A stretch of 64,000 bases of DNA from Nanobdellota archaeon. GTDB lineage: Archaea; Nanobdellota; Nanobdellia; Parvarchaeales; Parvarchaeaceae. The stretch covers positions 8,150 through 72,149 of the forward strand of contig JAKAAW010000001.1 in assembly GCA_021802105.1 (NCBI GenBank), written 5' to 3'. This document shows positions 1-64,000 of the stretch, one piece after another. The notes under the pieces are model-generated. The model did no database searches. It saw only the letters and a list, made by a program, of their open reading frames with translations, and was not told the origin of the DNA. Position 1 is the first letter of the stretch, and every line of letters starts with the position of its first letter. The position numbers were made by a program, and so were the translations under genes.

Positions 1-1
1 T

Positions 2-283
2 GAGGTACAGATACTGATGCTGGAGAGCGGAAGACAACCGAGAAGCTCACTCGGGAGACAGATACTGGAGCATATATCATCCGAATATAAAAGACTCCCT
101 TTCTCAAAGAGGTGGATAATTGAAAAGTTTGGACAAATAGCCGAGCTTGAATTAAGAAACCTGATCCGTGAAGGTATACTCTACGAATTCAACGCGCTTA
201 AAGAGAAAGATAACGGGCTTGTGTCTCAGTTCGAGCACACTATATTATTTGATGAAGGGAAAGCTATAGTTACCACTTTGTGA
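2..283 (+). CDS. map: methionine aminopeptidase (type 2, archaeal), C-terminal fragment; the 5' end lies outside the window
   Basis: The reading frame is open from the window edge, so the M at 17 is internal. The C-terminal motif '...VSQFEHTILFDEGKAIVTTL' matches the conserved 'AQFEHT(I/V)L...V(L/T)T' ending of archaeal/eukaryotic MetAP2. Confidence 0.5.
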   Translation, partial: EVQILMLESGRQPRSSLGRQILEHISSEYKRLPFSKRWIIEKFGQIAELELRNLIREGILYEFNALKEKDNGLVSQFEHTILFDEGKAIVTTL

Positions 284-284
284 T

Positions 285-1274
285 ATGGGCGTAAAACTTA
301 AGGATCTGGCGATAGGGAGGGAAATAAAGTTAAAGGACCTTTCGGGAAAGACCATTGCCGTCGACGCTTTTAATTGGATATACCAGTTTTTGACCACTAT
401 ACGCTTGGCAGACGGTTCGTACCTAACGGACAGGTCTGGAGATATAACATCCCACCTCAATGGGCTTTTTTATAGAACTATGAATCTACTGACGAATGAT
501 GTTACTCCCATATTTGTGTTTGACGGCTCCGCTCCAAAATTCAAAAAAGCGACCAACATAGAGAGGGCACGCATAAGGGAGGAGGCAAAGAAACGCGCAG
601 AGGAGGCTAAAACGGAGGAAGAAAGAGCGATGTACATGAAGCGCGCCGTTACCATAAATGATAAAATAATTTCTTCGTCAAAAGAACTGCTATCACTTAT
701 GGGTATAAACGTGATTCAAGCGCCGGCAGAAGGGGAAGCTGAGGCTGCGCACATAAACTCCAATGGCAGCGCGTATGGAGTTGCGTCTCAGGATTATGAC
801 GCACTTCTCTTTGGGGCGAATAAGTTGATCAGGAACCTAAATATAACAAATAGGAGAAAGCTTCCCAGCAAAGGAATTTCGACAGAGGTTCCCCCTGAAG
901 TGATAGATAAGAAGGCCTATGAGGATTTAGGCATAGACCGGGAGAAACTTGTACTGATAGCTCTGTTCATTGGTACAGATTACAACAGAGGCGTAAAGGG
1001 AATAGGCCCAAAGAAGGCTTTGGCCATAGTAAAAAAAGAGAAAAAGGAAGCGATTTTTAACTCCTATGATTTTGGCTGTGATTACAGCATAAATGAAGTC
1101 TTTGATTATTTCATGCATCCGAATGTCACTGATACGGAAACAGCGATTCCTCTACACATGGACAAAGGAAAGTTGATAGACTTTCTATGTGACAGGCATT
1201 CTTTTTCAAAAGAGAGAATGGAATCCTATCTTGACAAAATAAATAAGGAGGAATCCCTCCTAAAGTATGGATAA
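285..1274 (+). CDS. fen: flap endonuclease 1 (FEN-1)
   Basis: The N-terminus 'MGVKLKDL...IAVDAFNWIYQFL' and the internal 'GINVIQAPAEGEAEAA' and 'ALFIGTDYN...GVKGIGPKKA' are the XPG-N, XPG-I and H3TH signatures of archaeal FEN-1. The 329-aa length is typical. Confidence 0.9.
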   Translation: MGVKLKDLAIGREIKLKDLSGKTIAVDAFNWIYQFLTTIRLADGSYLTDRSGDITSHLNGLFYRTMNLLTNDVTPIFVFDGSAPKFKKATNIERARIREEAKKRAEEAKTEEERAMYMKRAVTINDKIISSSKELLSLMGINVIQAPAEGEAEAAHINSNGSAYGVASQDYDALLFGANKLIRNLNITNRRKLPSKGISTEVPPEVIDKKAYEDLGIDREKLVLIALFIGTDYNRGVKGIGPKKALAIVKKEKKEAIFNSYDFGCDYSINEVFDYFMHPNVTDTETAIPLHMDKGKLIDFLCDRHSFSKERMESYLDKINKEESLLKYG

Positions 1275-1548
1275 TAAAAGCGAGCCTCTCGAAGAGAGGG
1301 CCATTGCCGAAAGAATCAGGATGGAAGAAGTGTTCGGAAAACTTGTAAGAAAGGATAACGGCCATATCGCAGACGAATTCTTAAGTATGGCTGAAAACTA
1401 TTTCAAAGACTCAAAGTACTTCTTTGGAGAAGGCGATATAGTAAGAGCTTTTGAGGCAGTGGTTATAAGCTGGTCTTATATAGATGCAGGTATAAAGGCC
1501 GGTTTTTTCTCCGTACCTGAAGAACTTAGGGAATATTTTACCTCATAG
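1267..1548 (+). CDS. small conserved archaeal protein (DUF357-like) overlapping the fen stop
   Basis: A 93-aa ORF overlaps the end of fen by 8 nt (an operonic arrangement). Its sequence is hydrophilic. The family assignment is from memory of the conserved fen-adjacent archaeal small protein and is not verifiable here. Confidence 0.45.
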   Translation: MDNKSEPLEERAIAERIRMEEVFGKLVRKDNGHIADEFLSMAENYFKDSKYFFGEGDIVRAFEAVVISWSYIDAGIKAGFFSVPEELREYFTS

Positions 1549-1648
1549 TCTCCCCTACGCCATGTCATAGCGATAATTGTAAAACAATAATTTTCACTAC
1601 TTTATTGTTAAAGAAAGATTTATATATTATGGAGATAGTAAAAATAGA

Positions 1649-2860
1649 ATGGTCGAGGGAAGAGAGAGAGTATCAGCCGCGGTAATACTCATAATTTTCC
1701 TTATAGCAGCAGTATTCGTTTACCTTATACTTTTACCACCGCCAGTCGCTTATAGATTGGTATACGGGAACTTCAGTAACCAGACCTCTCCATCGCAGGT
1801 GCAGAATCAGACGCCAATACCTCAGTCATTTTACTATCCTATAAGCTCATATCTAGGCGGCAATCCAAATGCACAGAATTACAGTTATACTATGGGCACA
1901 TTCGGCGTGTCGTATAATGTTTATAATTCCACCCTCTCTAACAGTGCTCCGTTTGAGTTGACATCCTCCATATTCGGTTCGTCATCTTACAATATAGGTT
2001 TCAATGGCAGCTCTTCTGACAATTATTTCATAAAACTGGATATAGGGAAAGTGTCCGGTTCACCACGTCTTAAAGTATCCCTTAATGGAGTGTACTTCTA
2101 TACCTCAATCCCTATTAGCGGCGAGAATCTGATTTTGCGCGTTCCTAGAATCAATAATGGGAAAAATGTTATATCGGTATATAATTATCTTAACGGGTTT
2201 GCCTTCTCCCAGTCAATAGACTTTTCGAATGTCTCAATAACGCAGATGTACAGCGTATCAGTGGAACACTCTATCTCTACAACGATACCAACAATAGGTG
2301 GATTAGGAAACTTCTACATTCAGCTCACTCCGATAGGCCAAGGTAATCTGTCAGTGGACATAAACAATCAGAATTTAATAGACATGTTATCTGGCAACGA
2401 CACGCAAATGACTGTAAGAATGTCGCCAAATATAGTCAATGGTGCCGTTTCACCATCAGCGTCGCCTATAGTTCCTGCTAAATTCAACACCAGCTTTACC
2501 GTGATAGGTGCAAACAGCTCATACGTCCTAGCTAATGTAGGCATAGTATACGCTGCACTTGTAATCCCTCCTCACAGTCTTACTATCCCTTACATAATAC
2601 CAAAAACATCCGGTGAATACATGCTTACATTTTACCTGAACTCCATAATAAAACAAGGATCGGTAAGTTTCTATTTTTACCCCTCCGGACAGTCCTTCCA
2701 GATACCATTCTCAAACCTTACTGTGGGGGAGAACGTTCTGATACTTCCTATATCCGCTATCTCAGGCCAGACATCAAGCGGAAATTACACAGGTACACTT
2801 TCAGTATCATCTACAGGGCTTATGATACCACAGTATGTCGACATAAAACCGACTTCCTAA
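1649..2860 (+). CDS. secreted/membrane-anchored surface glycoprotein, first gene of the pilin-like cluster
   Basis: It has a single N-terminal hydrophobic segment (AAVILIIFLIAAVFVYLILL) after a short charged N-terminus. The remainder is S/T/N-rich with very many N-x-S/T sequons (NFSNQTS, NQT, NYS, NST, NGS...). Confidence 0.5.
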   Translation: MVEGRERVSAAVILIIFLIAAVFVYLILLPPPVAYRLVYGNFSNQTSPSQVQNQTPIPQSFYYPISSYLGGNPNAQNYSYTMGTFGVSYNVYNSTLSNSAPFELTSSIFGSSSYNIGFNGSSSDNYFIKLDIGKVSGSPRLKVSLNGVYFYTSIPISGENLILRVPRINNGKNVISVYNYLNGFAFSQSIDFSNVSITQMYSVSVEHSISTTIPTIGGLGNFYIQLTPIGQGNLSVDINNQNLIDMLSGNDTQMTVRMSPNIVNGAVSPSASPIVPAKFNTSFTVIGANSSYVLANVGIVYAALVIPPHSLTIPYIIPKTSGEYMLTFYLNSIIKQGSVSFYFYPSGQSFQIPFSNLTVGENVLILPISAISGQTSSGNYTGTLSVSSTGLMIPQYVDIKPTS

Positions 2861-2903
2861 GGCACTATCTAAAAAACTTTATAATTGCATGGAGATTTAT
2901 CAA

Positions 2904-3190
2904 TGTGAGCAGAAAACCCACACTCTTTAAAGGCAGGATAAAAGTGGACTGAAAGAATGGAAAACATAAATAGCAGGAGGGCAAAGTAACAATATGCTGA
3001 CGGCATACAAATTCAGGCTGTATCCAAACAAAGAGCAAATAGAGACATCCTCCAACTACTTCGGCTGCAGCAGATTCTTTGGATACCTAAAGTACAAGGT
3101 AGTAAAGCAGGGGCCATACACCCCCGGGAAGCTTAAGCTTTCGATATGAACTGGGATCTCATGGATGAATACATAGGAGGATGTCACGAT
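2904..3190 (+). mobile_element. degenerate IS200/IS605-family element remnant (MITE-like), copy A, homologous to copy B at 25509-25848
   Basis: It contains a 52-codon ORF (2994-3152) beginning MLTAYKFRLYPNKEQIE..., which is the hallmark N-terminus of IS605 OrfB/TnpB. It is ~80% identical at the DNA level to copy B over the first ~160 bp and over the last ~60 bp, with an internal deletion relative to B. A subterminal palindrome, agcttaagct, lies at 3128-3142. Confidence 0.55.
2994..3152 (+). pseudogene. tnpB: tnpB (IS605 OrfB) 5' fragment, truncated after ~50 codons
   Basis: It translates to MLTAYKFRLYPNKEQIETSSNYFGCSRFFGYLKYKVVKQGPYTPGKLKLSI*. The N-terminal 26 residues are almost identical to the copy-B ORF at 25598. 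The RuvC and zinc-finger regions are absent. Confidence 0.55.
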
Positions 3191-4557
3191 CACTTATGAG
3201 AGCGTTTGGGTTTAGAAAGACCCCCAAAAAGTCTGATAAGGACACATCCTTTGAAGATTTACAAAAGAAAACCGAAGAGCTGCAAGCTCGAAAATATGAA
3301 GCGGAGATAAAAGAAATACAGAGAGAGAGTCGGAATCGGACGCAAATATTCGATTTTGAAACTTTAAGAAGGAATACAAAACGCCGCGCCGCAGTAATAT
3401 TTATCGTACTTCTCGTTATATCACCTGTAATAGTTTTCTTCTTTTTATCATCGACATCGCATCAGGGACCGTTCGCTTACAATCTTGAAGCTTATTACAC
3501 CAGCGTTTTCGCCCCAGTGAGCTCTCTTATATCCCCTCTTTTTGGCATTGTAACAAGCCAGCTAGCCTGTATAGGCAACCCAGTAGTGTGCGTAGGGCAG
3601 CAGACTACGAATATAACGGTCGTTGTATACCCTACTTTCACGTCTTTTGTAACGGTTACACCTGCTTCAAGCATACAGACTGTTTTCCTCACTGGAAATG
3701 ACACGCCGGCTAACCTGTTTTATACGGTATCAAATAACGCAAACGTTCCACTAGGAGCATCTACGAACAACGCCTTATTCCTCAACGAATCATGCGGTAG
3801 CACTGACAATCCTGCTGAGGCACATATCTGTGTCGTGACGACATCACCAAAAGTGATCCTAAGCAACGCCTCTTTTTCTAGTGTTTTGCTGTCCAAACAG
3901 ACCCTAACAAATGAAACAAAGATGTCAGTATCCTGTCCATCGAAAAGTTCTAACATAGCACTGCCGACATTATCCTCGTTGATACTAAATTTCACAATAA
4001 AGAATTACAGCGCTGGTTCCATACTACCTGTGCAATTCGTCAGCCAGCAGTTCAGTCAGCAGCTTCTCGCTTCGTCACAACCGCTCGAGCCTAACTTACC
4101 ATCAGTCTCGTTTGTCAGTCCGGGTCCTCTACAGATAGTAATGAGTGTAGTAGAGCCCATGCCCATAATAACTGGCACTGGAAACATCCCTATCACCATA
4201 ACCGTTAAAAACAATGGTGTAGGGGCAAACGCTTACAAAGTGAACTCGTTGTCTATATTCTTACCAAAGAGCATGTGGCCTACCAGCCCTCAAGGTAGCG
4301 GGTGGAAATGTGTATCATCCACCAGTTCGATAAAGATGCAGTTCGCCATACCTGGAAGTTCTTACTGGGTCTGCACTAACACGGAAAGTACACAACAACT
4401 CCAGTCAGCAGGAACCCAGTTTGTTCTGCCTCAGATAACTTCTCTGAGTTCACTCCACTTCAACACAGTGCCGATATTTGCTTACATGAATTACAATTAC
4501 TATGAATATATGAACATGCCTTACAAGATAAGTGCATCTGGTTCGGTGTGTGGTTAG
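3181..4557 (+). CDS. bitopic membrane protein with a cytoplasmic charged/coiled N-terminus and a large S/T/N-rich extracellular domain
   Basis: A ~70-aa K/E/R-rich N-terminus is followed by one TM segment (AAVIFIVLLVISPVIVFFFL). The extracytoplasmic region is long, with many N-x-S/T sequons. The start codon lies inside the terminal 'ggaggATGtcacgat' of the IS remnant. Confidence 0.5.
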   Translation: MSRSLMRAFGFRKTPKKSDKDTSFEDLQKKTEELQARKYEAEIKEIQRESRNRTQIFDFETLRRNTKRRAAVIFIVLLVISPVIVFFFLSSTSHQGPFAYNLEAYYTSVFAPVSSLISPLFGIVTSQLACIGNPVVCVGQQTTNITVVVYPTFTSFVTVTPASSIQTVFLTGNDTPANLFYTVSNNANVPLGASTNNALFLNESCGSTDNPAEAHICVVTTSPKVILSNASFSSVLLSKQTLTNETKMSVSCPSKSSNIALPTLSSLILNFTIKNYSAGSILPVQFVSQQFSQQLLASSQPLEPNLPSVSFVSPGPLQIVMSVVEPMPIITGTGNIPITITVKNNGVGANAYKVNSLSIFLPKSMWPTSPQGSGWKCVSSTSSIKMQFAIPGSSYWVCTNTESTQQLQSAGTQFVLPQITSLSSLHFNTVPIFAYMNYNYYEYMNMPYKISASGSVCG

Positions 4558-4561
4558 ACAT

Positions 4562-5512
4562 ATGCACATTTACGATAAAAAAGGAGCTACGAGCCTTTCC
4601 TTGCTTATAGTTGTAGCTTTCATCGTCATAGTATTGATAGTGTTGTTATCACTTCCTTCGATAAGCATAGATCTGAATCTTTTTTCAACGGCTCCGAAGT
4701 TAAACATTACTCAGGGGGTAGCAGTTTCATCCATAAGCGCACCATCAAGCGTCTCTCCATCATCGTTTTTCAATATAAACATGTACGTATCAAATAATAT
4801 AAACGGCAAAGCAGCCTCCAACATAAACCTATGCCTTGATAACGTTGGTATATTTACCGTTACGTCCGCGCAATCATGCATAAGGATACCTAACATGTTC
4901 AGCGGCTCAAGGATTCCGGAGACCTTCTCACTTCATACACCACCTAACAACGCTTACGGTAATATACCATACACACAAATCATAGGCTATTATCTAAATT
5001 ACTCTTACAGTGCTAGTGCATCCCAGTCGTTTGAATTTATATCGCAGCAGGCGTATAACAACGGCAATTACCCCCCTCCTTCACTATCTTCCTTTGGTAA
5101 CACAGCAGGGCCAATCTCAATATTTACAAGCGCTCAGCAGCCTCAGATTTATGGGTCTACTGCGCAAGCAGAGCTAATCTTATCCAATGTTGGCGATGGA
5201 ATAGTCCTCGGGCCTGTCCACGTGTCTATATCTATGGACTCAAATCAGATAGAAGTCAGCCCAGATATCTTCGGTTTTACAACCCAGAAATATGCCAACG
5301 GCACAACCATTTTTACTGGCAGCTTACCAATAAGCACAACAACAGAAAACATAACTATACCGATAGTGCTTAACCCAACCAAAGAGTCCTCTCTGTCGTC
5401 ATCGGGAGTGCCTTACTTCTCTGCGAATATGCAAATCTCCATATCCTATTCGTACGAGGTGGATGGTTTCATGCCGGTCAAACTCAATGTCGTAAACTAT
5501 TTCGTAGGATAA
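4562..5512 (+). CDS. pilin-like (class III signal peptide) secreted glycoprotein
   Basis: Using the internal start MHIYDKKG|ATSLSLLIVVAFIVIVLIVLL gives a short basic N-terminus ending in KG followed by a hydrophobic stretch, which is the archaeal prepilin/class III signal architecture. The rest is S/N/T-rich with N-glycosylation sequons. The upstream M at 4532 would overlap the previous gene. Confidence 0.5.
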   Translation: MHIYDKKGATSLSLLIVVAFIVIVLIVLLSLPSISIDLNLFSTAPKLNITQGVAVSSISAPSSVSPSSFFNINMYVSNNINGKAASNINLCLDNVGIFTVTSAQSCIRIPNMFSGSRIPETFSLHTPPNNAYGNIPYTQIIGYYLNYSYSASASQSFEFISQQAYNNGNYPPPSLSSFGNTAGPISIFTSAQQPQIYGSTAQAELILSNVGDGIVLGPVHVSISMDSNQIEVSPDIFGFTTQKYANGTTIFTGSLPISTTTENITIPIVLNPTKESSLSSSGVPYFSANMQISISYSYEVDGFMPVKLNVVNYFVG

Positions 5513-5513
5513 T

Positions 5514-6383
5514 ATGACAAAAAGAGCCCAAGCGCCGAGTGTATTATTCGTTGCGATAGCCGTGATAATAGTACTTATCGCAGTGGCTTTTTTGTTTTAT
5601 TCTGGAGTGCTCGGGCAGTTACATGGTCCTAAGATTCTGGCACTTATACCAGTCTCTGTAAATGCTACTTCTTCCATACCTCTCACTAATATGTATGCAG
5701 ATACTCCTTTCAATGTTTCGTCTATAGTCTCCAACTCAGGAAACAAGACTCTCGACGTGTCAGTACTCGGCTACGGCTGTAATCTTGCATCGGGAATGCA
5801 GGATAAGATGAATTTGGCAGTGCCTCCTGGAAACAGCAGCTCCTTCAACTGGACTTTTGTATCCCCTGGCAGCGGTAGCTGTGAGATACAGTTCACCGCA
5901 TGTTTCAACGCAACATCTAATGCGTCTTACTCGCTGCTTCTGGCAAATCCGACATTCACAGGGACACTCCCGACTGCACTGTCGGAGTCATCGGCTTCCC
6001 CAGTAAGTCTTTATCTTGGTGGATTCTCCGGTAGTATAAGAGCACCAGAATACCCTCTTAATAAGACCTTCTTTGTTTATGCAGATGTACAGGGTACAGG
6101 TTTGCTTAAAAACTCGTCCCTAAACTGGTTAGCATTAAATGTGACTGGATCTGCTTACATTCAGCTTGCTAGATTATATAACATAAAAGATTCGTCTATT
6201 AACATAACCAACGCCATCGCCCTGGGGCAGCTGTACGATAGCGGCAGTATGGAACTCCCTATACAAATTGTATTGGACCCCGTTGCAAATCCGCCAGGCT
6301 ATTCTCAAGATACCAACATAACGATTACTTCAGGATATACATACTGCATGCTATCAAAATCTCTGACGGCTTCCATCGGTTAA
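5514..6383 (+). CDS. pilin-like (class III signal peptide) secreted glycoprotein
   Basis: MTKRA|QAPSVLFVAIAVIIVLIAVAFLF is a prepilin-like N-terminus. The downstream sequence is rich in N-x-S/T sequons. The gene starts 1 nt after the previous gene, which is operonic. Confidence 0.5.
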   Translation: MTKRAQAPSVLFVAIAVIIVLIAVAFLFYSGVLGQLHGPKILALIPVSVNATSSIPLTNMYADTPFNVSSIVSNSGNKTLDVSVLGYGCNLASGMQDKMNLAVPPGNSSSFNWTFVSPGSGSCEIQFTACFNATSNASYSLLLANPTFTGTLPTALSESSASPVSLYLGGFSGSIRAPEYPLNKTFFVYADVQGTGLLKNSSLNWLALNVTGSAYIQLARLYNIKDSSINITNAIALGQLYDSGSMELPIQIVLDPVANPPGYSQDTNITITSGYTYCMLSKSLTASIG

Positions 6384-7124
6384 CTAATGTTCTACAAAAC
6401 TTTCTAAGTTTTCTTTTTCTACAGGGCTAACCTCAGAGGGTATCACTATTGCAAGAGGGGGTTTGTCCACGTTCTTGCCGGAAGAAACAAAGAACATGCG
6501 CTGATTGGCGCTCCCCATGAGCGACATACAAACTACATTAGCCCAGTTTATTATTTTCGATCCTCGTTTCTTCTCTATCTCTTTTAAGACTTTCACAGCA
6601 GCCTGTAGATCAACGAACTCGTTTTCTGTCTTTGCCTCTAAAAGAATAAGGCTATGAAATCCAGATTTTAAGTTCTTTTCGATAGTATCAAAGAAGCTTT
6701 CAGGTTTAAAGGCGTCTGTATAGATGGGTATGCTGCAAACGGCACCGAATTTATACAGCGAGAGACCTGTTTCCGCTGCTGCGGTAAGTATGCTGCCGGC
6801 GTGAATAACCTCATATTTTATGTCTCTTCTTTTGCACTCGGCAAGGAGAGAGACATGCGTAGTAGCAAACAACGGGTCCCCTGGCACGAGAAGTGCCACG
6901 TTTGAATCCCTAGCCATAGAAACTATACTGTCGTTTTCTGCCTCGTCTCTGCCGATAACTTTTACCTGTTTTCCGACTAATTTTTCTATATCGTTTAGCG
7001 CACCTATGTCGTTTGTATTCGTGTATCTCTCAAGGAACACATGATCGCACTTACTTATAACAGATATCGCTCTCAGAGGCACGTCATTTAAGTAATATAA
7101 ACCAGTACCCAATAGATATAACAT
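6384..7124 (-). CDS. dph5: diphthine synthase (EF-2 diphthamide biosynthesis methyltransferase)
   Basis: MLYLLGTGLYYLNDVPLRAI...CDHVFLERYT is the characteristic Dph5 N-terminus, and the tetrapyrrole-methylase-fold motifs (LVPGDPLFATTH) are present. The length is 246 aa. Confidence 0.85.
   Translation of the reverse strand: MLYLLGTGLYYLNDVPLRAISVISKCDHVFLERYTNTNDIGALNDIEKLVGKQVKVIGRDEAENDSIVSMARDSNVALLVPGDPLFATTHVSLLAECKRRDIKYEVIHAGSILTAAAETGLSLYKFGAVCSIPIYTDAFKPESFFDTIEKNLKSGFHSLILLEAKTENEFVDLQAAVKVLKEIEKKRGSKIINWANVVCMSLMGSANQRMFFVSSGKNVDKPPLAIVIPSEVSPVEKENLESFVEH
7090..7102 (+). promoter_or_regulatory. TATA-like box (aagtaatataaac) ~25 nt upstream of the prepilin-peptidase ATG, embedded in the first codons of divergent dph5
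   Basis: An AT-rich 'taatataaa' lies at the expected -26/-27 position for a leaderless archaeal transcript starting at 7125. There is no intergenic space between the two start codons (cat|atg at 7122-7127). Confidence 0.3.
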
Positions 7125-7967
7125 ATGATATCATATTTAGTATCGCTTATATCTATATTCGCAATCGCAACAATGTCTCTTGCCGCTTATTTCGATATAA
7201 GAACGCGGGAAGTGCCTGATTTTATCAGCTACCTAATGGTAGCAGGAGGGTTGTCTATTAACTTAGCTATTTCAATTACTTCAGGATCGATACTAAACTT
7301 AGAATTTCTTCCTTTAGCTATTCTACTTCTTTTTGGATTCTCATACCTTATGTATAGGTCAGGCCAATGGGGAGGAGGGGACGTTAAGTTAATGTTAGGT
7401 CTGTCCATGATTTTTACCGCAGGGGACCTTTTTTCACACTTCTCATTTATAGCTCTTTTCATAAACATGCTTATCTTTGGGGGGCTCTATGGAATAGTTG
7501 GAACCGTCGTATACGGGCTCGCCAAAATTAAAAAACTTTATCGCTTTCTGAAGATTTATGATATTCTACTAGTTGGTGTTGGTGCAGCTGCCATAACACT
7601 TATAGTTCTGTATATCCCAGCCCCATTCAGCTTCCTTATAGCGTTCTCAGCGTTTCTTCTTGTATCTATGAGGTATATCTATATAGTGGCCCAGAACTTG
7701 ATGTTCATAGACACTAGCGTAAATAAGCTGACAGAGGGCGATTGGCTTGCAGATGATGTAAAGGACGGATCTGGGAAAATAATAGTAAAACGTAGGCAGA
7801 CAGGGCTTCTGTTGGAGGACATAAAGAAACTTAAAGATCATGGCGTGAAAACAGTCCTAATCAAGATAGGTCTACCTTTTGTGCCCGGTTTATTAGCAGG
7901 AGTGGTGATTACGGTTGTTATTGGAAATCCCCTACTCCATCTAGTAGTTTTAAACACAGGACTATAA
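7125..7967 (+). CDS. type IV prepilin/preflagellin peptidase (A24 family, PibD/FlaK-like) with a C-terminal extension
   Basis: It is a polytopic membrane protein with a first catalytic Asp motif 'YFDIRTREVPD' in the N-terminal TM region and a second Asp in the 'QWGGGDVKLM' (GxGD) motif. Both are diagnostic of A24 aspartic prepilin peptidases. Confidence 0.75.
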   Translation: MISYLVSLISIFAIATMSLAAYFDIRTREVPDFISYLMVAGGLSINLAISITSGSILNLEFLPLAILLLFGFSYLMYRSGQWGGGDVKLMLGLSMIFTAGDLFSHFSFIALFINMLIFGGLYGIVGTVVYGLAKIKKLYRFLKIYDILLVGVGAAAITLIVLYIPAPFSFLIAFSAFLLVSMRYIYIVAQNLMFIDTSVNKLTEGDWLADDVKDGSGKIIVKRRQTGLLLEDIKKLKDHGVKTVLIKIGLPFVPGLLAGVVITVVIGNPLLHLVVLNTGL

Positions 7968-8258
7968 TCAACAATAGTTTTAAGCTTGCTCCTCAAAAAG
8001 AGATCCATCTCTTTCTAGATCGTAATCCTCATCAGGGTCGTCGTAGCTGTCGTCCCTGAATGCCATGTTCTCCTTTCTTCTCATATTTTTATTCTCTGAA
8101 CAGATAAATAATCTAATCTTTACTATCTTTCTGTAACAATTATATATCACATCTTGTATTTAAATCTTCTTTGTAAAACCAATATTTTTACATTACATAT
8201 AAATAATCACTATCTAGTAAGAAAAGTATTTATATCTTATAATCTCTATACATGCATT

Positions 8259-8897
8259 ATGAGTAACTTAGAAAACAAGCTGTTTGAGAAAGGGGACAAA
8301 GTAAATAAAGACACCAGACAGTCTAATTACTCTATAAACAAGACATTTGCAAAGGTAGAACTGGAGTTGTATCTCGTAGGAGAGGGACTGAAACCAGCTT
8401 TCTTAGAAGGAGTTAGAAAAGACAGTTCCGAGATAGCGCTAATCAGAAAAAGAGCTAAGCAGTATAACATAAATTACATAACGGCAGAAAGGCCTTACTC
8501 TATTCTTTTAGTAGGTGGAAAGAATTCAAGTGCTGTCATGGACAGCGTATTAAATGGTGACACTGAAAAGATAGGACTGTCACTCGGTTATCCAGAGGAC
8601 GCAGTAAAATACTTCTCTAAGGAATTTGGTAAAAGGCGTGTAGCCGAAGAGAACTTCCAGTATCCCATATTAAAAGCCAAAAACGAAGGTAAAGAGATAC
8701 CCGATTGGCTGGCTTACATTAGCTATATCCCGGAGAAACTTGATATAATAAATGGAAACGTTTCTGATAGCAGCAGGTGTCTTGGGGAGAGATATATGAA
8801 TTACGTACGTAAAAACAACCCATATCTTGCAGAAGTTGTAGAGTCCTCTTTCAAGAGGTATATTGATACCCTTTATCGCTCGAAACATGTCCACTGA
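8259..8897 (+). CDS. hypothetical protein
   Basis: The ORF is taken from the internal Met (MSNLENKLF...) because the upstream ~100 nt of the 8154 ORF is extremely AT-rich and promoter-like. No recognisable motifs were found. Confidence 0.4.
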   Translation: MSNLENKLFEKGDKVNKDTRQSNYSINKTFAKVELELYLVGEGLKPAFLEGVRKDSSEIALIRKRAKQYNINYITAERPYSILLVGGKNSSAVMDSVLNGDTEKIGLSLGYPEDAVKYFSKEFGKRRVAEENFQYPILKAKNEGKEIPDWLAYISYIPEKLDIINGNVSDSSRCLGERYMNYVRKNNPYLAEVVESSFKRYIDTLYRSKHVH

Positions 8898-9042
8898 CAG
8901 CCTTTTTCAGGCAGCTTTCGGGCGTAAGCTACAAACAAAAAGTTTATAAAGCATATACTGCCTATTAGATATTTGTCAAACGCATGCACTTCATTATAAT
9001 TTATTATAAGGAAGCAAGAGTCGAAATGCTTATAGCATTTAT

Positions 9043-9062
9043 GTGACTGTACAATTGCAAAA
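9043..9062 (+). repeat. 5' strand of the 23S rRNA processing stem (tgtgactgtacaattgcaaa), perfectly complementary to 11918-11937
   Basis: A 20-nt perfect inverted repeat flanks the 23S gene, as expected for the archaeal pre-rRNA processing helix. Confidence 0.7.
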
Positions 9063-11917
9063 CACCAAACTATTAGATGGATGACTTGGTTCAGGTGCCG
9101 ATGAAGGACGCAGCAAGTTGCGATAAGGGCACGGGAGGCGCAGACGACCGTTGATCGTGCTGTTTTTGAATGCGTGATGCCTGCATGTAAATGCAGATTC
9201 CTTCATACGAAGGAAAGGGAACGCAGGGAACTAAAACATTTTAGTACCTGCAGGAAAAGAAATCAATCGAGATTCCCCCAGTAATGGCGAACGAAAAGGG
9301 AATAGGGCAAACCGAATCCGCAGCAATGCGGAAATGTGGTGCGAATCATGGCCGTATAGAAGGAGGCGAAGTCGACTGGAATGTCGCGTCATAGAGAGTG
9401 ACAACCTCGTAGTCTTCGGAAATGCGGTCATCGTATAGAGTAGCAGAGGTCGATACTCTTCTGTGAATACGGGTGTCAAAAACATCCAACCCTAAATACA
9501 ACCTGAAACCGATAGAGTATAGTAGCGTGAGCGAAAGTTGAAAAGCACTCTTGATGAGAGGGCGAAAAGAACCTGAAATCTAATAGTTATAGTTGTTGCG
9601 GCGCGTTGTGATTGCGTCAATAAATAAGCGTAATCAAGTGTTGCAACATCCTTTTAGCATAAAGGGGCAGGGAGTTTACGAGTACGGCAAGGCTAACGAA
9701 AGGGAGCCGAAGCGAAAGCGAGCACGCAAGTGCCGGTAGGAAACTGCCGTGAGTCGTATTTGTAAGACCCGAAGCCGTGCGATCTATACATGTGCAGGGT
9801 GAAGTGAGGATTACTCTTCATGGAGGCCCGAAAAGGTCGGGAACTATCTCGTCTTTTGACATGTGTATAGGGGCGAAAAACCAATCGTGCACGGCAATAG
9901 CTGGTTCCCATCGAAATATCCCATAGGATAGCTTTTGTCTCGTTGTGTTGAGGGTAAAGATACTGATCGTACAGATAGGGACCGAAAGGTCCCACTGCAC
10001 TGTCAAACTCAGAATATCAACATGGCAAGGGGCAAAAGTTGGGTGTATGGCGTAAAGTTTTACACCGAGAAGGAAAAAACCTAGCCGTGAGTTAAGGCCC
10101 TTAAATGTTGACTAAGTGCAAAAAAAGGAAATCATATCTAAAACAGTTGGGAGGTAGGCTCAGAAGCGGCCATCCTTTAAAAAGTGTGTTACAACTTACC
10201 AACCTAGGTATGACGACCTAAAAATGGACGGGGCTAAGTCAACTGCCGAAACTCACGATTGTCGTAAGACAATGGTAGATGGGCGTGCCTATGGACTAGA
10301 AGTCTGTTCGTAAGGGCAGATGGATCTGTAAGGCATTGAGAATCCTGCCAGGTGTAGCAAAGAAATAGGTGAGAATCCTATCCACCGCATGTGCAAGGGT
10401 TCCTTGTTTTAAGCTTATCTAACAAGGGTTAGTCGGTCCTAAGTGTCGTTTCGAAAGGAACGCCGCAAATGGGAACGCGTTTAATATTACGCGACCACAT
10501 GCGTTTTATCACGTACCACGCGTTGAGATATGCGGAGTGGTCCCGTCGGATCATCCACGGATACGTCGTGTTCGAGAGACGTAATGTCGAGAAGACATGG
10601 AAGTGTCTGTGATGCAGCGATGCATTCGCAGATTCCCAGCGCTAATAAAAACGTACGTGTCATGAACGCAGGTGACCGTACCGAAAACCGACACAGGTGC
10701 ACTGGCTGAGAAGGCTAAGGTGAGGGATTTAAACCGGGTAAGGGAAATCGGCAAATCAGTCCTGTAAGTTCGCAATAAAGGATCCCTGATCTGGTCTTAA
10801 AAGCGAGATCAGGGCGCAGTGACTAGGGGAGTCTAACTGTTTACTAAAAGCATAGCTGACTGCGAGAGAGCAATCTTTAGTACAGTCGGCGACATCTGCC
10901 CAGCACAGGTATCCGAAAGTTCGTTCCAACGGATATAAGGACCTGTTAGCGGCGGAGGTAACTGTGACCTTCTTAAGCAAGCATAATCCATTGCCAATTG
11001 ATTGTTGGCTTGTGAACGATGTAATGAGATTCCCACTGTCCCTACCTGGAAACCCGCGAAACCACCGTCCTGGTGCAAAGGCCAGGGACCTCCACAGGGT
11101 CAAAAAGACCCCAGGAACTTTACTGCAATCTCTTGTTGTAGTATTAAGATGATGGACATAGAGTAAGTAGGAGACGTTATTTCCAACGTTCCGGCGTTGG
11201 GATAGTCGAAAGTGTAACACTACTTCCATTGTCTTATACTGCTTACCTTCGGGGACAGCATGAGACGGGCAGTTTTGCTGGGGTGGCAATCCCACGAAAA
11301 GATAACATGGGAGCCCAAAGGTCATCTTAGGCGGTATAGAAATCCGCTGTTAAGTGCAATGGCAAAAGATGGCTTGACTGTGCGCTGCAATGCAAGGCGC
11401 GCAGAGGCGAAAGCCGGGCATAGCGAACACGAATGTGTGTGTTTTTGACTCCTTCGTATGACAGAAAAGCTACCCTGGGCGTAAGAGAGTTGTTGCGGAC
11501 GATAGTTCATATTGACTTCGCAGCTTGCTCCACAGTCTTTGGCTCTCCCCATCCTGGTTGTGCACAAGCAGCCAAGGGTATAGGTGTTCACTAGTTAAAG
11601 GGGACCGTGAGCTGAGTTTAGGCCGCCGCGAGGCAGGCCGGTAGTTAACTTGTGGAGGTGTTTTGATGCCTGAATGGAAGATTCGACTAGTACGAAAGGA
11701 ACAGCGAGTCGGCGCCTCTAGTTAGCGGTTATCCGACAGGGTAAGCCGCGTAGCCACGCGCTAAGGGCTAAGAGCTGAAAGCATCTAAGCTCGAAACCCC
11801 CCGTAAAAAGAGGCATCGTTGAGGTCGGGGAAAAAGACCCCGTTGATAGAATCGCCGTGTAAGAGCCGAGGCGAAAGCCGAGGTTTTCAGCGGACGATTA
11901 CTAATAAACCAAAATTC
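9063..11917 (+). rRNA. rrl: 23S ribosomal RNA (large subunit), not linked to a 16S or 5S gene in this window
   Basis: The 5' region 'GGATGACTTGG..CCGATGAAGGACG..GCGATAAGG' and 'GTACCTGCAGGAAAAGAAATCAATCGAGATTCCCCCAGTAATGGCGAACGAA' are homologous to the E. coli 23S 5' domain. The 3' region carries 'GCTGAAAGCATCTAAGCTCGAAAC' and 'GTTGATAGAATCGCCGTGTAAGAGC'. The length is ~2.85 kb, and boundaries are approximate (within about 15 nt). Confidence 0.9.
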
Positions 11918-11937
11918 TTTGCAATTGTACAGTCACA
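11918..11937 (+). repeat. 3' strand of the 23S rRNA processing stem (tttgcaattgtacagtcaca)
   Basis: It is the reverse complement of 9043-9062. Confidence 0.7.
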
Positions 11938-12010
11938 TGGCGTTTGATTTTCTTTTTTTTTAAAATAGCCTATTATTAAGTTATTTAAAAAGAGATAGAG
12001 TAATTCTACT

Positions 12011-13231
12011 ATGTTTGATACCATTACGCTTGAACTGCTAATGTTAGGCATAGCTGGCGTATTAATAATAGGTTTTTTAGGCAGGGCTCTAGCCAAAAAA
12101 ACATCAGTTTCCCATATAATATGGCTAATGGCCTTTGGGATCCTTATAGGGCCAATATTTGGCCTATTAAACAAGACGACTCTTATAAGTTTCTTGCCGA
12201 TGGCTGTTGGATTTGTCATACTTCTGGTCCTTTTTAATGCTGGACTGAATATAAGACTTAATAGGGTAGTTCACAATGCCTCAAGAGGTCTCGCTTTGTC
12301 GTTCGTTGTGTTTTTCGTGACTTTCGTGGCCGTTTCTGCAACAATGTATTTTATTTTCGGCCAGATTATACCCTCTGTACTGATGGGCCTTATAGTCGGC
12401 GGTATAAGCCTATCAGCAAACAGGAAACATAACGTTACATCTGAGAGAGTGAGCGTAACGATGAGTTTAGAATCCGCTATAGAAGAGCCGATGACTATAA
12501 TACTCGCGCTTGTTCTTATAAGCGCAGTCCTTATAACAGGGCCTTCGCTGACCGTCGGATACGTTTCAGGTGAGATAATCTCAAATTTCTCAATAGGAAT
12601 CGTTTTGGGGGCAGTAGTGGGCATGGCGTGGGTACCTATAATGAGTCATCTGCAGAGAAAGAAGTATGAGTATTCATATGTGGCTTCTCTGGCAATCGTT
12701 TTCCTACTATATATAGTAGTGCAAGTACTTGGTGGAAGCGGACCTATGTCTGCTTTAGTGTTCGGTATATTTATATCCAATGGTGAGGCGATATTTCGTT
12801 CGCTAAAATATAGGCATAGCACATCTTTCACTTTCACAAAGGAGTCCAAGAATTTCAATGACTTGGTCACTTTCCTTACTATATCTTTCTTTTTCGTGTA
12901 TTTCGGTGCACTGGTTGATATAACGAACTATCTCGCTTTTGCCATAGGTATAGCTATATCTTTAGTCATACTTCTAGCGAGGCAGGCAGGCACACGACTC
13001 GCTCTCTCAGGATCTGATTTTTCTGCTAAAGAAAAATCTATAATATCCTCTATGACGTCCAGGGGGATAGGCGCGGCAGTTATAGCAGCTCTCCCAATAA
13101 GCTATGCGATAAAAGGCACGTCCTATTTTATAGATGTAGTCTTCTCCGTGATAATATTTACACTGATCATAAACAGTGTACTTCTTCATATGTCTGCGCG
13201 CGTTAAAGAGGACTCAGCAAATGGCAGCTGA
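12011..13231 (+). CDS. Na+/H+ (cation/proton) antiporter, CPA1/NhaP-type, first of a tandem pair
   Basis: It is a ~12-TM polytopic protein with Na_H exchanger-like conserved segments (e.g. 'LLVLFNAGLNI', 'ISLSANRKHNV..', 'MSALVFGIFISN'). It is paralogous to the adjacent gene. Confidence 0.7.
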   Translation: MFDTITLELLMLGIAGVLIIGFLGRALAKKTSVSHIIWLMAFGILIGPIFGLLNKTTLISFLPMAVGFVILLVLFNAGLNIRLNRVVHNASRGLALSFVVFFVTFVAVSATMYFIFGQIIPSVLMGLIVGGISLSANRKHNVTSERVSVTMSLESAIEEPMTIILALVLISAVLITGPSLTVGYVSGEIISNFSIGIVLGAVVGMAWVPIMSHLQRKKYEYSYVASLAIVFLLYIVVQVLGGSGPMSALVFGIFISNGEAIFRSLKYRHSTSFTFTKESKNFNDLVTFLTISFFFVYFGALVDITNYLAFAIGIAISLVILLARQAGTRLALSGSDFSAKEKSIISSMTSRGIGAAVIAALPISYAIKGTSYFIDVVFSVIIFTLIINSVLLHMSARVKEDSANGS

Positions 13232-14510
13232 CCCAGTATCCTTCATTTTGTCGCTGGCCGCGCTTATAATATTGCTTGGCTTCATAGGAGAAGAGATATT
13301 CAAGAGAACTCATGTGCCCTCATTTCTTTTCCTCGTCTTTGCAGGTTTTATAATGGGGCCTGTTTTTGGTCTGATAAATGAGAGCCTTCTGGCGCCAGTA
13401 CTTAGCATTTTTGCCGAGTTGACACTTATTATGGTACTTTTCCACGGAGGGATAGACCTAAAGCTTAACACCGTGCTCAAGGAAGGCTGGAGAGTTTTCC
13501 TGCAGGTATTCCTGTACATATCCGTAAGCGCCGTGTTCATAGTAATTGTATCTTTCTTTGTACTGCACCTCAATATAATATTGTCCCTAATCTTGGCTTC
13601 GATAATTGGAGGGGAAACCACAGCGGTTGTCGTGATACCTCTTTCGAGAGAGTTAAAGATCAGAGACAGCAGCGTGGCCTTCTTGACATTCGAATCAGCG
13701 CTGAATTCCATAGTTCTGGTTATACTTTTCTTAACTTTCGTAAGCATTTACCAGGGAAGCGTTGGCACAGCAGGCCTGGCTGGCACAGGATTGGGTTTCA
13801 GCGAGTTATACACTACTGCTACTTCAGTAACGTCCTCTTTTTCAATAGGCATAGTCATAGGCTTAGTCTTGTCGGTTCTTTGGGTGTACCTGCTGAATTA
13901 CCTTAAAGGGAGGAATTACACGTACGTTCTTACCCTTGGCCTTTTGTTTCTCACTTTCTCTTTAACAAATTACGCCGGCGGCAGCGGGTTCCTTGCGGTT
14001 ATAATATTCGGAACCATCTTAGGAAATCATACTTTCATCAGCGGACTTCTGAAGAAAAAGGTAAGGATGGGCAACTTGGAAAAACAATTATTCCATCTTC
14101 AAGGGGAGATAACGTTCATGCTTAAGACGTTCTTTTTCGTATTTCTTGGTTTAATAATCAGCCTTTCCTTCTCCAACCTTATATTTGGCCTTTCAATCGG
14201 TGTTGCTTTTCTGATAGTCCTGCTAGCATCGCGTTACATGGCAGTGTCTATATCTACCTTTAAGTCCGACATGAAGAATGATAAGAAAGCTATGGTCATC
14301 TCACTAGCTCAAGGACTTACTCCAGCAACGCTTGCAACTCTGGCTGTAAGTTACAATATAGCTCACGCTGGTACATTCCTAGTGATAACTACATATGTGA
14401 TAATACTAACAAATGTAGTGACAACGGTAGGTTCATTCATGATACTGCGCAAGAACAAGAAATCGGGTGTAGGCACATCAGCAAAACAGATTAAGCCTAA
14501 AAATAAATAA
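13221..14510 (+). CDS. Na+/H+ (cation/proton) antiporter, CPA1/NhaP-type, second of the tandem pair
   Basis: It is paralogous to 12011-13231 with the same TM layout and similar motifs ('IMVLFHGGIDLKL', 'IIFGTILGNH'). The start is taken at MAADPVSF (13221), overlapping the upstream stop by 11 nt. Confidence 0.7.
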   Translation: MAADPVSFILSLAALIILLGFIGEEIFKRTHVPSFLFLVFAGFIMGPVFGLINESLLAPVLSIFAELTLIMVLFHGGIDLKLNTVLKEGWRVFLQVFLYISVSAVFIVIVSFFVLHLNIILSLILASIIGGETTAVVVIPLSRELKIRDSSVAFLTFESALNSIVLVILFLTFVSIYQGSVGTAGLAGTGLGFSELYTTATSVTSSFSIGIVIGLVLSVLWVYLLNYLKGRNYTYVLTLGLLFLTFSLTNYAGGSGFLAVIIFGTILGNHTFISGLLKKKVRMGNLEKQLFHLQGEITFMLKTFFFVFLGLIISLSFSNLIFGLSIGVAFLIVLLASRYMAVSISTFKSDMKNDKKAMVISLAQGLTPATLATLAVSYNIAHAGTFLVITTYVIILTNVVTTVGSFMILRKNKKSGVGTSAKQIKPKNK

Positions 14511-14590
14511 ATCAGAACTAAAACCGTATAATAGACTCAAAAACTAAGTCATCACTAAAAGTTGATAAAGCATAAATTACTATAAATTTA

Positions 14591-15991
14591 ATGCGCTATA
14601 GGGAAGAGCACGATTATTTAGGTGATGTGGCAGTGCCATACGATGCGTACTGGGGCGCGCAAACTCAGAGAGCGATTGATAATTTTCCCATATCTGGCAT
14701 AAAGCCCATAAAAGAATACACTTACGCGATAATTCTTATCAAAAAAGCAGCGGCCGAAGCAAACTATCAAGCAGGTCTAATAAGCCGAAAGATTTCTAGA
14801 GCTATAGTAAGGGCTGCTGATGAGGCTCTGGCCGGAAACTTAGACGATCAATTCGTGGTGGACATATACCAAGCAGGGGAGGGCACTTCCAACAACATGA
14901 ATGTCAACGAAGTTCTTGCAAATAGGGCAATAGAGCTGTTGGGGGGGAACAAAGGTGACTATTCTCTTGTCCATCCGAACGACCATGTAAACATGGGACA
15001 GTCCTCCAATGACGTTATCCCTACTGCAATAAAAATCGCAGCTATGAAGCTAGTACCCGATCTTTTATCTTCCATGTCCATGCTCTCGAAGGAGTTTGCT
15101 TTGAAGGGAAAACAGTTTGATAGTGTAATAAAAAGCGGAAGAACACATATGATGGATGCTGCGCCGATACGGCTTGGTCAAGAATTCATGGCATGGTCTG
15201 ATTTGCTCAATGAGTCGATAAAAAGAATAGATTCCGCAGCAAAGTCGCTTCTTGATATAAATTTAGGTGCCACTGCAGTTGGCACAGGCGTTAATGCCGA
15301 TCCTATCTATACAAAGACAGCTATAATCAAACTTTCATCTTATACAGGATTAAAACTGAGAAAAGCAACCGATCTACCGGCAGTTACAGAGTCTCCATCC
15401 GATCTGATGGCACTGTCAAGTGCACTTAGGATATTCAGTGCGGACATGACAAAGATATCAAATGACATACGGCTGATGAATTCTGGTCCAATAACTGGGC
15501 TTGCAGAGATTACCTTGCCTGCTGTGCAGCCAGGTTCATCGATAATGCCAGGTAAAGTGAACCCGAGTGTTATAGAGATGATGAACATGGTGTGCTTTAG
15601 GGTTATCGGTGATGATGATACAGTGACACTTGCGACTCAGGCAGGACAGTTGGAGCTTAATGTTATGGAACCTCTGATAGCGTACTGCTTGCTTCATGAC
15701 TTAAAGATATTAAGAAACGCGATAGACGTTTTCACTGAAAGAGCAATAAAAGGCTTGAAGGTGAATAAGAGAAAAATGGAAAGTATAGCCTACCATGACC
15801 CCGGCATGGCACTTCTACTGAACCCATATATAGGCTATGAAAAAGCAGCCAGATTGGTGAAAAAAGCTGTAGCCGAAAATAAGAGCATAAAAGAAGTTGC
15901 AAATGAGAGTGGCCTGCTGGATAAAAAACTTATAGATAAAATATTTGATCCATACAGTCTAACAACCCCTAAGAGGCTTAAACGCAGATGA
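14591..15991 (+). CDS. fumC: class II fumarate hydratase / aspartate ammonia-lyase family enzyme, probably fumarase C
   Basis: The fumarate-lyase signature 'GSSIMPGKVNP' is present and the length (466 aa) fits. The G (rather than A) in the signature and the neighbouring TCA genes favour fumarase over aspartase. Confidence 0.75.
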   Translation: MRYREEHDYLGDVAVPYDAYWGAQTQRAIDNFPISGIKPIKEYTYAIILIKKAAAEANYQAGLISRKISRAIVRAADEALAGNLDDQFVVDIYQAGEGTSNNMNVNEVLANRAIELLGGNKGDYSLVHPNDHVNMGQSSNDVIPTAIKIAAMKLVPDLLSSMSMLSKEFALKGKQFDSVIKSGRTHMMDAAPIRLGQEFMAWSDLLNESIKRIDSAAKSLLDINLGATAVGTGVNADPIYTKTAIIKLSSYTGLKLRKATDLPAVTESPSDLMALSSALRIFSADMTKISNDIRLMNSGPITGLAEITLPAVQPGSSIMPGKVNPSVIEMMNMVCFRVIGDDDTVTLATQAGQLELNVMEPLIAYCLLHDLKILRNAIDVFTERAIKGLKVNKRKMESIAYHDPGMALLLNPYIGYEKAARLVKKAVAENKSIKEVANESGLLDKKLIDKIFDPYSLTTPKRLKRR

Positions 15992-15994
15992 AAC

Positions 15995-16669
15995 CTATCT
16001 TAGAGGTTCAGCAAGTTCTAATATAACATTTTTGAAGTCTGTGGCTTCCATCACGCCAGAGGCCACAAGTATGCCTTCGCTCCCTAGCTCAACGCTCGTC
16101 TTTACGTCGTTTGCGGTCTTTATGCCTGCTCCAATAAGCGGTAAGACCCCCGATACGTTTTTGACTATGTCGCAGAATTCTTTGACCATCTCTGGTTTTG
16201 CTGTAGACACGGATATATCTCCCCCTATAAGTTCTGGTGGTTCATACGCTATCGCAGTAGGCCTTAATTTCAGGACTTCTCCAGCCTCTGATACATTTTG
16301 TACACATACGTATGTAAATAATCCGTTCTGTTTACATGCATCAATCGCTTTCCCAAGTCTTGCATAGTCTATATTTTCGCCCTCAGATACATACCTATAT
16401 TCCGAGTGGTTCAGAAGCGTCCCTGTACTCCCGCTTTTCTTTATCTCATACCATGATACGTGCGCAGTGAATGCTCCAGGACCTTTGTCGTCAATACTCT
16501 GCGCTATTGTCTTAACCATTTTTGAGCTCTCTCTAAGAAGAGTGAATGGCGGCGCTACAATCACATCAACACCAGTTTTCTCTGAGACCTCAGCTGCTGC
16601 TTTCGCTATGTCGAGTCCCAGATCCACGCCTTCCTTGTAGGCCTTGTAATTAATTATGAAGCTTTTCAT
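15995..16669 (-). CDS. tpiA: triosephosphate isomerase (archaeal short form)
   Basis: It is 224 aa, with MKSFIINYKAY..., 'EPPELIG' and 'GAGIKTANDV' matching archaeal TIM motifs. Confidence 0.8.
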   Translation of the reverse strand: MKSFIINYKAYKEGVDLGLDIAKAAAEVSEKTGVDVIVAPPFTLLRESSKMVKTIAQSIDDKGPGAFTAHVSWYEIKKSGSTGTLLNHSEYRYVSEGENIDYARLGKAIDACKQNGLFTYVCVQNVSEAGEVLKLRPTAIAYEPPELIGGDISVSTAKPEMVKEFCDIVKNVSGVLPLIGAGIKTANDVKTSVELGSEGILVASGVMEATDFKNVILELAEPLR

Positions 16670-17486
16670 ATTTGTCTAAGAAATAACAACCTTTTATAAC
16701 ATAAAACTTTCCCCTAACTACTTTTATGGGCAGTTTTCCACGTATCGTCTCTTTTTTAATAGTAGCTTTCACGGCGTCTTTCATGAATTTCCATGAGTTG
16801 CTAAAGCTGCCTCCAAGTATCACTATCTCTGGATCAAAGACGTACGATAAGGATGATAGATATCGCCCGAATATCTCCCCTATATCATAAAAAGCTTTTA
16901 TTGCATTTTTGTCTCCTGCTTCTGCCAGACGATGAAGGTCAATACCACTGTAGCCATATCTCTTTTTTATATATTCTCCCCCTATCAAGGACTCAATGTC
17001 TTCTTTAGGCGTTCTCATAGTCTTGATGTGTCCTATCTCAGAAGCAAGGCCAGCTCCATGGTATATCTCCCCGTCAGAGACCAAAGATCCCCCTACTCCA
17101 GTGCCCCAAACCACTATCAATCCGCACCTTTTCTCTCTTAAGATGCCTTTGAATATTTCATAAGCTGCAAAACAGTTTGCATCATTCTCTATGTTTATGT
17201 GCTTGAAATATTTTCTTGCCTGTTTTGACATCTGAAACCCCCTTAAAGGGAGATTAGGAGAGTATATTATCTTACCATTTTTATTAGCCCTGCCTGCTAT
17301 TGATATATTCACTGTATCAGAATATACCTTAAAGGTTTCAAAGTTCGTGTCAAGAAATTTTTTGAATTCTGCTGCAGTTTTTGGTGATTCCTCATAGACC
17401 TGTTTTACGACTTTAAGATCCCCATCCACCGCTGCGAATATCGTTTTTGTGCCGCCGATATCTACACAGACCTTAACTTCTTTCAT
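16650..17486 (-). CDS. ROK-family sugar kinase (probable glucokinase)
   Basis: The N-terminal 'VCVDIGGTKT' (phosphate-1 motif) and the conserved 'GTGVGGSLVSDGEIYHG' support this, as does the ROK-like Cys/His zinc motif region. Confidence 0.7.
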   Translation of the reverse strand: MKEVKVCVDIGGTKTIFAAVDGDLKVVKQVYEESPKTAAEFKKFLDTNFETFKVYSDTVNISIAGRANKNGKIIYSPNLPLRGFQMSKQARKYFKHINIENDANCFAAYEIFKGILREKRCGLIVVWGTGVGGSLVSDGEIYHGAGLASEIGHIKTMRTPKEDIESLIGGEYIKKRYGYSGIDLHRLAEAGDKNAIKAFYDIGEIFGRYLSSLSYVFDPEIVILGGSFSNSWKFMKDAVKATIKKETIRGKLPIKVVRGKFYVIKGCYFLDKYEKLHN

Positions 17487-17491
17487 AAATC

Positions 17492-18229
17492 TCAGACAGA
17501 CTTGATTATCTCCCTGATTTTCTTTATTCTAGTTATCGGGTCATTGCTTTGCCATACGTTCCTTCCGACGGCGACACCGCTGAAGCCAGAAGATATGACT
17601 TCCTCTACATGTTTTTCAAACTCTTCATCCGTTGTGGCTTTTCCACCCGCCATAAAGACCTTTGTTTTTCCTGCAGACTCCACTATCCATTTGAGTTTTG
17701 AATTGTCATTAGGATATTTCAGTTTTACTATATCTGCCCCCATCTCCATAGCTATTCTTGCCGCATAAGCTACAATTTCAGGCGCCTCATCATCAGCTAT
17801 TGCTTTTCCCCTTGGGTAAGACCACATTATAACCGGTAAACCGTATTTGTGCGCTTCTTCTTCTATCCTCCCGAACTCTTGCAACATAACTTGCTCATAC
17901 TCACTTCCAGCATACACAGTGTAACCGACAGCCGATGCTCCAATATCTATAGCTTCTTTGACATTGCATACCTGTGTTGATAATGGCTCCCCACTTCGCA
18001 GGTTAGTTTTCTGGTTTAATTTTACTATAAGAGGCACACCCATGCCCTTTTTGTAATAAGCCCTGGCAGTACCCTTCAGTAGAACGAGCGCATCGACCTC
18101 AGCTTTTTCCGCTATTTCGATTATACTCAAGGGGGAAACTGTCTTTTCGTCAAAATCTTTTGGTCCGTGCTCCATCCCATGGTCATACGCCAGATATATC
18201 CCTTCAGTCTTAAATTTATTGTTCACCAT
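17492..18229 (-). CDS. fba: class I fructose-bisphosphate aldolase (archaeal DhnA/FbaB type) or related DeoC/LacD-family aldolase
   Basis: It is ~245 aa with a TIM-barrel aldolase pattern and a 'DIVKLKYP' putative Schiff-base lysine region. Glycolytic neighbours (tpiA, ROK kinase, PfkB kinase) favour FBA over the aromatic-pathway paralogue (AroA'). Confidence 0.6.
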   Translation of the reverse strand: MVNNKFKTEGIYLAYDHGMEHGPKDFDEKTVSPLSIIEIAEKAEVDALVLLKGTARAYYKKGMGVPLIVKLNQKTNLRSGEPLSTQVCNVKEAIDIGASAVGYTVYAGSEYEQVMLQEFGRIEEEAHKYGLPVIMWSYPRGKAIADDEAPEIVAYAARIAMEMGADIVKLKYPNDNSKLKWIVESAGKTKVFMAGGKATTDEEFEKHVEEVISSGFSGVAVGRNVWQSNDPITRIKKIREIIKSV

Positions 18230-19178
18230 TTTCTAACCTCCTTATTCTAAGCTTTTGTTTTGGATACTCATTAGTAATCCCTTCCTTTGCACCGTAATGT
18301 TTTATAACATTGCTAGCATTGTAGCTCCCAAAAGACACAGCCTCGTTCACGTCCTTTTTATCCATTATGGAATTGATAAATCCGGAGAAGAAAGCGTCTC
18401 CTGCACCTACAAAGTTTATCTGTTTTGTCGAGTAGGCTCCAGCTTCATATGTGTCATCGCCGAAAGCTATTAGAGATCCCCTATCTCCTCTTGTTATTAT
18501 GGCAGCGCTTTTGACGGCTTTTCTCAGTCTAGCTAGGTTCTTAAGGTCGTTGCCGTATCCTATAAACCTTTTGGCTTCCTCATCGTTCATGTTTATGATG
18601 TCTATATCCGCGAGTATCGGTTCCATTTTCCTGAGTTTCATGCTCAGCTCAGTAGAACCGGGGTTCATGGCTATCTTTGCACCAGATTCCTTAGCCGTTT
18701 TTACGACTTCAGGGAGTATCTTATAACTGTCTCCCCCTAGCGGTCCTATATAAAGCCATCTTGTCTTGAAGTCAAATTTTATGTCGTCGAGTTTAATCGT
18801 GTTTTCAACGCCCCTATAAATCAAAAGGATCATATGTCCATTTTTCGATACTACTACGTTTGAAAAAGAGCTTTCCCCCTCCGTGCGCACCATATAATCC
18901 GTGCTTATACCTCTACTCTTAAGGTCTTTAAGAATGAATTCAGAGTTCTCATCATTGCCTATCTTAGCTATGCTCGCAACTTTCTTTCCGCATTTTGCCA
19001 TTGTAGCCGCCACGTTGGTTGCGCTACCACCGGTGAATTCTAGAACTTTATCAATCTCGATTTTTTTATCGAGAGGTATCTCCATAAAATTCTTGTTTAT
19101 GCCCGGCTTCAGGTTTCCCCGATTAACAAAAGAGAATATGTCTTTTGTTGCAGAGCCTAACGTAACTATGTCGAACAT
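18216..19178 (-). CDS. PfkB/ribokinase-family carbohydrate kinase (candidate 6-phosphofructokinase)
   Basis: The 'GGSATNVAATMAKCG' N-terminal motif and the C-terminal 'GAGDAFFSGF' anion-hole motif are both present. Confidence 0.7.
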   Translation of the reverse strand: MFDIVTLGSATKDIFSFVNRGNLKPGINKNFMEIPLDKKIEIDKVLEFTGGSATNVAATMAKCGKKVASIAKIGNDENSEFILKDLKSRGISTDYMVRTEGESSFSNVVVSKNGHMILLIYRGVENTIKLDDIKFDFKTRWLYIGPLGGDSYKILPEVVKTAKESGAKIAMNPGSTELSMKLRKMEPILADIDIINMNDEEAKRFIGYGNDLKNLARLRKAVKSAAIITRGDRGSLIAFGDDTYEAGAYSTKQINFVGAGDAFFSGFINSIMDKKDVNEAVSFGSYNASNVIKHYGAKEGITNEYPKQKLRIRRLENGEQ

Positions 19179-19257
19179 ATACTAACTTATTATTGCAGTG
19201 AAATAAAAGCGTTAGGAAAACTCTCCGCAATAAATACTTCAGGCAGCTAAAAGATAT

Positions 19258-19566
19258 TTACTTGTCTTTTTCTAACTCTTTCTGTGCCTCTTGTAGGTGT
19301 TTTGTCGTCTCCTCGACGGATTTGCTGACTTTCTTAAGCCTGAACTCTAAGATTTCAAGTTTTTCTTTCATAGCCGCTTCTATGTCCATCTTTCCCTTTT
19401 TGATTAAGACCTGCCCCACCATTTCGTATATTTGATCTGACTCAGACGATTTAGCCACTTCGTCGAGAGTTCTTTTTACCTCGTTGTATTGTAGCTGGAA
19501 AGTCTGTTTTTGGGTCATGTCAACCTGCAGCTGCTGTCTTAGATTCTCATATTCCGATTCATTCAT
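19258..19566 (-). CDS. pfdB: prefoldin beta subunit
   Basis: It is a 102-aa all-helical coiled-coil protein, and its position immediately downstream of pcc1/rpoP/L37Ae is the conserved archaeal arrangement. Confidence 0.7.
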   Translation of the reverse strand: MNESEYENLRQQLQVDMTQKQTFQLQYNEVKRTLDEVAKSSESDQIYEMVGQVLIKKGKMDIEAAMKEKLEILEFRLKKVSKSVEETTKHLQEAQKELEKDK

Positions 19567-19811
19567 AGTTCATCTATCTCCTCCATAGTCGATATGGCAT
19601 TAAGATATGTGCTTATTACCGACTGTAATAATTTAGTATTCTTAGTTTTTATGTCTATATACAGGTTGCCACCACTACTTTTTACATCAGCTGAAATCTT
19701 TTCCGTGCTTCTTACATTGTCTAATATGGCAGCACGCACGCTTTTTATAAAATCAGCCTTTCCTTTTAGGACTATTCTTGCACTGTTGTCCTTCTCATCT
19801 GGCTTTGACAT
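19563..19811 (-). CDS. pcc1: KEOPS complex subunit Pcc1-like
   Basis: It is an 82-aa protein in the conserved L37Ae-RpoP-Pcc1-prefoldin beta gene string. Identity is assigned mainly from synteny and size. Confidence 0.45.
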   Translation of the reverse strand: MSKPDEKDNSARIVLKGKADFIKSVRAAILDNVRSTEKISADVKSSGGNLYIDIKTKNTKLLQSVISTYLNAISTMEEIDEL

Positions 19812-19935
19812 GGTGTCCTGTCTCAGGCCGCTTTTTAACTAAGATTCTACCCCCACAGTATGGGCATCTTATTATGTCCTTTATCTCAGTGGAATCGACT
19901 GTTGCACCACACGAAAAACACGAATATCTTACCAT
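19795..19935 (-). CDS. rpoP: DNA-directed RNA polymerase subunit P (Rpb12/RpoP), missed by the ORF track
   Basis: It translates to MVRYSCFSCGATVDSTEIKDIIRCPYCGGRILVKKRPETGHHVKAR. The CxxC...CPYCG zinc ribbon and 46-aa size are typical of RpoP. It overlaps pcc1 by 17 nt and lies directly downstream of rpl37ae. Confidence 0.7.
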   Translation of the reverse strand: MVRYSCFSCGATVDSTEIKDIIRCPYCGGRILVKKRPETGHHVKAR

Positions 19936-19936
19936 A

Positions 19937-20134
19937 TCAGCTCAAAGATTTTACCGTCATTGTATATGCGCCGTCGGCTATCTCTAGTCCACAGCGTTTG
20001 CAGGTCCAGACACCGCTATACAGGCGTTTCATCGATAATTTCCTGCACTGAGGGCATTTGTATTTCTGTGAGCGCAACTGCTCTATCTTTTCAAGTCTCC
20101 TTCTCACACCCACACCGTATCTGGCGGTTCTCAT
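19937..20134 (-). CDS. rpl37ae: 50S ribosomal protein L37Ae
   Basis: It carries 'RTARYGVGVRRRL...KYKCPQCRK...WTCKRCG...AGGAYT', the C4 zinc ribbon of L37Ae. Confidence 0.85.
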   Translation of the reverse strand: MRTARYGVGVRRRLEKIEQLRSQKYKCPQCRKLSMKRLYSGVWTCKRCGLEIADGAYTMTVKSLS

Positions 20135-20230
20135 ATTCTTTTCTTTTGAAAGTTCAGCTATTTAAAGCTTAAAAAAGCGTAAATTTCACATTTTGAAACA
20201 GATTTATATTACGTAATTGGTTTAATAGCT

Positions 20231-21232
20231 ATGAAAAATTCAGCAGCTCTACCCCTATTGGTGATCGCATTGCTGGTTATAGGGGCGTCATACGGATTTT
20301 CACAGTCTTTGTCTGGGTTGCCGAGCGGAATAAGTGGCGCAGGCGTCGCCTACATAAATATAACCGATATGATAACACAGTCGTCTTCCACCTCTGCTTT
20401 GGTAGGCGTAACCTATACAGTAAGATACAACGGCTCAGGAAATCTTAATTTCACACTGATAAAGGCGAATGACATAAAGCTGCTGAAGAACGGCACGGCT
20501 TATAAATTTTCCAGGATTCTGTCCCCTACATGTACGGTATTTCTGCAGGAATCTGTAAACTGTACGACTATACTCATAAACAATGCAACTTACAACGACG
20601 TGTTTACGCTCTCCTATGATTATAGAATGGATTATCCCATAAACAACAAGGACATATTCAATTACACGTTTGTTTTCATACCGTCGACCCCGACGCAACT
20701 TAACATTAAAACTTTTCTTCCTCAAGGCGCATTCCTTCCTAATTCAACATACTATAGCCCATCCAACGCAGTCTTCACTTCAAATGGAAACACTATAGAA
20801 GTAGTATGGTCCCTTTTTCAGGTGACAGCGGCTCCTCTTCCTCTTCCATTCTCAGTTTCCTATGAGCTAAATTCTTTTAGTCCAAACGCCTCTGGCTTTC
20901 CAATAAACGCCGGTACTGTCATTATAATAATTATAGTAATAATCTTGGTACTAATGGGCATAGTTGTTTTAACCAAGAACAGGAAGGGAAAACCAGACAT
21001 CAAAGAAGCCAAACCAAAAAAGAGAACTAGCCCTCTCGTAAAGGTTCTAAACGACAATGAGAGAAGAATACTGGGAATGCTAAAGAGAGATGCATTTATA
21101 ACGCAGAAAGAACTTACATCAAAAACGGGTTTCTCCAAGGCCAAGATGAGTAAAATACTGTCAAAACTATCTAGGCTTAAATTGATAAAAGTAAAACCAG
21201 ATGGCAGACTTAACAAAATCAAGAGAGTCTAA
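20231..21232 (+). CDS. transmembrane one-component regulator: signal peptide, ~200-aa extracellular domain, one TM segment and a cytoplasmic winged-HTH
   Basis: Its N-terminus is signal-like (ALPLLVIALLVIGASYG), it has N-x-S/T sequons, and it has a TM segment 'VIIIIIVIILVLMGIVVL'. The C-terminus 'NERRILGMLKRDAFITQKELTSKTGFSKAKMSKILSKLSRLKLIKVKPDGR' has the pattern of a MarR/TrmB-like wHTH. Confidence 0.5.
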   Translation: MKNSAALPLLVIALLVIGASYGFSQSLSGLPSGISGAGVAYINITDMITQSSSTSALVGVTYTVRYNGSGNLNFTLIKANDIKLLKNGTAYKFSRILSPTCTVFLQESVNCTTILINNATYNDVFTLSYDYRMDYPINNKDIFNYTFVFIPSTPTQLNIKTFLPQGAFLPNSTYYSPSNAVFTSNGNTIEVVWSLFQVTAAPLPLPFSVSYELNSFSPNASGFPINAGTVIIIIIVIILVLMGIVVLTKNRKGKPDIKEAKPKKRTSPLVKVLNDNERRILGMLKRDAFITQKELTSKTGFSKAKMSKILSKLSRLKLIKVKPDGRLNKIKRV

Positions 21233-21234
21233 CC

Positions 21235-21564
21235 ATGCAAAACAAGGTCAAAGGTTACCGTGCCGAAAGAAAGATGAGATTAATCCTTGAGGGTTATGGC
21301 TGGAAAGTAGTCAGGGCTGGCGGTAGCTTGGGCGAATATGATATAATTGCCTTCAAAGAGGGAAAGTGCATCTTTTTTCAGGTAAAATCGACGGGGAGGG
21401 AAGTATTTTATTACTATGGTTATCCTGAAGACACATATGAGGGTTTTCCATTTAGATTGATAGTTGACTTTGGCAGAGGGTGCGTCAGGGTTTTAAAGCC
21501 GAAAAAGACAGTACGAAAGGACGATGGGGAAGATTTCAGCGAGTTTGTCCGTTCACAGTCATAA
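21235..21564 (+). CDS. hjc: Holliday-junction-resolvase-like (Hjc family, PD-(D/E)xK fold) nuclease with Q in place of the usual catalytic E
   Basis: 'YRAERKMRLILEGYGWKVVRAGGSLGEYDIIAFKEGKCIFFQVKST' parallels the Hjc 'RAxGS..DxxA...xxxIEVKS' core. However, the E-x-K position reads Q-V-K. Confidence 0.55.
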   Translation: MQNKVKGYRAERKMRLILEGYGWKVVRAGGSLGEYDIIAFKEGKCIFFQVKSTGREVFYYYGYPEDTYEGFPFRLIVDFGRGCVRVLKPKKTVRKDDGEDFSEFVRSQS

Positions 21565-21709
21565 ACTCGCAGTGAAACAGTTTCCAACAGTTTCATAGGA
21601 GTCTTTTAATAATAACATTTTGTAATGGAATTTATTAAAAGATGGTTTTTGTGTTTACTCGGGCACAAAAGCCGTCTTTTTTATTTTTCTTTGCGTTAAG
21701 TTTAAATTT

Positions 21710-21874
21710 TTACCCAAACACTGTAGACGCTACCAATACAACTGTTATAAGTGCTACACCCAGAACTATAACAACATACGGTTTAATGGTTATCTTACTT
21801 TTGTACTCTGAGTAATACTGTACCAGTCCTCCAAACGATGATGGCATCCTCGCTTGTCCTTTCTTCCCTAACAT
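21710..21874 (-). CDS. secG: preprotein translocase Sec61 beta / SecG (archaeal), missed by the ORF track
   Basis: It translates to MLGKKGQARMPSSFGGLVQYYSEYKSKITIKPYVVIVLGVALITVVLVASTVFG. The 'SSxGLxxY..E....I.I.P..V' pattern plus a C-terminal TM helix is the Sec61-beta signature. The internal Met (MPSS...) is an alternative start. Confidence 0.6.
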   Translation of the reverse strand: MLGKKGQARMPSSFGGLVQYYSEYKSKITIKPYVVIVLGVALITVVLVASTVFG

Positions 21875-21884
21875 AACTTATACT

Positions 21885-22427
21885 CTAAACAGCTTTGTTA
21901 TTAAAGCTTTCCACGTGCGTCATTTCTTTCAGAGCAGGGATAGATGTCTGCGCAGCACCCGTATGGACATCAAGTGGATAACCTATAGGTATAATCCCTC
22001 TAATAACGTACTTGTTAGGGATATTTAATAGCTTTTTAACAAGATCCTGCTGCACAGTCGCTATCCATGCGCTACCAAGCCCCTGTTCAGCAGCGTAAAG
22101 TAATATGTTCTCAATTGCCAGAGATGCGTTTTCTATGCAGAAAGTTCTTGTATCTTCCGCATCGAACGCAGCATTAAGTTTTGACGGGTCGCACATAACT
22201 ATTATTATGAATGGGGCGGAGTTTATATTAGGAGTCAGGCACAATTTGCTTATTTCATCCTTTTTCGGCTGTTCTGAAACAACAACAAATTCGTATTCAT
22301 GTATTCCACCTGCAGCAGGAGCCAAGCGTGCCGCATCTAATGCCTTTATTATGGTTTCCTCCTTAACGAGCTTTGATGAGAAAGAGTATACGGTGTTTCT
22401 GTTCTTTATTATATCATACAGGTCCAT
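21885..22427 (-). CDS. nitroreductase-family (FMN-dependent) protein
   Basis: It is 180 aa, with 'RNTVYSFSSKLV..E.I.KALDAARLAPAAGGIHEYEFVVV' and 'NASLAIENILLYAAEQGLGSAWI' typical of the nitroreductase fold. Confidence 0.7.
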   Translation of the reverse strand: MDLYDIIKNRNTVYSFSSKLVKEETIIKALDAARLAPAAGGIHEYEFVVVSEQPKKDEISKLCLTPNINSAPFIIIVMCDPSKLNAAFDAEDTRTFCIENASLAIENILLYAAEQGLGSAWIATVQQDLVKKLLNIPNKYVIRGIIPIGYPLDVHTGAAQTSIPALKEMTHVESFNNKAV

Positions 22428-22476
22428 ATACTATAGAATATGAAAATACATTAATTTATAGATGTTTAGGCTTGCC

Positions 22477-22668
22477 TTAAGAATAATTCTCGATAAGTTC
22501 TGCTAGGATGTTCGATTTGCCGCCGGTCGACTTGGCTAGCATTTCATCACATACCAGGCACTTCACATCTGAAGCTGCTTTTGTAAATATTATCTGCTCA
22601 TTCTTGCACTTAGGGCATCTCACTTTTGCAAAATGACTCTCCGTCGGTTTAAAAACTATCTCTTCCAT
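22477..22668 (-). CDS. rps27e: 30S ribosomal protein S27e
   Basis: 'VRCPKCKNEQIIFTKAASDVKCLVCDEMLAKSTGGK' is the C4 zinc finger of S27e. Confidence 0.85.
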   Translation of the reverse strand: MEEIVFKPTESHFAKVRCPKCKNEQIIFTKAASDVKCLVCDEMLAKSTGGKSNILAELIENYS

Positions 22669-22669
22669 A

Positions 22670-22963
22670 TCATTTGATTTCTATCTTCTTGGCTTTGTTG
22701 CCACGAGATTGTGTCGTCATTTTACCGCATTTCGTGCATTTATATCTTATATCATATCTTTTCGTCTGCTTTACACCCATTCGTTTGGCGTGCTCGAACA
22801 TCGGGTAAGGCGTTGATCCATATCCGTGCTCTATGTTGTAGAGCTTCCTACGACTGCCAGCAGTCATAGTACCTCTCTTTCCACCCTTTACCTGGACGAC
22901 CTTCTGCAGAGTGTGTTCTTTGCAGTGCGGGCAATATCTCTTTACTTGACTTGGGAACTTCAT
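22670..22963 (-). CDS. rpl44e: 50S ribosomal protein L44e
   Basis: 'MKFPSQVKRYCPHCKEHT...KGGKRG...YKCTKCGK' matches L44e. It forms the conserved L44e-S27e operon. Confidence 0.85.
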   Translation of the reverse strand: MKFPSQVKRYCPHCKEHTLQKVVQVKGGKRGTMTAGSRRKLYNIEHGYGSTPYPMFEHAKRMGVKQTKRYDIRYKCTKCGKMTTQSRGNKAKKIEIK

Positions 22964-23054
22964 TTCCTTTTATAAGAAACCACCTATTTAAATGTTTTCC
23001 TTTCTTGGAAAGCGCTAAAATTAGCGGTTATGTCATAAACGATATAAATGTGCG

Positions 23055-25493
23055 GTGCGTTCTACCTCTATGAGATTTTATGCAGCACCCTTGCTCATAA
23101 TTATATTAGTACTGTCTGTAGGCGCATCCCACGGCGCGCAGATATCACTAAACATTCATGAGATACCCTTTTCCGGTGTTTCGTGCACTGACCTTTCACC
23201 GTCACAGATCCAAAATGCGTACGGTTTTAACTCTCTATACAATATGGGCATCAATGGAAATGGCCAAAACGTAGCAATAGTTGTTGCTCAGGGCGATCCA
23301 ACTTTGTCCAGCGACTTGGCGGCTTTTGACTCACAATATGGTCTACCATCCCTCGTGAACGGGTCTAATCTTATACTATCTTACCCTTTCGGAGATCCAT
23401 CTTTTAATTCAAAGAACTGGACTGTCGAGACAGCCTTAGACGTTGAAGTTGTTCATTCTCTTGCGCCGCGTGCAAATATATATTTGGTAATAGCGCCAAA
23501 CGACAGCTGGCTGTTCAATGCGGTTAACTATACTATACAAAATTTGCCAGTACAAGTTATCTCACTTAGCTGGGGTGCCTCTGAGCAGTATTATTCCGCT
23601 TCTCAGGTAAACCAGATTAATAATATACTCTCTGCTGCACAAGAGAGGCACATAAGCATATTTGCGGCAAGTGGAGACAGTGGCGCGTACAATGGGTTAT
23701 CTACTTTAAATGTGAATTTCCCAGCATCCAGTCAGTATGTCATTGGGGTTGGAGGAACATCTCTATCTGCTACCTCTTCAGGCTCTTACCTAAGCGAAAC
23801 CGCTTGGAGTGGAAGCGGTGGTGGCTACAGTGCGTTCTTTCCAAAACCAGCACCTCAGCCGAATATAAGTTCTTACAGAATGGTACCTGATGTGTCTTTT
23901 AACGCAGGTACTCCCATATGTGCTTATATAAGTTCTGCTTGGGGAGGGTATTATGGTACTAGCGTAGCCGCCCCATCATGGGCAGCCATCAGTGCTCTTG
24001 TAGATCAGAGAGGAGGCGGCAGCGGAGTGGTGTCACTGAAAAGTCTTTATAGCGCGTTCTATTCCGAAGGAGGCATTGCGTATAATCTGATAAGCAGCGG
24101 CAACAACGGCTATTACTCTGCGAACGGCGGATACAGTCTGGTAACCGGGATAGGTAGTCCTAAAGTATATGCTCTAGCGCAGATACTAACAAAGGCATCA
24201 TACAAAATATCCTTTTCTGCGCTGGGTGCTGGCGCAGTTTTCGATATAAACGGAATAAACTACTCTGCACCATTTTCTCTAAATTTCAGTTACGGCCAGA
24301 AGGTATCCATGGGTGTATATGCACCATCCCATAATATGAGTAAGCGCTACGCTTTCGTTTCATACAGAGGTTTTTACAACTCAACGAATAGGACCGCAGA
24401 GTTTTATGTTGATAGCTCTGGAAACGTGACAGCTAATTTCAAAACACAGTTCGCAATAAATGAGGTTAATATAGGTGGTAACGTTAACACCACTGTATAT
24501 GCAGATAATGGAACATACTTTACCGCTTCCAGCCAGCTAAACTACATCCTATCAGGGAAAAGCTTTTCCCTTGTCGGGATAAAAATAGGTGAAAATAGCT
24601 TGGTGTACAATTCGTCTCTCCGCTTCTTTGTCAGCTCGCCTACAAGGGTCAATTTTTTGTGGAGAATAGGCAGCGTGTCAAAATTCATAATATCTGGTGT
24701 ACCACAGGGTGCCAGAGCCACCGTAAACTATACTAATTACGTTCCGCTCTCCAACAGAACAAGTACATACACAGCACTGGTCGGAAACGGAGAATCTATA
24801 CCCGTTATAGTAGGATCGAAACTGAATTACAGTGGACAGATATACCTCTCTGGATATAGATATTTTCTCCAGCCATCCAGTATCTTATCTGCGCCGGGCA
24901 TACAACTGAGTTTTGTAAAAGAATTCAGATATGTACTAACTTTCGTGTCAGCGGATAATTCAACGCTTTCTCCCACGGAAATATCCGTACTAAGTGCGTC
25001 TGCAAATAGTACCTTTTCCAACGATACAATATGGGTCCCTATCAGTGAGAATTTTAAGGTAAGTTCCGTGGAGCTTAACAATAACGGCTTCAACGCTTTA
25101 AACCACAACATAACCCTGTCTCAATACAACTATAGCTCTCCGATAAAACTACCGGTGTCCGATGTTAGCGTTCTAGTCAAGTTATATTTAGGTATACCAG
25201 TTATAGGCGCAGCCGTAAAGTTCAGTTATGACAACCTGTCGATAGAGAACTCTACAAGCAATCTTGGATCGGCACAGTTCAGCGATGTACCGAATTCTGG
25301 GTACAGTATAACAATAATGGCGTATGGGAGCAACTATACATTCTCAAATGTTTATGGTAAGAACCCGTCGTTCCAGATAAATCCTTTTATGTACCAATTA
25401 TATGTCGCGATAGCAGCGATAAGTCTTGTAATACTAATCTTTTCCGTGTGGGAAGAGCTTATGCACAGGAAAAAGAAGAGAAGCGCACAATAG
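23055..25493 (+). CDS. sedolisin-type (S53 family) serine-carboxyl peptidase, secreted, with a long C-terminal extension and a C-terminal membrane anchor
   Basis: It has a signal peptide (LLIIILVLSVGASHG) and a pro-region. Catalytic-domain motifs are 'SLSWGASE', 'FAASGDSGAY', 'GGTSLSAT' and 'YGTSVAAPSWAAISALV' (the S53 catalytic Ser in GTSxAAP). A ~450-aa S/N-rich extension follows, ending in a TM helix (LYVAIAAISLVILIFSVW) and a KKKR tail. Confidence 0.75.
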   Translation: MRSTSMRFYAAPLLIIILVLSVGASHGAQISLNIHEIPFSGVSCTDLSPSQIQNAYGFNSLYNMGINGNGQNVAIVVAQGDPTLSSDLAAFDSQYGLPSLVNGSNLILSYPFGDPSFNSKNWTVETALDVEVVHSLAPRANIYLVIAPNDSWLFNAVNYTIQNLPVQVISLSWGASEQYYSASQVNQINNILSAAQERHISIFAASGDSGAYNGLSTLNVNFPASSQYVIGVGGTSLSATSSGSYLSETAWSGSGGGYSAFFPKPAPQPNISSYRMVPDVSFNAGTPICAYISSAWGGYYGTSVAAPSWAAISALVDQRGGGSGVVSLKSLYSAFYSEGGIAYNLISSGNNGYYSANGGYSLVTGIGSPKVYALAQILTKASYKISFSALGAGAVFDINGINYSAPFSLNFSYGQKVSMGVYAPSHNMSKRYAFVSYRGFYNSTNRTAEFYVDSSGNVTANFKTQFAINEVNIGGNVNTTVYADNGTYFTASSQLNYILSGKSFSLVGIKIGENSLVYNSSLRFFVSSPTRVNFLWRIGSVSKFIISGVPQGARATVNYTNYVPLSNRTSTYTALVGNGESIPVIVGSKLNYSGQIYLSGYRYFLQPSSILSAPGIQLSFVKEFRYVLTFVSADNSTLSPTEISVLSASANSTFSNDTIWVPISENFKVSSVELNNNGFNALNHNITLSQYNYSSPIKLPVSDVSVLVKLYLGIPVIGAAVKFSYDNLSIENSTSNLGSAQFSDVPNSGYSITIMAYGSNYTFSNVYGKNPSFQINPFMYQLYVAIAAISLVILIFSVWEELMHRKKKRSAQ

Positions 25494-25508
25494 CTATTAT
25501 TTATAAAG

Positions 25509-25848
25509 TATGAGCGGAAAACTCACGATTTGAATCGTGGGATGAAAGCGGACTCAGAAATGGAAAACATAAATAGCGAAAGAGGTAGAATAACGATATG
25601 TTGACAGCATACAGGTTCAGATTGTATCCAAACAAAGAGCAAATAGAGACATTCTCCAAGTACTTCGGTTGCAGCAGAGTGGTATGGAACAAAGCCCTAG
25701 AGTTGAGAGAAAGCTATCACAAAGAGCATAAAAATGATAGGGTCTACGAGCCACGGTCTAGAGAAACAGGAACTATACGCCATGAGAAAGCTCAAGCTTT
25801 CAACAGGGGCTGGAATATCATGAATTCATTTGTGGGAGGATGTCACAA
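25509..25848 (+). mobile_element. degenerate IS200/IS605-family element remnant (MITE-like), copy B, with left and right subterminal hairpins
   Basis: It carries an LE-like hairpin ctcacgat-ttga-atcgtggg at 25522-25541. The tnpB 5' ORF (25598-25852) starts MLTAYRFRLYPNKEQIETFSKYFGCSRVVWNKALELRE, a typical TnpB N-terminus. A RE-like hairpin gaaagc-tcaa-gctttc lies at 25786-25801. The element ends 'gggaggatgtcacaat', the same terminus as copy A. Confidence 0.6.
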
Positions 25849-25852
25849 TTAA
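25598..25852 (+). pseudogene. tnpB: tnpB (IS605 OrfB) 5' fragment (84 codons), lacking the RuvC and zinc-finger regions
   Basis: The N-terminal motif MLTAYRFRLYPNKEQ is present. The ORF terminates after 84 aa, whereas intact TnpB is ~400 aa. Confidence 0.55.
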
Positions 25853-25888
25853 GGAGGTAAATCATTATATGGACAGACTCAGCATCTT

Positions 25889-28138
25889 ATGGAAGCAAAA
25901 AACAAAGATTATACAATAAATAGGGAAGAAGGTGAGATAGCACTCACTTACAAGGTACCACTGAGCGTCCTGTATCCAAACCCGGAGGACAACGAGAATA
26001 TATTCAGCAAAATAGTCAGTGCTATAATCGAATCTGGAAGCATAACATCCCTTATAATCATAAGCGACAGAAACTATGTTTACGTAAAAGATTCCGTTGA
26101 GCTTCTCAACGACCTAGCTGAACAATACAAGAACATCCTGCAATCGGACATATCAAAACCTTTCGACGCAGAGACTCAGCGCGCCCTTCCAGACGAAATG
26201 TCTATGTTCAATTATATTCTGTTCGATCGCCTGAAGATGGACCCAGTAGGCGCTTACGTTACAGGAGTCCGTGCCTTGAGAGAACTTAAGGTTAAAGCTA
26301 GAGCGTCTCCATCGTCGTCACTTGACCTCTTTGTGGAGAGGATGGACTCTCTAATGAGCCGCATAAGCGCTCTTAAGATTGTTCAGAAAAGCATGGCGTT
26401 TGTACTCGGTTACAAAATAGGAGACAGGACTCCATATAAGGCGCTCTTTAAGCCGCTTATACGACCTAATTTCACTTACACACGAATAATGTCTGAGCCA
26501 CCCATGTCCGCCATAGAAGTTGAGACGTACAAACTTAAGAATTCGGAAGGCACCGACGTTACCATATATAGGTTGCCAGGTATGTCACAATATCTCTATC
26601 ATATGTCCCCTCCAGAGCTGCTTTTGAATGTCGATGAATACAACATTCTTGACCAGGTAAGAACCGCTCTTATAGACTACAAACCGCAGGAGACGGAATT
26701 CACGGACCCTCTTAGGATGCGTGAGGTATTCTATAACATAGCAATAGACATGATAAGTGATATAAGCGAAAAAGAAGGTTATAGGCTTGCGTTCAGGGAC
26801 ATAGAGAAGTTAGCCAGCATATTAGTGAGACTGACCGTCGGATTTGGAATGACGGAGGTTATCCTTTCTGATGACAGGGTAGAGGACGTGTATATAAACG
26901 CTCCGATAAGTAAATCACCACTGTTTGTAAAACACGCAACGTATGGTGAATGCTCGACAAATATAATACCTAATGCAAAAGAAGTAGATGCTTGGGCCTC
27001 CAGGTTTAGGTTACTGTCTGGGAGACCTCTCGATGAGGGTCACCCTGTACTTGATACAGAGTTGATAACACAAAAGATACGTTCAAGGGTCGCAATAACT
27101 CAGCGTCCGCTGTCACCGAATGGTCTAAGCATAGCTTTCAGGCGGCACAGGGAAGCCCCATGGACTCTGCCGCTGTTCGTAAATAATAAGATGATATCGC
27201 CTATTGCAGCAGGTCTCCTATGGTTCTGTGTTGAAGGGGCACGTTCAGTTTTAATCAATGGTACAAGAGGCGCCGGTAAGACGTCACTTCTTACAGCACT
27301 TATGCTTATGATGATGAAGAAATACAGGATAATAACTGTAGAGGATACTCTTGAGATACCGACGGATGTGTTCAACGACATAGGTTATGATATTCTATCC
27401 ATGAAAGTACAGAGTGCGATAGTCGGCGAGAAAGCAGAGATGTCTGCAGAAGAAGGGATAAGGACGACCCTAAGGTTAGGTGACAGTGCGCTTATAGTCG
27501 GAGAGGTTAGAAGCACAGAAGCCAGGGCTCTTTATGAAGCCATGAGAGTTGGCGCGCTTTCCAATGTGGTTATGGGTACAATACATGGAGAGAGCCCTTA
27601 CGGAGTATTTGACAGAGTAGTCAATGATCTCGGTGTTCCGAAGACAAGTTTTAAGGCCACTGACCTCATAGTCTCAGTTAATAAAATAAAGAGCGTGGAC
27701 AGATTGACTGAGAGAAGAAGAGTGCTTGCAATAACAGAAGTAAGAAAGGACTGGTCGGACGACCCCAAGTATGAAAACGGGTTCGTCGATCTAGTCAAGT
27801 ACGATATAGAGAATGATATGCTAGTCCCTACAAATGATCTTCTTGAGGGCAACAGTTACATAGTCAAGGAAATCGCTTCAAAAGTAGAGGGATGGGCTGG
27901 TGATTGGGACGCAGTACTTGATAACATACAGGCAAGGGGGGAAATTTTAAAGATGATATCTGACTATGCAGATAAGACTGGTGATAGAGATATCTTGGAA
28001 GCCAAAGCCTCGACGGAAGCAGTCGATCAATATTATGAAATAGTAAACAAACTAAATGAAGAATTGGGGAGACCGCCGGACGGCAAAAGAATAGTGAGGG
28101 CGTTTGAATTATGGATAAAGGGAAGAAAACAAAGGTAA
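25889..28138 (+). CDS. type II/IV secretion-system ATPase of the FlaI/ArlI-PilB-VirB11 superfamily with an extended (~450-aa) N-terminal region
   Basis: It has a Walker A 'GTRGAGKTSLLTAL' followed by the 'ITVEDTLEI' Asp box, a 'LIVGEVRSTEA' Walker B / His-box region and 'GTIHGESP'. Its 749-aa length is ~200 aa longer than canonical FlaI. Confidence 0.8.
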   Translation: MEAKNKDYTINREEGEIALTYKVPLSVLYPNPEDNENIFSKIVSAIIESGSITSLIIISDRNYVYVKDSVELLNDLAEQYKNILQSDISKPFDAETQRALPDEMSMFNYILFDRLKMDPVGAYVTGVRALRELKVKARASPSSSLDLFVERMDSLMSRISALKIVQKSMAFVLGYKIGDRTPYKALFKPLIRPNFTYTRIMSEPPMSAIEVETYKLKNSEGTDVTIYRLPGMSQYLYHMSPPELLLNVDEYNILDQVRTALIDYKPQETEFTDPLRMREVFYNIAIDMISDISEKEGYRLAFRDIEKLASILVRLTVGFGMTEVILSDDRVEDVYINAPISKSPLFVKHATYGECSTNIIPNAKEVDAWASRFRLLSGRPLDEGHPVLDTELITQKIRSRVAITQRPLSPNGLSIAFRRHREAPWTLPLFVNNKMISPIAAGLLWFCVEGARSVLINGTRGAGKTSLLTALMLMMMKKYRIITVEDTLEIPTDVFNDIGYDILSMKVQSAIVGEKAEMSAEEGIRTTLRLGDSALIVGEVRSTEARALYEAMRVGALSNVVMGTIHGESPYGVFDRVVNDLGVPKTSFKATDLIVSVNKIKSVDRLTERRRVLAITEVRKDWSDDPKYENGFVDLVKYDIENDMLVPTNDLLEGNSYIVKEIASKVEGWAGDWDAVLDNIQARGEILKMISDYADKTGDRDILEAKASTEAVDQYYEIVNKLNEELGRPPDGKRIVRAFELWIKGRKQR

Positions 28139-30222
28139 CTCCCTTAAAGGATAGCGACATTGTAGACAACTACCTGTCATCAGGGATCGTGCCGTCTGAT
28201 CTTTATAATAAGGATCAGTCCGTGAGAGAAGAGCTTAGGTCAGTTGAATACAAAGTCTTCAAGAGGGAGAACCCCTCTTTCCTATCGAAAATTATAATTT
28301 TTGGTGCGTCAACTGTAGGAAAAGTCATCCAGTTCAGGATAAATGAAAAAGAGGAAAAGAAACTTAATACTACTCTCTACCTACTCGGCTACGATTTTGA
28401 TGCAAAGCAACTCTACGGCTTCTCTCTTTTTGTTCTAGTTCTTGGAATAGTATTAAGTATAGCCCTTTTTGCGATTTCGCAGGTATTAGTAGGACTTTTC
28501 TTTATGGCATTTGGAGTAGGAGGTTATTTCTTAGTGCAAAATTACCCAAAACAACAGCTCTCTATAAGGCTAAGCAAATCGTCTAGCGATCTCGTTACTT
28601 TTATCCTCTATCTAGTGATATTCATGCGACAGACGCCAAACCTGGAAGCAGCTGTCCAGTTTGCATCTGAAAACTTAACTAGCTATCTCGCTTTCGATCT
28701 CAAGAAACTAATGTGGGACACTGCCGCAAGAAAATACGTAAACATAAAGGAGGCACTTGACGATTTTTCAAAAAGATGGATGAAAACAAGTCCTGCATTC
28801 ACAGATGCGCTTTTCCTTGTGGAGAGTTCAACCTCTCAGGAAGATGAGGCCGGCAGACTCGCACTTCTAGACGAGGCCTCACAGAGGATATTGAGCGGAA
28901 CGTTTGAAGCAATGACGGATTATGCGTCTACTTTAAAGGAGCCCCTAAACACAGTGTATATGTTGGGTATGGTTCTGCCTGTTTTAGGTCTGGTCCTGGC
29001 TCCGATGATGATGGCGTTCGTAGCTATACCAGATTTTGGTGTTCTTCTAGCAGTAATGTATGATATAGCTCTGCCTTTATTAGTGTATTTCTTGCTTAGG
29101 GGAAGACTTTTGGTCAGACCTGCAGGGTTTGCAGCGCCGGATTTGAATGAGGTGCCTGGGCTGCCAAAAATTGGCAGCTTCTTTGTCAAGATAGGATCAA
29201 AAAAGATAAAGGTAAATGCCATGCTTCCCGCGATAGGAGTGTTTGCAATTTTTGCAGTTGTAGTAGCGTTTTTGTTCCCGTACATGCTCGTATTTGGGCC
29301 GACTCAGATATACGTTTCTGTTCTTGTAACAGCCGGCATAGGTTTTGCCCTTTTCACCTACTTCAAACTTTCAATAATACAGTTAAAATCCACGGAGGAC
29401 GAATTGATAAGAACACAGAATTCCTTCGGTGATTCACTGTTCCAGATGGGGTCTCTGCTTGCTCAAGGTTTTCCCCCTGAAACTACTATAGTAAAGGTTA
29501 GTGAGACCATGAAAAATACCCCGATGGCGGATTTCTTCAACATCACTGTCAACAATGTCCAAAATTTAGGCATGTCTATAAAGGAAGCATTTTTCAATAA
29601 AGTAAACGGATCAACCAGGTTCTTTCCATCATCAATGATAATTGCTGGCATACGAATATTCATAGAAGCATCAAGGAAAAGTGTAGCCAATGCCTCTGCT
29701 GCAACACTTTATGTCTCAAAGCATCTCGCGAACCTGCGCAGGATAAATCAGGAGGTAAAGAACCTTTTAGAGGAAGTTACTTCTGGTATGCGTGTTGAAG
29801 TCGGATTGCTGAGCCCGGTCATGGCAGGTATAGTAGTGGGATTGACGACACTAATTGGGGTGGTCTTAAGATCTCTCGCTGGGAGCATCAATAATATACA
29901 ATCGAGCGTCTCTACATCCAGCGGTGCCGGTGGAGTTGGTTCTGTAGTACCCTTCGCGTTTAGCCTATTTAATCTGAGCGGAGGGCAGATACCACTCTAC
30001 ACTTTTCAGATAATAATAGGTCTATACCTGATAAGTCTAAGTGTAATAATAGGTTACGCAATAGCTACCATTTCCCAACCTGGAGATAGGATAGTTATGA
30101 GAGACACAATCGCATCAGTCCTGCTCACATCGATGGCACTTTATATAATTATAACATTCATAGTCACGCTTGTGTTCTCTTCAGTAGGCGGACTCGTACT
30201 CGGCGCGACGCACTTAGCGTAA
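28111..30222 (+). CDS. FlaJ/ArlJ-TadC-like polytopic membrane platform protein (type IV pilus/archaellum assembly)
   Basis: It is a 703-aa integral membrane protein that immediately follows, and overlaps by 28 nt, the secretion ATPase, which is the canonical FlaI-FlaJ pairing. It has multiple TM helices with large cytoplasmic loops. The assignment is by context and topology and was not checked against the family profile. Confidence 0.55.
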   Translation: MDKGKKTKVTPLKDSDIVDNYLSSGIVPSDLYNKDQSVREELRSVEYKVFKRENPSFLSKIIIFGASTVGKVIQFRINEKEEKKLNTTLYLLGYDFDAKQLYGFSLFVLVLGIVLSIALFAISQVLVGLFFMAFGVGGYFLVQNYPKQQLSIRLSKSSSDLVTFILYLVIFMRQTPNLEAAVQFASENLTSYLAFDLKKLMWDTAARKYVNIKEALDDFSKRWMKTSPAFTDALFLVESSTSQEDEAGRLALLDEASQRILSGTFEAMTDYASTLKEPLNTVYMLGMVLPVLGLVLAPMMMAFVAIPDFGVLLAVMYDIALPLLVYFLLRGRLLVRPAGFAAPDLNEVPGLPKIGSFFVKIGSKKIKVNAMLPAIGVFAIFAVVVAFLFPYMLVFGPTQIYVSVLVTAGIGFALFTYFKLSIIQLKSTEDELIRTQNSFGDSLFQMGSLLAQGFPPETTIVKVSETMKNTPMADFFNITVNNVQNLGMSIKEAFFNKVNGSTRFFPSSMIIAGIRIFIEASRKSVANASAATLYVSKHLANLRRINQEVKNLLEEVTSGMRVEVGLLSPVMAGIVVGLTTLIGVVLRSLAGSINNIQSSVSTSSGAGGVGSVVPFAFSLFNLSGGQIPLYTFQIIIGLYLISLSVIIGYAIATISQPGDRIVMRDTIASVLLTSMALYIIITFIVTLVFSSVGGLVLGATHLA

Positions 30223-30320
30223 CTTAAATAATAAAAAAGCTCAAAAAAATGACTAATTTTGCGGTAACCTTATATATGATTAATTCCAAATATACCTATA
30301 AACAATGGAGGTAGTGTAAA

Positions 30321-30563
30321 ATGACAGCAAAATTTGCCTGTAAGGACATAGGTTTGGAGTGCGACTTCACAGCGGAGGCGCCTACAAAAGAAGAGCTCAT
30401 GCCAAAGATCGCGGAGCACGCGAAGGTGGCTCACAGCATGGAAAACATAACAGATGATGTCAAAGCGAAGATTGACGCCGCAATAAAGGTTGAGGAATCA
30501 CCAGTTGAAGCACCTCAAACGGAAGCAGCTCCTCAGACCGAAGAGCAGAAGCCTGAAGCTTAA
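30321..30563 (+). CDS. DUF1059-like small metal-binding protein
   Basis: 'MTAKFACKDIGLECDFTAEAPTKEELMPKIAEHAKVAHSM' matches the DUF1059 pattern (F.C.D.G..CDF.....EEL...VAEHA...H). A SD-like GGAGGT lies 8 nt upstream. Confidence 0.6.
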   Translation: MTAKFACKDIGLECDFTAEAPTKEELMPKIAEHAKVAHSMENITDDVKAKIDAAIKVEESPVEAPQTEAAPQTEEQKPEA

Positions 30564-30583
30564 TTGCGACGGTTTAATTGTAG

Positions 30584-30617
30584 GGAGAAGACTTAAGTCT
30601 TCCCCTTCTTTTTTTTA
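30584..30617 (+). terminator. intrinsic-terminator-like hairpin (gggagaagac-ttaa-gtcttcccc) followed by ttcttttttttt, between convergent genes
   Basis: A GC-rich 9-bp stem with one bulge is followed by a 12-nt T-run, sitting between the DUF1059 gene (+) and sucD (-) 3' ends. Confidence 0.4.
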
Positions 30618-30662
30618 CAAGCACTCACTCGTTAAGGTCTAAGCACTTTGGCTGTCAAACTC

Positions 30663-31532
30663 TCAAAGTAATTCTTTTTTAAGAATAAGGGGTATTTCGT
30701 CTATGCTGTTGGCCACATGAACGCCAGCTTTCCTAAAAGCGTCTATCTTGCTCTTAGCAGTCCCTTTGTTACCGGATATTATTGCGCCTGCATGCCCCAT
30801 CTTTTTTCCATGAGGGGCGTATACTCCTGCTATAAATGCCACTACAGGTTTTGAATAACCTCTTTTTATAATTTCTGCAGCCTCTTCTTCAGCGGTTCCG
30901 CCTATCTCTCCAACCATAACCACTGCACCAGTATCATCGTCCTTTTCAAACATTTTTAAAACATCCGAGAACGTTGTTCCAGGTATTTTGTCCCCGCCTA
31001 TGCCTACAACTGTGCTCTCCCCAAATCCAGCTCTGCTTATAGCATCGACAACTTCATATGTGAGGGTGCCGCTGCGTGATATAACCCCTATTTTGCCTCT
31101 TTTCAAAACCATATTTGGTATTATACCTATCTTTCCTACTCCAGGGGTTGCTATACCAGGACAATTGGGTCCTATTATCCGCGCCTGGTTTTCTCTCGCA
31201 TAAAGAAGCAGATCCAGCATATCATGTGAGGGGATGTGTTCAGTTATCACTACAACAAGCTTTATACCTCCATCTATCGCTTCTATGACTGCATCCTTGG
31301 CAAATTGCGCCGGAACAAATACAGCGGACGCATTAGCGCCAGTTGCCTTTACAGCACTATTTACGTCGTCGTACACACTAACTCCACAAATTTTAGAACC
31401 GCCTTTGCCAGGAGTCACTCCAGCTACTATTTTCGTACCGATATCTACCATAGCTTTCGTATGGAATTTGCCCTGATGCCCAGTTATTCCCTGCACTATT
31501 ATCTTACTGTTTCTGTCAAGTAGCACACCCAT
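30663..31532 (-). CDS. sucD: succinyl-CoA synthetase (ADP-forming) alpha subunit
   Basis: '[35 protein letters not shown]' and the phosphohistidine loop 'GHAGAIISG' support this. The start is taken at MGVLLDRN, 1 nt after the sucC stop; the ORF-track N-extension MMRCGLRW... would overlap sucC. Confidence 0.85.
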
Positions 31533-31533
31533 A

Positions 31534-32631
31534 TTACAAAGAAGCCTCCACCGCAGCCCGCACCGCATCACTCATAGACTCAAAAGCGTTTATCCCTTTT
31601 TTAATCAAGATTTTTTTCCCGCGTTCTGTATTGAATCCGCTAAGCCTTACAAATATTTTGAAATTAGGTTTTATTTTTTTAACAGCGTTGGCTATACCTT
31701 CTGCAACAGTATCTGCCTTCGTGACGCCCCCGAATACGTTTATTAAAAGCACAGAGGGGTGTTCTCTTGACACCAGGGCTATAGCTTTCTCAACTTTTGA
31801 AGGTTCATCAGTGCCTCCTAAATCAAGAAAATCCCCTGCTTTTCCCCCCAGTCTCTCTATCATATCTATTGTAGCCATTGTTAACCCCGCACCATTTGCT
31901 ATCAACCCGATATTACCAGACAATCTAACAAAAGAGATATTATCTTTAGCTGCCTCTCTCTCAAGCAAATCAGAACTTTCAGGTACGCAGATATGCTTGT
32001 GTCTGAACATAGCGTCGTCATCTATGCTAATCTTTGAGTCTAACGCTATCAGACCTCTTTTTGTTACACCTAGCGGATTTATCTCGACTAATTCCGCATC
32101 TTCCTTTGTATACAGGTTCCATACGGAATCTAGTAAGTTGTAGAGGTCATTTTTTAGTAGTTTTGTTACTCCCAGTCTGAAGGCAATGTCCTCTTTTACA
32201 TAATCAGGTATTCCGATAAAATTATTAAGAGTATATGAACTGATGTATTTTTTGTCTACATTCTCTATGTCTACGCCGCCTTTTTTGGACACTATAAGAA
32301 CCGGTGATCGAACGCTCCTGTCTATGGAGATACTTAAGTAAAACTGTCTAGTGGTCTTCTCCGGCTTTTCCAAGAGAAAAGCCTTTCCTTTGTATCCTAA
32401 AAAATTCGAAGAAGCCATCCGTAGGATGTTCTTCCTTAAGTCTGAATATTTTGATACTCTCACTACACCACCTAGTTTATACCTGTGCCCAGTCGGTACC
32501 TGTACTTTTACATACACAGGTAATTTTACATCCTTTGGCTTGGGAACCCCTTTGACAAGTTTTCCATTTGGGGTCTTTATACCATATCTTTTAAAAAGTA
32601 ATTTTCCTTGGTATTCTAGAAGATTTACCAT
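31534..32631 (-). CDS. sucC: succinyl-CoA synthetase beta subunit
   Basis: It has an ATP-grasp N-terminus [21 protein letters not shown] and a C-terminal CoA-ligase domain, and it lies immediately upstream of sucD. Confidence 0.8.
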
Positions 32632-32682
32632 TATAGATTATGATTCTGCCAATTAAAATTATTACTTTTTAAGAGGATGTTG

Positions 32683-33996
32683 CTATCTGCCGGATATTTG
32701 TGCTTTGTCGACCAGTATAGCCGGTGAAAAAACGCCCCCGAGACCAACGACCTTCGAACCAACTCCTACAACATTTTTCATAAGATCTATCATATTTATT
32801 CCAATCATCGTTTCTTTTACTGGGTATTTTTTCTCACCAGATTCTATATAATATCCCTCAGATACCATGGCTGAGAGATCTCCAGTCGACATATTTGGCC
32901 GATCGCCCGTGTCTAAAAGATAAATCCCCCTCTTTATCCTAGAGATAAGTTTCTCTTCGGAGGTTCTACCCGGCTTTAGCATCAGATTAGTTGTACCTAT
33001 AAAATCTCCTGGCCAACCAAATCCATTCCCTGTAGGTTCCTGATGCAATTTTTCTGAACTATATATATTGTGTAAATATGTCCTCAGAACACCGTTTTTT
33101 ATCAAGCTTTTCTCGAATGTTGGCATTATCTCATCATCGAAGGATCTGTTAAATGGACTTCCTTGAACATAGGGTTTCTCGGATAAATCAATCAGTTTTG
33201 ATGCGACTGTTTTTCCTAACTTCCCCGTCAAGAAGCTAACCTTCTTTAATATCTCTTCTCCACTCATCGCATCGACGAATGCGCTTATGATAGAGGCCGT
33301 AGTTTCTGGTGCGATAAGCACCATCCCTTTGAATGTAGGTGCACGCTGTGCGTTCAGCATGCTTACAGCGATATCCGCCGATTCATCAAAAACTTTATTA
33401 AAATGTAGTCCATAAGGATCAAGCGCCTCTTCTTGTCGTGAATCCGAAGCTTGTTCAGTTCCATCTTTTGCTATCACATTGGAAGATACAATCGAATAGC
33501 TCCCTTCCCAGTCCCCTCTTATCCCAGAACTGTTAGCGGCATGTAGTGACGAACTCGAATATGAGAGCCACGCGTTTATGGAATACATCTTATCAATCGA
33601 AGCTATACCATTTACTGAAGACAAAAGTCGAGTCTTCATTTCACTCACCTCAACATCGCCTATATTCTTGCTTATCGGATTACTTATATTCTCGTGTGGC
33701 TTCCATGAGAACCTGCCTTGCGTGTCTTCGGAACCATTCTTTGCTAGCTCATAAGCCTTCTTCAACAGATTTTGAATTTCGTTGTAAGACGCAATATGAG
33801 CGATTACGGATGAAGATTTTCCCTTGTACATAGAACGTATAATAATCGACTTGCTGTTTATCGTATCCGAGCTTTTAAAAGAGCCTCTCTCTACCCTGAG
33901 ATTGCACTCTTCGCTCTCAACAACTCTTACTTCGAACTGTGCCTCCAAACCAGAGGAGTTTATTATAGAGTATAATTTATCACTGTCCACCGACAA
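32683..33996 (-). CDS. pmbA: PmbA/TldE-like peptidase U62 family protein
   Basis: It is paralogous to the adjacent tldD but lacks the HExxxH motif. The size (437 aa) and the tandem pairing with tldD are typical. Confidence 0.65.
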   Translation of the reverse strand: MSVDSDKLYSIINSSGLEAQFEVRVVESEECNLRVERGSFKSSDTINSKSIIIRSMYKGKSSSVIAHIASYNEIQNLLKKAYELAKNGSEDTQGRFSWKPHENISNPISKNIGDVEVSEMKTRLLSSVNGIASIDKMYSINAWLSYSSSSLHAANSSGIRGDWEGSYSIVSSNVIAKDGTEQASDSRQEEALDPYGLHFNKVFDESADIAVSMLNAQRAPTFKGMVLIAPETTASIISAFVDAMSGEEILKKVSFLTGKLGKTVASKLIDLSEKPYVQGSPFNRSFDDEIMPTFEKSLIKNGVLRTYLHNIYSSEKLHQEPTGNGFGWPGDFIGTTNLMLKPGRTSEEKLISRIKRGIYLLDTGDRPNMSTGDLSAMVSEGYYIESGEKKYPVKETMIGINMIDLMKNVVGVGSKVVGLGGVFSPAILVDKAQISGR

Positions 33997-35356
33997 CCAC
34001 TCCCTTTATCCTTATGTTTGGGCCTCCCGTGCCCACTGAGACCCATTGCCCCTCTTTCCCGCACGTTCCATCATCTAGGTCGAACTCATATTTGCTTATC
34101 GCATCTATACGATTAAGTATATCCAGTGTGCTCCCCGTCAGAGCCGCATCTCTAACAAACTCTGCCAGTTTCCCATGTCTTATCATCCTTCCATACTGTG
34201 CTTTGAACATAAATTTTCCACTACCAGGATCAACATAACCGTATTGGAATCCATAGAACATAACACCCTTCTCTATTCCCTCAAATATGTCCTCTTCGAA
34301 ATCTCCTTGCGCTATAAGGGTATTTGACATACGCGCTATTGGTTTTACCTTGTAATTCATAGCTCTTGCCGCCCCGTTTGGGGCTGCGTTGAGTCTGCTG
34401 GCAGTTTCTAGAGTGTGCAGGTAATTCTTGAGGACACCATTTTCTACTATGATTCTTCTTTCGGCCCTTGTGCCTTCCTGATCGAATGAGAAAGACCCTC
34501 TTCTATCCTTCAGTGTCGGATCATCTATTATATTTACTATCTCATTTCCGACTTTCTTTTCGAGTTTCCCCTCAAGAACTGATGCCCCTTCAAGTATCCC
34601 ATCCGCTTCAGAAGCATGTCCAAACGCCTCATGCGTATAGGTACCTGTCATAGAATAATCAAGAACCACATCGTATTTGCCGCCTTTGACTTGTTTTGCG
34701 TTTCTTATCATATTTGATTCCTTTTTTGCATCACTGCCCAATTTTTCAGGCACGTTTCCGTCAAAGAGTTCAAACCCAGTGTTTGCTCCTATGGATTTTC
34801 TCACGTATTGCACAGAGGAGCCGTCCTTCACAAAAGAGAATGTTAGAAGTCTAGGGGCAGAATCGGAAAATGAAACAATATTCCCTATATTGCTTCCTAC
34901 CATCCAAGATGACACTCCATCCCCGTATATTGTCCTAGTCGATACTGTGTATCTTCCCATCGCCGCTTTGTCGGCTCGTTTGACCACATCAAGCTTGTCT
35001 TTTATCCCTACACCTCTTGTATCCAGCCTCCAGTTCGGCTTTACGACCGCGTTGTTCTCTTGAGGAGTTATCTTAAATCCTTTCCCATTGTTTGGCTTGC
35101 TTCTTAGTACTTTGTATGCGTAATCAACAGATTTCTTTATTGCAGCTTTTGTCATATCATCTGATGATGAGAAAGCCCAGACCCCTCCTTTAAGAAGTCT
35201 TAGACCAAACCCGCCGCTTTTTGTCTCGGAGACGCTTCTGACGATTCCATTCTCCATGATTATGGAGGTCCCATCAGTTTCATTTAGTCTTATATCCCCA
35301 TAAAATCCTCCCTTAACGAGGTTAGAGAAATATTTTATCAGATCCTCATCTAGCAT
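33980..35356 (-). CDS. tldD: TldD metallopeptidase (U62 family)
   Basis: It carries 'GTYTHEAFGHASEADG' (the HExxxH zinc motif of TldD) and is 458 aa. Confidence 0.75.
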   Translation of the reverse strand: MLDEDLIKYFSNLVKGGFYGDIRLNETDGTSIIMENGIVRSVSETKSGGFGLRLLKGGVWAFSSSDDMTKAAIKKSVDYAYKVLRSKPNNGKGFKITPQENNAVVKPNWRLDTRGVGIKDKLDVVKRADKAAMGRYTVSTRTIYGDGVSSWMVGSNIGNIVSFSDSAPRLLTFSFVKDGSSVQYVRKSIGANTGFELFDGNVPEKLGSDAKKESNMIRNAKQVKGGKYDVVLDYSMTGTYTHEAFGHASEADGILEGASVLEGKLEKKVGNEIVNIIDDPTLKDRRGSFSFDQEGTRAERRIIVENGVLKNYLHTLETASRLNAAPNGAARAMNYKVKPIARMSNTLIAQGDFEEDIFEGIEKGVMFYGFQYGYVDPGSGKFMFKAQYGRMIRHGKLAEFVRDAALTGSTLDILNRIDAISKYEFDLDDGTCGKEGQWVSVGTGGPNIRIKGVVVGGQ

Positions 35357-35456
35357 AATTTAATCCGAATGATTTATTTTGTCCCACAATGGTTAAATAA
35401 GTATGTCGTATAATTAATATTATAAGTCTTTACAGCTAGATTATCAGCTATCTACA

Positions 35457-37205
35457 ATGAAAACAGAAAACAGCAAGGTGAACGGCATTCAAAAGAAATA
35501 TGAAACCGTTTCTTCCGACGTATTGATAATAGGCGCAGGTGGTGCTGGTCTTAGGGCCGCTATAGAAGCCTTTGATAATGAGGCTAGCGTCGTAGTTGTG
35601 TCAAAGTCGCTTCTCGGTAAAGCACACACCGTCATGGCAGAAGGAGGAATAGCTGCGTCCGTTGCGAATGTTGACTCAAAAGACAACTGGAAAGTCCACT
35701 TCTCGGATACGATAGTAGAAGGAGTCTACATCGGCAACTGGAGAATGGCAGAGATAATGACAAAAGAAGCCCCTGATAGGGTGTATGAGCTAGAGAGATA
35801 CGGCGCACTGTTTGACCGCACACCTGATGGAAAGATAATGCAGAGAGCCTTTGGAGCGCACACCTACAGAAGACTGTGTCATGTCGGAGATAAGACAGGA
35901 CTGGAACTTATAAGGACTCTGGAAGATCAGATCTTGCACAGGGACGTAAATGTTATGGATGAGGTGTTCATAACAAAGCTGTTCATAAAAAACAATTCCG
36001 TAAGCGGTGCCCTAGGGATACGATTGAGAACAGGCGAGATAATACTGTTTAGGACCAAGACCGTGATACTATGTACCGGCGGCGCAGGCAGATTATACAA
36101 AGTGACGTCCAACTCATGGGAATCAACGGGGGATGGTATAGCACTAGCCTACAATGCAGGTGCCGAGCTGATGGATATGGAGATGATACAGTTCCATCCA
36201 ACTGGGATGGTTTATCCGCCTGGTGTCAAGGGGTTACTTGTTACAGAGGGAATTAGGGGGGAAGGAGGCATCCTTCTAAATGCAAAAGGAGAACGATTCA
36301 TGCTGAGGTATTCTCCTGAGAAAAAAGAGCTTGACGCAAGAGACGTTGTCGCAAGAGCCATACACTCTGAGATAGAAGCAGGCAGAGGCACAGAACATAA
36401 TGCAGTGTACCTAGATATCTCCCAGAAAGGAGCTAAGTTCATACACCAAAAATTACCAGGTATGTATTCTCAATTTATGGATTTTGCAGGAGTTGATATT
36501 ACTAAACAACCTATGGAAGTAGCCCCCACCGTCCATTACCAGATGGGTGGCATAAGAGTTGATCCCGAGACATGTAGGACTAATATTAAGGGTCTTTTTG
36601 CGGCAGGCGAAGTCGCTAGCGGTCTGCATGGTGCAAATAGGTTGGGTGGTAACTCCCTTGCAGATATTCTTGTATTCGGTAAGAGGGCGGGTCTGGCAGC
36701 AGCAATTTACTCCAGCAAAACAGCATTGTCGTCTATAAGCACAGAGGAAATATCAAAGGAAATCGCACGTATAAACTCTTTTGCAAACAAAAAGAAAGGG
36801 CTCAACCCTCAAACTATAATTAAAGTAATCGGAGAAACTATGTCAGAAAAAGTTGGCATAGTTAGGGATGGCAAGGATCTTGGACTTGCTTTAACGAAGA
36901 TACAGGCGCTTAGGAAGAAAGCCAAAAACGTAGGTGTTTCAGGTTCTTTGAAATTTAACCCAGGTCTTCTTTCATGTCTTGAGGTAGAAGGTATGTTAAC
37001 CACGGCAGAGGCTATAATTAGAAGCGCGATAGCAAGAAAAGAAAGCCGTGGCGCGCACACTAGAAAAGATTTTCCAAAGAAAGACCCTAAGTTTAAGAAA
37101 AATATATTATCCTACAAAAATGGAAACAGCATGAAACTAAAGATGGTCAGTGTTCCCAGCATGCCAGACCGTCTAAAACAATTAGTAAAATTAGAGGTTT
37201 ACTGA
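35457..37205 (+). CDS. sdhA: succinate dehydrogenase / fumarate reductase flavoprotein subunit
   Basis: It has the FAD-binding 'DVLIIGAGGAGLRAA', 'HTVMAEGG' (covalent FAD His) and 'RLGGNSLADILVFG', and is 582 aa. Confidence 0.9.
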   Translation: MKTENSKVNGIQKKYETVSSDVLIIGAGGAGLRAAIEAFDNEASVVVVSKSLLGKAHTVMAEGGIAASVANVDSKDNWKVHFSDTIVEGVYIGNWRMAEIMTKEAPDRVYELERYGALFDRTPDGKIMQRAFGAHTYRRLCHVGDKTGLELIRTLEDQILHRDVNVMDEVFITKLFIKNNSVSGALGIRLRTGEIILFRTKTVILCTGGAGRLYKVTSNSWESTGDGIALAYNAGAELMDMEMIQFHPTGMVYPPGVKGLLVTEGIRGEGGILLNAKGERFMLRYSPEKKELDARDVVARAIHSEIEAGRGTEHNAVYLDISQKGAKFIHQKLPGMYSQFMDFAGVDITKQPMEVAPTVHYQMGGIRVDPETCRTNIKGLFAAGEVASGLHGANRLGGNSLADILVFGKRAGLAAAIYSSKTALSSISTEEISKEIARINSFANKKKGLNPQTIIKVIGETMSEKVGIVRDGKDLGLALTKIQALRKKAKNVGVSGSLKFNPGLLSCLEVEGMLTTAEAIIRSAIARKESRGAHTRKDFPKKDPKFKKNILSYKNGNSMKLKMVSVPSMPDRLKQLVKLEVY

Positions 37206-37206
37206 T

Positions 37207-37953
37207 ATGAAAGAACTTACTATAAATATATTCAGGATGGACCCCGCTGTTGACAACGCAGGTAAATACAAGAAGTTCAATGTACCTGTGCAGGAAGGAA
37301 TGGTCGTGCTTGACGCTGTTAGGTATGTTCAGGAGAACATAGACCCTTCGCTTGCGCTAAGATGGAACTGTAAAGCCGCGAGATGCGGTTCATGCTCTGC
37401 TGAGATTAACGGTAGGCCGAGGTTAATGTGCAAGACTAGAGTAGATATGCTGGAGGAAGAGATAACCGTGTCGCCAATCCGAGCTTATCCTCTTATCAAG
37501 GACCTGGTAACAGATGTCTCCAATAACTATGAGATAGAGCGTAGGATACCTGCTTTCAGGCCTAAGAAGGGAGCAGCCCAACCATTTCTAATTAATCAGA
37601 TAGACGTAACAAGATCGCAGGAGTTTAGAAGGTGCATAGAGTGCTTCTTATGTCAGGATGTATGCCATGTCATAAGGGAGCACAATACAAATTATATAGG
37701 CCCTCGTCATGCGATTAAAGTCGCGTCCCTGGACATGCACCCGATGGATGGCATAGACAGATCACCAATGCTCAACGGTGATCTTGGTCTCGGTTTCTGC
37801 AATATAACCAAGTGCTGCCAAGAAGTTTGCCCTGAGGGCATAAAAATAACCGATAACGCAATAATCCCAGAAAAGGAGCGTGCCGTAGACTACAAATACG
37901 ATCCTATATTAAGGTTGGCGAGAAGACTAAGGAGGGGTTCAAGTGCAAAATAA
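37207..37953 (+). CDS. sdhB: succinate dehydrogenase iron-sulfur subunit
   Basis: The 2Fe-2S motif 'CKAARCGSCSAEINGRPRLMC' plus the 'CIECFLCQDVC' and 'C...CCQEVCP' cluster motifs are present. Confidence 0.85.
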   Translation: MKELTINIFRMDPAVDNAGKYKKFNVPVQEGMVVLDAVRYVQENIDPSLALRWNCKAARCGSCSAEINGRPRLMCKTRVDMLEEEITVSPIRAYPLIKDLVTDVSNNYEIERRIPAFRPKKGAAQPFLINQIDVTRSQEFRRCIECFLCQDVCHVIREHNTNYIGPRHAIKVASLDMHPMDGIDRSPMLNGDLGLGFCNITKCCQEVCPEGIKITDNAIIPEKERAVDYKYDPILRLARRLRRGSSAK

Positions 37954-38665
37954 CATGGCGATAAAGACATTATTGAACAGCATGATACCATCGGAGCTTT
38001 TGGAACCAAACTGGAGATTATTGTCGTTTATAGTTCTGCTGATATCAGGGATAGGAGTCCTGATGTTATATCCAATGTCTGAATTTCATGGATATGTTGA
38101 TCCATTCTATGCCCCCACTGTGTTAGTGGTGCCGATAGCTGGGCTGTTTAGATTAACATGCTACGCGTATAGAAAGGACTACCACAGGCATGTTTTCAAT
38201 CACCCCAATGCGTGTGGCATAAACATAAGAGGAGACAGTATGACAAGAGATTACTCTGGCGAGACGAAATTTTTCAGAGTAGAGAACCTGCACAGGTATT
38301 TTTTATATGCAGGTATACTGATACTCCCTTTTTTCTACTATGATTTTTATATATCGTTAATTTATTCAGGAAGCTTTGTCTTGAGGCTCGGCAGCCTGTT
38401 GTTACTGCTAAATGCAGTGGCATTAACTTTATGGGCTGCTTCATGCCATGCCCTTAGACATCTTATAGGAGGCAGAACAGATTGTTACGGCTGCGCTTTT
38501 GCAGGATCGCAAAGAAAATCGCTTTTCAATTGGCAATCTATATTGAACGGGCATCATGAATTCTTTGCATGGTTTAGTCTTTTGACTATAATATTTGTGG
38601 ACTTATACTTAAGGGGACTGGCAGCAGGAATGCCGATAGACCTTAACCTATCTAAATTATTATGA
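37943..38665 (+). CDS. putative succinate dehydrogenase membrane-anchor subunit (atypical, Cys/His-rich)
   Basis: It is a 240-aa hydrophobic protein with several TM helices and multiple Cys/His (CYAY, NACG, SCHALRH, CYGCAF). It overlaps the sdhB stop, so it is operonic. Confidence 0.4.
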   Translation: MQNNMAIKTLLNSMIPSELLEPNWRLLSFIVLLISGIGVLMLYPMSEFHGYVDPFYAPTVLVVPIAGLFRLTCYAYRKDYHRHVFNHPNACGINIRGDSMTRDYSGETKFFRVENLHRYFLYAGILILPFFYYDFYISLIYSGSFVLRLGSLLLLLNAVALTLWAASCHALRHLIGGRTDCYGCAFAGSQRKSLFNWQSILNGHHEFFAWFSLLTIIFVDLYLRGLAAGMPIDLNLSKLL

Positions 38666-38829
38666 AACAATACATACCTCCAAAATACAGATACCCTTTG
38701 TTTTTTATTGGTCTAATGACTATGATAATAACTGCAATTGCTTACAAGTTCGTATTTATACCAGAGGTAATAATCGAAGTGGTTGTTATCGTCGGGTTTG
38801 TGCTGTTTGTATCTTCATTTACTTTTTGA
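38662..38829 (+). CDS. small two-helix membrane protein (possible second SDH anchor subunit), missed by the ORF track
   Basis: It is a 55-aa ORF, MKQYIPPKYRYPLFFIGLMTMIITAIAYKFVFIPEVIIEVVVIVGFVLFVSSFTF, with an ATGA overlap with the preceding gene. Confidence 0.3.
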   Translation: MKQYIPPKYRYPLFFIGLMTMIITAIAYKFVFIPEVIIEVVVIVGFVLFVSSFTF

Positions 38830-38923
38830 CATATAAGATGCAACCCTTAGTCTTCTTAAAGTCCTTTATCATGCTTTTTTCTTATGTTTCTAAAAATAAA
38901 TAAGGATAAAAACATATTATGTT

Positions 38924-41900
38924 ATGCCAAAGTACAGCTTGACCATAAATAAAAAATCGCAATCAGCCCTAGAATACCTTTTGACATACGGTTGGGCCAT
39001 AACGATAATCGTGCTAGTTATGGCCGCCATATATTATATGGGAATACTTAACATACCTCCTTCAGGTCCTGCAATAAGCGGTTTTTCAGGTATAGAAGTC
39101 ACCGCAGTTCAGGCAAACACATCCGTTTTTGAGTTTAGCATAAAGAACAACTTGGGTATAACCGCAAATCTGTCCACATTATCGGTTTCTTTCGATGGAA
39201 ATATGTACAAATTATGGCAATGCACGGCTACAATCCTCGACCCCGGTGAAAGTGCGATATGTGCGATATTAGGAAACTTTTCAGCATCACGGATATCCGC
39301 ACAGGTATCAATGGCGTATTCTGTGTCTAATATTTTAGGAGGGGTCTCCAATGGAACCATCTCAATAACACCGCAGGTACAGTTTATCTCCAGCCCATTC
39401 TCCCCATATTCTGTAAGGATAGCGGTATACAATAATCAGTCATCAGCTACCCCAACTCCGTTTCAGCAGGCGATAAAGTTTAATCCCACTCTTTTTTCCG
39501 GTTATGAACTATCTAATCTAGGAAACATAAGGCTCTATTACAACGGGCAGGAGCTATACAGCTGGTGCGAATATGGCTGTTCAAACAACGCGAACAGTTC
39601 GCTTATATGGGTAAAACTTACGAACTCCATCGCCGCAAATTCGACTATTAATCTTACGATGACATTCGAGCCACTAACCAACTATAATTCTGTGTATTCT
39701 GGTGAAGCCCCGCAGCTCTCTCCCGTGTACGGAGAATATGACAATGGAGCTAATGTATTCAATTTTTATGATAATTTTAAAGGGACTACTCTTGATACAA
39801 GCAAATGGTCCGGAGGTTCATGCCAGGTAATTTCAAATGGGTTATTAATCCCATCAAGTTGTAGTACACAACTAAATTCAAATACTGAATTTTCTAATCC
39901 TCTAATTTTAGAGGCAGACATGAATTTCGTAGATGTGTTTAATAATGTAGGTGGGATAGACGGAATTGGGATTTTTAATGCATCAAACGGTGCAGGTACT
40001 TATTATATTGGATGGTATAGGTACTCCGGAGGATTTTTCAGCGGTGGTGAATGGAACCCATCACAAAGCTGGCCGCAGTTCCCAGTCTCTCCTTTAACTA
40101 ATCATTTTTACGTTTGGAGTATATATTGGCAACCGTCATATTCATCCGTAATGTATTTAAACTATACAGATAGCGTTTCTCCCACAACTTACCCAGGCGA
40201 TTATCCTATAAAAATTGGAATTAACGCTCAAGGGGCGGCCGAATATCTAATGAATTGGATTCGTGTGCGTTCCTATCCCCCAAATGGAAAAATGCCTTCC
40301 ACATCAATAAGCTCTATAGGAAACCAGCCAATATATACGAGAGCCATAACGTTCTACAACGGACAGAATATAGCTACTTCAAATCCCTTCCAGCAGATGT
40401 TTACAACGGATTCCGCAGTCTATTCTGCTTATGAAGCGCCAAACCTTGATAACATACAGTTCGTTTATCAGAATGGATCAATAATACCATCATGGTTGGA
40501 GTCAGGAAACAGCAGTAAATCAACAGAGACAACATACTGGCTGAAAATAGGGAGCATTCCTGCTGACGCCGGAGTGACCATCTATGAAGTGTTCTACTCT
40601 ATAGCGGATAACGTTTTCAACAACATCAACACTGGGGAGGCTCCTCAATTTTCTCCGGTGTTTGGGGAATACAATAATATAGCAAATGTCATGGATCAAG
40701 GTTTGGCATATCAGGTGTATTACGACAGTGGTGGAACATGCGACTCGACGAATTACCAGACACAGCTTTACAATTCTTCTTTGGGCAACGGCACAACAGT
40801 ACTAGGATGCGCTTCGTTTGTCTCTAATACGGCACCATTTTCAGCAATCTCTCCCGGGACGTCTCAAAACGTCGATGGAACCACGGAACCGAACGTAGTT
40901 ATAAATTATCAATCTGGGTACAGTGGCGGTGCTCCTTATCCAAATCCACCCATTGCAAACACTGCGAACTCATGGTTGGTTAAGGCGATAGGGTGGGTGA
41001 ACATCGCTTCGTCCTCTACATCGACATTTAGTGAGATAGCAGATGACGGCATCACCCTAAGCTACTCTAAGAACGGTGGAAGTAGCAGCGGCATAAATTG
41101 GCTCGGTGGCTCATCGAGCCCCAATAATTTGATATCCCAATGGCATACGACCGGCGCGGCAGCATATACAAGTAGCAGCATTTCTGCGGGGACTTATAGG
41201 ATCGAATTGGATTATTTTGAAGATGGGGGAGGCTCGTATACTGGACTTTGGTCAAGCGCTTCAGTGGATTACTATCATGCCGCTTATCCTCCCGATGGAG
41301 TCATGCCTACTGTCATAGCAGGAACAAACATCCCTCTACATACGCAACCGATAACGTTCTACAACGGACAGAATATAGCTACTTCAAATCCCTTCCAGCA
41401 GATGTTTACAACGGATTCCGCAGTCTATTCTGCTTATGAAGCGCCAAACCTTGATAACATACAGTTCGTTTATCAGAATGGATCAATAATACCATCATGG
41501 TTGGAGTCCGGTGCAAGTAACGCCGCTACTTCAACGATATACTGGCTGAAGATTGGAAGCATTCCTGCGAACGGCAAACTAACGATATATGAGGTATTTT
41601 ATCCTACTTCTATAAACATGTTCAATACCATAAATACAGGTGAGGCCCCGCAATTATCTCCGATATATGCGGAATACGACGATGGAGCAAACGTATTCAA
41701 CAATTATTGGAATTTTGCAGGGACAACCTTACCAAACGGATGGACATCAAGTATAGGTTCAAGTAGTGGTTCAGTTACAGTAAATAACGGAGTAACACTT
41801 GCTTCTGGAACGGGAGGTAATAACGGTTGGGGAACAATTAATTACCCTTTTACAATGCCAGCATCAGATCAAACGATTGTAGAAGTATATGGTAAAACAG

Positions 41901-43084
41901 CAAGCACAGGCAGGCAGAGGATGTATCTGACAGATACAGCTACTTCTATTTTTGGAGGATATTATTCTGATTTAGGATTTGATTATGGTATTTATGGAAG
42001 TTCTGAAATAACTAGTGGAGACCTGCAGTATTATTGGAATGGATATAATTCTCCTTCTAATTCTGCTTTTGCAATAAATATCCCTTATATTATACAATAC
42101 ATTTTATCAGGTTCTACTTTTTATTGGAATATTTTAAATCAAACCGAATCAACAGTAGCATCACAATCTACAACGCAACCTTCTTCAACAACTGTCTTGT
42201 CCTTGATAGATGATGACGATAGTGGAGTAACTCAATCAACATACTATTGGATTCGTATGCGTGCCTATCCTCCAAATGGACTTATGCCAGGTACAACAAT
42301 AACAGTATTCACGGAATCCGGTCTTCCAAGCGGATACAAATGGAATGTCACATATAACAGCGTGCTGCAGAGCTCTACAACGTCATCGATTACATTCTTA
42401 AATACCCAAGGCACGTATTCTTACACCGTCCCCACGCTTTCCAACTCTAGTGCAGGTTGCACAACAACATACACTCCTTCATCTTCATCAGGAACATTGC
42501 TAGCAGGCTCAACACAGTCCATATCATTCAGCGGCTCCACCACATGTACTACAGTATTCACGGAATCCGGTCTTCCAAGCGGATACAAATGGAATGTCAC
42601 ATATAACAGCGTGCTGAAGAGCTCCACTTCCAGCACCATAACCTACTCTACTACATATACAGGAACGCAGCCGAGTTACTCTTACACCGTCCCCACGCTT
42701 TCCAACTCTAGTGCAGGTTGCACAACAACATACACTCCTTCGTCTTCACCTTCTAGCCCTGTTGCTGTTGGGTCTTTAGTATCTGTTACTTTTACCCCCC
42801 TGACAACGTGTACTACGACATTCACAGAATCTGGTTTACCAGGAGGGTACACCTGGTCAGTCGACTATGGCGGCACAACGTATTCCGCATCTAGTGGATC
42901 CCAAATACAATTCACGACGGCGCCTGGTACTTATTCATTTTCAGTAAGTCCAGTTGACGAGTCACCACTTACATCATGTGCAGCTACAATAGTAGAGTAT
43001 TATGTTTATTCTCCTTCCCCTTCTTCGGGGTCATTAGTAGCAGGTTCGCCGCAATCAATAACCTATTCATTGGTTTGTCCGTGA
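38924..43084 (+). CDS. giant (1386 aa) secreted protein with a class III (prepilin-like) signal peptide, three tandem ~330-aa modules and three C-terminal ~85-aa repeats; putative pilus-tip or adhesin-like surface protein
   Basis: The N-terminus 'MPKYSLTINKKSQSALEYLLTYGWAITIIVLVMAAIYYMG' resembles the archaeal class III signal motif (Q-S-x-x-E-Y-L-L). Modules repeat '...FYNGQNIATSNPFQQ...NL.NIQFVYQNG..IPSWLESG...YWLK.GSIPA...YEVFY...INTGEAPQ.SP.YGEYD.GANVFN'. The C-terminal repeats read 'TVFTESGLPSGYKWNVTYNSVL.SST'. It is heavily sequon-rich. Confidence 0.7.
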   Translation: MPKYSLTINKKSQSALEYLLTYGWAITIIVLVMAAIYYMGILNIPPSGPAISGFSGIEVTAVQANTSVFEFSIKNNLGITANLSTLSVSFDGNMYKLWQCTATILDPGESAICAILGNFSASRISAQVSMAYSVSNILGGVSNGTISITPQVQFISSPFSPYSVRIAVYNNQSSATPTPFQQAIKFNPTLFSGYELSNLGNIRLYYNGQELYSWCEYGCSNNANSSLIWVKLTNSIAANSTINLTMTFEPLTNYNSVYSGEAPQLSPVYGEYDNGANVFNFYDNFKGTTLDTSKWSGGSCQVISNGLLIPSSCSTQLNSNTEFSNPLILEADMNFVDVFNNVGGIDGIGIFNASNGAGTYYIGWYRYSGGFFSGGEWNPSQSWPQFPVSPLTNHFYVWSIYWQPSYSSVMYLNYTDSVSPTTYPGDYPIKIGINAQGAAEYLMNWIRVRSYPPNGKMPSTSISSIGNQPIYTRAITFYNGQNIATSNPFQQMFTTDSAVYSAYEAPNLDNIQFVYQNGSIIPSWLESGNSSKSTETTYWLKIGSIPADAGVTIYEVFYSIADNVFNNINTGEAPQFSPVFGEYNNIANVMDQGLAYQVYYDSGGTCDSTNYQTQLYNSSLGNGTTVLGCASFVSNTAPFSAISPGTSQNVDGTTEPNVVINYQSGYSGGAPYPNPPIANTANSWLVKAIGWVNIASSSTSTFSEIADDGITLSYSKNGGSSSGINWLGGSSSPNNLISQWHTTGAAAYTSSSISAGTYRIELDYFEDGGGSYTGLWSSASVDYYHAAYPPDGVMPTVIAGTNIPLHTQPITFYNGQNIATSNPFQQMFTTDSAVYSAYEAPNLDNIQFVYQNGSIIPSWLESGASNAATSTIYWLKIGSIPANGKLTIYEVFYPTSINMFNTINTGEAPQLSPIYAEYDDGANVFNNYWNFAGTTLPNGWTSSIGSSSGSVTVNNGVTLASGTGGNNGWGTINYPFTMPASDQTIVEVYGKTASTGRQRMYLTDTATSIFGGYYSDLGFDYGIYGSSEITSGDLQYYWNGYNSPSNSAFAINIPYIIQYILSGSTFYWNILNQTESTVASQSTTQPSSTTVLSLIDDDDSGVTQSTYYWIRMRAYPPNGLMPGTTITVFTESGLPSGYKWNVTYNSVLQSSTTSSITFLNTQGTYSYTVPTLSNSSAGCTTTYTPSSSSGTLLAGSTQSISFSGSTTCTTVFTESGLPSGYKWNVTYNSVLKSSTSSTITYSTTYTGTQPSYSYTVPTLSNSSAGCTTTYTPSSSPSSPVAVGSLVSVTFTPLTTCTTTFTESGLPGGYTWSVDYGGTTYSASSGSQIQFTTAPGTYSFSVSPVDESPLTSCAATIVEYYVYSPSPSSGSLVAGSPQSITYSLVCP

Positions 43085-43099
43085 GGTGAAATAACGGAA

Positions 43100-43276
43100 A
43101 TGAACAATGATAAAATTAGGATTATAAAGAGAAAATGGGTGTACATAGTCCTTATAGTGGTAGTGGTAATAACGGCGGCATCTGTGCATATCTTTTATCA
43201 ACACAGCGCTTCTTCTCCCGCTGCCCCTGATAATACACGTTGGCAGTCACCTATATGCATAGCCAATCTGTCCTAA
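43100..43276 (+). CDS. small single-TM membrane protein downstream of the giant gene (uncertain)
   Basis: It is a 58-aa ORF, MNNDKIRIIKRKWVYIVLIVVVVITAASVHIFYQHSASSPAAPDNTRWQSPICIANLS, starting 16 nt after the giant gene's stop. Confidence 0.3.
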   Translation: MNNDKIRIIKRKWVYIVLIVVVVITAASVHIFYQHSASSPAAPDNTRWQSPICIANLS

Positions 43277-43374
43277 TATGCGTTCACAGTTTAGCAGCAA
43301 GATTTCCAAATGCACAGCTCTACAGGTCTAATATATCAAACCAGTGAACATATCAAGTTATTGGTGGAAAAGCA

Positions 43375-44412
43375 TCAGTTTTTAATCAAACCTATCAGGA
43401 CTGAGTCTAATTCCTTTGCTATGTCTGTATCAACGCTTTTAATTGCGTTTGTAGATAATTCTTTTTTAAATGGCAGCTTTGCAAGTAGCGGTATGTCTTT
43501 TATGCCGCTATCAGTTGGCATGTCCATTTTTTCGCCGCAATGATCACATATTATATAACTCATATTTTCTATGATCCCTGCCACAGGTATCTTTAACGCA
43601 TCCGCAATCACGGTAGTCTTTTTGCCAACGAGTTGCGACAGATTCTGTGGTGTTGTGACAAGTAATATCTTATCAACAGGTATTGACTGAAAAACTGTAA
43701 GTGGTCCGTCGCTTGTACCTGGAGGCAAGTCAAGAAACATGAAATCTAGCTCCCCCCAGTCCGTGTCAGAATACATCTGCTTTATTGCGTTGGACACTAA
43801 TGGTCCTCTCCATATAAGTGCTTCAGTATCTGTAAGCATGCTTATCGACATTATCTTTATTCCGAATAGACTCAGCGGTTCAAATTTTTTGTCTTTTGTC
43901 AGGTACGAATGGTATTGTGAGCCAACTATTGCCTGTATAGACGGCCCTGATATATCACAATCAAGTATGGCTGTTTTGTAGCCCAGCCTGCTGGCTTCTA
44001 GAGCCAGCATAGCTACTATACTGCTTTTTCCAACGCCTCCTTTAGCAGAGTAAACCGCTATTATGTTTTTAACGTTCTTTTTGTCGTACTTTTCTATAGG
44101 TGGGGGGAGGCTTTTACTGTTGCCGTACAGTTCTTTCTTTACCACAGCTAATTCCTCCCTTGTCATGTATCCAAAAGTAAGTTCTATCTTACTGTAGCCA
44201 GAATTCTTAAGAGCTTCATTAACGTCCTTTTCTATTGTAGACGCAAGAGGGCAGCCCGGAACAGTCAGTTTTATCCATATAAGCAAAGTATCGTCTTTCT
44301 TCTCTATGTTGCTGATCATATTCAGCTTTACTATACTTATTCCTATTTCCGGGTCTTTTACAGTGTCAAGCAAGGAATAGAGTCTAGTTAGCTCTGCTTT
44401 GTCAATACTCAT
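43375..44412 (-). CDS. apbC: Mrp/NBP35 (ApbC) family iron-sulfur cluster carrier ATPase with an N-terminal DUF59/MIP18-like domain
   Basis: It has a P-loop 'AVYSAKGGVGKSSIVAMLA' (a deviant Walker A of the MinD/Mrp family), a 'CDHCG' C-terminal Cys motif, and N-terminal 'DPEIGISIVKLNMI' (DUF59). Confidence 0.8.
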   Translation of the reverse strand: MSIDKAELTRLYSLLDTVKDPEIGISIVKLNMISNIEKKDDTLLIWIKLTVPGCPLASTIEKDVNEALKNSGYSKIELTFGYMTREELAVVKKELYGNSKSLPPPIEKYDKKNVKNIIAVYSAKGGVGKSSIVAMLALEASRLGYKTAILDCDISGPSIQAIVGSQYHSYLTKDKKFEPLSLFGIKIMSISMLTDTEALIWRGPLVSNAIKQMYSDTDWGELDFMFLDLPPGTSDGPLTVFQSIPVDKILLVTTPQNLSQLVGKKTTVIADALKIPVAGIIENMSYIICDHCGEKMDMPTDSGIKDIPLLAKLPFKKELSTNAIKSVDTDIAKELDSVLIGLIKN

Positions 44413-45494
44413 TTTCTTTTTCCTTCTTCTTCGACGTCCTTTATACCCTCTGCGGTAATCTGGAATGTTACTTCTCCTTCAGGGAGACTAGGAGAATCTA
44501 CAAGTTTTGCAACTCTGGCCCCCTTTTTCCCTTTTCTTAAGTATATTCTGTAAGTAGCTACGTGACCTATTATGTGGCCGCCTACTGCGACTGTAGGATC
44601 TCCGAAAAGAACGTCAGGTCTAGCCATTACTTGATTTGTCATGTACACCGCCACGTTGAATCTGTCAGCTATCCTTTGCAGATTGTGTAGTATTACATTA
44701 AGCTTCTGCTGTCTGTCCGCAAGAGTACCTCTACCGATATATTCAGCTCTGAACAGTGCCATCATGCTGTCTACGACAACAAGCTTTATCTTAGAATCTT
44801 TGTTTATCAGATCAGGTACCTTGTCTATAAGAAGCATCTGGTGATCGGACGAATAAGCCCTACCTATTTTTATGTTTTGAAGCGCCTCTTTCGGATCCAG
44901 ACCCTTAGCTACCGCAAGTTGCTCTATACGTGCAGGTCTGAAGGTTCCTTCAGTGTCTATCCAGATAGCGTGACCTTCAAGTCCGCCTTTCTCCCTAGGC
45001 AGCTGCACGTTAACTGCCAGTTCAAAAGCAAGCTGACTTTTTCCAGAACCATACTCTCCATAGCATTCGGTTATTGACTGTGACTCTACACCACCTCCTA
45101 AAAGTATGTCAAAAGCCTGACTACCTGTCGAGATTCTCTGTACACTTTTCCTCTTATCCTCAAATTCAAGTCCTGATAGAAAGTTCATCTTAGCCGCTTC
45201 TCTGGCCTCAGCTATTATCTTTCTAGAGGTTGGCTCCCCTATCTCGCATACCTCAGAAACCACAAGGGGATTTGCAGTAGCTAGAGCTATGACATCAAGA
45301 TACCCCGCGCTCTTTAATCTTGAAGCAACAGCAGAGCCTACTCCCGGCAGGTCCTTTATATCAACGTATTCATCCGGAGTAATGCTTACGCTGTTTGTGC
45401 TTATCTCTTCCTGAGTTTCCTCTTGGACATCCTCCTGAATCTCTTCATCTTCTTTAGAGTCTTTTTTTGCCATAATACCTCCGCTTGTAGACAC
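44409..45494 (-). CDS. radA: DNA repair and recombination protein RadA with an acidic N-terminal extension
   Basis: It has an HhH 'LPGVGSAVASRLKSAGY', a Walker A 'GEYGSGKSQLAF' and 'VVVDSMMALFRAEY'. It is 361 aa, and an N-terminal ~40-aa E/D/Q-rich leader is unusual. Confidence 0.9.
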   Translation of the reverse strand: MSTSGGIMAKKDSKEDEEIQEDVQEETQEEISTNSVSITPDEYVDIKDLPGVGSAVASRLKSAGYLDVIALATANPLVVSEVCEIGEPTSRKIIAEAREAAKMNFLSGLEFEDKRKSVQRISTGSQAFDILLGGGVESQSITECYGEYGSGKSQLAFELAVNVQLPREKGGLEGHAIWIDTEGTFRPARIEQLAVAKGLDPKEALQNIKIGRAYSSDHQMLLIDKVPDLINKDSKIKLVVVDSMMALFRAEYIGRGTLADRQQKLNVILHNLQRIADRFNVAVYMTNQVMARPDVLFGDPTVAVGGHIIGHVATYRIYLRKGKKGARVAKLVDSPSLPEGEVTFQITAEGIKDVEEEGKRK

Positions 45495-45504
45495 GTCTTT
45501 TTAT

Positions 45505-45756
45505 TTATTGTTTAAGCTGTTCCAGGATTATAGTCGTGTCAGTTTTCCCTACTCCTTTTATAGCCCTCAACTGAGAGACAACAAAATCCGAAAGTTCCTG
45601 CATTCTATTATAGCTGAACTTTATCATCAGATCCCATTCTCCGCTTATAAGCATCACTTCCTTTACTCCTGATTTGTCAATTATCTCTTTTCCTATAGTA
45701 ACAGGGGATGCGCCTTCTACAACACTAACAAATATAAGAGCACCTAGTTCCTCCAT
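45505..45756 (-). CDS. stand-alone RAM (Lrp/AsnC C-terminal ligand-binding) domain protein
   Basis: It is 83 aa with an alpha/beta sandwich pattern 'ALIFVSV...VKEVMLISGEWDLMIKF' like the AsnC C-terminal domain, and it has no HTH. Confidence 0.5.
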   Translation of the reverse strand: MEELGALIFVSVVEGASPVTIGKEIIDKSGVKEVMLISGEWDLMIKFSYNRMQELSDFVVSQLRAIKGVGKTDTTIILEQLKQ

Positions 45757-45877
45757 AATGAGATATTTTGTACCGCAGGATATTTATATCTTAAGTGGTT
45801 CGTCTGCGGCGTAAAATACGGAAAATAGGTGAAGTATAAGCTTTAAAAACATAAGATTTCTTAATATCCCAATAGTT

Positions 45878-46522
45878 ATGGATACAGTTGACATCGAGAG
45901 AGCAGTCGTTGGAGTAAAGCAGGAGATAGATAAAGCTAAGAAGAAATTCAAGCAATCTATAGACCTAGTCATAGTTACTAAACCAAGAAGGTCCAAATCA
46001 GAGGAGCCTGTGAATACCATAGCGTTTCTGCCGAACATAGTCAGTGACGTTAAGACCTGTGCTTTTGTTGACAAGGATATGATAACGCAGTCAACAGGAA
46101 CATTCACAAAGGTAATAGCAAAGGACGAATTCGCAAGCTATGAGAAGAAGTCCATAAGGAAGCTAGTGAAAGGATATGATTATTTCTTCGCAGAGGCATC
46201 TATAATGGCACCAGTGGCCGCCAAATTCGGTAAACAACTTACTGCTCTTGATAAGATGCCTAACCCTAAGACAGGTACTGTCATCTCACCTTCTTCGAAT
46301 CTCAAAGCCGCTGAGCAGAAAGTACATTTTGCAGCCAAAGTAAATACGAAGAAAAACAATGCGGTTATAATAAAAGTCGGAGATGAGAAGACGGAAGATT
46401 CTAAGATAGTAGCTAACGTTAACATTGTGTATACGACTTTGAAATCATCATTAATCAACGGTGACGCTTCTATAAAACACATATATCTAAAGCCCACTAT
46501 GGGTAAACCGGTGAAAATATGA
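45878..46522 (+). CDS. rpl1: 50S ribosomal protein L1
   Basis: It is 214 aa with L1 family features ('VDLVIVTKP', 'KMPNPKTGTV'). It is the first gene of the L1-L10-L12 operon. Confidence 0.85.
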   Translation: MDTVDIERAVVGVKQEIDKAKKKFKQSIDLVIVTKPRRSKSEEPVNTIAFLPNIVSDVKTCAFVDKDMITQSTGTFTKVIAKDEFASYEKKSIRKLVKGYDYFFAEASIMAPVAAKFGKQLTALDKMPNPKTGTVISPSSNLKAAEQKVHFAAKVNTKKNNAVIIKVGDEKTEDSKIVANVNIVYTTLKSSLINGDASIKHIYLKPTMGKPVKI

Positions 46523-47364
46523 ACAAGTCGAAAGGGTCTGTTAAGAAAACTAGGGCAGCAGAGGATTTAAGCAAGAAATTGGGAGAATATAAGACGCTCG
46601 CATTAGTAGAGGTATCTGGATTTCCTTCAAGCAATTTTGAGAAGATCAAAAAAGTACTCAGAGGAGAGGCGAATTTCGTATACACAAACAAGGTTATAAT
46701 ATACAACGCGTTAAAGGATGCGAATTCGCCTTTGGCAGATAAGGTAGAAAACATAAGACTACCAGTTCTACTGGTTTCGAATCTTAACCCATTTGACATA
46801 GTCAGAAAAGCGGTAGGTAACAAGGCGTACGCAAAGATAAAAGCAGGAGAGACAGCTAACGAGGACATAACGCTTCATAGCGGCCCGACTCCTTTCCCTC
46901 CAGGACCTATGCTCTCGCAGTTTTCGTCCATAGGTGTGAAAACGAAGAATGAGGGTGGAAAGATATCGATAACATCAGATACGATAGTGGTCAAGAAAGG
47001 AGAGGTGGTTAACGAAAAAGTCGCTTCTATACTATCCAGCATGGACATAAAGCCAAAAGAGCTGGTTCTATCGGTTCTTTACGCCTTCAATGATAAACTG
47101 GTCTTTGGCAGAGAAACTCTATATAAGGATCCTGCTGAGTACATCTCAGATATAAAGAACGCCTTCTCTAAATCTCTTTCATTATCCATCGGAGCAGGCA
47201 TATTGAACAAATATTCTGTTAAACCTATCATTAAAAAGATTTATATAGGAGTAAGATTTTTATCTGTAGATAGAAACATAGTGTCAAAGTCAACAATAAA
47301 GGATATATTGGCTAAAGCATCGGTTCAAGCCGGTGCCGTTGATAAAATTATAGGAGGGAAATAA
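46519..47364 (+). CDS. rpl10: 50S ribosomal protein L10 (acidic ribosomal protein P0)
   Basis: It is 281 aa. The N-terminal '[31 protein letters not shown]' matches archaeal P0. It overlaps the L1 stop. Confidence 0.85.
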
Positions 47365-47369
47365 CGAAT

Positions 47370-47666
47370 ATGGAGTACGTATACGCAGCGATGTTGTTAC
47401 ACAGTTTAGGCAAAGAAATAAACGATGAGACATTGAAGAGTGTCATATCAGCGACTGGAGCCCAGCCTGACGAAGCGCAGATAAAGTCTGTTGTTTCTGC
47501 TCTCAAAGATGTTGATATTGAAAAAGTAATAAGCGAAGCTCAAATTTCTGCAGTAGCCGCGCCAGCGCCAGCTGCTGCTCCTCAACATGAATCTAAGAAA
47601 GAGGAGAAGAAAGAAGAGCCTAAAGCTGAAGAAGCAGCCGCCGGTCTAAGCAGTCTTTTCGGTTGA
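47370..47666 (+). CDS. rpl12: 50S ribosomal protein L12 (P1 stalk protein)
   Basis: '[17 protein letters not shown]' matches L12, and the C-terminus has an Ala/Pro-rich hinge plus the acidic '[23 protein letters not shown]' tail. Confidence 0.85.
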
Positions 47667-47724
47667 ATCGAAGACGCATTTATACGATCGCGTTGTTAGA
47701 ACTAATAGGTGAATAGAGATACAT

Positions 47725-48501
47725 ATGACTATACTTGTCACGAATGATGACGGATATAAGAGCTGGGGGATCAACACTTTATATAAGGCAGCCGTTGAGG
47801 TCTTCGGCGATGACGTCGTGGCAGTGGCACCGGAAAAACTTCAGAGCTCTGCCGGCATGAGTTTCACATTCCACAAACCTCTTAGAGTGGAAAAACTTGA
47901 CTATGAAGGAATGCCATGTCTCGTAGTATCGGGCAAGCCAGCCGACTGCACTTTCATGGCTCTGAATCATTTTTATTCGGGCAGAATTGATATGGTTCTC
48001 TCTGGAGTGAATTATGGCATGAATGTAGGTCTAAGTCCGATATACTCATCAGGTACGATATCCGCTGCGCTTTACGCTGCTATCTCTAAGGTACCGAGCG
48101 TTGCCTTCTCCAAGCATCTTTCAAATTCAAAATCTCAGGATGAGATAAAAAAAGAGATGGATTCTGTGTATTCAAGATTGGTAGATATACTAGAAAAAAT
48201 CAAAAAGTCGTCATTCCCGCCGGACATAGAATTGCTGAACATTAACTTTCCTAAATCGCTTGAAAAGGACACATCTATAAAGGTGGTCAAGGCAGACAGG
48301 AAAGTTTTCCAGGATGTCGTGCAGCAGAGAGAGGACCCGCTTAAGAGACCTTATTACTGGCTTTACGGGACGCTTAGAAAAGATCTGGATCCGAATGCCG
48401 ACGTCGCAAATCTTCTTAACGGAAATATAACGGTAACACCGATAGAACTCCACACATCTGATGAGGAGAAACTGTCATCTATAAGAAGGATGTTCCTATG
48501 A
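47725..48501 (+). CDS. surE: 5'/3'-nucleotidase SurE
   Basis: The N-terminal 'ILVTNDDGY' is the SurE metal-binding motif. The 258-aa length fits. Confidence 0.85.
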   Translation: MTILVTNDDGYKSWGINTLYKAAVEVFGDDVVAVAPEKLQSSAGMSFTFHKPLRVEKLDYEGMPCLVVSGKPADCTFMALNHFYSGRIDMVLSGVNYGMNVGLSPIYSSGTISAALYAAISKVPSVAFSKHLSNSKSQDEIKKEMDSVYSRLVDILEKIKKSSFPPDIELLNINFPKSLEKDTSIKVVKADRKVFQDVVQQREDPLKRPYYWLYGTLRKDLDPNADVANLLNGNITVTPIELHTSDEEKLSSIRRMFL

Positions 48502-49634
48502 ACATTAAGATAGGAATGCTAGTACCTGCTATCGTAGCCGCCGCTTTTATAATCTATTTTGTCCTGTTCTACTCAAACGGATATCTGCAGCAGCCATCAA
48601 TAAACTCGTCATTTTTATCGATAGGCGTTTCGGCCTGTCAACAGTGTTCTTACAACGTTCCTTCATTCGTATATGGTCTACTCAGCGGTCAGGGTTACAC
48701 TAACTCACGTGTTTCCCTGGATTTTGGTAGCCAGCAGGCCAATAAAGTCATATCAAATTCTTTGATAACCTCACTGCCGTCTGTAGTGGTACCTGCCACA
48801 TCGTCAGCGGCTAACATACTAGACGCATTAGTATACCTTAACGTCTTTAATCTAGGAGGAAACGATTTCGTATTGAATACTCCTTTTTTGTCAGGTCTCA
48901 CTAAAAACGTCACTTTCTATTCTGTTATCCAGAACAGGACTATAACCTCGTATGATATCTACAACGTCTCCGCAGTGTACGGTGTACACTCTTCTTCACC
49001 GTTTCTAAATCTTCTTAACCCCAGCGAATTCTTATTGCAGGTGAATGCGTCAAACATGTCATCAGCTAACAAGACGGTAGTACAGTTCATATATGACAAC
49101 TCTCCTTTCAGCGCAGTGCAGAGTCTGGTGCTGAAAAGTGCACTAGACAATTTTGGAAATTTCACTTCGGTGTATACTATCAAGTCTAAGACAATCAACG
49201 TGTCTTCATCACAGTACCTTGGCCCTGATACCCTTTATAATTTTGGTAAAATGCAGTTTCAGAGCGATTATTTTGACTTTCAGGCTTATAATATCAGTCT
49301 GCTTAACAGCCAGACAGCACAGAGAAATCTTTTTCAGTACGATCAGAATGCCGCCGCCAGCATAAATTCCGTTTATGGGTCATTTACTCCGTTCCTTGAC
49401 ATAGGCGGCAAGTTTATAGAGGTGTCCTCTATGCTTAGGCCGTCGGTTTTTAACGGTATGAACTTGACTCAGGTACATAGCTTAATAGTTTCTAATTCGA
49501 CCGTAAACAAGATGTTCAGTGACAGCGTAGCGTTTGTCGACGCGGCTCTTTGCTCTTTCTCTAACGTTAAAGCAAATGTATGTGATACTAACGCTGTAAA
49601 ACAGCAGGAACTAAACATTCTGCAGCAGATTTAA
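48498..49634 (+). CDS. membrane-anchored extracytoplasmic protein with a CxxC motif (function unknown)
   Basis: It has an N-terminal TM (LVPAIVAAAFIIYFVLFY) followed by a large non-cytoplasmic domain containing 'ACQQCSYN' and many sequons. It overlaps the surE stop. Confidence 0.45.
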   Translation: MNIKIGMLVPAIVAAAFIIYFVLFYSNGYLQQPSINSSFLSIGVSACQQCSYNVPSFVYGLLSGQGYTNSRVSLDFGSQQANKVISNSLITSLPSVVVPATSSAANILDALVYLNVFNLGGNDFVLNTPFLSGLTKNVTFYSVIQNRTITSYDIYNVSAVYGVHSSSPFLNLLNPSEFLLQVNASNMSSANKTVVQFIYDNSPFSAVQSLVLKSALDNFGNFTSVYTIKSKTINVSSSQYLGPDTLYNFGKMQFQSDYFDFQAYNISLLNSQTAQRNLFQYDQNAAASINSVYGSFTPFLDIGGKFIEVSSMLRPSVFNGMNLTQVHSLIVSNSTVNKMFSDSVAFVDAALCSFSNVKANVCDTNAVKQQELNILQQI

Positions 49635-49675
49635 CGCGTCGGTAGTTTTATATTTTACCATTTAATAGATATTGT

Positions 49676-50533
49676 ATGGAAAATATACCTTCTAAACAAA
49701 AGCCGTTTGATTTTGTAACAACTGAAAAACCGTCTCCTAAACCTAGGAACAGCGGAGTGATAGAGATAAGGGGCCCCTACTATTCCGCAGTAACCGCAGG
49801 ATACGTTAATAATCTGCTGGATGACTGGGGAGAGTACATAGACGGTCTTAAATTCGCAGGAGGCTCATTTAGCCTACTCCAGGAAGATAAACTAAAAGAG
49901 TATGTAAAAATCTGCCATGATCACGGCGTGTTCGTTGATACGGGTGGATGGATAGAGAGGGTATTAGTAGATGGGAAGGAAGCCGTTGACAAATACATAA
50001 CAAAGTGCAAAGATATAGGATTCGACGTAATAGAAGTATCAAGTGGGATGGCGCCGGAAGTTATGAAAATGCCGCTAGAGGATAAAATCGCTATAGTCAA
50101 AAAGATAAGCAGCATGGGTATGAAGCCAAAACCAGAAGTGTCTCTCATGATAGGCGCCGGTGGCGGAACTCACATAAGCGGCTATGAAGAAGAGATAAAA
50201 TACAGAGATATTGAAGATTTTATAAAAGAAACTAGAGCATATCTCGATGCAGGCGCAAAACTTATAATGGTCGAGTCTGAGGGAATAACAGAAGACCTGC
50301 CTCCTGAGAGATGGAGAAAGGACGTCATAAAAAGACTATTAAATGAATTCGGATATGAGAAATTAATGTTCGAATCATCAGACCCCGAAGTCTTTAAGTG
50401 GTATTTGAAGAACGTGAGCAAAGATGTTAACCTGTTTATAGACCATTCTCAGATAGTGGAGTTCACGGCTTGGAAGTACGGTCTATGGGGAGACCGAGAC
50501 ATCTGGAAAGATAAAACCATAGGGTATAAATAA
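49676..50533 (+). CDS. comA: (2R)-phospho-3-sulfolactate synthase (ComA) family protein
   Basis: The segments 'GLKFAGGSFSLL', 'DTGGWIE', 'IGFDVIEVSSG' and 'DAGAKLIMVESEG' line up with ComA 'VKFGWGTSAV', 'PGGTLFE', 'LGFEAVEISDGS' and 'DAGADYVIIEGRESG', as recalled from M. jannaschii ComA. Confidence 0.55.
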   Translation: MENIPSKQKPFDFVTTEKPSPKPRNSGVIEIRGPYYSAVTAGYVNNLLDDWGEYIDGLKFAGGSFSLLQEDKLKEYVKICHDHGVFVDTGGWIERVLVDGKEAVDKYITKCKDIGFDVIEVSSGMAPEVMKMPLEDKIAIVKKISSMGMKPKPEVSLMIGAGGGTHISGYEEEIKYRDIEDFIKETRAYLDAGAKLIMVESEGITEDLPPERWRKDVIKRLLNEFGYEKLMFESSDPEVFKWYLKNVSKDVNLFIDHSQIVEFTAWKYGLWGDRDIWKDKTIGYK

Positions 50534-50536
50534 GTT

Positions 50537-51916
50537 TTATCTAACAACCAGCATTTTGAACAAATCTCGTAAATTTTTAACCTCGTCTATCTTCCATAAA
50601 AAGTCTAGCACTTTTCTTGTCCTTTTTTCACCGAGATTATGTGATGCTAGATGTATGAACTTGTTTTCTATCTCCTCATCGCTCATCGGATTCTTGGGGT
50701 GCCCACGCTGAAAATATTCCTCTTTAGAGATAGTTTTCCCATTCTTCAGCTTTATCGTTATTCTGTTCGCTATCCCTCTGTAAGGGTATGCGTCAGTGAA
50801 TTCGGAATCCTCAACCACTTTCACCTTCTTCAGGAATTCCAGAGTTCTCTTATCTCTAAATCTATCGCGTGCGAACTGTTTCTCCGTGACTTCTCCATCC
50901 ATAAGAGCAACCGTTGCTATGTATGCTATACTGTGGTCTGCTGTTTCTTTAGTCATAGGGTTCCATTTCTGCGGTTCTTTATCTCTGTCTCCGATTATTG
51001 TGAAACCAGCTTCCTGCGTGTCTATTCTCATCGATTCGATATCATTTATACTTCTTATCTCCTTTCTTAACTCGAGAGCTATGTCTATTGCGCTTTGCGA
51101 GTGTATCTCCCCATCATTTTTCTTTATGTAACTCTTTTCCAGCATGAATTCCGACCCATTTTTGCCGAAAATCGATGTATCTATGCTGAATTTTCCAGAT
51201 ACTTGGTTTTGAAAACCCCATTTTCCTTCTACCATCTCTGAAGGACCTGTAAAACCAACACCAGCCAACATCGCGGAGAAGACTGCGTTTCTCACCGTGT
51301 TTGAAGCTGCAGCCGCTTTCCAGTTCGACAGCTCGCCGACTCTATTCTGTCTTGTAGAAAGGTTATTCAACGCTATATTAACTGACTGTGTGGATTTCTC
51401 TGTAGAGAGACCCATAAGTTTGGAAGCTGCCAGGGCATTTCCTATAAGCAGATAATTTACGTGGTCCCATCCTCTGCTTCTAAGGCTAGCAGCATCACAT
51501 AATCTACACTGTATTTCATAACCTATTAGTGTTGATAGAATTATGTCTTTGCCGTTTTTTCCGAAAGCCTCTGCTATAGAGAGAATGCCAGCTATATTAT
51601 CACTCGGATGTGCTGGCTCTTTAGACAGATAAGTGTCGTTCCAATCTAGATACCTCATTGCATAGCCATTACTGAAAGCCGCATAATCTGGCGGACACCT
51701 AATATTTGTGCCGATTAGAGTGGAAGTAGGTCCAGTTTTAGGTTGCCACGAGGAGATCTTCCTTACGGATCTCACCGAATCAACTCTAAAAGTGTTTATG
51801 CCACATGCAAGCGTGTCTATAAATCTTCTTTTTGTTTCATGTATAGCACTGTCAGATATATCTGAATAGTCAAGACCGTTAGAATATTCTGCCAATTTTC
51901 GCGCTATTTCGGTCAT
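50537..51916 (-). CDS. prpD: MmgE/PrpD family protein (2-methylcitrate dehydratase-like)
   Basis: It is 459 aa with a PrpD-like N-terminal domain ('ETKRRFIDTLACGI', 'AAFSNGYAMRYLDWNDTY'). Confidence 0.75.
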   Translation of the reverse strand: MTEIARKLAEYSNGLDYSDISDSAIHETKRRFIDTLACGINTFRVDSVRSVRKISSWQPKTGPTSTLIGTNIRCPPDYAAFSNGYAMRYLDWNDTYLSKEPAHPSDNIAGILSIAEAFGKNGKDIILSTLIGYEIQCRLCDAASLRSRGWDHVNYLLIGNALAASKLMGLSTEKSTQSVNIALNNLSTRQNRVGELSNWKAAAASNTVRNAVFSAMLAGVGFTGPSEMVEGKWGFQNQVSGKFSIDTSIFGKNGSEFMLEKSYIKKNDGEIHSQSAIDIALELRKEIRSINDIESMRIDTQEAGFTIIGDRDKEPQKWNPMTKETADHSIAYIATVALMDGEVTEKQFARDRFRDKRTLEFLKKVKVVEDSEFTDAYPYRGIANRITIKLKNGKTISKEEYFQRGHPKNPMSDEEIENKFIHLASHNLGEKRTRKVLDFLWKIDEVKNLRDLFKMLVVR

Positions 51917-52040
51917 ACAATAACAAATTATCCGATAAATATAAGTGCTTCAATAGCCTGCTAAAAGGAGTGTATTACACTCAAAATCAGGCTCAGTAAA
52001 GTTTTCTGGTTATTTATACAGGATATATTCTTATTATTTT

Positions 52041-52901
52041 ATGAAATACGCTGATTATACAGTGGGTGTAATAAGCATGAACTCCGTGTTCAGTGGATCT
52101 GGAAATCCATATATAATCAGAAGAAGCATAAAAAAGGCCAAAGAGATGGATCTTGACCTATTGATAGCTCCAGAATGGGGACTAATGTCAAGATACAGTG
52201 AGAAGTTTAGAATGGCCCCTAGAGACGCCAAAAAGCTAATCCCGAGCGATGAGCAGAAATTAATTAACCCAGCGTACATCAGACTTCCATATTCCCCTAG
52301 AGAGGCAAGGTCTCTTATAAGCATACTAGAAAAAGACTCAAAAGGCAGCGATATGATTATAATGCCAGGGTCAATGATGATATACACAGACAGCAAGCAC
52401 ATGTACAATACTATGCCAGTTATAAGTAACGGTAACATCGTGTACTCGGTAATAAAAAACTATGATGGAGGTAGTAAATCTTTTTCTCCTGATAAGTATA
52501 TCGGACGTAAAAAGGCTATGTTCAAGCTGTGGCCTGATTCCAGGAATTTTAATGATTTTAAAAAAGTGTCTGTTTTCACGCAAAATGGAATAAATTTCGG
52601 TGTAGAAGTGTGCGCAGATGCTGGTGTATTGGGAAAATCTACTGGTAAAGATTCTCTTGATATACAGGTTCTTATTTCGGCGGGTAGTAGATGGACAGAC
52701 TTAACCGCACTGAAGAAAAGCGGCTACGTAATATTCTGTGATGGAGACCCTTATAAGAGGACATACGGACATGTCACTGTTGAGGAATGTATATATTCAC
52801 CTGGACCAGTTTCTGTGGGATTAAAAGAATCAAAGACGTTTTTAGATCATGAGATTGTGAACAACAACTTATATGTGTACCACCTTGATATAAAACGTTA
52901 A
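52041..52901 (+). CDS. hypothetical protein, possibly a divergent carbon-nitrogen hydrolase-fold enzyme
   Basis: There is a weak E...K...C pattern ('LLIAPEW', 'VEVCADAG'). It is 286 aa. The assignment is very tentative. Confidence 0.35.
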   Translation: MKYADYTVGVISMNSVFSGSGNPYIIRRSIKKAKEMDLDLLIAPEWGLMSRYSEKFRMAPRDAKKLIPSDEQKLINPAYIRLPYSPREARSLISILEKDSKGSDMIIMPGSMMIYTDSKHMYNTMPVISNGNIVYSVIKNYDGGSKSFSPDKYIGRKKAMFKLWPDSRNFNDFKKVSVFTQNGINFGVEVCADAGVLGKSTGKDSLDIQVLISAGSRWTDLTALKKSGYVIFCDGDPYKRTYGHVTVEECIYSPGPVSVGLKESKTFLDHEIVNNNLYVYHLDIKR

Positions 52902-52910
52902 GCCTCTAAA

Positions 52911-53915
52911 TTAATACGCGGAATTATACGGCTCTTTTCCTTTTCCAAATATTCTTTCAATTTCCTTAATACTGTTATTATCTACATTTTCTGGTAACAT
53001 TATCCTTGGTTCTATAACTAGGTCTCCTCTATTCCTACTATCTATAAACAATCCCTTACCTTTCAAGACAATTGGGTTTGAATGACTATCTACAAGGATA
53101 TATTCCTTTCCATCTGGTGTAGCAACCTCAACCTTCTTTCCGGATAATACATCGAATAAACTGATGTGCAGCACCGTTCTTATATTATGCCCATCTACTG
53201 CGAACCTGTCATCTCCTTTTATATGGAAGACCACATACAGGTCTCCTTTACGTCCACGGGCGTCTGCCTCTCCTTTACCTTCTAAGACAACATAGTCTCC
53301 TTCAACTATCCCTCTTTTTATAGGTACAATTATAGTATCTGTCTTATGGGTTGTCCCTCTACCACGACACTCCACGCACACTTTAACTGGTATGTACCCT
53401 TTCCCCCTGCAAGTGCCGCACGGCGCCATCATGACGAATGTAGATGAGAACTGTTTAGTAGTACGCCTTACTCTTCCAGTTCCTCTGCAATCCCTGCACG
53501 TTTTCTTTTCTTCGGCGCCAGTACCGTCGCATCTCTCACAGGCAACATTATGTTCTATCGTTAAGGATTTCTCGTTCTTCTGGAACAGCTCTGATACAGT
53601 AATCTCCGTGTCTAGTCTAGTGTTAACTTTCTGAGGACCGAAACCGAAGCTGCTAAATATATCTTCGAATCCTCCTAAATCGAAATTGAATATATCTTGG
53701 AATCCTCTTCCACTAACTTCGTTATCCTCGGAGTTTCCTCTGTTAGTCAAGATTCTATAGGCTTCGTTTATCTCCTTGAACTTTTCTTCTGCTTCTTTGC
53801 TTCCTTTATTCAGGTCTGGATGATGTTTCTTTGCGAGGATCTTATATGCTTTTTTTATCTCTTCCTCTGTGGCTCCTGGTTTTAAATTTAGTACTTTATA
53901 GGGGTCTTTATCCAT
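52911..53915 (-). CDS. dnaJ: molecular chaperone DnaJ (Hsp40), bacterial type
   Basis: It has a J-domain '[33 protein letters not shown]' with HPD, and four CxxCxGxG zinc-finger repeats. Confidence 0.9.
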
Positions 53916-53949
53916 AACTTAGTAGATAAATATGCACCTGTTAAAATAC

Positions 53950-55764
53950 CTATTGTGAAGCGTCGTTGTCGTCTTTTTTGACATTATCTTGCTCATTTCC
54001 ACTAGGTTGTTCAGAAGGTTTATACATTTGCGTGCCTATTTTTCTCATGACTTCATCCATCTTTTTTCTATTTTCTCTTAGCTTGTCTATATCGCCTTTT
54101 TCTATGTTTTCTTTTGTTTCTTTTATTATATTTTCCGCGTCTTTTCTGTCCTCTTCGCTTATTTTATCCTTAAAATCAGTCAATGTTTTTTCAAGCGCAA
54201 AAGTTAGCGCAGACGACTCATTTTTGAACTCTATCTCCTCTTTTTTCTTTTTATCTTCCTCTTCGAATTTCTTTGCGTTTTCAACCATTTCATCTATCTT
54301 CTCTTTTGATAGTTTGTTTGGGGCGGTTATCGTTATTTTCTGGGACTTATTTGTAGCCTTGTCCATCGCGGTAACACTGAGTATCCCATTCGCGTCTATA
54401 TCGAAAGTAACCTCTATCTGTGGTACCCCTCTAGGTGCCGTTGGTATTCCCTCTAAGTTGAACATTCCAAGGCTTATATTATCCTTAGCCAAAGGTCTTT
54501 CTCCCTGTAAAACATGTATCGTTACAGACGTCTGATAATCATCGGCTGTGGAGAATACCTTGCTAGTTTTTATCGGTATGGTTGTATTTCTTTCTATAAG
54601 CGGTGTAGCTACCCCTCCGAGAGTTTCTATGCTGAGAGTCAAAGGAGTTACATCCAACAATACTATATCTTTTATGTCACCTGCCAGCACTGCGCCTTGT
54701 ATTGCCGCCCCCAGCGCTACAGCTTCCATAGGGTCAACGCCTCTCTCTATTTTATTACCGAACAGGTCTGTTAAGAATTTCTGCACCACAGGCATTCTGG
54801 TTGGTCCCCCTACTAGAATTATCTTTGCTATGTCATTCTTTGATAGTTTTGCGTCTTTAAGGACATTCTCTATCGGGTCTCTCGATCTTTCTATGATAGG
54901 TCTAACTAGGCTCTCGAGCGTAGCCCTGGTAATCTTCATGTCTATACTTTTCGGCGCATTGTCCTTGATAGTTATATAAGGCAATGTTATATCGGTCTCA
55001 AGGACTGTCGATAGCTCTATCTTAGCTTTTTCTGCTGCGTCTCTTACTCTTTGGTATGCCGTCTTGTCATCTTTTAAATCTACACCTTCTTTTGCTTTGA
55101 AATCTTTAATTATATAATCTACAAGAGTCTGGTCCATATCCACGCCGCCTAGCTGCACGTCTCCAGACGTCGCAAGCACTTCAAAAGTACCGTTGCTTAT
55201 CTCCATAAGAGTTACATCTAGCGTTCCTCCCCCCAAATCGTAAACCATTACCTTGATATCATTTGATTTGTCTAGGCCGTAGGCCATCGCCGCAGCTGTC
55301 GGTTCATTTATTATCCTGACTACTTCTAATCCGGCTATCTGCCCTGCGTCCTTTGTCGCCTGCCTCTGATTGTCGTTGAAATAGGCTGGAACTGTTATAA
55401 CTGCTTTCGAAACCTTTGATCCAAGAAAAGATTCAGCATCCCTTTTTATTTTCTGCAATACAAAGGCAGATATCTGCTGCGGCGTATACACCTTACCACT
55501 GATAGAATAGGTGTAGTCTGTTCCTATCTTCCTCTTGGCTGCGAATATGGTGTTTTCCGGATTCGATACAGCCTGTCGTCTTGCAGGCTCTCCAACGATA
55601 ACTTCCCCTGTTTTTGCGAAAGCGACAACCGATGGGAACATTTTACCTGCCACTGTCGCACCCTCAGCACTAGGTATTATAACAGGCTTCCCGCCCATGA
55701 CTGCAGCAGCCTGGCTGTTTGATGTACCTAAATCTATACCTATTATCCTCTCTTTTTCCGTCAT
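53950..55764 (-). CDS. dnaK: molecular chaperone DnaK (Hsp70)
   Basis: '[10 protein letters not shown]', 'DLGGGTLDV' and '[10 protein letters not shown]' are Hsp70 signatures. It is 604 aa. Confidence 0.95.
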
Positions 55765-56219
55765 ATTGCTATTTTCACCTTCGGATAACGTATTATCCTG
55801 TCATTTAACTTGTATCCTGTTTGTATCTCTTCAATTATTTTACCCGCCTCTTCTTTTATACTTTCTGTAGCTATGGCTTCTGCTATATCTGGCGAGTAGT
55901 CTTTGCCTACAATGTCCATCTTTGTCAGACCATATGATTTCAATACACTGTAAATAGATTTCATAAGCGCCTCTATATCTTTGTCTTTGTTGTTTTTCAT
56001 AACGTTATCAAAATCGTCGAGGACCTTTATCATATCAAAAATTATCTTTTCTCTGATTAGTCTCTCGGACTCTATAAGTTGTTTGTCAAGCGTTTTTCTG
56101 TAGTTATCAAACTCAGCGAGGAGATATAGATATTTTTCCCTATACTCATTGTCACCGTCAGTAACATTTTTCTCTTGCTCAGCGGCGTTGCTGTCATGAT
56201 TCAGGTTTTCCTCCTCCAT
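55761..56219 (-). CDS. grpE: nucleotide exchange factor GrpE
   Basis: 'LYLLAEFDNYRKTLDKQ' corresponds to the GrpE AEFENYRKR motif. It lies upstream of and overlaps dnaK. Confidence 0.75.
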   Translation of the reverse strand: MEEENLNHDSNAAEQEKNVTDGDNEYREKYLYLLAEFDNYRKTLDKQLIESERLIREKIIFDMIKVLDDFDNVMKNNKDKDIEALMKSIYSVLKSYGLTKMDIVGKDYSPDIAEAIATESIKEEAGKIIEEIQTGYKLNDRIIRYPKVKIAI

Positions 56220-56244
56220 AGAAATTTATTCTGGTATTATCTTT

Positions 56245-56715
56245 TTATAAATCTTTCCTACGTTCATAAATGAGCAGTAAGGAGATTATAAGTATAGAAA
56301 ATATCGCTATGTGCCCGAGTGTGCACAGCAGACAGATAGCATCCAGTACAAACAGTTCTAAATAAATCAAGTATACTGACAGGATTGCACCGAATGCAGC
56401 GAATACCAGAACTACGTACGTAAACGAGTCGTTAAGTCTTCTTTTATCTGGACTTATCACCATTATTGATGATAACACCAAAAGAACGGCGAAGAACACT
56501 ATTCCTAGATAATAGTTGCCTATACCTAAGAAAAGTTCAGAGTATTGACTGGTAACCACTTTACCGCAGTCTATCACAGTACTAGCTATAGAACATGAAT
56601 TTTGTGGTATTATACTAGCACCAAAAGATAAAGCCAGATAGGTCATAGCAAAAAGGCCGATTATACTGAACGCAACAAGCAGATATTTAGATACGCTAAG
56701 GGATCTATCTTTCAT
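56245..56715 (-). CDS. vitamin K epoxide reductase (VKOR) family membrane protein
   Basis: It is a four/five-TM protein with a loop Cys pair (CSIASTVIDC) and a TM 'CLLCTLGH' CxxC, which is the VKOR active-site arrangement. Confidence 0.6.
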   Translation of the reverse strand: MKDRSLSVSKYLLVAFSIIGLFAMTYLALSFGASIIPQNSCSIASTVIDCGKVVTSQYSELFLGIGNYYLGIVFFAVLLVLSSIMVISPDKRRLNDSFTYVVLVFAAFGAILSVYLIYLELFVLDAICLLCTLGHIAIFSILIISLLLIYERRKDL

Positions 56716-56725
56716 AGAATTAACT

Positions 56726-57259
56726 TTAGAGCTTCTTATTTATTGAAGATAACAGTACTTTTATGGCAGTTTCTATCTCTGATATGTTTTTTGCCCCTGT
56801 GCACACTATCTTTCCAGTCCCGAATAACAGGAAAGTTATCTTTGAATTCCTCAGTTTGTATACTAGCCCAGGGAACTGTTCAGGGTTATACTCCGTTTCT
56901 TCGATTCCATATGCTATCTTGTTGAGATCGAGAGGCCTATTTAGATTGCCGCTAGCCACAATGTTCTGAATGTCCACCCTCCAAGTGCTCTTAACATTTA
57001 CACCTATCTTTCTAAGGTCTTTTAGAAGTTTTGACATCGCATTCATTATATCATCTTTTGAACGGCCTCCTGTGCAAACAAGCTTACCGCTCCCGAATAT
57101 CAGGAAAGTTACATGAATATCTGGCAGTCTGAAAACTAACCCAGGAAATTGATCAGGATTGTATTGCGTGTTTGGCAGCTTGTTAAGCTTTTTTAGAGGA
57201 ATCTGCGTCTTAAGTGAGATGCTCGCGACTATATTTTCGACTTTATAAATCTTTGCCAT
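56726..57259 (-). CDS. tbp: TATA-box binding protein
   Basis: It has the direct repeat 'ENIVASISL...QFPGLVFRL...LIFGSGKLVCTG' and 'QNIVASGNL...QFPGLVYKL...LLFGTGKIVCTG'. It is 177 aa. Confidence 0.9.
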   Translation of the reverse strand: MAKIYKVENIVASISLKTQIPLKKLNKLPNTQYNPDQFPGLVFRLPDIHVTFLIFGSGKLVCTGGRSKDDIMNAMSKLLKDLRKIGVNVKSTWRVDIQNIVASGNLNRPLDLNKIAYGIEETEYNPEQFPGLVYKLRNSKITFLLFGTGKIVCTGAKNISEIETAIKVLLSSINKKL

Positions 57260-57320
57260 ATATAAACTTATTCTCCGCGTATTTAAATACAGTTTTTAGT
57301 AGCGCCTACTATATATATGC

Positions 57321-60300
57321 TTATCTAAACACAGAAACTACAAGGTTGTCTTTGTCTACAGATAAGTTCTCTATCTTGAGCAGTTTGCCTTCCTTTTGGA
57401 GTGTCGCGTTCGTTTTTCCTGCCACATAATTTAGCACTTCACTGACTAGAACTGATCTGATATCCCCATCTATGCTAAGGGTTATACGTATTATGTCCTC
57501 TCTATTCATCCCAAATTCCTTCCTTATCGACTGCACCGTTCTCACTACCTCTCTCTTTATCCATAATACCCTTACTTCTTCGTTCAGTGCTTTGTCCAGG
57601 ACTATTTTTCTACTTTGGCCATCAAAAACACTAATGTCGGCAGTTTTTGGTATGAGTTTTATATCATCATCTGTTAGCTCATAAGTTTTAGAGTCTATCA
57701 GGACATCCATCTTTTTGCCTAGATGCCTTATTACCATTCCTTTTGTAAGTTCTATAAATTTAGCAGTTATACCCGTAACTTGCTCCTGTGAGTATCTTTT
57801 CTTGAGAGAGTCAAAGTTCAACGATATCTCAAAATCAGATTCATTCAATTCATATCTTACGTGGAGAGCGTTGGTCAGCATTTTAAGTATGTCCTCCAAT
57901 ATCTGGTCACCGGAAACGCCCGGCAGAAGTATAGAATTAAGTGGTCTTCTCAGAGGAGTCTTTATCTTCTCCCTAGCTGCCAGCACATCCTGCACTACAG
58001 AAAGGGTAAAACTCATTCTATTCTCTATGATAGGATCTATCAGTGACTCTTCAACCGCAGGAAATTTCGAAAGTAGCACGCTGCCTTTTTCTCCGAGAGC
58101 TTTGTGGGTATACTCTGATATATACGGCACGAATATTGACATTATAGATGACGACTCTTTAAGCACCAACGAAAATACGTAAAACGCCGCAGCGTCCTCC
58201 TCGTCGAATATCCTAGGTTTAGCTAGTTTCATATAAGTCCTGCTGAAATCGTTTACCACGAAGTCCACCAGGCTATTTATGGCGTGGTCAGGCCTGAATT
58301 TTTCCATTTCTTCGTCTACGGTTTTCTTTGTCTCGTTCCATTTCGAGAGTATCCACCTGTCTTCCATATCGAAATGCTTCTCCGACTTTTTGCTTTCGAA
58401 ACCTTTGTTGACTGATGTGTACAGATTTCTTAAGTTGTATATTATGTTTATGACCTTTTTAGCGTCAGACAGGTCGTTTGTCGAGAAAACAACTATGTCC
58501 TCCAGTCCGTGTTTGAGCAGTGCCAACCTCAGGGCATCTCTCCCATACCCTTCTTTTTGCAGTTCCAATAAAGATTTATAATTGCCTTCGCTCTTCGAAA
58601 GTTTCCTGCCGTCATCTCCGATGACGAACTTGTGCATAACAGCGTTTTTAAACGACAATTTTGATGTAGCCAGGTATCCCATTACCAAAGATGAATAGAA
58701 CCATCCTCGAACCTGGTCATTTCCCTCGCATATGAAATCTGCTGGGAACCACTTTTCATAGTCCTTCTTCTTGGCAGGATAGCCAAGATCCGCAAAGGAT
58801 GCCGACCCAGAATCCAACCACACGTCTACAACATGGGTAACCCTCTTCATGGGTTCGCTGCACTTGGGGCACTTTATAGTTACACTGTCCAAATCATTCT
58901 TGTGCAGGCTCTTTATGCTTTTCTCCCCGCTGAGTGAAAGAAGTTCCTTTTTGCTTCCGACTACTGCCTTGCCATCGCATTTGGAACACTCCCAGACTGG
59001 TAAAGGTGTGTTCCAGTATCTTTGTCTGGATATCACCCAGTCCTGGGCGTTTGACAGCCATGTCTCAAACATATCCATGGACAAAGGCGGTATCCAGGTT
59101 ATACTCTTAGATATCTCTATAAGTCTTCCTTTTATTTTCTTTACGTTCATGAACCACTGGTCACTGGCTCTTTGTACTAGTGGCGTCTTGCATCTCCAGC
59201 AATGCGGATACTTGTGTAGTACCTTTTTAACGGCGAGTACAGCACCCTGTTCCTGCAGGGTTTTTATTATAATTTCATTTGCCTTTAGTACGCTCTCGCC
59301 TTCGAGCCATCCAGCTTTGTACGTGAACTTTCCCTCATCATCAACTGGAGATAACATAGGCAAGTCATTGTCGAGACCTATCTTGTAATCAGATTCTCCG
59401 TGTCCAGGGGCACTGTGCACCAATCCAGTACCTGCATCAGATTCGACGAATGGAGTACCTTCCTCTGATACGAAATCAGATCCGTCTATGACCTTTCCTA
59501 TCCGTTCTGCGTTCTCTTTGATCTGTGGGATGTCAGGAAATAATGGCCTGTACCTGAGACCTATAAGCTCACTGCCGCTATATTCCCTTTTGACAGCGTA
59601 TTTAATCCCTAGTTCGTCGAGAACGCTCAGTCTGTCCTTTGCAATTATTGCAGTCTTCCCATCAATTTCTGCGTCTACATAGATAAAATCGCTGTTAACA
59701 GCTATGGCCGCGTTTGAAGGCAGCGTCCAAGGTGTCGTTGTCCATACTATGAGGTATCTGTCATCATCTGCTTTGAAAAGAACATATAAGGAGGGATCTT
59801 CTTTGTCGTAGTATTTATCGCGTACCTCATAGTTAGACATCGGCGTTCCGCAGCGCACGCAGAACCACGTCGTTTTGAATCCTTTGTAAAGAAGACCCAT
59901 ACCGTCCGCGTTCTTTAGAGCTGCCCAAACAGCCTCTATGTATTTGTCTTCGTATGTCTTGTATGGCTTGTTATTGTACCATAATAGCCCGTAATCCAGC
60001 ATTATAGAAGTGTTTAGTCTTATGTATTCCTCTGCGAATTTCTTGCACTCGTTTATGAATCTCTCCTCTCCATACTCTTTTATCTCTTTCTTGTTCTTTA
60101 TTCCTAGCCGCTTCTCCACTGCCACTTCAATAGGTAGACCCTGCGTATCCCATCCTGGCTGCATCCTAACATCAAATCCCTTCATCTGTTTGTAGCGGAT
60201 GATGGAATCCTTCATGAATATTCCAAGCATGGTGCCCGGGTGTACTTCATTTGTTACAAAAGGCGGTCCGTCAAGGAAATAGAACTTAGGTTTACCCTCA

Positions 60301-60410
60301 GAAGTCTTTTTTATCCTCTCAAAAACTTTCTTTTTCTTCCAATCTAAGTTGATAATTTTTTCTTCATCTACACCATTATAAAAATCAGCCATAACCAATA
60401 AGCTATACAA
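57321..60410 (-). CDS. ileS: isoleucine--tRNA ligase
   Basis: It has a class I HIGH-like 'PPFVTNEVHPGT', the CP1 editing motif 'WTTTPWTLPSNAA', 'KLSKSEGN' (KMSKS), and zinc-binding CxxC pairs. The length is 1029 aa. Confidence 0.85.
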   Translation of the reverse strand: MYSLLVMADFYNGVDEEKIINLDWKKKKVFERIKKTSEGKPKFYFLDGPPFVTNEVHPGTMLGIFMKDSIIRYKQMKGFDVRMQPGWDTQGLPIEVAVEKRLGIKNKKEIKEYGEERFINECKKFAEEYIRLNTSIMLDYGLLWYNNKPYKTYEDKYIEAVWAALKNADGMGLLYKGFKTTWFCVRCGTPMSNYEVRDKYYDKEDPSLYVLFKADDDRYLIVWTTTPWTLPSNAAIAVNSDFIYVDAEIDGKTAIIAKDRLSVLDELGIKYAVKREYSGSELIGLRYRPLFPDIPQIKENAERIGKVIDGSDFVSEEGTPFVESDAGTGLVHSAPGHGESDYKIGLDNDLPMLSPVDDEGKFTYKAGWLEGESVLKANEIIIKTLQEQGAVLAVKKVLHKYPHCWRCKTPLVQRASDQWFMNVKKIKGRLIEISKSITWIPPLSMDMFETWLSNAQDWVISRQRYWNTPLPVWECSKCDGKAVVGSKKELLSLSGEKSIKSLHKNDLDSVTIKCPKCSEPMKRVTHVVDVWLDSGSASFADLGYPAKKKDYEKWFPADFICEGNDQVRGWFYSSLVMGYLATSKLSFKNAVMHKFVIGDDGRKLSKSEGNYKSLLELQKEGYGRDALRLALLKHGLEDIVVFSTNDLSDAKKVINIIYNLRNLYTSVNKGFESKKSEKHFDMEDRWILSKWNETKKTVDEEMEKFRPDHAINSLVDFVVNDFSRTYMKLAKPRIFDEEDAAAFYVFSLVLKESSSIMSIFVPYISEYTHKALGEKGSVLLSKFPAVEESLIDPIIENRMSFTLSVVQDVLAAREKIKTPLRRPLNSILLPGVSGDQILEDILKMLTNALHVRYELNESDFEISLNFDSLKKRYSQEQVTGITAKFIELTKGMVIRHLGKKMDVLIDSKTYELTDDDIKLIPKTADISVFDGQSRKIVLDKALNEEVRVLWIKREVVRTVQSIRKEFGMNREDIIRITLSIDGDIRSVLVSEVLNYVAGKTNATLQKEGKLLKIENLSVDKDNLVVSVFR

Positions 60411-60488
60411 GATAATTTAACTCTTTCTACTGCATGTAGACCTATCCAGCTTCCAAATAGTCAATGGTTTGACTGATATAACAGTTTA

Positions 60489-63080
60489 TTAATTATGCGC
60501 TATCCAGAACTTTTCTTTGTCTATAACCGCGAGGTATACCTTTGATAACTCGTTCTTTGCTTCATCGTTTTTAGGCACTCCTATACCAAAATCCTTTGAT
60601 TGTATAACTATAGTCTTTCCATCATGCGGCAAGGATAATAGTTCTTTTATAAGCTGGCCTGCGTTTTCTAAAGATGTCTTTATAACTATCTTGCTCTCTT
60701 TTGCCCCCTTTATATCAGAAATGACTCTTGCAGATTCAGAATTTTCATAAGCCTCTTTGTAGTGCTTAGCTTCTAGGAAAAATCTCTTTGCAGTGTTATA
60801 TACCTCGGTAGTATTGACCCCCCACATCGCCGAGATGTCCTTTAACTGCTTATCTAGAACTTCTATATATCTCATAGCCGCTTTGTAAGCCACATAATTC
60901 AGCCTCACTATGCCGTCCTGTATGCGTTCAGTTTTTGTTATTTTTATCAATCCAACTTCACCTGTCCTGTTACAGTGAAGCCCTCCACACGCTTCTACAT
61001 CATATCCGTCTATGCTTACAACGCGTATCTCTGCGCTTGGTATAGCGCCTCCCTGATAAATCTCCATTCCATACCTCTTCTCTGCTTCTGTCCTGCCCAT
61101 CTTTTTCGCTTTTATGGTGAGATCTTTGGCGACCACATCATTTGCCATGGATTCGATTTCTATAACTTGTAAATCGGTGAGTTTATCGAAGTATGTTATA
61201 TCAAGGTGTGCCTTGTCAACGTCTTTTTCCGCTCCGTTCTGGTAAACGAATTTGCCTAAAATTCTTCTAGCAGCCTGATTTATTATGTGAGTAGCAGTAT
61301 GGTGCTTTTTTAGAAGCTCTCTTCTCTCAGCGTCAACCTCAAGGGAGACTAACTCTCCTGCATCTTTCTTAAGCGGCTTTTCCAGAGTATGTATTATAAC
61401 CCCTTCTGTTATTCTTACGTCTATAACTTTTATATCGTCTATGTTGCCCCCATCCGGCTTTTGTCCACCCATCTCAGGGTAGAATATTGTCTTATCCAGT
61501 ACTATCTTGTTGCCATCTATCTTCTTTACTATCTTTGATCTGATTTTAAGCAGGTCCTCTCTATAAAAAAGTTTCTCCGTCGGTTTAAGTCTGCTGAGAT
61601 CGTATGTCTTTGCAGCCTCCCTGTTTTCTTTTCTTTTATTTGCGTTGCTGTAAATTCTTTCCGGAAGGTCCACTCTCTTGCCTTCTCTATCTGCTATGTA
61701 CTTTATATCTTCAGGAGTTATACCCTTTGATTCATACAACTCTGACATTACCTCACTGCTTATTCTCCTCTTATCTATCAGCCCTAAGATTGTCTTTGCA
61801 TTCCTGCTCTTGAACTCAGCGTATCTGTCCTTTTCTTTGTTTATTATCGAAGATATATCGAAATCATTCAGCTCTTTGAACCATGAACCGAACTCTTTTT
61901 TATGCTCTTCTATCACGTCGTTCAGATCCAGATCCCAGCCTTTAGATTCTATGAAGTTAAGGCACCTTCTGAGTATGTTTCTTAGGTTATATCCCCCCCC
62001 TACGTTGCTCGGAAGTACTCCATCGTGCACGCTCACAAGAAGTGTCCTTGTGTGGTCTGCTATAGAATAAACAGCCTGCATATCTGTCAGTATCTTTGTC
62101 AATTCCCTTGTGTCAAGTCCGCTTTTTTCGGACAGGATCTTTACGGCTTCATCAAATGGGGTGTTCTCATAGTCTATCTTTCCTGCAAACTTATAGACCT
62201 TCCTTAGGACATCATCGCTGTAATTAACCCCTGTTTTTCTTTTTATGAAATCTATAACCTTTGGGAATACCGCTTCGTACACCGTTGGGGTCCCCATACT
62301 AACCCACGCCCATCTTTCCAGGCCGGCGCCCATATCTATCGTTTTCGTGTCCATATCCTCCAGTCCTTTTGAAGTGATGGAGTAACGCATGTAAACTTGG
62401 TTTCCTAGTTCTAGCCCACCAGCAAAGAACTCTAGGCAGCTTCCGGCGTACCCCGCTCCCGCCCATGAGTCTTCCACGAAAGTGAGTTTATTTGTGTCTA
62501 TCTTAAGCCCGTCTTTTAGCCAGCGATATATATATTTTATAGCCTCCTTATCGAAGTAAGTCTTCTTCTTTTTAGAATTGAACGCCGCCTCCTCTGCCAT
62601 TATGAAACTGGTTAAGTGCCTGCCCGTCAGACCTACGTTCCCTACGTCGTTGAATCTCAAGCATATCTGTGGTACTACAAGAGGATTTGCTGGCGGTTCG
62701 GCCATGCCGTTTATAACATAAGGTGCAAAATCGTCTATTGCAGCCTCCACAAAGTATATATCATCTCTCCATCTAGCTGCAACGGGATATCTCTTTATCT
62801 CTTTATGTCCAAAGTCCCTGAACATGGCGGAGAACCTATCCCACATAATCCTGTATGGCACCTTCATAGGCGTCAATCTCTCATCAAGAAACGTGTAATC
62901 TCCGATGCAGTCCACATCACCGCACGTGTCTATATCAACAGTACTCCAGAAATGTTTACCGCACACACGGCAAACATGCCTTGAGAACCCCAACTCTTTC
63001 AGTGATTTTGCAGGTATTAAAGAGCCAGGATCTTTCTCTATCCGTTTGTGTATTGTTTTTTCTACCTCAGCTTTCTCCAT
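60489..63080 (-). CDS. alaS: alanine--tRNA ligase
   Basis: It has an archaeal AlaRS N-terminus 'FSRHVCRVCGKHFWS', an editing-domain 'HHTATHII' and 'EACGGLHC' (HxxxH...CxxxH). It is 863 aa. Confidence 0.9.
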   Translation of the reverse strand: MEKAEVEKTIHKRIEKDPGSLIPAKSLKELGFSRHVCRVCGKHFWSTVDIDTCGDVDCIGDYTFLDERLTPMKVPYRIMWDRFSAMFRDFGHKEIKRYPVAARWRDDIYFVEAAIDDFAPYVINGMAEPPANPLVVPQICLRFNDVGNVGLTGRHLTSFIMAEEAAFNSKKKKTYFDKEAIKYIYRWLKDGLKIDTNKLTFVEDSWAGAGYAGSCLEFFAGGLELGNQVYMRYSITSKGLEDMDTKTIDMGAGLERWAWVSMGTPTVYEAVFPKVIDFIKRKTGVNYSDDVLRKVYKFAGKIDYENTPFDEAVKILSEKSGLDTRELTKILTDMQAVYSIADHTRTLLVSVHDGVLPSNVGGGYNLRNILRRCLNFIESKGWDLDLNDVIEEHKKEFGSWFKELNDFDISSIINKEKDRYAEFKSRNAKTILGLIDKRRISSEVMSELYESKGITPEDIKYIADREGKRVDLPERIYSNANKRKENREAAKTYDLSRLKPTEKLFYREDLLKIRSKIVKKIDGNKIVLDKTIFYPEMGGQKPDGGNIDDIKVIDVRITEGVIIHTLEKPLKKDAGELVSLEVDAERRELLKKHHTATHIINQAARRILGKFVYQNGAEKDVDKAHLDITYFDKLTDLQVIEIESMANDVVAKDLTIKAKKMGRTEAEKRYGMEIYQGGAIPSAEIRVVSIDGYDVEACGGLHCNRTGEVGLIKITKTERIQDGIVRLNYVAYKAAMRYIEVLDKQLKDISAMWGVNTTEVYNTAKRFFLEAKHYKEAYENSESARVISDIKGAKESKIVIKTSLENAGQLIKELLSLPHDGKTIVIQSKDFGIGVPKNDEAKNELSKVYLAVIDKEKFWIAHN

Positions 63081-63153
63081 AACCCACTTTATATTGGTGC
63101 ATTTTTATACATAAAACACTTATTTATGCACTTATTATCATAGATTATTCTGT

Positions 63154-63227
63154 GGCCGCAGTAGTTTAACTAGGTAGAATATTGGGTTGTGGTCCCATCG
63201 ATCCGAGTTCAAATCTCGGCTGCGGCC
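63154..63227 (+). tRNA. tRNA-His (anticodon GTG) with a genomically encoded G-1, with no encoded CCA
   Basis: The manual fold gives an acceptor GCCGCAG/CTGCGGC and a G-1 (63154) opposite discriminator C73 (63227). The D-stem is GTTT/GAAT. The anticodon stem TTGGG/CCCAT has loop TTGTGGT, giving GTG at 34-36. The T-arm is CCGAG-TTCAAAT-CTCGG. A T9 run follows. Confidence 0.8.
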
Positions 63228-63233
63228 TTTTTT

Positions 63234-63758
63234 TTACTCAGAAGGTTCCCAATTTACAGCACAAGCTTTGCCCGTCTGAAGTCCTTTCAAGGCCCGGTAA
63301 GTCTCATCCGTGCTCCTACCTAAATAGTTGTCAGTGACAAGGAAATATTTCATAACATTGTCTGGATCTAGAATTACCAAGCTTCTCCTGATCTTCCCTT
63401 TCTCATCATCAAAGACGTCGAATAGCTTTGCTATTTCTCCATTAATATCAGACATCAGACTTAACCTTAGAGGTGTGAGCGCTCTATTTTTATTTACCAG
63501 CTTTTCGTGATTCTCTATATTATCGGCACTTATACCTATTATCTCTGCATCAGCGTTCGTGAACCTTTCGTATTCGCCGTTAAACTGCGCTATTTCAGTA
63601 GGACAGACCTCCGAGAAATCAGCTACATAAAAGAGAAGTATCTTCCATTTTCCAGAAAACTGAGAAATGTCTAGCCTTCTCCTACCTTCTGATGTATATG
63701 CCTCTCCTGAGAAAGAAGGGGCTTTATTTCCTATGGTTATCATAACTTCGTTGTACAC
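63234..63758 (-). CDS. peroxiredoxin (AhpC/TSA-Prx family)
   Basis: 'FYVADFSEVCPTE' contains the peroxidatic Cys in the F..(T/S)xxCP.E context. It is 174 aa. Confidence 0.8.
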   Translation of the reverse strand: MYNEVMITIGNKAPSFSGEAYTSEGRRRLDISQFSGKWKILLFYVADFSEVCPTEIAQFNGEYERFTNADAEIIGISADNIENHEKLVNKNRALTPLRLSLMSDINGEIAKLFDVFDDEKGKIRRSLVILDPDNVMKYFLVTDNYLGRSTDETYRALKGLQTGKACAVNWEPSE

Positions 63759-64000
63759 TACCCTGACAGTCCCCCACTAATAAATTGGTAGGGTTCTTCT
63801 GATTTGATATCGCAGAGCGTCCTTGCGTTGCATCTTTAGAGATATCAGCGTCCCTTTGCACGAATCTCGGTCTGCATGCAATCGGAGTATACTCTTTTTC
63901 TCCTTCTTTAAACGGAAGGCGATAGCATTCTCCACTATGAATTTTGTGTCATGGCGACACCAGCCTGTCATACCTTGCACTTGACCTCAGATACTCCCTC

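Follow-up and report, generated by a model that had tools for sequence, protein, structure and literature searches.

IS608 and ISDra2 are the mechanistic paradigm of IS200/IS605 transposition, and solo-tnpB elements are mobilised in trans by the Y1 HUH transposase TnpA. The closest described relatives of the sequences studied here are the solo-tnpB elements of Sulfolobus islandicus, whose published TAM is TTTAT (PMC10640517), and ISGst2 (TnpB2), which has the same TAM (Meers et al. preprint). We analysed a 64-kb stretch of DNA (hereafter the window) from a DPANN (Parvarchaeota-like) archaeon and found in it two sequences, copies A and B, that derive from a ~1410-nt solo-tnpB (IS1341-group) IS200/IS605 element and have decayed independently of each other into immobile relics. 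Parvarchaeota-like DPANN archaea of acid mine drainage commonly carry elements of this family. The family resembles the S. islandicus elements and ISGst2 in its TnpB with HTH, RuvC and zinc-ribbon domains, in having subterminal hairpins in place of inverted repeats, in inserting 3′ of TTTAT without duplication, and in a right end that overlaps the 3′ end of tnpB. The window copies differ from these elements in that they are internally deleted, their coding part is reduced to the N-terminal HTH, their hairpins have decayed, and their host is a DPANN archaeon. With IS608 and ISDra2 the family shares the position of the hairpins, ~17–18 nt (left) and 10 nt (right) from the cleavage sites, a target penta- or tetranucleotide abutting the left end, and the absence of a target-site duplication. 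However, it targets TTTAT where they use TTAC or TTGAT, and none of its copies among the loci examined had a neighbouring tnpA (Y1 transposase) gene.

Structure of the two relics

An earlier note on this DNA had described two IS605-derived remnants, co-oriented with and directly 5′ of genes. This description held: the copies, both on the + strand, share a common block of 95 nt at 86% identity, the 19-mer AATGGAAAACATAAATAGC and the terminus GGAGGATGTCAC, and the 84-aa ORF of copy B matched HTH_OrfB_IS605 (PF12323) in a Pfam search (5.1e-20). The borders had to be moved, since empty orthologous sites place copy B at 25505–25846 rather than 25509–25849, and copy A at 2901–3187. The relics comprise the following features:

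2901–3187, + strand: copy A, a 287-nt doubly deleted relic of the ~1410-nt IS1341-type element
2896–2900, + strand: TTTAT target of copy A, assigned by the left-flank rule and unoccupied in the ortholog L052
2956–2974, + strand: conserved 19-mer AATGGAAAACATAAATAGC, the probable tnpB BRE/TATA, 19 nt before the ATG of the copy A remnant ORF
2994–3149, + strand: remnant ORF of copy A, 51 codons, TnpB residues 1–26 fused to an internal TnpB fragment
3176–3187, + strand: right-end terminus GGAGGATGTCAC of copy A, containing ATG 3181; border fixed by the copy B empty site
25505–25846, + strand: copy B, a 342-nt relic, delimited by empty-site comparison and blastn against L022 and L033
25559–25577, + strand: 19-mer AATGGAAAACATAAATAGC of copy B, the probable tnpB BRE/TATA, 20 nt before the remnant ATG
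25598–25852, + strand: remnant ORF of copy B, 84 codons, from the Pfam match and frame comparison with the L022 TnpB
25851–25858, + strand: AAGGAGGT, host-derived, just 3′ of the copy B right end and outside the element; L043/L044 read TTTAT directly followed by AATTGCGGAGGGATAAATC

Copy A was delimited with nhmmer models of the left and right ends together with an alignment to copy B. By blastn against L022 and L033 it keeps positions ~1–175, 984–1032 and roughly the last 60–75 nt of the parent, and copy B keeps positions 1–236 and 1304–1409. The remnant ORFs hold no TnpB coding content other than PF12323 and a short internal fragment. In copy B the N-terminal 45 aa correspond to the TnpB HTH domain and the C-terminal part is out of the TnpB frame; the copy A ORF gave tblastn matches to TnpB residues 1–29 and 299–313. 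For annotation, these 51-aa and 84-aa “HTH” ORFs are pseudogene fragments. Full-length relatives having the same ends contain PF12323, PF01385 and PF07282, that is, the HTH, RuvC/OrfB_IS605 and zinc-ribbon domains of TnpB, and intact TnpB genes of related genomes keep the D-E-D and zinc-finger motifs. No third copy was found in the window by tblastn with a full-length relative or with the nhmmer end models.

The ends are those of an IS200/IS605 element: both carry subterminal imperfect hairpins, and terminal inverted repeats are absent. The left-end hairpin (CCCACG..CGTGGG) lies ~17–18 nt and the right-end hairpin (CCCATGAAT..ATTCATGGG) 10 nt from the element end, and the stems, including that of the right end, show compensatory changes. 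In copy A both hairpins are degenerate; in copy B the left one (25522–25541) is intact and the right one (~25816–25836) is weakened. The left flank is TTTAT or TTAT in nearly all family copies, and most intact right ends in the family terminate in GGAGGATGTCAC or a variant of it that differs by 1–2 bases and keeps the ATG. The earlier note had suggested a comparison with orthologous loci lacking the element, and such empty sites were found for copy B (L043/L044, an 88% ortholog) and for the position equivalent to copy A (L051 and L052/L053). The sites read ATTATTTAT^AATT and GGTTTAT^ACTG, respectively, and their comparison with the occupied sites shows insertion 3′ of TTTAT without target duplication. 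In L052 the empty site GGTTTAT^ACTGTTGTATG is at the matching position, 8 nt before the ATG.

The two copies are independent relics and not a single module, because their deletion structures differ and their hairpins have decayed. The 19-mer is identical in both (two occurrences against 0.04 expected), and mean column identity over the aligned region is 76%. Like MITE- or PATE-like derivatives of IS200/IS605 elements, the copies are short and retain both ends but no functional transposase or TnpB. They differ from each other in breakpoints, however, are 76–86% identical and have eroded hairpins, and are not copies of a single amplified deletion form. An amplified MITE/PATE family was rejected on these grounds (differing breakpoints, 76% mean column identity, eroded hairpins) and with two copies in the window. 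A true minimal hairpin form of 48 nt is seen in a relative (L038:4361–4408). Near-identical strains carry copy B in forms of 513 nt, 342 nt or the right end only, i.e., deletion is ongoing; the 513-nt form has the same right breakpoint as the 342-nt copy, and the right-end hairpin has SNPs among these strains.

The kept right ends could be imagined to have an RNA-guided function. They would then be omega-RNAs guided by the first ~16–20 nt of the flank, including the 5′ ends of the downstream genes, that act with TnpB in trans in homing or retention or in TldR-like repression. Right ends of TnpB elements encode the omega-RNA scaffold (PMC10640517), the terminal stems of this family covary, and related genomes have intact TnpB genes. 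The 3′ 230 nt of L033 fold with z = −2.15, and two terminal stems are supported. Nevertheless, we find this function very improbable for the window copies, whose kept 3′ ends amount to ~106 nt (B) and 60–75 nt (A) and which lack AAACATAAGG, a possible omega-RNA start ~225 nt from the right end of full copies. Their right-end hairpins are degenerate, that of copy B being polymorphic among strains, and the window has no tnpB gene. Moreover, an occupied locus is no target itself, because the guide match is preceded by GTCAC and not by the TAM. A TldR-like repressor system was discarded as a candidate, as tblastn found no tnpB-like gene in the window beyond the two N-terminal remnants. An Rfam gathering scan of the window returned 23S rRNA and tRNA-His only, and no RNA family at the relics.

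Host genes and insertion sites across the family

The genes and ORFs that follow the relics are:

3196–4557, + strand: gene A, a 453-aa single-pass membrane protein with its start codon 8 nt beyond the element
25869–25919, + strand: an upstream ORF of 16 codons that overlaps the ATPase start, 10 nt after GGAGGT; absent from the 88% relative (L043)
25889–28138, + strand: gene B, a 749-aa T2SSE/FlaI/TadA-like ATPase (Pfam, NCBIfam)
28111–30222: a 703-aa T2SSF-like membrane protein after gene B, with a weak T2SSF match (Pfam, NCBIfam)

Both loci also have a co-oriented gene upstream, at 1649–2860 in locus A and, in locus B, an S8 peptidase at 23055–25493 whose synteny with the ATPase is conserved in relatives with spacers of 24–106 nt.

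In the earlier reading the elements donated the Shine–Dalgarno (SD) and start context of both genes, with gene A starting at ATG 3181. This ATG does lie inside the terminus GGAGGATGTCAC and in frame with the gene A ORF, but the ancestral start is ATG 3196, outside the element. It is the choice of gene callers, the exact 453-aa product is recorded in 22 contigs, and a protein look-up found no record of the 458-aa version that would start at 3181. With the element removed, the distance from promoter to ATG 3196 is 23 nt, against 21–23 nt in element-free orthologs. The annotated start should thus remain 3196. The right-end GGAGG of copy A is 15 nt from this codon, whereas SD-bearing genes in the window use ~8–9 nt. 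At copy B, the “second GGAGGT” (25853–25858) is host flank and not element-derived, since the element-free L043/L044 have GGAGGG there. There is no SD near ATG 25889, a start supported by homologs of 745–749 aa that cover 100% of the query. Copy B does end upstream of this codon as described, at a distance of 42 nt instead of 40 nt. Donation of SD and start is therefore not borne out at either gene.

The family was surveyed by searching genome contigs with the left-end 18-mer. Of 36 matches, 21 were bacterial chance matches and were dropped, and the remaining 15 DPANN matches were used; as the 15 loci analysed were found via this 18-mer, the sample is biased to copies keeping that promoter. 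A search of metagenome contigs with the same 18-mer gave 62 matches, none of them from the element family; many of the 62 resembled group II introns or were chance matches. Three look-ups with full-length TnpB led mostly to the same loci and added one right flank (L134), where the element meets the 3′ end of a gene on the opposite strand, and one sister family (68% TnpB identity, different ends) in a convergent context.

At 14 of the 15 independent loci a co-oriented gene starts 0–71 nt from the right end, with one of the distances uncertain, and at 12 the start is within 60 nt. As a null we took the intergenic TTTAT sites of the window, 67% of which face a co-oriented gene and 29% a co-oriented gene within 60 nt. 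Against this null, p is about 0.02 for orientation and about 7e-5 for proximity, so the placement is non-random, as the earlier note had suspected from the two window copies. In a limited literature search we found no earlier description of such family-wide sense orientation directly 5′ of host genes.

The genes behind the related copies are varied: CysRS, GluRS, a HerA-like ATPase, PAC2, an FAD oxidoreductase, Trm5, RpoL and a wHTH protein. This bears on the proposal that the fragments are portable promoter, 5′-UTR or small-RNA modules which donate SD and start and co-regulate surface-appendage genes. Both window copies do lie in sense 5′ of genes, one of which heads a type-IV-pilus-like ATPase operon, and in Borrelia IS605 stem-loops have been linked to lipoprotein genes (PMC2775950). 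However, a surface-structure locus is recognisable for copy B only (the T2SSE/FlaI-like ATPase and the weak T2SSF match); no locus A protein, gene A included, has a Pfam or NCBIfam match, and no pilus or secretion component is recognisable there. In addition, copies A and B differ internally and are only 76–86% alike, gene A has an ancestral start beyond the element, the GGAGGT near copy B is host DNA, and housekeeping genes of various kinds stand behind related copies. The surface-module reading is thus largely refuted by the family survey, and we give it very little credence. The alternative offered with it, that these loci are hot spots of insertion and decay, comes nearer the truth, provided that “hot spot” is taken to mean TTTAT wherever it occurs in promoter regions, and not a pilus locus. 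Nothing in the two relics speaks for a pilus regulon, and their placement reflects a general insertion habit of the family.

Promoters and proposed transcription through the relics

A promoter matrix was built from 22 window genes with the motif search restricted to −46..−16; an earlier EM search over −60..−1 had been discarded, as it converged on AT-rich sequence beside the ATG. The host TATA motif AAGnTTTATAAA ends 19–30 nt before the ATG in 21 of the 22 genes, and about 22 nt is typical of leaderless ATGs. TTTAT thus appears to be the core of the TATA box in the host lineage. The matrix points to two candidate boxes at the relics:

2874–2885, + strand: AAACTTTATAAT, the native BRE/TATA-like motif of gene A, upstream of copy A
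25496–25507, + strand: a TATA-like junction box, ATTATTTAT followed by AAA, made of the host TTTAT (25500–25504) and the first three bases of the element

The first box, at 7.9 bits among the top 0.09% of the window, is the sole match of at least 5 bits in 2861–3200. Its end would be 23 nt from ATG 3196 if the element were taken out, a spacing as in the element-free L051 and L052. Copy A inserted at the TTTAT between this box and the start codon, so that the box is now 310 nt from the ATG. Because so strong a TATA was kept at 23 nt, gene A was formerly independently promoted, in the leaderless manner. The insertion of copy B, 42 nt from the ATPase ATG, falls within a conserved box, ATATTTATAA; the empty ortholog has ATTATTTAT there, and L045 and L046 keep a similar ATATTTATAA box. 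Here the first bases of the element (AAA) rebuild a TATA-like box at the left junction, the sole match of at least 5 bits in 25494–25892 (7.1 bits). The 19-mer AATGGAAAACATAAATAGC scores below 5 bits with the TATA matrix; it resembles the promoters of leaderless genes, such as GGAAAACATTAATAAGG in L052 and AAAAACATAAGA ahead of 45878, lies about as far from the ATG as they do, and is probably the BRE/TATA of tnpB. Neither relic region contains an oligo-T run of at least 4 T. A direct repeat (D7, 2870–2900 and 7529–7559) was considered as a shared promoter and rejected as a chance match, as it lies within a membrane-protein ORF.

From these observations we propose, with somewhat better than even confidence, that the host genes are transcribed through the relics, which lie in sense orientation in their 5′ control regions. 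Surviving insertions would cluster just upstream of gene starts because TTTAT is the TATA core and the genomes are ~92% coding, and sense insertions would be the tolerated ones. As the element has its own BRE/TATA for a leaderless tnpB and no oligo-T terminator, transcription is expected to run from its right end into the host gene. The downstream genes are then probably transcribed from the host TATA, from the conserved tnpB promoter, or from both, and the relics would now serve gene A and the ATPase operon as 5′ leaders of roughly 200–360 nt and as promoter relays. They would be no dedicated surface-structure regulators, donating no start codon nor, in copy B, an SD. The earlier suggestion of a promoter or 5′-UTR role is plausible in this restricted form, as carriers of transcription where copy A has cut gene A off from its only good TATA and copy B has split the only good one upstream of the ATPase, but not as a shared module. 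The ATPase, for its part, might also be co-transcribed with the upstream S8 peptidase, or be served by a weak box, GGTAAATCATTATAT, 3′ of the right end.

Two other loci of the family suggest that essential genes depend on read-through. In L022/L135–L140 the best TATA of GluRS (TAGCTTTAT^TTA), which is 21 nt from the ATG in the empty state, is split by a full-length element, leaving 24 nt without a promoter between element and gene, and in L007 a relic without its right end is joined directly to the CysRS ATG. Read-through is not always needed, since the element in L025b, L029a and L033 is followed by an intact promoter. Insertion occurred at points from inside the TATA box to 0–8 nt short of the ATG, or 5′ of a promoter that stayed intact; given this wide variation, a model of exact TATA-box targeting was rejected.

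It is also conceivable, though we consider it clearly less probable than transcription through the relics, that the copies are purely neutral. The genes would then be transcribed independently, by co-transcription from upstream or from weak downstream promoters, and the placement would reflect the availability of TTTAT combined with purifying selection against insertions in coding DNA. Consistent with this, the relics lie in tandem contexts behind co-oriented genes with no oligo-T run between, the S8 peptidase–ATPase synteny is conserved with spacers down to 24 nt, and a co-oriented gene follows 67% of intergenic TTTAT sites in any case. The ongoing deletion and hairpin SNPs among near-identical strains fit as well, and a check for exaptation found the remnant in L011 versus L039 not clearly better conserved than adjacent coding DNA. 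On the other hand, the proximity to gene starts is far above availability (p about 7e-5), the strong TATA kept 23 nt from the gene A ATG in the absence of the element is now 310 nt away, and the essential GluRS and CysRS lie behind elements with no space for a promoter of their own.

If host genes are transcribed through the relics, their arrangement recalls bacterial IS elements that drive neighbouring genes via outward or hybrid promoters, where the element likewise separates a gene from its promoter or donates one. The proposed signal differs, being an archaeal leaderless-tnpB BRE/TATA and a TATA rebuilt from TTTAT/AAA. More tentatively, and against our own expectation, the whole family may be “promoter-riding”: it would target the TATA core, rebuild a TATA at the junction with its first bases AAAG, bring its own BRE/TATA and carry no terminator. 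Upon sense insertion the host gene would become the distal cistron of a tnpB/omega-RNA/gene transcript, and the left end with its promoter would be retained after decay as an indispensable promoter and leader of the gene. CysRS in L007, GluRS in L022, gene A and the ATPase operon would be examples. We further speculate that the sense bias is mechanistic, the non-template strand of an open promoter offering TnpA a single-stranded TTTAT.

Taken together, the occupied and empty sites document insertion into archaeal promoter regions by a TnpB element whose TAM is TTTAT, and nearly all surviving copies at the 15 loci face into a host gene. If read-through is true, transposons that encode an RNA-guided nuclease would be remodelling promoters and leaders of essential genes in ultra-small DPANN genomes. 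This would explain why the relics persist, and would bear on the ecology of TnpB and on promoter evolution in leaderless archaea.

Two IS605-type relics and their parent element

The regions 5′ of gene A, which encodes a membrane protein, and of the T2SSE/FlaI-like ATPase (copy A and copy B, respectively) are related and have the same orientation, as seen by comparison within the window sequence. They have in common a 95-nt block of 86% identity, the terminus GGAGGATGTCAC and an identical 19-mer, AATGGAAAACATAAATAGC, with two matches in the window against 0.04 expected. When both regions are aligned, the mean column identity is 76%. Copy B contains an 84-aa ORF with a match to Pfam HTH_OrfB_IS605 (5e-20). 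Beyond copies A and B, tblastn with a full-length relative as query yielded no further TnpB fragments in the 64 kb, and nhmmer models of both ends yielded no additional element ends in the window.

For the family census we scanned a genome collection with a left-end 18-mer; 15 hits in DPANN MAGs were used and 21 bacterial hits were set aside as chance. Full-length elements of about 1410 nt are present at two of the 15 hits, L033 (391-aa TnpB) and L022 (439-aa TnpB), and all three TnpB Pfam domains are found in about 35 protein clusters (identity at least 67%). The parts of the parent element are as follows.

Parts of the full-length element, left to right
Target TTTAT, then left end AAAGTGTGAGCGGGAAAA
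Left-end hairpin CCCACG..CGTGGG
19-mer, with the tnpB ATG about 20 nt further on
Structured right end, overlapped by the tnpB 3′ end
Right-end hairpin CCCATGAAT..ATTCATGGG
Right-end terminus AGGATGTCAC

The hairpins lie about 17–18 nt from the left end and 10 nt from the right end, in agreement with the IS608 paradigm. TTTAT has been published as both TAM and target for the solo-tnpB elements of S. islandicus (PMC10640517), and likewise for ISGst2. We conclude that copies A and B are relics of IS1341-group IS200/IS605 elements with a TTTAT target, members of an already known element type.

Two shortened derivatives were seen in related genomes. At L038:4361-4408, 38 nt upstream of a co-oriented gene, a 48-nt element joins the outermost 18 nt of the left end, one hairpin and the outermost 10 nt of the right end (TTAT/AAAGTGTGAGCGGGAAAGCCCATGGATCCATTCATGGGGGATGTCAC/; slashes mark element borders). 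It may be the smallest version of this family that can be mobilised. The 374-nt derivative at L025:3748-4121 (minus strand) retains the final ~230 nt, among them a BRE/TATA-like motif, AAACATAAGG, that precedes the right end by about 225 nt and could be the omega-RNA promoter. Copies A and B are without the part carrying this motif.

Borders, start codons and decay

ATPase orthologs of 73–88% identity carry no element and keep the order S8 peptidase, ATPase, platform gene. The empty B site of the 88% relative reads ...GAGATTATTTAT/AATTGCGGAGGGATAAATCAATATAC...ATG and the occupied site ...GCTATTATTTAT/25505-25846/AATTAAGGAGGTAAATCATTATATGG...ATG. Thus, copy B spans 25505-25846, without duplication, and the “second GGAGGT” before the ATPase (ATG 25889) is host DNA. 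The element is absent from gene A orthologs (61–72% identity) too. At the related locus L052 the promoter region reads GGAAAACATTAATAAGG, 22 nt, ATG, with the empty GGTTTAT^ACTGTTGT immediately preceding the ATG; the occupied site in the window reads AAACTTTATAAT, then TGCATGGAGATTTAT/2901-3187/GATCACTT, then ATG 3196. This ATG is the ancestral start of gene A and the one chosen by gene callers, the 453-aa product being on record in 22 contigs examined and the 458-aa version in 0. ATG 3181 is part of the right-end terminus: GGAGGATGTCAC, or a 1–2-base variant retaining the ATG, terminates most intact right ends of the family, and happens to be in frame with the downstream gene at copy A, as at loci L029 and L032. 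The earlier note was right in seeing a related, co-oriented pair of remnants; its borders, start codon and SD are corrected here, and its view that the remnants donate the SD and start is not supported.

Spanning the ATPase start codon is a 16-codon upstream ORF (25869-25919), located 10 nt past host AAGGAGGT. In the 88% relative, which has no element here, the ATG of this ORF is missing; the ORF might be due to chance or might compensate for long-leader translation.

Copy B retains parent positions 1-236 and 1304-1409, and copy A about 1-175, 984-1032 and a terminal stretch of roughly 60–75 nt. These differing breakpoints indicate independent relics and rule out a single amplified MITE as their origin. 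Among strains with identical (100%) ATPase protein (window and L001-L006), the B locus exists in three forms, showing that erosion is ongoing.

Forms of the B locus
513 nt, with the same right breakpoint as the 342-nt form
342 nt, window 25505-25846
Right end only (its final 100 nt), joined to another gene, divergent and coding for a small membrane protein (L006 and 6 similar contigs)

These strains differ by few SNPs, and the right-end hairpin holds a cluster of several in its 5′ arm (about 25816-25818: CCC/CTC/ATC).

Two further loci are altered. The relic at L007:19-236 has no right end and is fused straight to the CysRS ATG (…TTGAGGAGTA ATG); TTTAC stands in place of TTTAT at the end of its left flank. 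L134:3692-3900 is identical to L125 in TnpB and left flank (LeuRS). Its right end differs by 1 nt, and its right flank is not that of L125, being the 3′ end of a diphthamide-synthase-like gene on the other strand. This indicates either a second copy with inter-copy recombination or a chimeric assembly over the repeat.

Placement across the family

The right-end flank was readable at 15 independent loci, a small sample found through the left-end promoter. At 14 of these a co-oriented gene starts 0–71 nt downstream of the right end; at L015 the distance is uncertain (37–125 nt). The downstream genes include those for CysRS, GluRS, a HerA-like ATPase, PAC2, an FAD oxidoreductase, Trm5, RpoL and a wHTH membrane protein, and the co-regulation of surface-appendage genes proposed earlier is not borne out. 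The right-end flank of L134 meets a gene of the opposite strand at its 3′ end. A sister family (68% TnpB identity, different left and right ends) departs from the sense-upstream pattern and has a convergent context (L116:629-3800; right end ...GTAGTTCAC), adjoining a DDE_Tnp_1 transposase gene and facing an opposite-strand ORF.

As null we used the 58 intergenic TTTAT sites of the window, 67% of which face a co-oriented gene, 29% within 60 nt. Against it, co-orientation gives p of about 0.02, and sense orientation within 60 nt (12/15 loci) p of about 7e-5; tandem contexts are sense in 8/8 cases (p about 0.02). Insertion points are too varied for exact TATA targeting: some lie inside the TATA box (B, L022, L029a, L025b), others 0–8 nt before the ATG (A, L032, L029b, L011/L039), and further ones upstream of an intact promoter.

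Host promoters and possible read-through

The best homologs of the window ATPase are labelled Candidatus Parvarchaeota, and the related MAGs have sample codes of acid-mine-drainage style. The window holds one archaeal 23S rRNA and tRNA-His, which together with the ATPase homologs places the host among the DPANN archaea; 16S and 5S rRNA genes are absent from the 64 kb. It also encodes a 1386-aa ORF whose product looks like a repetitive surface protein.

Side features of the window
9053-11926, 23S rRNA gene, standing alone (unlinked rRNA operon)
38924-43084, 1386-aa ORF with large internal direct repeats
40321-41694, direct-repeat units of this ORF, spacing 1005 nt
42302-42748, direct repeats of this ORF, spacing about 250–260 nt

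A motif search at -46..-16 of 22 likely first-in-unit genes of the window gave AAGnTTTATAAA, ending 19–30 nt before the ATG in 21 of them; most transcription units thus appear leaderless-type. An SD-like GGAGG is found about 8–9 nt upstream of a few window genes, several apparently operon-internal. Each relic region has one matrix match of at least 5 bits, and neither contains four or more consecutive T.

Promoter matches at the relics
2874-2885, gene A's own box, at present 310 nt upstream of the ATG, 23 nt if the element is removed
25496-25507, junction box at copy B, host ATTATTTAT plus element AAA

The 19-mer does not reach 5 bits with this matrix; it resembles a second promoter flavour (AAAAC-ATAA-type) that precedes the ATG of several leaderless genes by a comparable distance.

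The host TATA box probably has TTTAT as its core, and with a coding density of about 92% we infer that tolerated insertions gather in 5′ regions. Judged from sequence, sense copies would relay transcription into the gene behind them, starting at the host TATA (intact at copy A, rebuilt at copy B), at the tnpB promoter, or at both. An antisense copy would sever the gene from its promoter. The best indirect support for such read-through comes from two essential genes: that for GluRS, whose only well-placed TATA is split by the full-length element at L022, leaving 24 nt to the ATG, and that for CysRS with its fused relic. Against this, gene A and the ATPase are possibly co-transcribed with upstream genes, and an intact promoter lies downstream of the element at several loci. 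Taken together, what survives of the portable promoter/5′-leader module is a plausible role of the relics as 5′ leaders and promoter relays, with SD/start donation and surface co-regulation left unsupported. The rule that copies lie sense and upstream of host genes is the only feature we single out as worth follow-up.

Follow-up and report, generated by a model that had tools for sequence, protein, structure and literature searches.

A lectin-like modular surface protein with a prepilin-type N-terminus in a Parvarchaeota archaeon: a probable adhesin

Described relatives and how this protein compares

Makarova, Koonin and Albers predicted in 2016 that the large DUF2341 proteins encoded in Methanococcus-type pilus loci are PilY1-like tip adhesins; in that survey, class III signals are attributed to co-located predicted minor pilins and not explicitly to the DUF2341 proteins (PMC4858521). 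One DUF2341 gene in such a setting – MMJJ_08210, in the epd pilus locus of M. maripaludis – was struck repeatedly by transposons in a transformation-defect screen (PMC10133366). LamG-like jelly-roll proteins, some of them linked to type IV pilus loci, are expanded in DPANN archaea, where a host-interaction role has been proposed for them (Golyshina et al. 2017, PMC5498576), and ARMAN cells touch Thermoplasmatales via pili-like structures (PMC5864196). PA14 domains are found in glycan-sensing and adhesion proteins, such as RsgI3 (PDB 6qe7).

The protein described here, of 1386 aa, is encoded within a 64,000-nucleotide stretch of archaeal DNA (the window). AlaRS, with 56–62% identity to all named best matches, places the genome in Parvarchaeota (DPANN) and not in Thermoplasmatales, which leaves the wall-less organism of the original prediction unsupported. 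Like the Epd-locus DUF2341 proteins (arCOG03508 and relatives; MJ1470-like), this is a large archaeal DUF2341 protein, predicted to be secreted, from a genome that also encodes a prepilin peptidase and an assembly ATPase, and a pilus-associated adhesin role has been proposed for such proteins. Unlike them, it comes from DPANN rather than Methanococcales, is encoded outside a pilus locus and, compared with arCOG03508 by description, has three DUF2341 copies fused to jelly-roll or PA14-like domains, plus repeats of ~85 aa. The LamG-like expansion of 'Ca. Mancarchaeum acidiphilum' Mia14 shares with it the superphylum, acidic habitats and the jelly-roll (concanavalin-A/LamG) fold, but is described at genome-survey level and compared here by that description. 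The present domain map (pilin-type N-terminus, DUF2341 prefix, PA14-like module and ~85-aa repeats) is absent from the Golyshina 2017 description. The protein is an unexceptional representative of a class of adhesins predicted before for such archaea, and we lean towards reading it as a cell-surface, lectin-like modular adhesin.

Gene and repeat architecture

The gene (38924..43084, plus strand) is an ORF with an ATG start and exactly the N-terminus first reported. It encodes three DUF2341-led modules followed by three ~85-aa C-terminal repeats (Table 1), and the modular repeat protein originally described is confirmed; its three ~330-aa modules, each beginning with DUF2341, are however not equivalent, the second domain of module 2 being different. 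The internal repeats are far above chance. In segment-wise BLASTP within the protein, the DUF2341 copies align at E 8e-58 (77% identity; aa 481–591 versus 816–926), E 1e-30 (aa 181–290 versus 825–936) and E 5e-21 (aa 181–300 versus 490–606), and the first C-terminal repeat (aa 1124–1200) matches the second (aa 1207–1288) at 72% identity (E 1e-33) and the third (aa 1295–1379) at 47% (E 3e-18). The DNA itself contains a 186-nt direct repeat of 94% identity (40321/41326), as well as 77-nt and 72-nt repeats of 97% identity inside C-terminal repeats 1 and 2. The Pfam family DUF2341 (PF10102) is found at three sites in the protein (E 3.9e-15; 56.5 bits, cut-off 23.4).

Read from its sequence, the protein fits an extracellular location: aa ~14–47 form the sole segment both hydrophobic and long enough for a membrane span, the 14 Cys residues are placed as 7 within-domain pairs, Ser and Thr make up 26% of the residues, and there are 20 N-x-S/T sequons.

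Two small ORFs flank the gene, as originally noted, and both had been named as possible parts of the same unit. The upstream one belongs to the sdh operon: since it overlaps the last gene of that operon by 4 nt, and a T-run (38874–38880) followed by the TATA-like box intervenes, it falls outside the unit. The same elements suggest that the large gene may have a promoter of its own, with little or no leader (bacterial-type promoter scans being inapplicable to archaea). The downstream ORF is possibly co-transcribed with it, and its status is uncertain: it is uncalled in MAG copies and called at the matching position in a variant locus (L071), there with indels and a shifted reading frame at its C-terminal end (identity at 151 of 163 aligned nt).

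Table 1. Coordinates in the window of the parts of the 1386-aa protein and of neighbouring or pilus-related features.
Feature	Position	Strand	Details
Two ORFs with class-III-like N-termini	4562..6383	+	motif scan and translations; candidate pilins
Prepilin (type IV leader) peptidase	7125..7967	+	Pfam Peptidase_A24 E 5.4e-12, 46.5 bits (cut-off 26.5)
Type IV pilus/archaellum-type assembly ATPase	25889..28138	+	T2SSE E 4.6e-18
703-aa polytopic membrane protein	28111..30222	+	overlaps ATPase gene; T2SSF E 0.004, under cut-off
55-aa membrane ORF	38662..38829	+	start overlaps 240-aa ORF stop by 4 nt; sdhA, sdhB upstream
TATA-like A/T-rich box (ctaaaaataaataagg)	38891..38906	+	about 20–30 nt upstream of ATG; by-eye reading
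Basic leader, aa 1–12 (MPKYSLTINKKS)	38924..38959	+	putative prepilin-peptidase cut after S12
Hydrophobic helix, aa 13–41 (QSALEYLLTYGWAITIIVLVMAAIYYMGI)	38960..39046	+	Q at +1, E at +5
N-terminal beta-sandwich domain, aa 42–160	39047..39403	+	Cys100/Cys113; model A pLDDT about 86–93
Module 1: DUF2341 (aa ~161–280) and concanavalin-A-like jelly roll (aa ~281–465)	39404..40318	+	Pfam PF10102, model A
Module 2: DUF2341 copy 2, aa 466–594	40319..40705	+	E 0.0015, scanned by itself
Module 2: PA14-like domain, aa 595–805	40706..41338	+	Cys606/Cys629; profile and Foldseek
Module 3: DUF2341 copy 3 (aa 806–930) and jelly roll (aa 931–1123)	41339..42292	+	BLASTP, Pfam, model B
Three ~85-aa Cys-bracketed all-beta repeats, aa 1124–1208, 1209–1296, 1297–1386	42293..43081	+	
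58-aa ORF, one hydrophobic helix	43100..43276	+	begins 15 nt past stop, GGTGA before it

A prepilin-type N-terminus and pilus machinery in the window

The N-terminus, KKS/QSALEYLLTYGW... (the slash marking the putative cut), is built like an archaeal class III (prepilin) signal, K-K-S/Q-S-A-L-E, and 54 distinct homologue N-termini are built in the same way, most with leaders of 3–14 aa. Position −2 is K or R in 43 of the 54, position −1 is S, G or A in 49/54, and G occupies +11 in 49/54. Because the homologue search pattern required Q at +1 and E/D at +5, these two are not independent evidence; the +5 residue is E, not D, in 51 of the 54. Q13, G23 and W24 are invariant, or almost so, across homologues. 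Model A (pLDDT 80) has a helix at residues 12–39 followed by a beta-sandwich. No class III, pilin or archaellin model of Pfam or NCBIfam, PF04021 and PF07790 included, matches the protein or the 31 homologues scanned alongside it; this lack of PF04021 similarity had been named beforehand as counting against the original prediction, together with a match of the modules to an intracellular enzyme family, which was not found.

The 7125..7967 peptidase is a candidate processing enzyme for the protein, and the 703-aa membrane protein, weakly matched, is a possible TadC/FlaJ-like platform. Separated from the peptidase gene by about 0.7 kb and one minus-strand gene (6384..7124), the candidate pilins upstream begin MHIYDKKG/ATSLSLLIVV... 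and MTKRA/QAPSVLFVAIAV.... Motif layout, conservation among homologues, the modelled helix and beta-sandwich, and the peptidase, ATPase and TadC-like genes in the window together support the pilin-type N-terminus originally proposed. The 1386-aa gene itself lies outside any pilus operon: the ATPase is about 9–13 kb upstream, with succinyl-CoA synthetase, TldD/PmbA and sdh genes between, and each of three homologues examined stands alone amid housekeeping genes.

Such isolation, here and in homologues, is what one might expect of a cell-envelope structural protein (S-layer-like or glycocalyx), which would coat the cell and not ride on a pilus, its N-terminus either staying uncleaved as a signal anchor or carrying a class III signal that serves for anchoring only, as in Sulfolobus bindosome proteins. 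We consider this alternative unlikely, yet worth serious attention. It would suit the lack of a pilin HMM match, the very high Ser/Thr/Asn content, with sequons of the kind usual in archaeal envelope glycoproteins, the existence of large non-pilus proteins with class III signals (the bindosome; PMC4858521) and the multi-domain beta proteins among Micrarchaeote surface-layer components (Golyshina 2017, PMC5498576). However, folds of the lectin and PA14 types serve for binding rather than for building lattices, strain-to-strain changes in module number are awkward for a lattice protein, and the conserved Q+1/E+5 motif with co-resident peptidase and ATPase points to prepilin-type handling.

Lectin-like modules

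Module 1 ends in the motif W.R.RSYPPNGKMP, and in Foldseek searches model A matches the folds of GH16, legume lectins and CBM66 (E 3e-5), with a target-normalised TM (TMt) of about 0.45–0.55 against those compact targets. Module 3 is homologous to module 1 and to homologues bearing Laminin_G_3; the pLDDT of its DUF2341 part is about 66–88 per 10-residue block, mostly 77–88. In module 2, the jelly roll is replaced by a ~210-aa domain (aa 595–805) that is probably PA14-like, as profile and structure searches each point to 6qe7: its profile (A3) has a single PDB match, the RsgI3 PA14 tandem (E 1.2e-3), and model B retrieves 6qe7_B at E 2.4e-3 (Foldseek probability 0.98). The DDG...L and W...G.Y.I...Y motifs align with the C. 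thermocellum RsgI3 PA14, from which the domain differs in having no PF07691 match, an identity of 15–16% and a low-confidence model (pLDDT about 40–73); a Pfam scan of aa 595–805 gave no match. Across the modules, fold matches run at 10–17% identity, and neither PF13385 nor PF07691 matches the protein itself. Model B also resembles Gram-positive adhesins and pilus tip or ancillary pilins (TIE protein 3e-7, PitA 2e-4, 4oq1). The search for DUF2341 and LamG/concanavalin relatives originally proposed came out positive (PF10102 three times; concanavalin-A-like folds via Foldseek), and the modelled folds fit a lectin-like adhesin.

GH16-type beta-glucanases top the Foldseek list of model A, which raises the question of a polysaccharide-degrading enzyme, surface-anchored or secreted (a GH16-like glucanase with carbohydrate-binding modules), serving nutrient acquisition. 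PA14 domains are found in glycosidases, and the profile of the N-terminal beta-sandwich (A6) matches CBM3 (E 0.008) and the archaeal type IV pilin AapB (8q30; E 0.056) in the PDB, both weakly. We find this reading improbable: the GH16 catalytic motif E-x-D-x(x)-E is absent from the jelly-roll domains, the sole E.D..E string lying at aa 761 within the PA14-like domain; identity to enzymes is 13–17%, and one top match has itself been described as a pseudo-glucanase; Pfam gives no match to any glycoside-hydrolase family; and non-catalytic legume-lectin, VIP36/Emp46 and CBM66 folds match about equally well.

AapB, the subunit of the Sulfolobus acidocaldarius Aap adhesive pilus (PDB 8q30; PMC11178815) and the only solved archaeal pilin to which any similarity appears, likewise starts with a hydrophobic helix that leads into a beta-sandwich, both covered by the profile alignment at its non-significant E-value, but it forms the shaft and lacks some 1200 residues present here. 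That the 1386-aa protein is itself the major structural pilin of a fibre shaft, as its class-III-like N-terminus, helix and beta-sandwich might suggest, is very hard to credit: solved archaeal pilins are far smaller (AapB, for example, has 141 aa), the domains added here come to about 1200 aa, and smaller ORFs with class-III-like N-termini near the peptidase gene offer better shaft candidates.

Repeats, homologues and viral relatives

The C-terminal repeats, with the motif FTESGLPxGYxWxVxY...C...PSxSSG...C, appear to be all-beta units, confidently modelled (model B pLDDT mostly 63–92 per 10-residue block, with a single dip to 49). They match neither Pfam nor PDB, and their family comprises 6,485 representatives of 50%-identity clusters (E<=1e-3). 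In most homologues they lie between N-domain and DUF2341 modules; here they form the extreme C-terminal end, remote from the anchor, and so do not serve as a conventional stalk in this protein.

The 307 homologues, almost all from Parvarchaeota, Micrarchaeota (including Ca. Micrarchaeum A_DKE) and Nanoarchaeota, have the same N-terminus with modules shuffled. In one near-clonal strain the allele is 960 aa long and lacks module 2, with its PA14-like domain, as well as one ~85-aa repeat; differences between strains cluster in this gene, the flanks being 99.8–100% identical.

Rudiviruses have the whole DUF2341/jelly-roll module in common with the protein. Their ~530-aa DUF2341 protein (IMG/VR contigs L072 and L073; BFVD A0A3Q8Q3Y8, Sulfolobales Beppu rod-shaped virus 1) aligns over the entire module at 31–32% identity (pairwise E 2e-22) and shares the tail W.R.RAYPPNG.MP; it differs in having one module, a virion gene context and no class III N-terminus noted. 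Its gene adjoins a ~1070-aa fibre-type ORF. The presence of this module in virion-associated proteins of archaeal viruses agrees with a surface-recognition role.

A possible mode of action

Of the original surface-adhesin reading, the pilin-type N-terminus and lectin-like folds stand, whereas the wall-less organism and the upstream ORF are not supported; the specific role of minor pilin or tip adhesin is putative. For a surface adhesin, the N-terminal hydrophobic helix would insert the precursor into the membrane, where the A24 prepilin peptidase (7125..7967) may cut off the 12-residue basic leader at S12/Q13, leaving helix 13–41 to keep hold of the mature protein. The ATPase/TadC-like pair (25889..30222) might then incorporate it, as a minor or tip component of low copy number, into a type-IV-pilus-like fibre; alternatively, it might simply be retained in the membrane. 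Models and profiles predict an ectodomain that is a chain of disulfide-bracketed beta domains, in the order pilin-like beta-sandwich, DUF2341 with jelly roll, DUF2341 with PA14-like domain, DUF2341 with jelly roll, and three ~85-aa repeats. Most likely, its carbohydrate-binding-type folds would bind glycans on another cell or in a biofilm matrix, the glycan-bearing partner of a Parvarchaeota cell plausibly being a Thermoplasmatales host. Near-clonal strains do differ in module content, as expected of a surface protein exposed to a partner or a predator.

Domain organisation and predicted folds

The protein under study is probably a surface-displayed, lectin-like adhesin with a prepilin-type signal. 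Its gene begins with ATG and encodes the N-terminus MPKYSLTINKKSQSALEYLLTYGWAITIIVLVMAAIYY, just as the original prediction had it, and the repeat architecture proposed at the same time was borne out by segment-wise BLASTP (a self-BLAST of the whole protein gave the identity match alone). Residues 181–290 match 825–936 (E 1e-30), residues 481–591 match 816–926 (77% identity, E 8e-58), and the C-terminal units span 1124–1208, 1209–1296 and 1297–1386, the first being matched at 72% identity by the second (E 1e-33) and at 47% by the third (E 3e-18). At the DNA level, the gene contains a 186-nt direct repeat of 94% identity, as well as repeats of 77 and 72 nt (97% identity) inside C-terminal repeats 1 and 2, a pattern indicative of recent duplication or gene conversion. 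The composition – 14.9% Ser, 10.8% Thr, 7.9% Asn and just 2.4% Lys plus Arg, with 20 N-x-S/T sequons and 14 Cys residues that make up seven within-domain pairs – is of the archaeal extracellular type, and membrane-spanning hydrophobicity is confined to residues ~14–47 (hydropathy analysis).

DUF2341, which had been put forward as a possible identity of the modules, was recovered by Pfam: PF10102 reaches 56.5 bits (gathering score 23.4) over three stretches of the protein, and matches 27 of the 32 sequences scanned. PF13385 (Laminin_G_3) has no match in the focal protein; it is present in 4 of the 32 aligned sequences and in many others of the homologue list. A phmmer comparison of the whole protein with the PDB gave no match, and its NCBIfam scan returned sub-threshold, meaningless matches only.

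The predicted structure of residues 1–470 (model A; 32 aligned sequences, pLDDT 80, pTM 0.69) consists of a helix (12–39), a beta-sandwich (50–148), a DUF2341 region (162–260) and a jelly roll (281–462). Its Foldseek matches in the PDB are GH16-type glucanases and pseudo-glucanases, the legume-lectin-like domains of VIP36, Emp46 and Emp47, CBM66 and Cip1 (E 3e-5 to 7e-3, probability 1.0, 9–17% identity, TMt ~0.41–0.55, for compact domains). The jelly roll is accordingly modelled as a concanavalin-A-like lectin/glucanase fold, which recurs for module 3 in the Foldseek comparison of the second model (model B, residues 595–1386).

The second half of module 2 (residues 595–805) is unlike the jelly rolls. 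Searched as a profile, eight orthologous segments yielded one PDB match only, the PA14 tandem of Clostridium thermocellum RsgI3 (6qe7, E 1.2e-3), in an alignment that pairs the characteristic PA14 motifs DDG and W...G.Y.I..Y. The same structure is matched separately by model B (Foldseek E 2.4e-3, probability 0.98), in a region where pLDDT is just ~40–73, and Pfam gave no match to this segment in 8 members; with moderate confidence, we regard it as PA14-like.

Model B has an overall pLDDT of 66, with a very shallow alignment over C-terminal repeats 2 and 3, unanchored repeat triplets – scattered across the alignment – having been left out. It is confident at the third DUF2341 copy and at the C-terminal repeats, which are modelled as all-beta units and have means of mostly 63–92 in blocks of 10 residues, with one dip to 49. 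The best PDB matches – the Bacillus anthracis TIE protein (E 3e-7), SpyCEP, PitA, 4oq1 and YwfG – belong to the surface adhesins and the tip or ancillary pilins of Gram-positive bacteria, proteins made of tandem beta domains.

A class III-like N-terminus

The N-terminus reads KKS/QSALEYLLTYGWAITIIVLVMAAIYYMGI (the slash marking the predicted processing site between S12 and Q13), with K10 and K11 before the site and E17, G23 and W24 after it. A short basic leader ending in K/R and then G/A/S is directly followed by a hydrophobic helix of ~20–25 residues, so that the segment is arranged like an archaeal class III (prepilin-type) signal, with its basic leader, a small residue in position −1 and Glu in position +5. 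Glu at +5 is also typical of bacterial type IV pilins. When 138 homologues and cluster members were surveyed with a pattern demanding Q at +1 and E/D at +5, 79 sequences, representing 54 distinct N-termini, proved to have Q...E/D and a hydrophobic stretch behind a short leader. Among these 54, position −2 is K/R in 43, position −1 is S/G/A in 49, position +11 is G in 49 and, of the two residues that the pattern admits at +5, E is the one present in 51; most leaders have 3–14 residues. The alignments show no exception to Q13, and at least 90% conservation at G23 and W24.

With the PF04021 motif, which we take to be QxSxExxxL, the protein agrees in positions +1 (Q) and +5 (E), whereas Ala and Thr stand at +3 and +9. 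Searches of its N-terminal 56 residues with PF04021 (Class_IIIsignal), PF07790 (Pilin_N) and the NCBIfam archaeal flagellin and pilin models found nothing at E<=10, and curated class III/pilin models matched 0 of 32 sequences (the first 470 residues of the focal protein and 31 homologues). The proposal of a class III or pilin N-terminus thus holds as regards motif layout, conservation among homologues, the modelled helix and context – a cognate A24 prepilin peptidase is encoded in the same window – while the curated family models fail to recognise the signal.

Genomic setting

The features discussed here are collected in the table below.

Coordinates of the features discussed (positions in the window, unless a locus is named)
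Feature	Position	Observation
Ser/Thr/Asn-rich ORFs	1649..7967	stretch from four successive secreted or membrane ORFs (403, 458, 326, 289 aa; without Pfam matches) to the end of the peptidase gene
Two ORFs with class III-like N-termini	4562..5512 and 5514..6383	simple motif scan; KKG/ATSLSLL..., KRA/QAPSVLF...
Minus-strand gene between these ORFs and the peptidase gene	6384..7124	
Type IV leader (prepilin) peptidase	7125..7967	Peptidase_A24, E 5.4e-12, above cut-off
23S rRNA gene	9053..11926	complete, archaeal, alone; ORFs there are spurious (rRNA sequence)
Region of the assembly ATPase	23055..30222	subtilisin-type S8 protease (812 aa) and IS605-type HTH ORF fragment precede the ATPase
T2SSE-type assembly ATPase	25889..28138	E 4.6e-18
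703-aa polytopic membrane protein	up to 30222	overlaps the ATPase end; weak T2SSF match, E 0.004
Close of the sdh operon	37943..38829	240-aa membrane ORF and 55-aa single-helix ORF; neither matches Pfam
Focal gene	38924..43084 (+)	1386 aa
DUF2341 + jelly-roll modules	39404..40318, 41339..42292	
186-nt direct repeat	40321/41326	
C-terminal repeats	42293..43081	
Variant-strain locus L071	6001..9069	compared with window 38924..43276
530-aa viral DUF2341 protein	L073 9359..10951; L072 5486..7078	

Predicted machinery for pilus assembly is encoded in the same 64-kb window, at a distance from the focal gene: the prepilin peptidase gene lies 31 kb upstream; the ATPase/TadC-like pair is nearer, its end being 8.7 kb upstream on the far side of unrelated operons. 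The focal gene is in no operon with the peptidase, the ATPase or the two ORFs with class III-like N-termini, and does not belong to a pilus locus. Situated ~0.7 kb before the peptidase gene, these two ORFs would be better candidates for shaft pilins than the focal protein, and the Ser/Thr/Asn-rich cluster of four, to which they belong, is probably the organism's pilin set.

The focal gene is preceded by the sdh operon, and followed by an opposite-strand Mrp/ParA-type ATPase gene and radA; the three homologues checked in long contigs also stand alone amid housekeeping genes. A scan for sigma-70 promoters and intrinsic terminators, of a type inapplicable to archaea, showed no enrichment. As regards rRNA, no 16S or 5S match at the Rfam gathering level was found anywhere in the window.

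Both small ORFs flanking the gene had been suggested to belong to the same unit. The upstream 55-aa ORF has to be assigned to the sdh operon instead, because its first 4 nt overlap the end of the 240-aa ORF – itself placed after sdhA and sdhB – and because a T-run and, 20–30 nt ahead of the focal ATG, an A/T-rich TATA-like box separate it from the focal gene (a promoter read by eye). The 240-aa and 55-aa ORFs may be unusual succinate dehydrogenase membrane-anchor subunits of this lineage. The downstream 58-aa ORF starts 15 nt past the focal stop, with GGTGA ahead; it is uncalled in copies of the gene from metagenome-assembled genomes (MAGs), and found at the same place in the variant strain, with indels and a frameshifted C-terminus.

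Adhesin, pilus subunit or enzyme

A narrower form of the adhesin reading, in which the protein is borne on a pilus as a minor or tip subunit, is possible, if somewhat doubtful. Large DUF2341 proteins occur in Methanococcus-type pilus loci, where they have been proposed as tip adhesins by analogy with PilY1, and stand-alone pilin genes are common in archaea (Makarova et al., PMC4858521); in M. maripaludis, the DUF2341 gene of the epd locus was repeatedly recovered in a transposon screen for transformation defects (PMC10133366). That the protein merely resides in the envelope, its N-terminal helix serving as an anchor, seems unlikely: the isolated position of the gene would suit such a role, and the prepilin-type layout with a cognate peptidase speaks for processing. 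A glucanase is very improbable. The GH16-type enzymes among the matches of model A would favour it, but a regular-expression search found no GH16 E-x-D-x(x)-E in the jelly rolls – the sole candidate, ELDYFE at residue 761, falls inside the PA14-like domain – and a GH16 enzyme is rejected on the absence of this catalytic motif. A major pilin, for all the pilin-like N-terminus, is rejected as scarcely credible for a protein of this size. The lectin-like adhesin displayed at the surface remains the preferred reading.

Source organism, homologues and the ~85-aa repeat family

The organism had been taken for one without a cell wall. The alanyl-tRNA synthetase of the window shares 56–62% identity with every named best match, all of them 'Candidatus Parvarchaeota / Parvarchaeum' and including ARMAN-4, and ~42% with the methanogens that come next in the list; an origin in the Thermoplasmatales is rejected on these grounds. 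In species-representative genomes, relatives of the focal protein occur chiefly in Micrarchaeota (including Ca. Micrarchaeum A_DKE), Parvarchaeota (ARMAN-5), Nanoarchaeota (Nanopusillus) and Marsarchaeota, with a few contigs binned to other taxa. By these matches and by the taxonomy of the relatives, the source is a DPANN archaeon and no wall-less Thermoplasma. An identical copy of the protein (P0121) is encoded in MAG GCA_027370255.1 and sister ENA assemblies, alongside variants differing at 3–4 residues.

The ~85-aa repeat has the consensus F.ESGLP.G..W.V.Y.G...(~20)...G.Y.F......C...PS.SSG...AG....I.F...C and is present in 239 copies in 51 of the 138 homologues and cluster members. A HMMER scan of all 1.84 billion cluster representatives (50% identity) found it in 6,485 proteins at E<=1e-3 and in 4,275 at E<=1e-10, with up to 44 copies per protein (repeat proteins P0330–P0475). 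Neither the repeats nor seven repeat-rich proteins have any real family match in the Pfam version used, and nothing significant was found among PDB sequences. PF18998, which occurs in some repeat-bearing proteins, was rejected, as it covers a neighbouring domain; NCBI labels one repeat-carrying Thermoplasmata fragment 'DUF7619 domain-containing', a label that belongs to the fragment and possibly not to the repeat. Judged by these searches, the repeat appears to be a very large family that is uncurated in that Pfam version. In most homologues (cf. P0004–P0013), the repeats lie stalk-like between the N-terminal domain and the DUF2341 modules; in the focal protein, they are at the distal C-terminus, away from the N-terminal anchor. 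Module order is shuffled freely across the family.

A shorter allele in a near-clonal strain

A 960-aa homologue (P0002, from locus L071) is encoded in the same sdh-to-radA context by a near-clonal strain, whose flanking genes are 99.8–100% identical in DNA sequence: 1746/1749 nt in sdhA, 94/94 in the upstream intergenic stretch, 1038/1038 in the ParA-type gene and 1065/1065 in radA. It lacks the stretch from the middle of the second to the middle of the third DUF2341 copy, and hence the PA14-like domain, and has two C-terminal repeats as against three in the focal protein. Over the aligned stretch, including the repeat region, protein identity is ~80%; divergence has brought nucleotide identity down to 85–94% in the repeat region and in the short ORF downstream. 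These substitutions establish the 960-aa form as a genuine allele, although its module deletion could stem from collapse of the 186-nt repeat in the assembly. The locus is either a recombination hot spot or – as regards the deletion alone – possibly a product of such a collapse.

Relatives in archaeal viruses

Among predicted viral structures (BFVD), model B has strong matches in proteins of archaeal viruses. One is a DUF2341 protein from Sulfolobales Beppu rod-shaped virus 1 (SBRV1; E 1.5e-16, 23% identity); others come from Sulfolobus ellipsoid virus 1 (SEV1), Sulfolobus polyhedral virus 2 (SPV2), the acid-mine-drainage virus AMDV3 and a lipothrixvirus LamG protein. Three IMG/VR contigs encode a relative. 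A rudiviral coat protein is encoded on one of them, L073 (Sulf_coat_C, E 7e-74), together with a 1066-aa ORF that matches phrog_7334 (function unknown) over its full length and tail tape-measure families weakly at its N-terminus, and is presumed to be of the rudiviral terminal-fibre type. Directly 3' of this ORF lies a 530-aa DUF2341 protein, also found on the viral contig L072. It has the whole DUF2341 + jelly-roll module in common with the focal protein, including the W.R.RAYPPNG.MP tail, at 31–32% identity (pairwise E 2e-22).

By analogy, a module common to virions and episymbionts would fit a role in surface recognition. One could go further and suppose that DPANN episymbionts and archaeal viruses exchange a single host-docking module, that recombination is concentrated in the adhesin gene, where an otherwise clonal population gains, loses or converts modules and ~85-aa repeats – retuning partner specificity – and that the FTESGLP repeats constitute a very large, as yet uncurated group of archaeal surface domains; this combined scenario is speculative, and we consider it improbable.

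Implications for DPANN host attachment

LamG-like jelly-roll proteins are expanded in Mia14 and in DPANN archaea generally, some of them tied to type IV pilus loci, and host interaction has been proposed for them (Golyshina et al., PMC5498576). Contact between ARMAN and Thermoplasmatales cells takes place via pili-like structures (PMC5864196), and non-synonymous SNPs are enriched in surface proteins of Nanoarchaeota (PMC6142677). Since proteins of the DUF2341/LamG type with links to type IV pili have been put forward as archaeal and DPANN adhesins in earlier genome surveys, the current picture is unchanged; what is added here is an explicit domain map, a PA14-like module, an uncurated repeat family, a two-module allele and a module shared with viruses.

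For the question of how ultrasmall DPANN archaea recognise and attach to their hosts, candidate adhesins are the obvious way in. The focal gene is a concrete and well-delimited Parvarchaeota candidate, with a module-wise domain map, a predicted S12/Q13 processing site whose cognate peptidase is encoded on the same contig, and a natural two-module allele. More work is likeliest to pay off on the module shared with viruses and on the uncurated repeat family.
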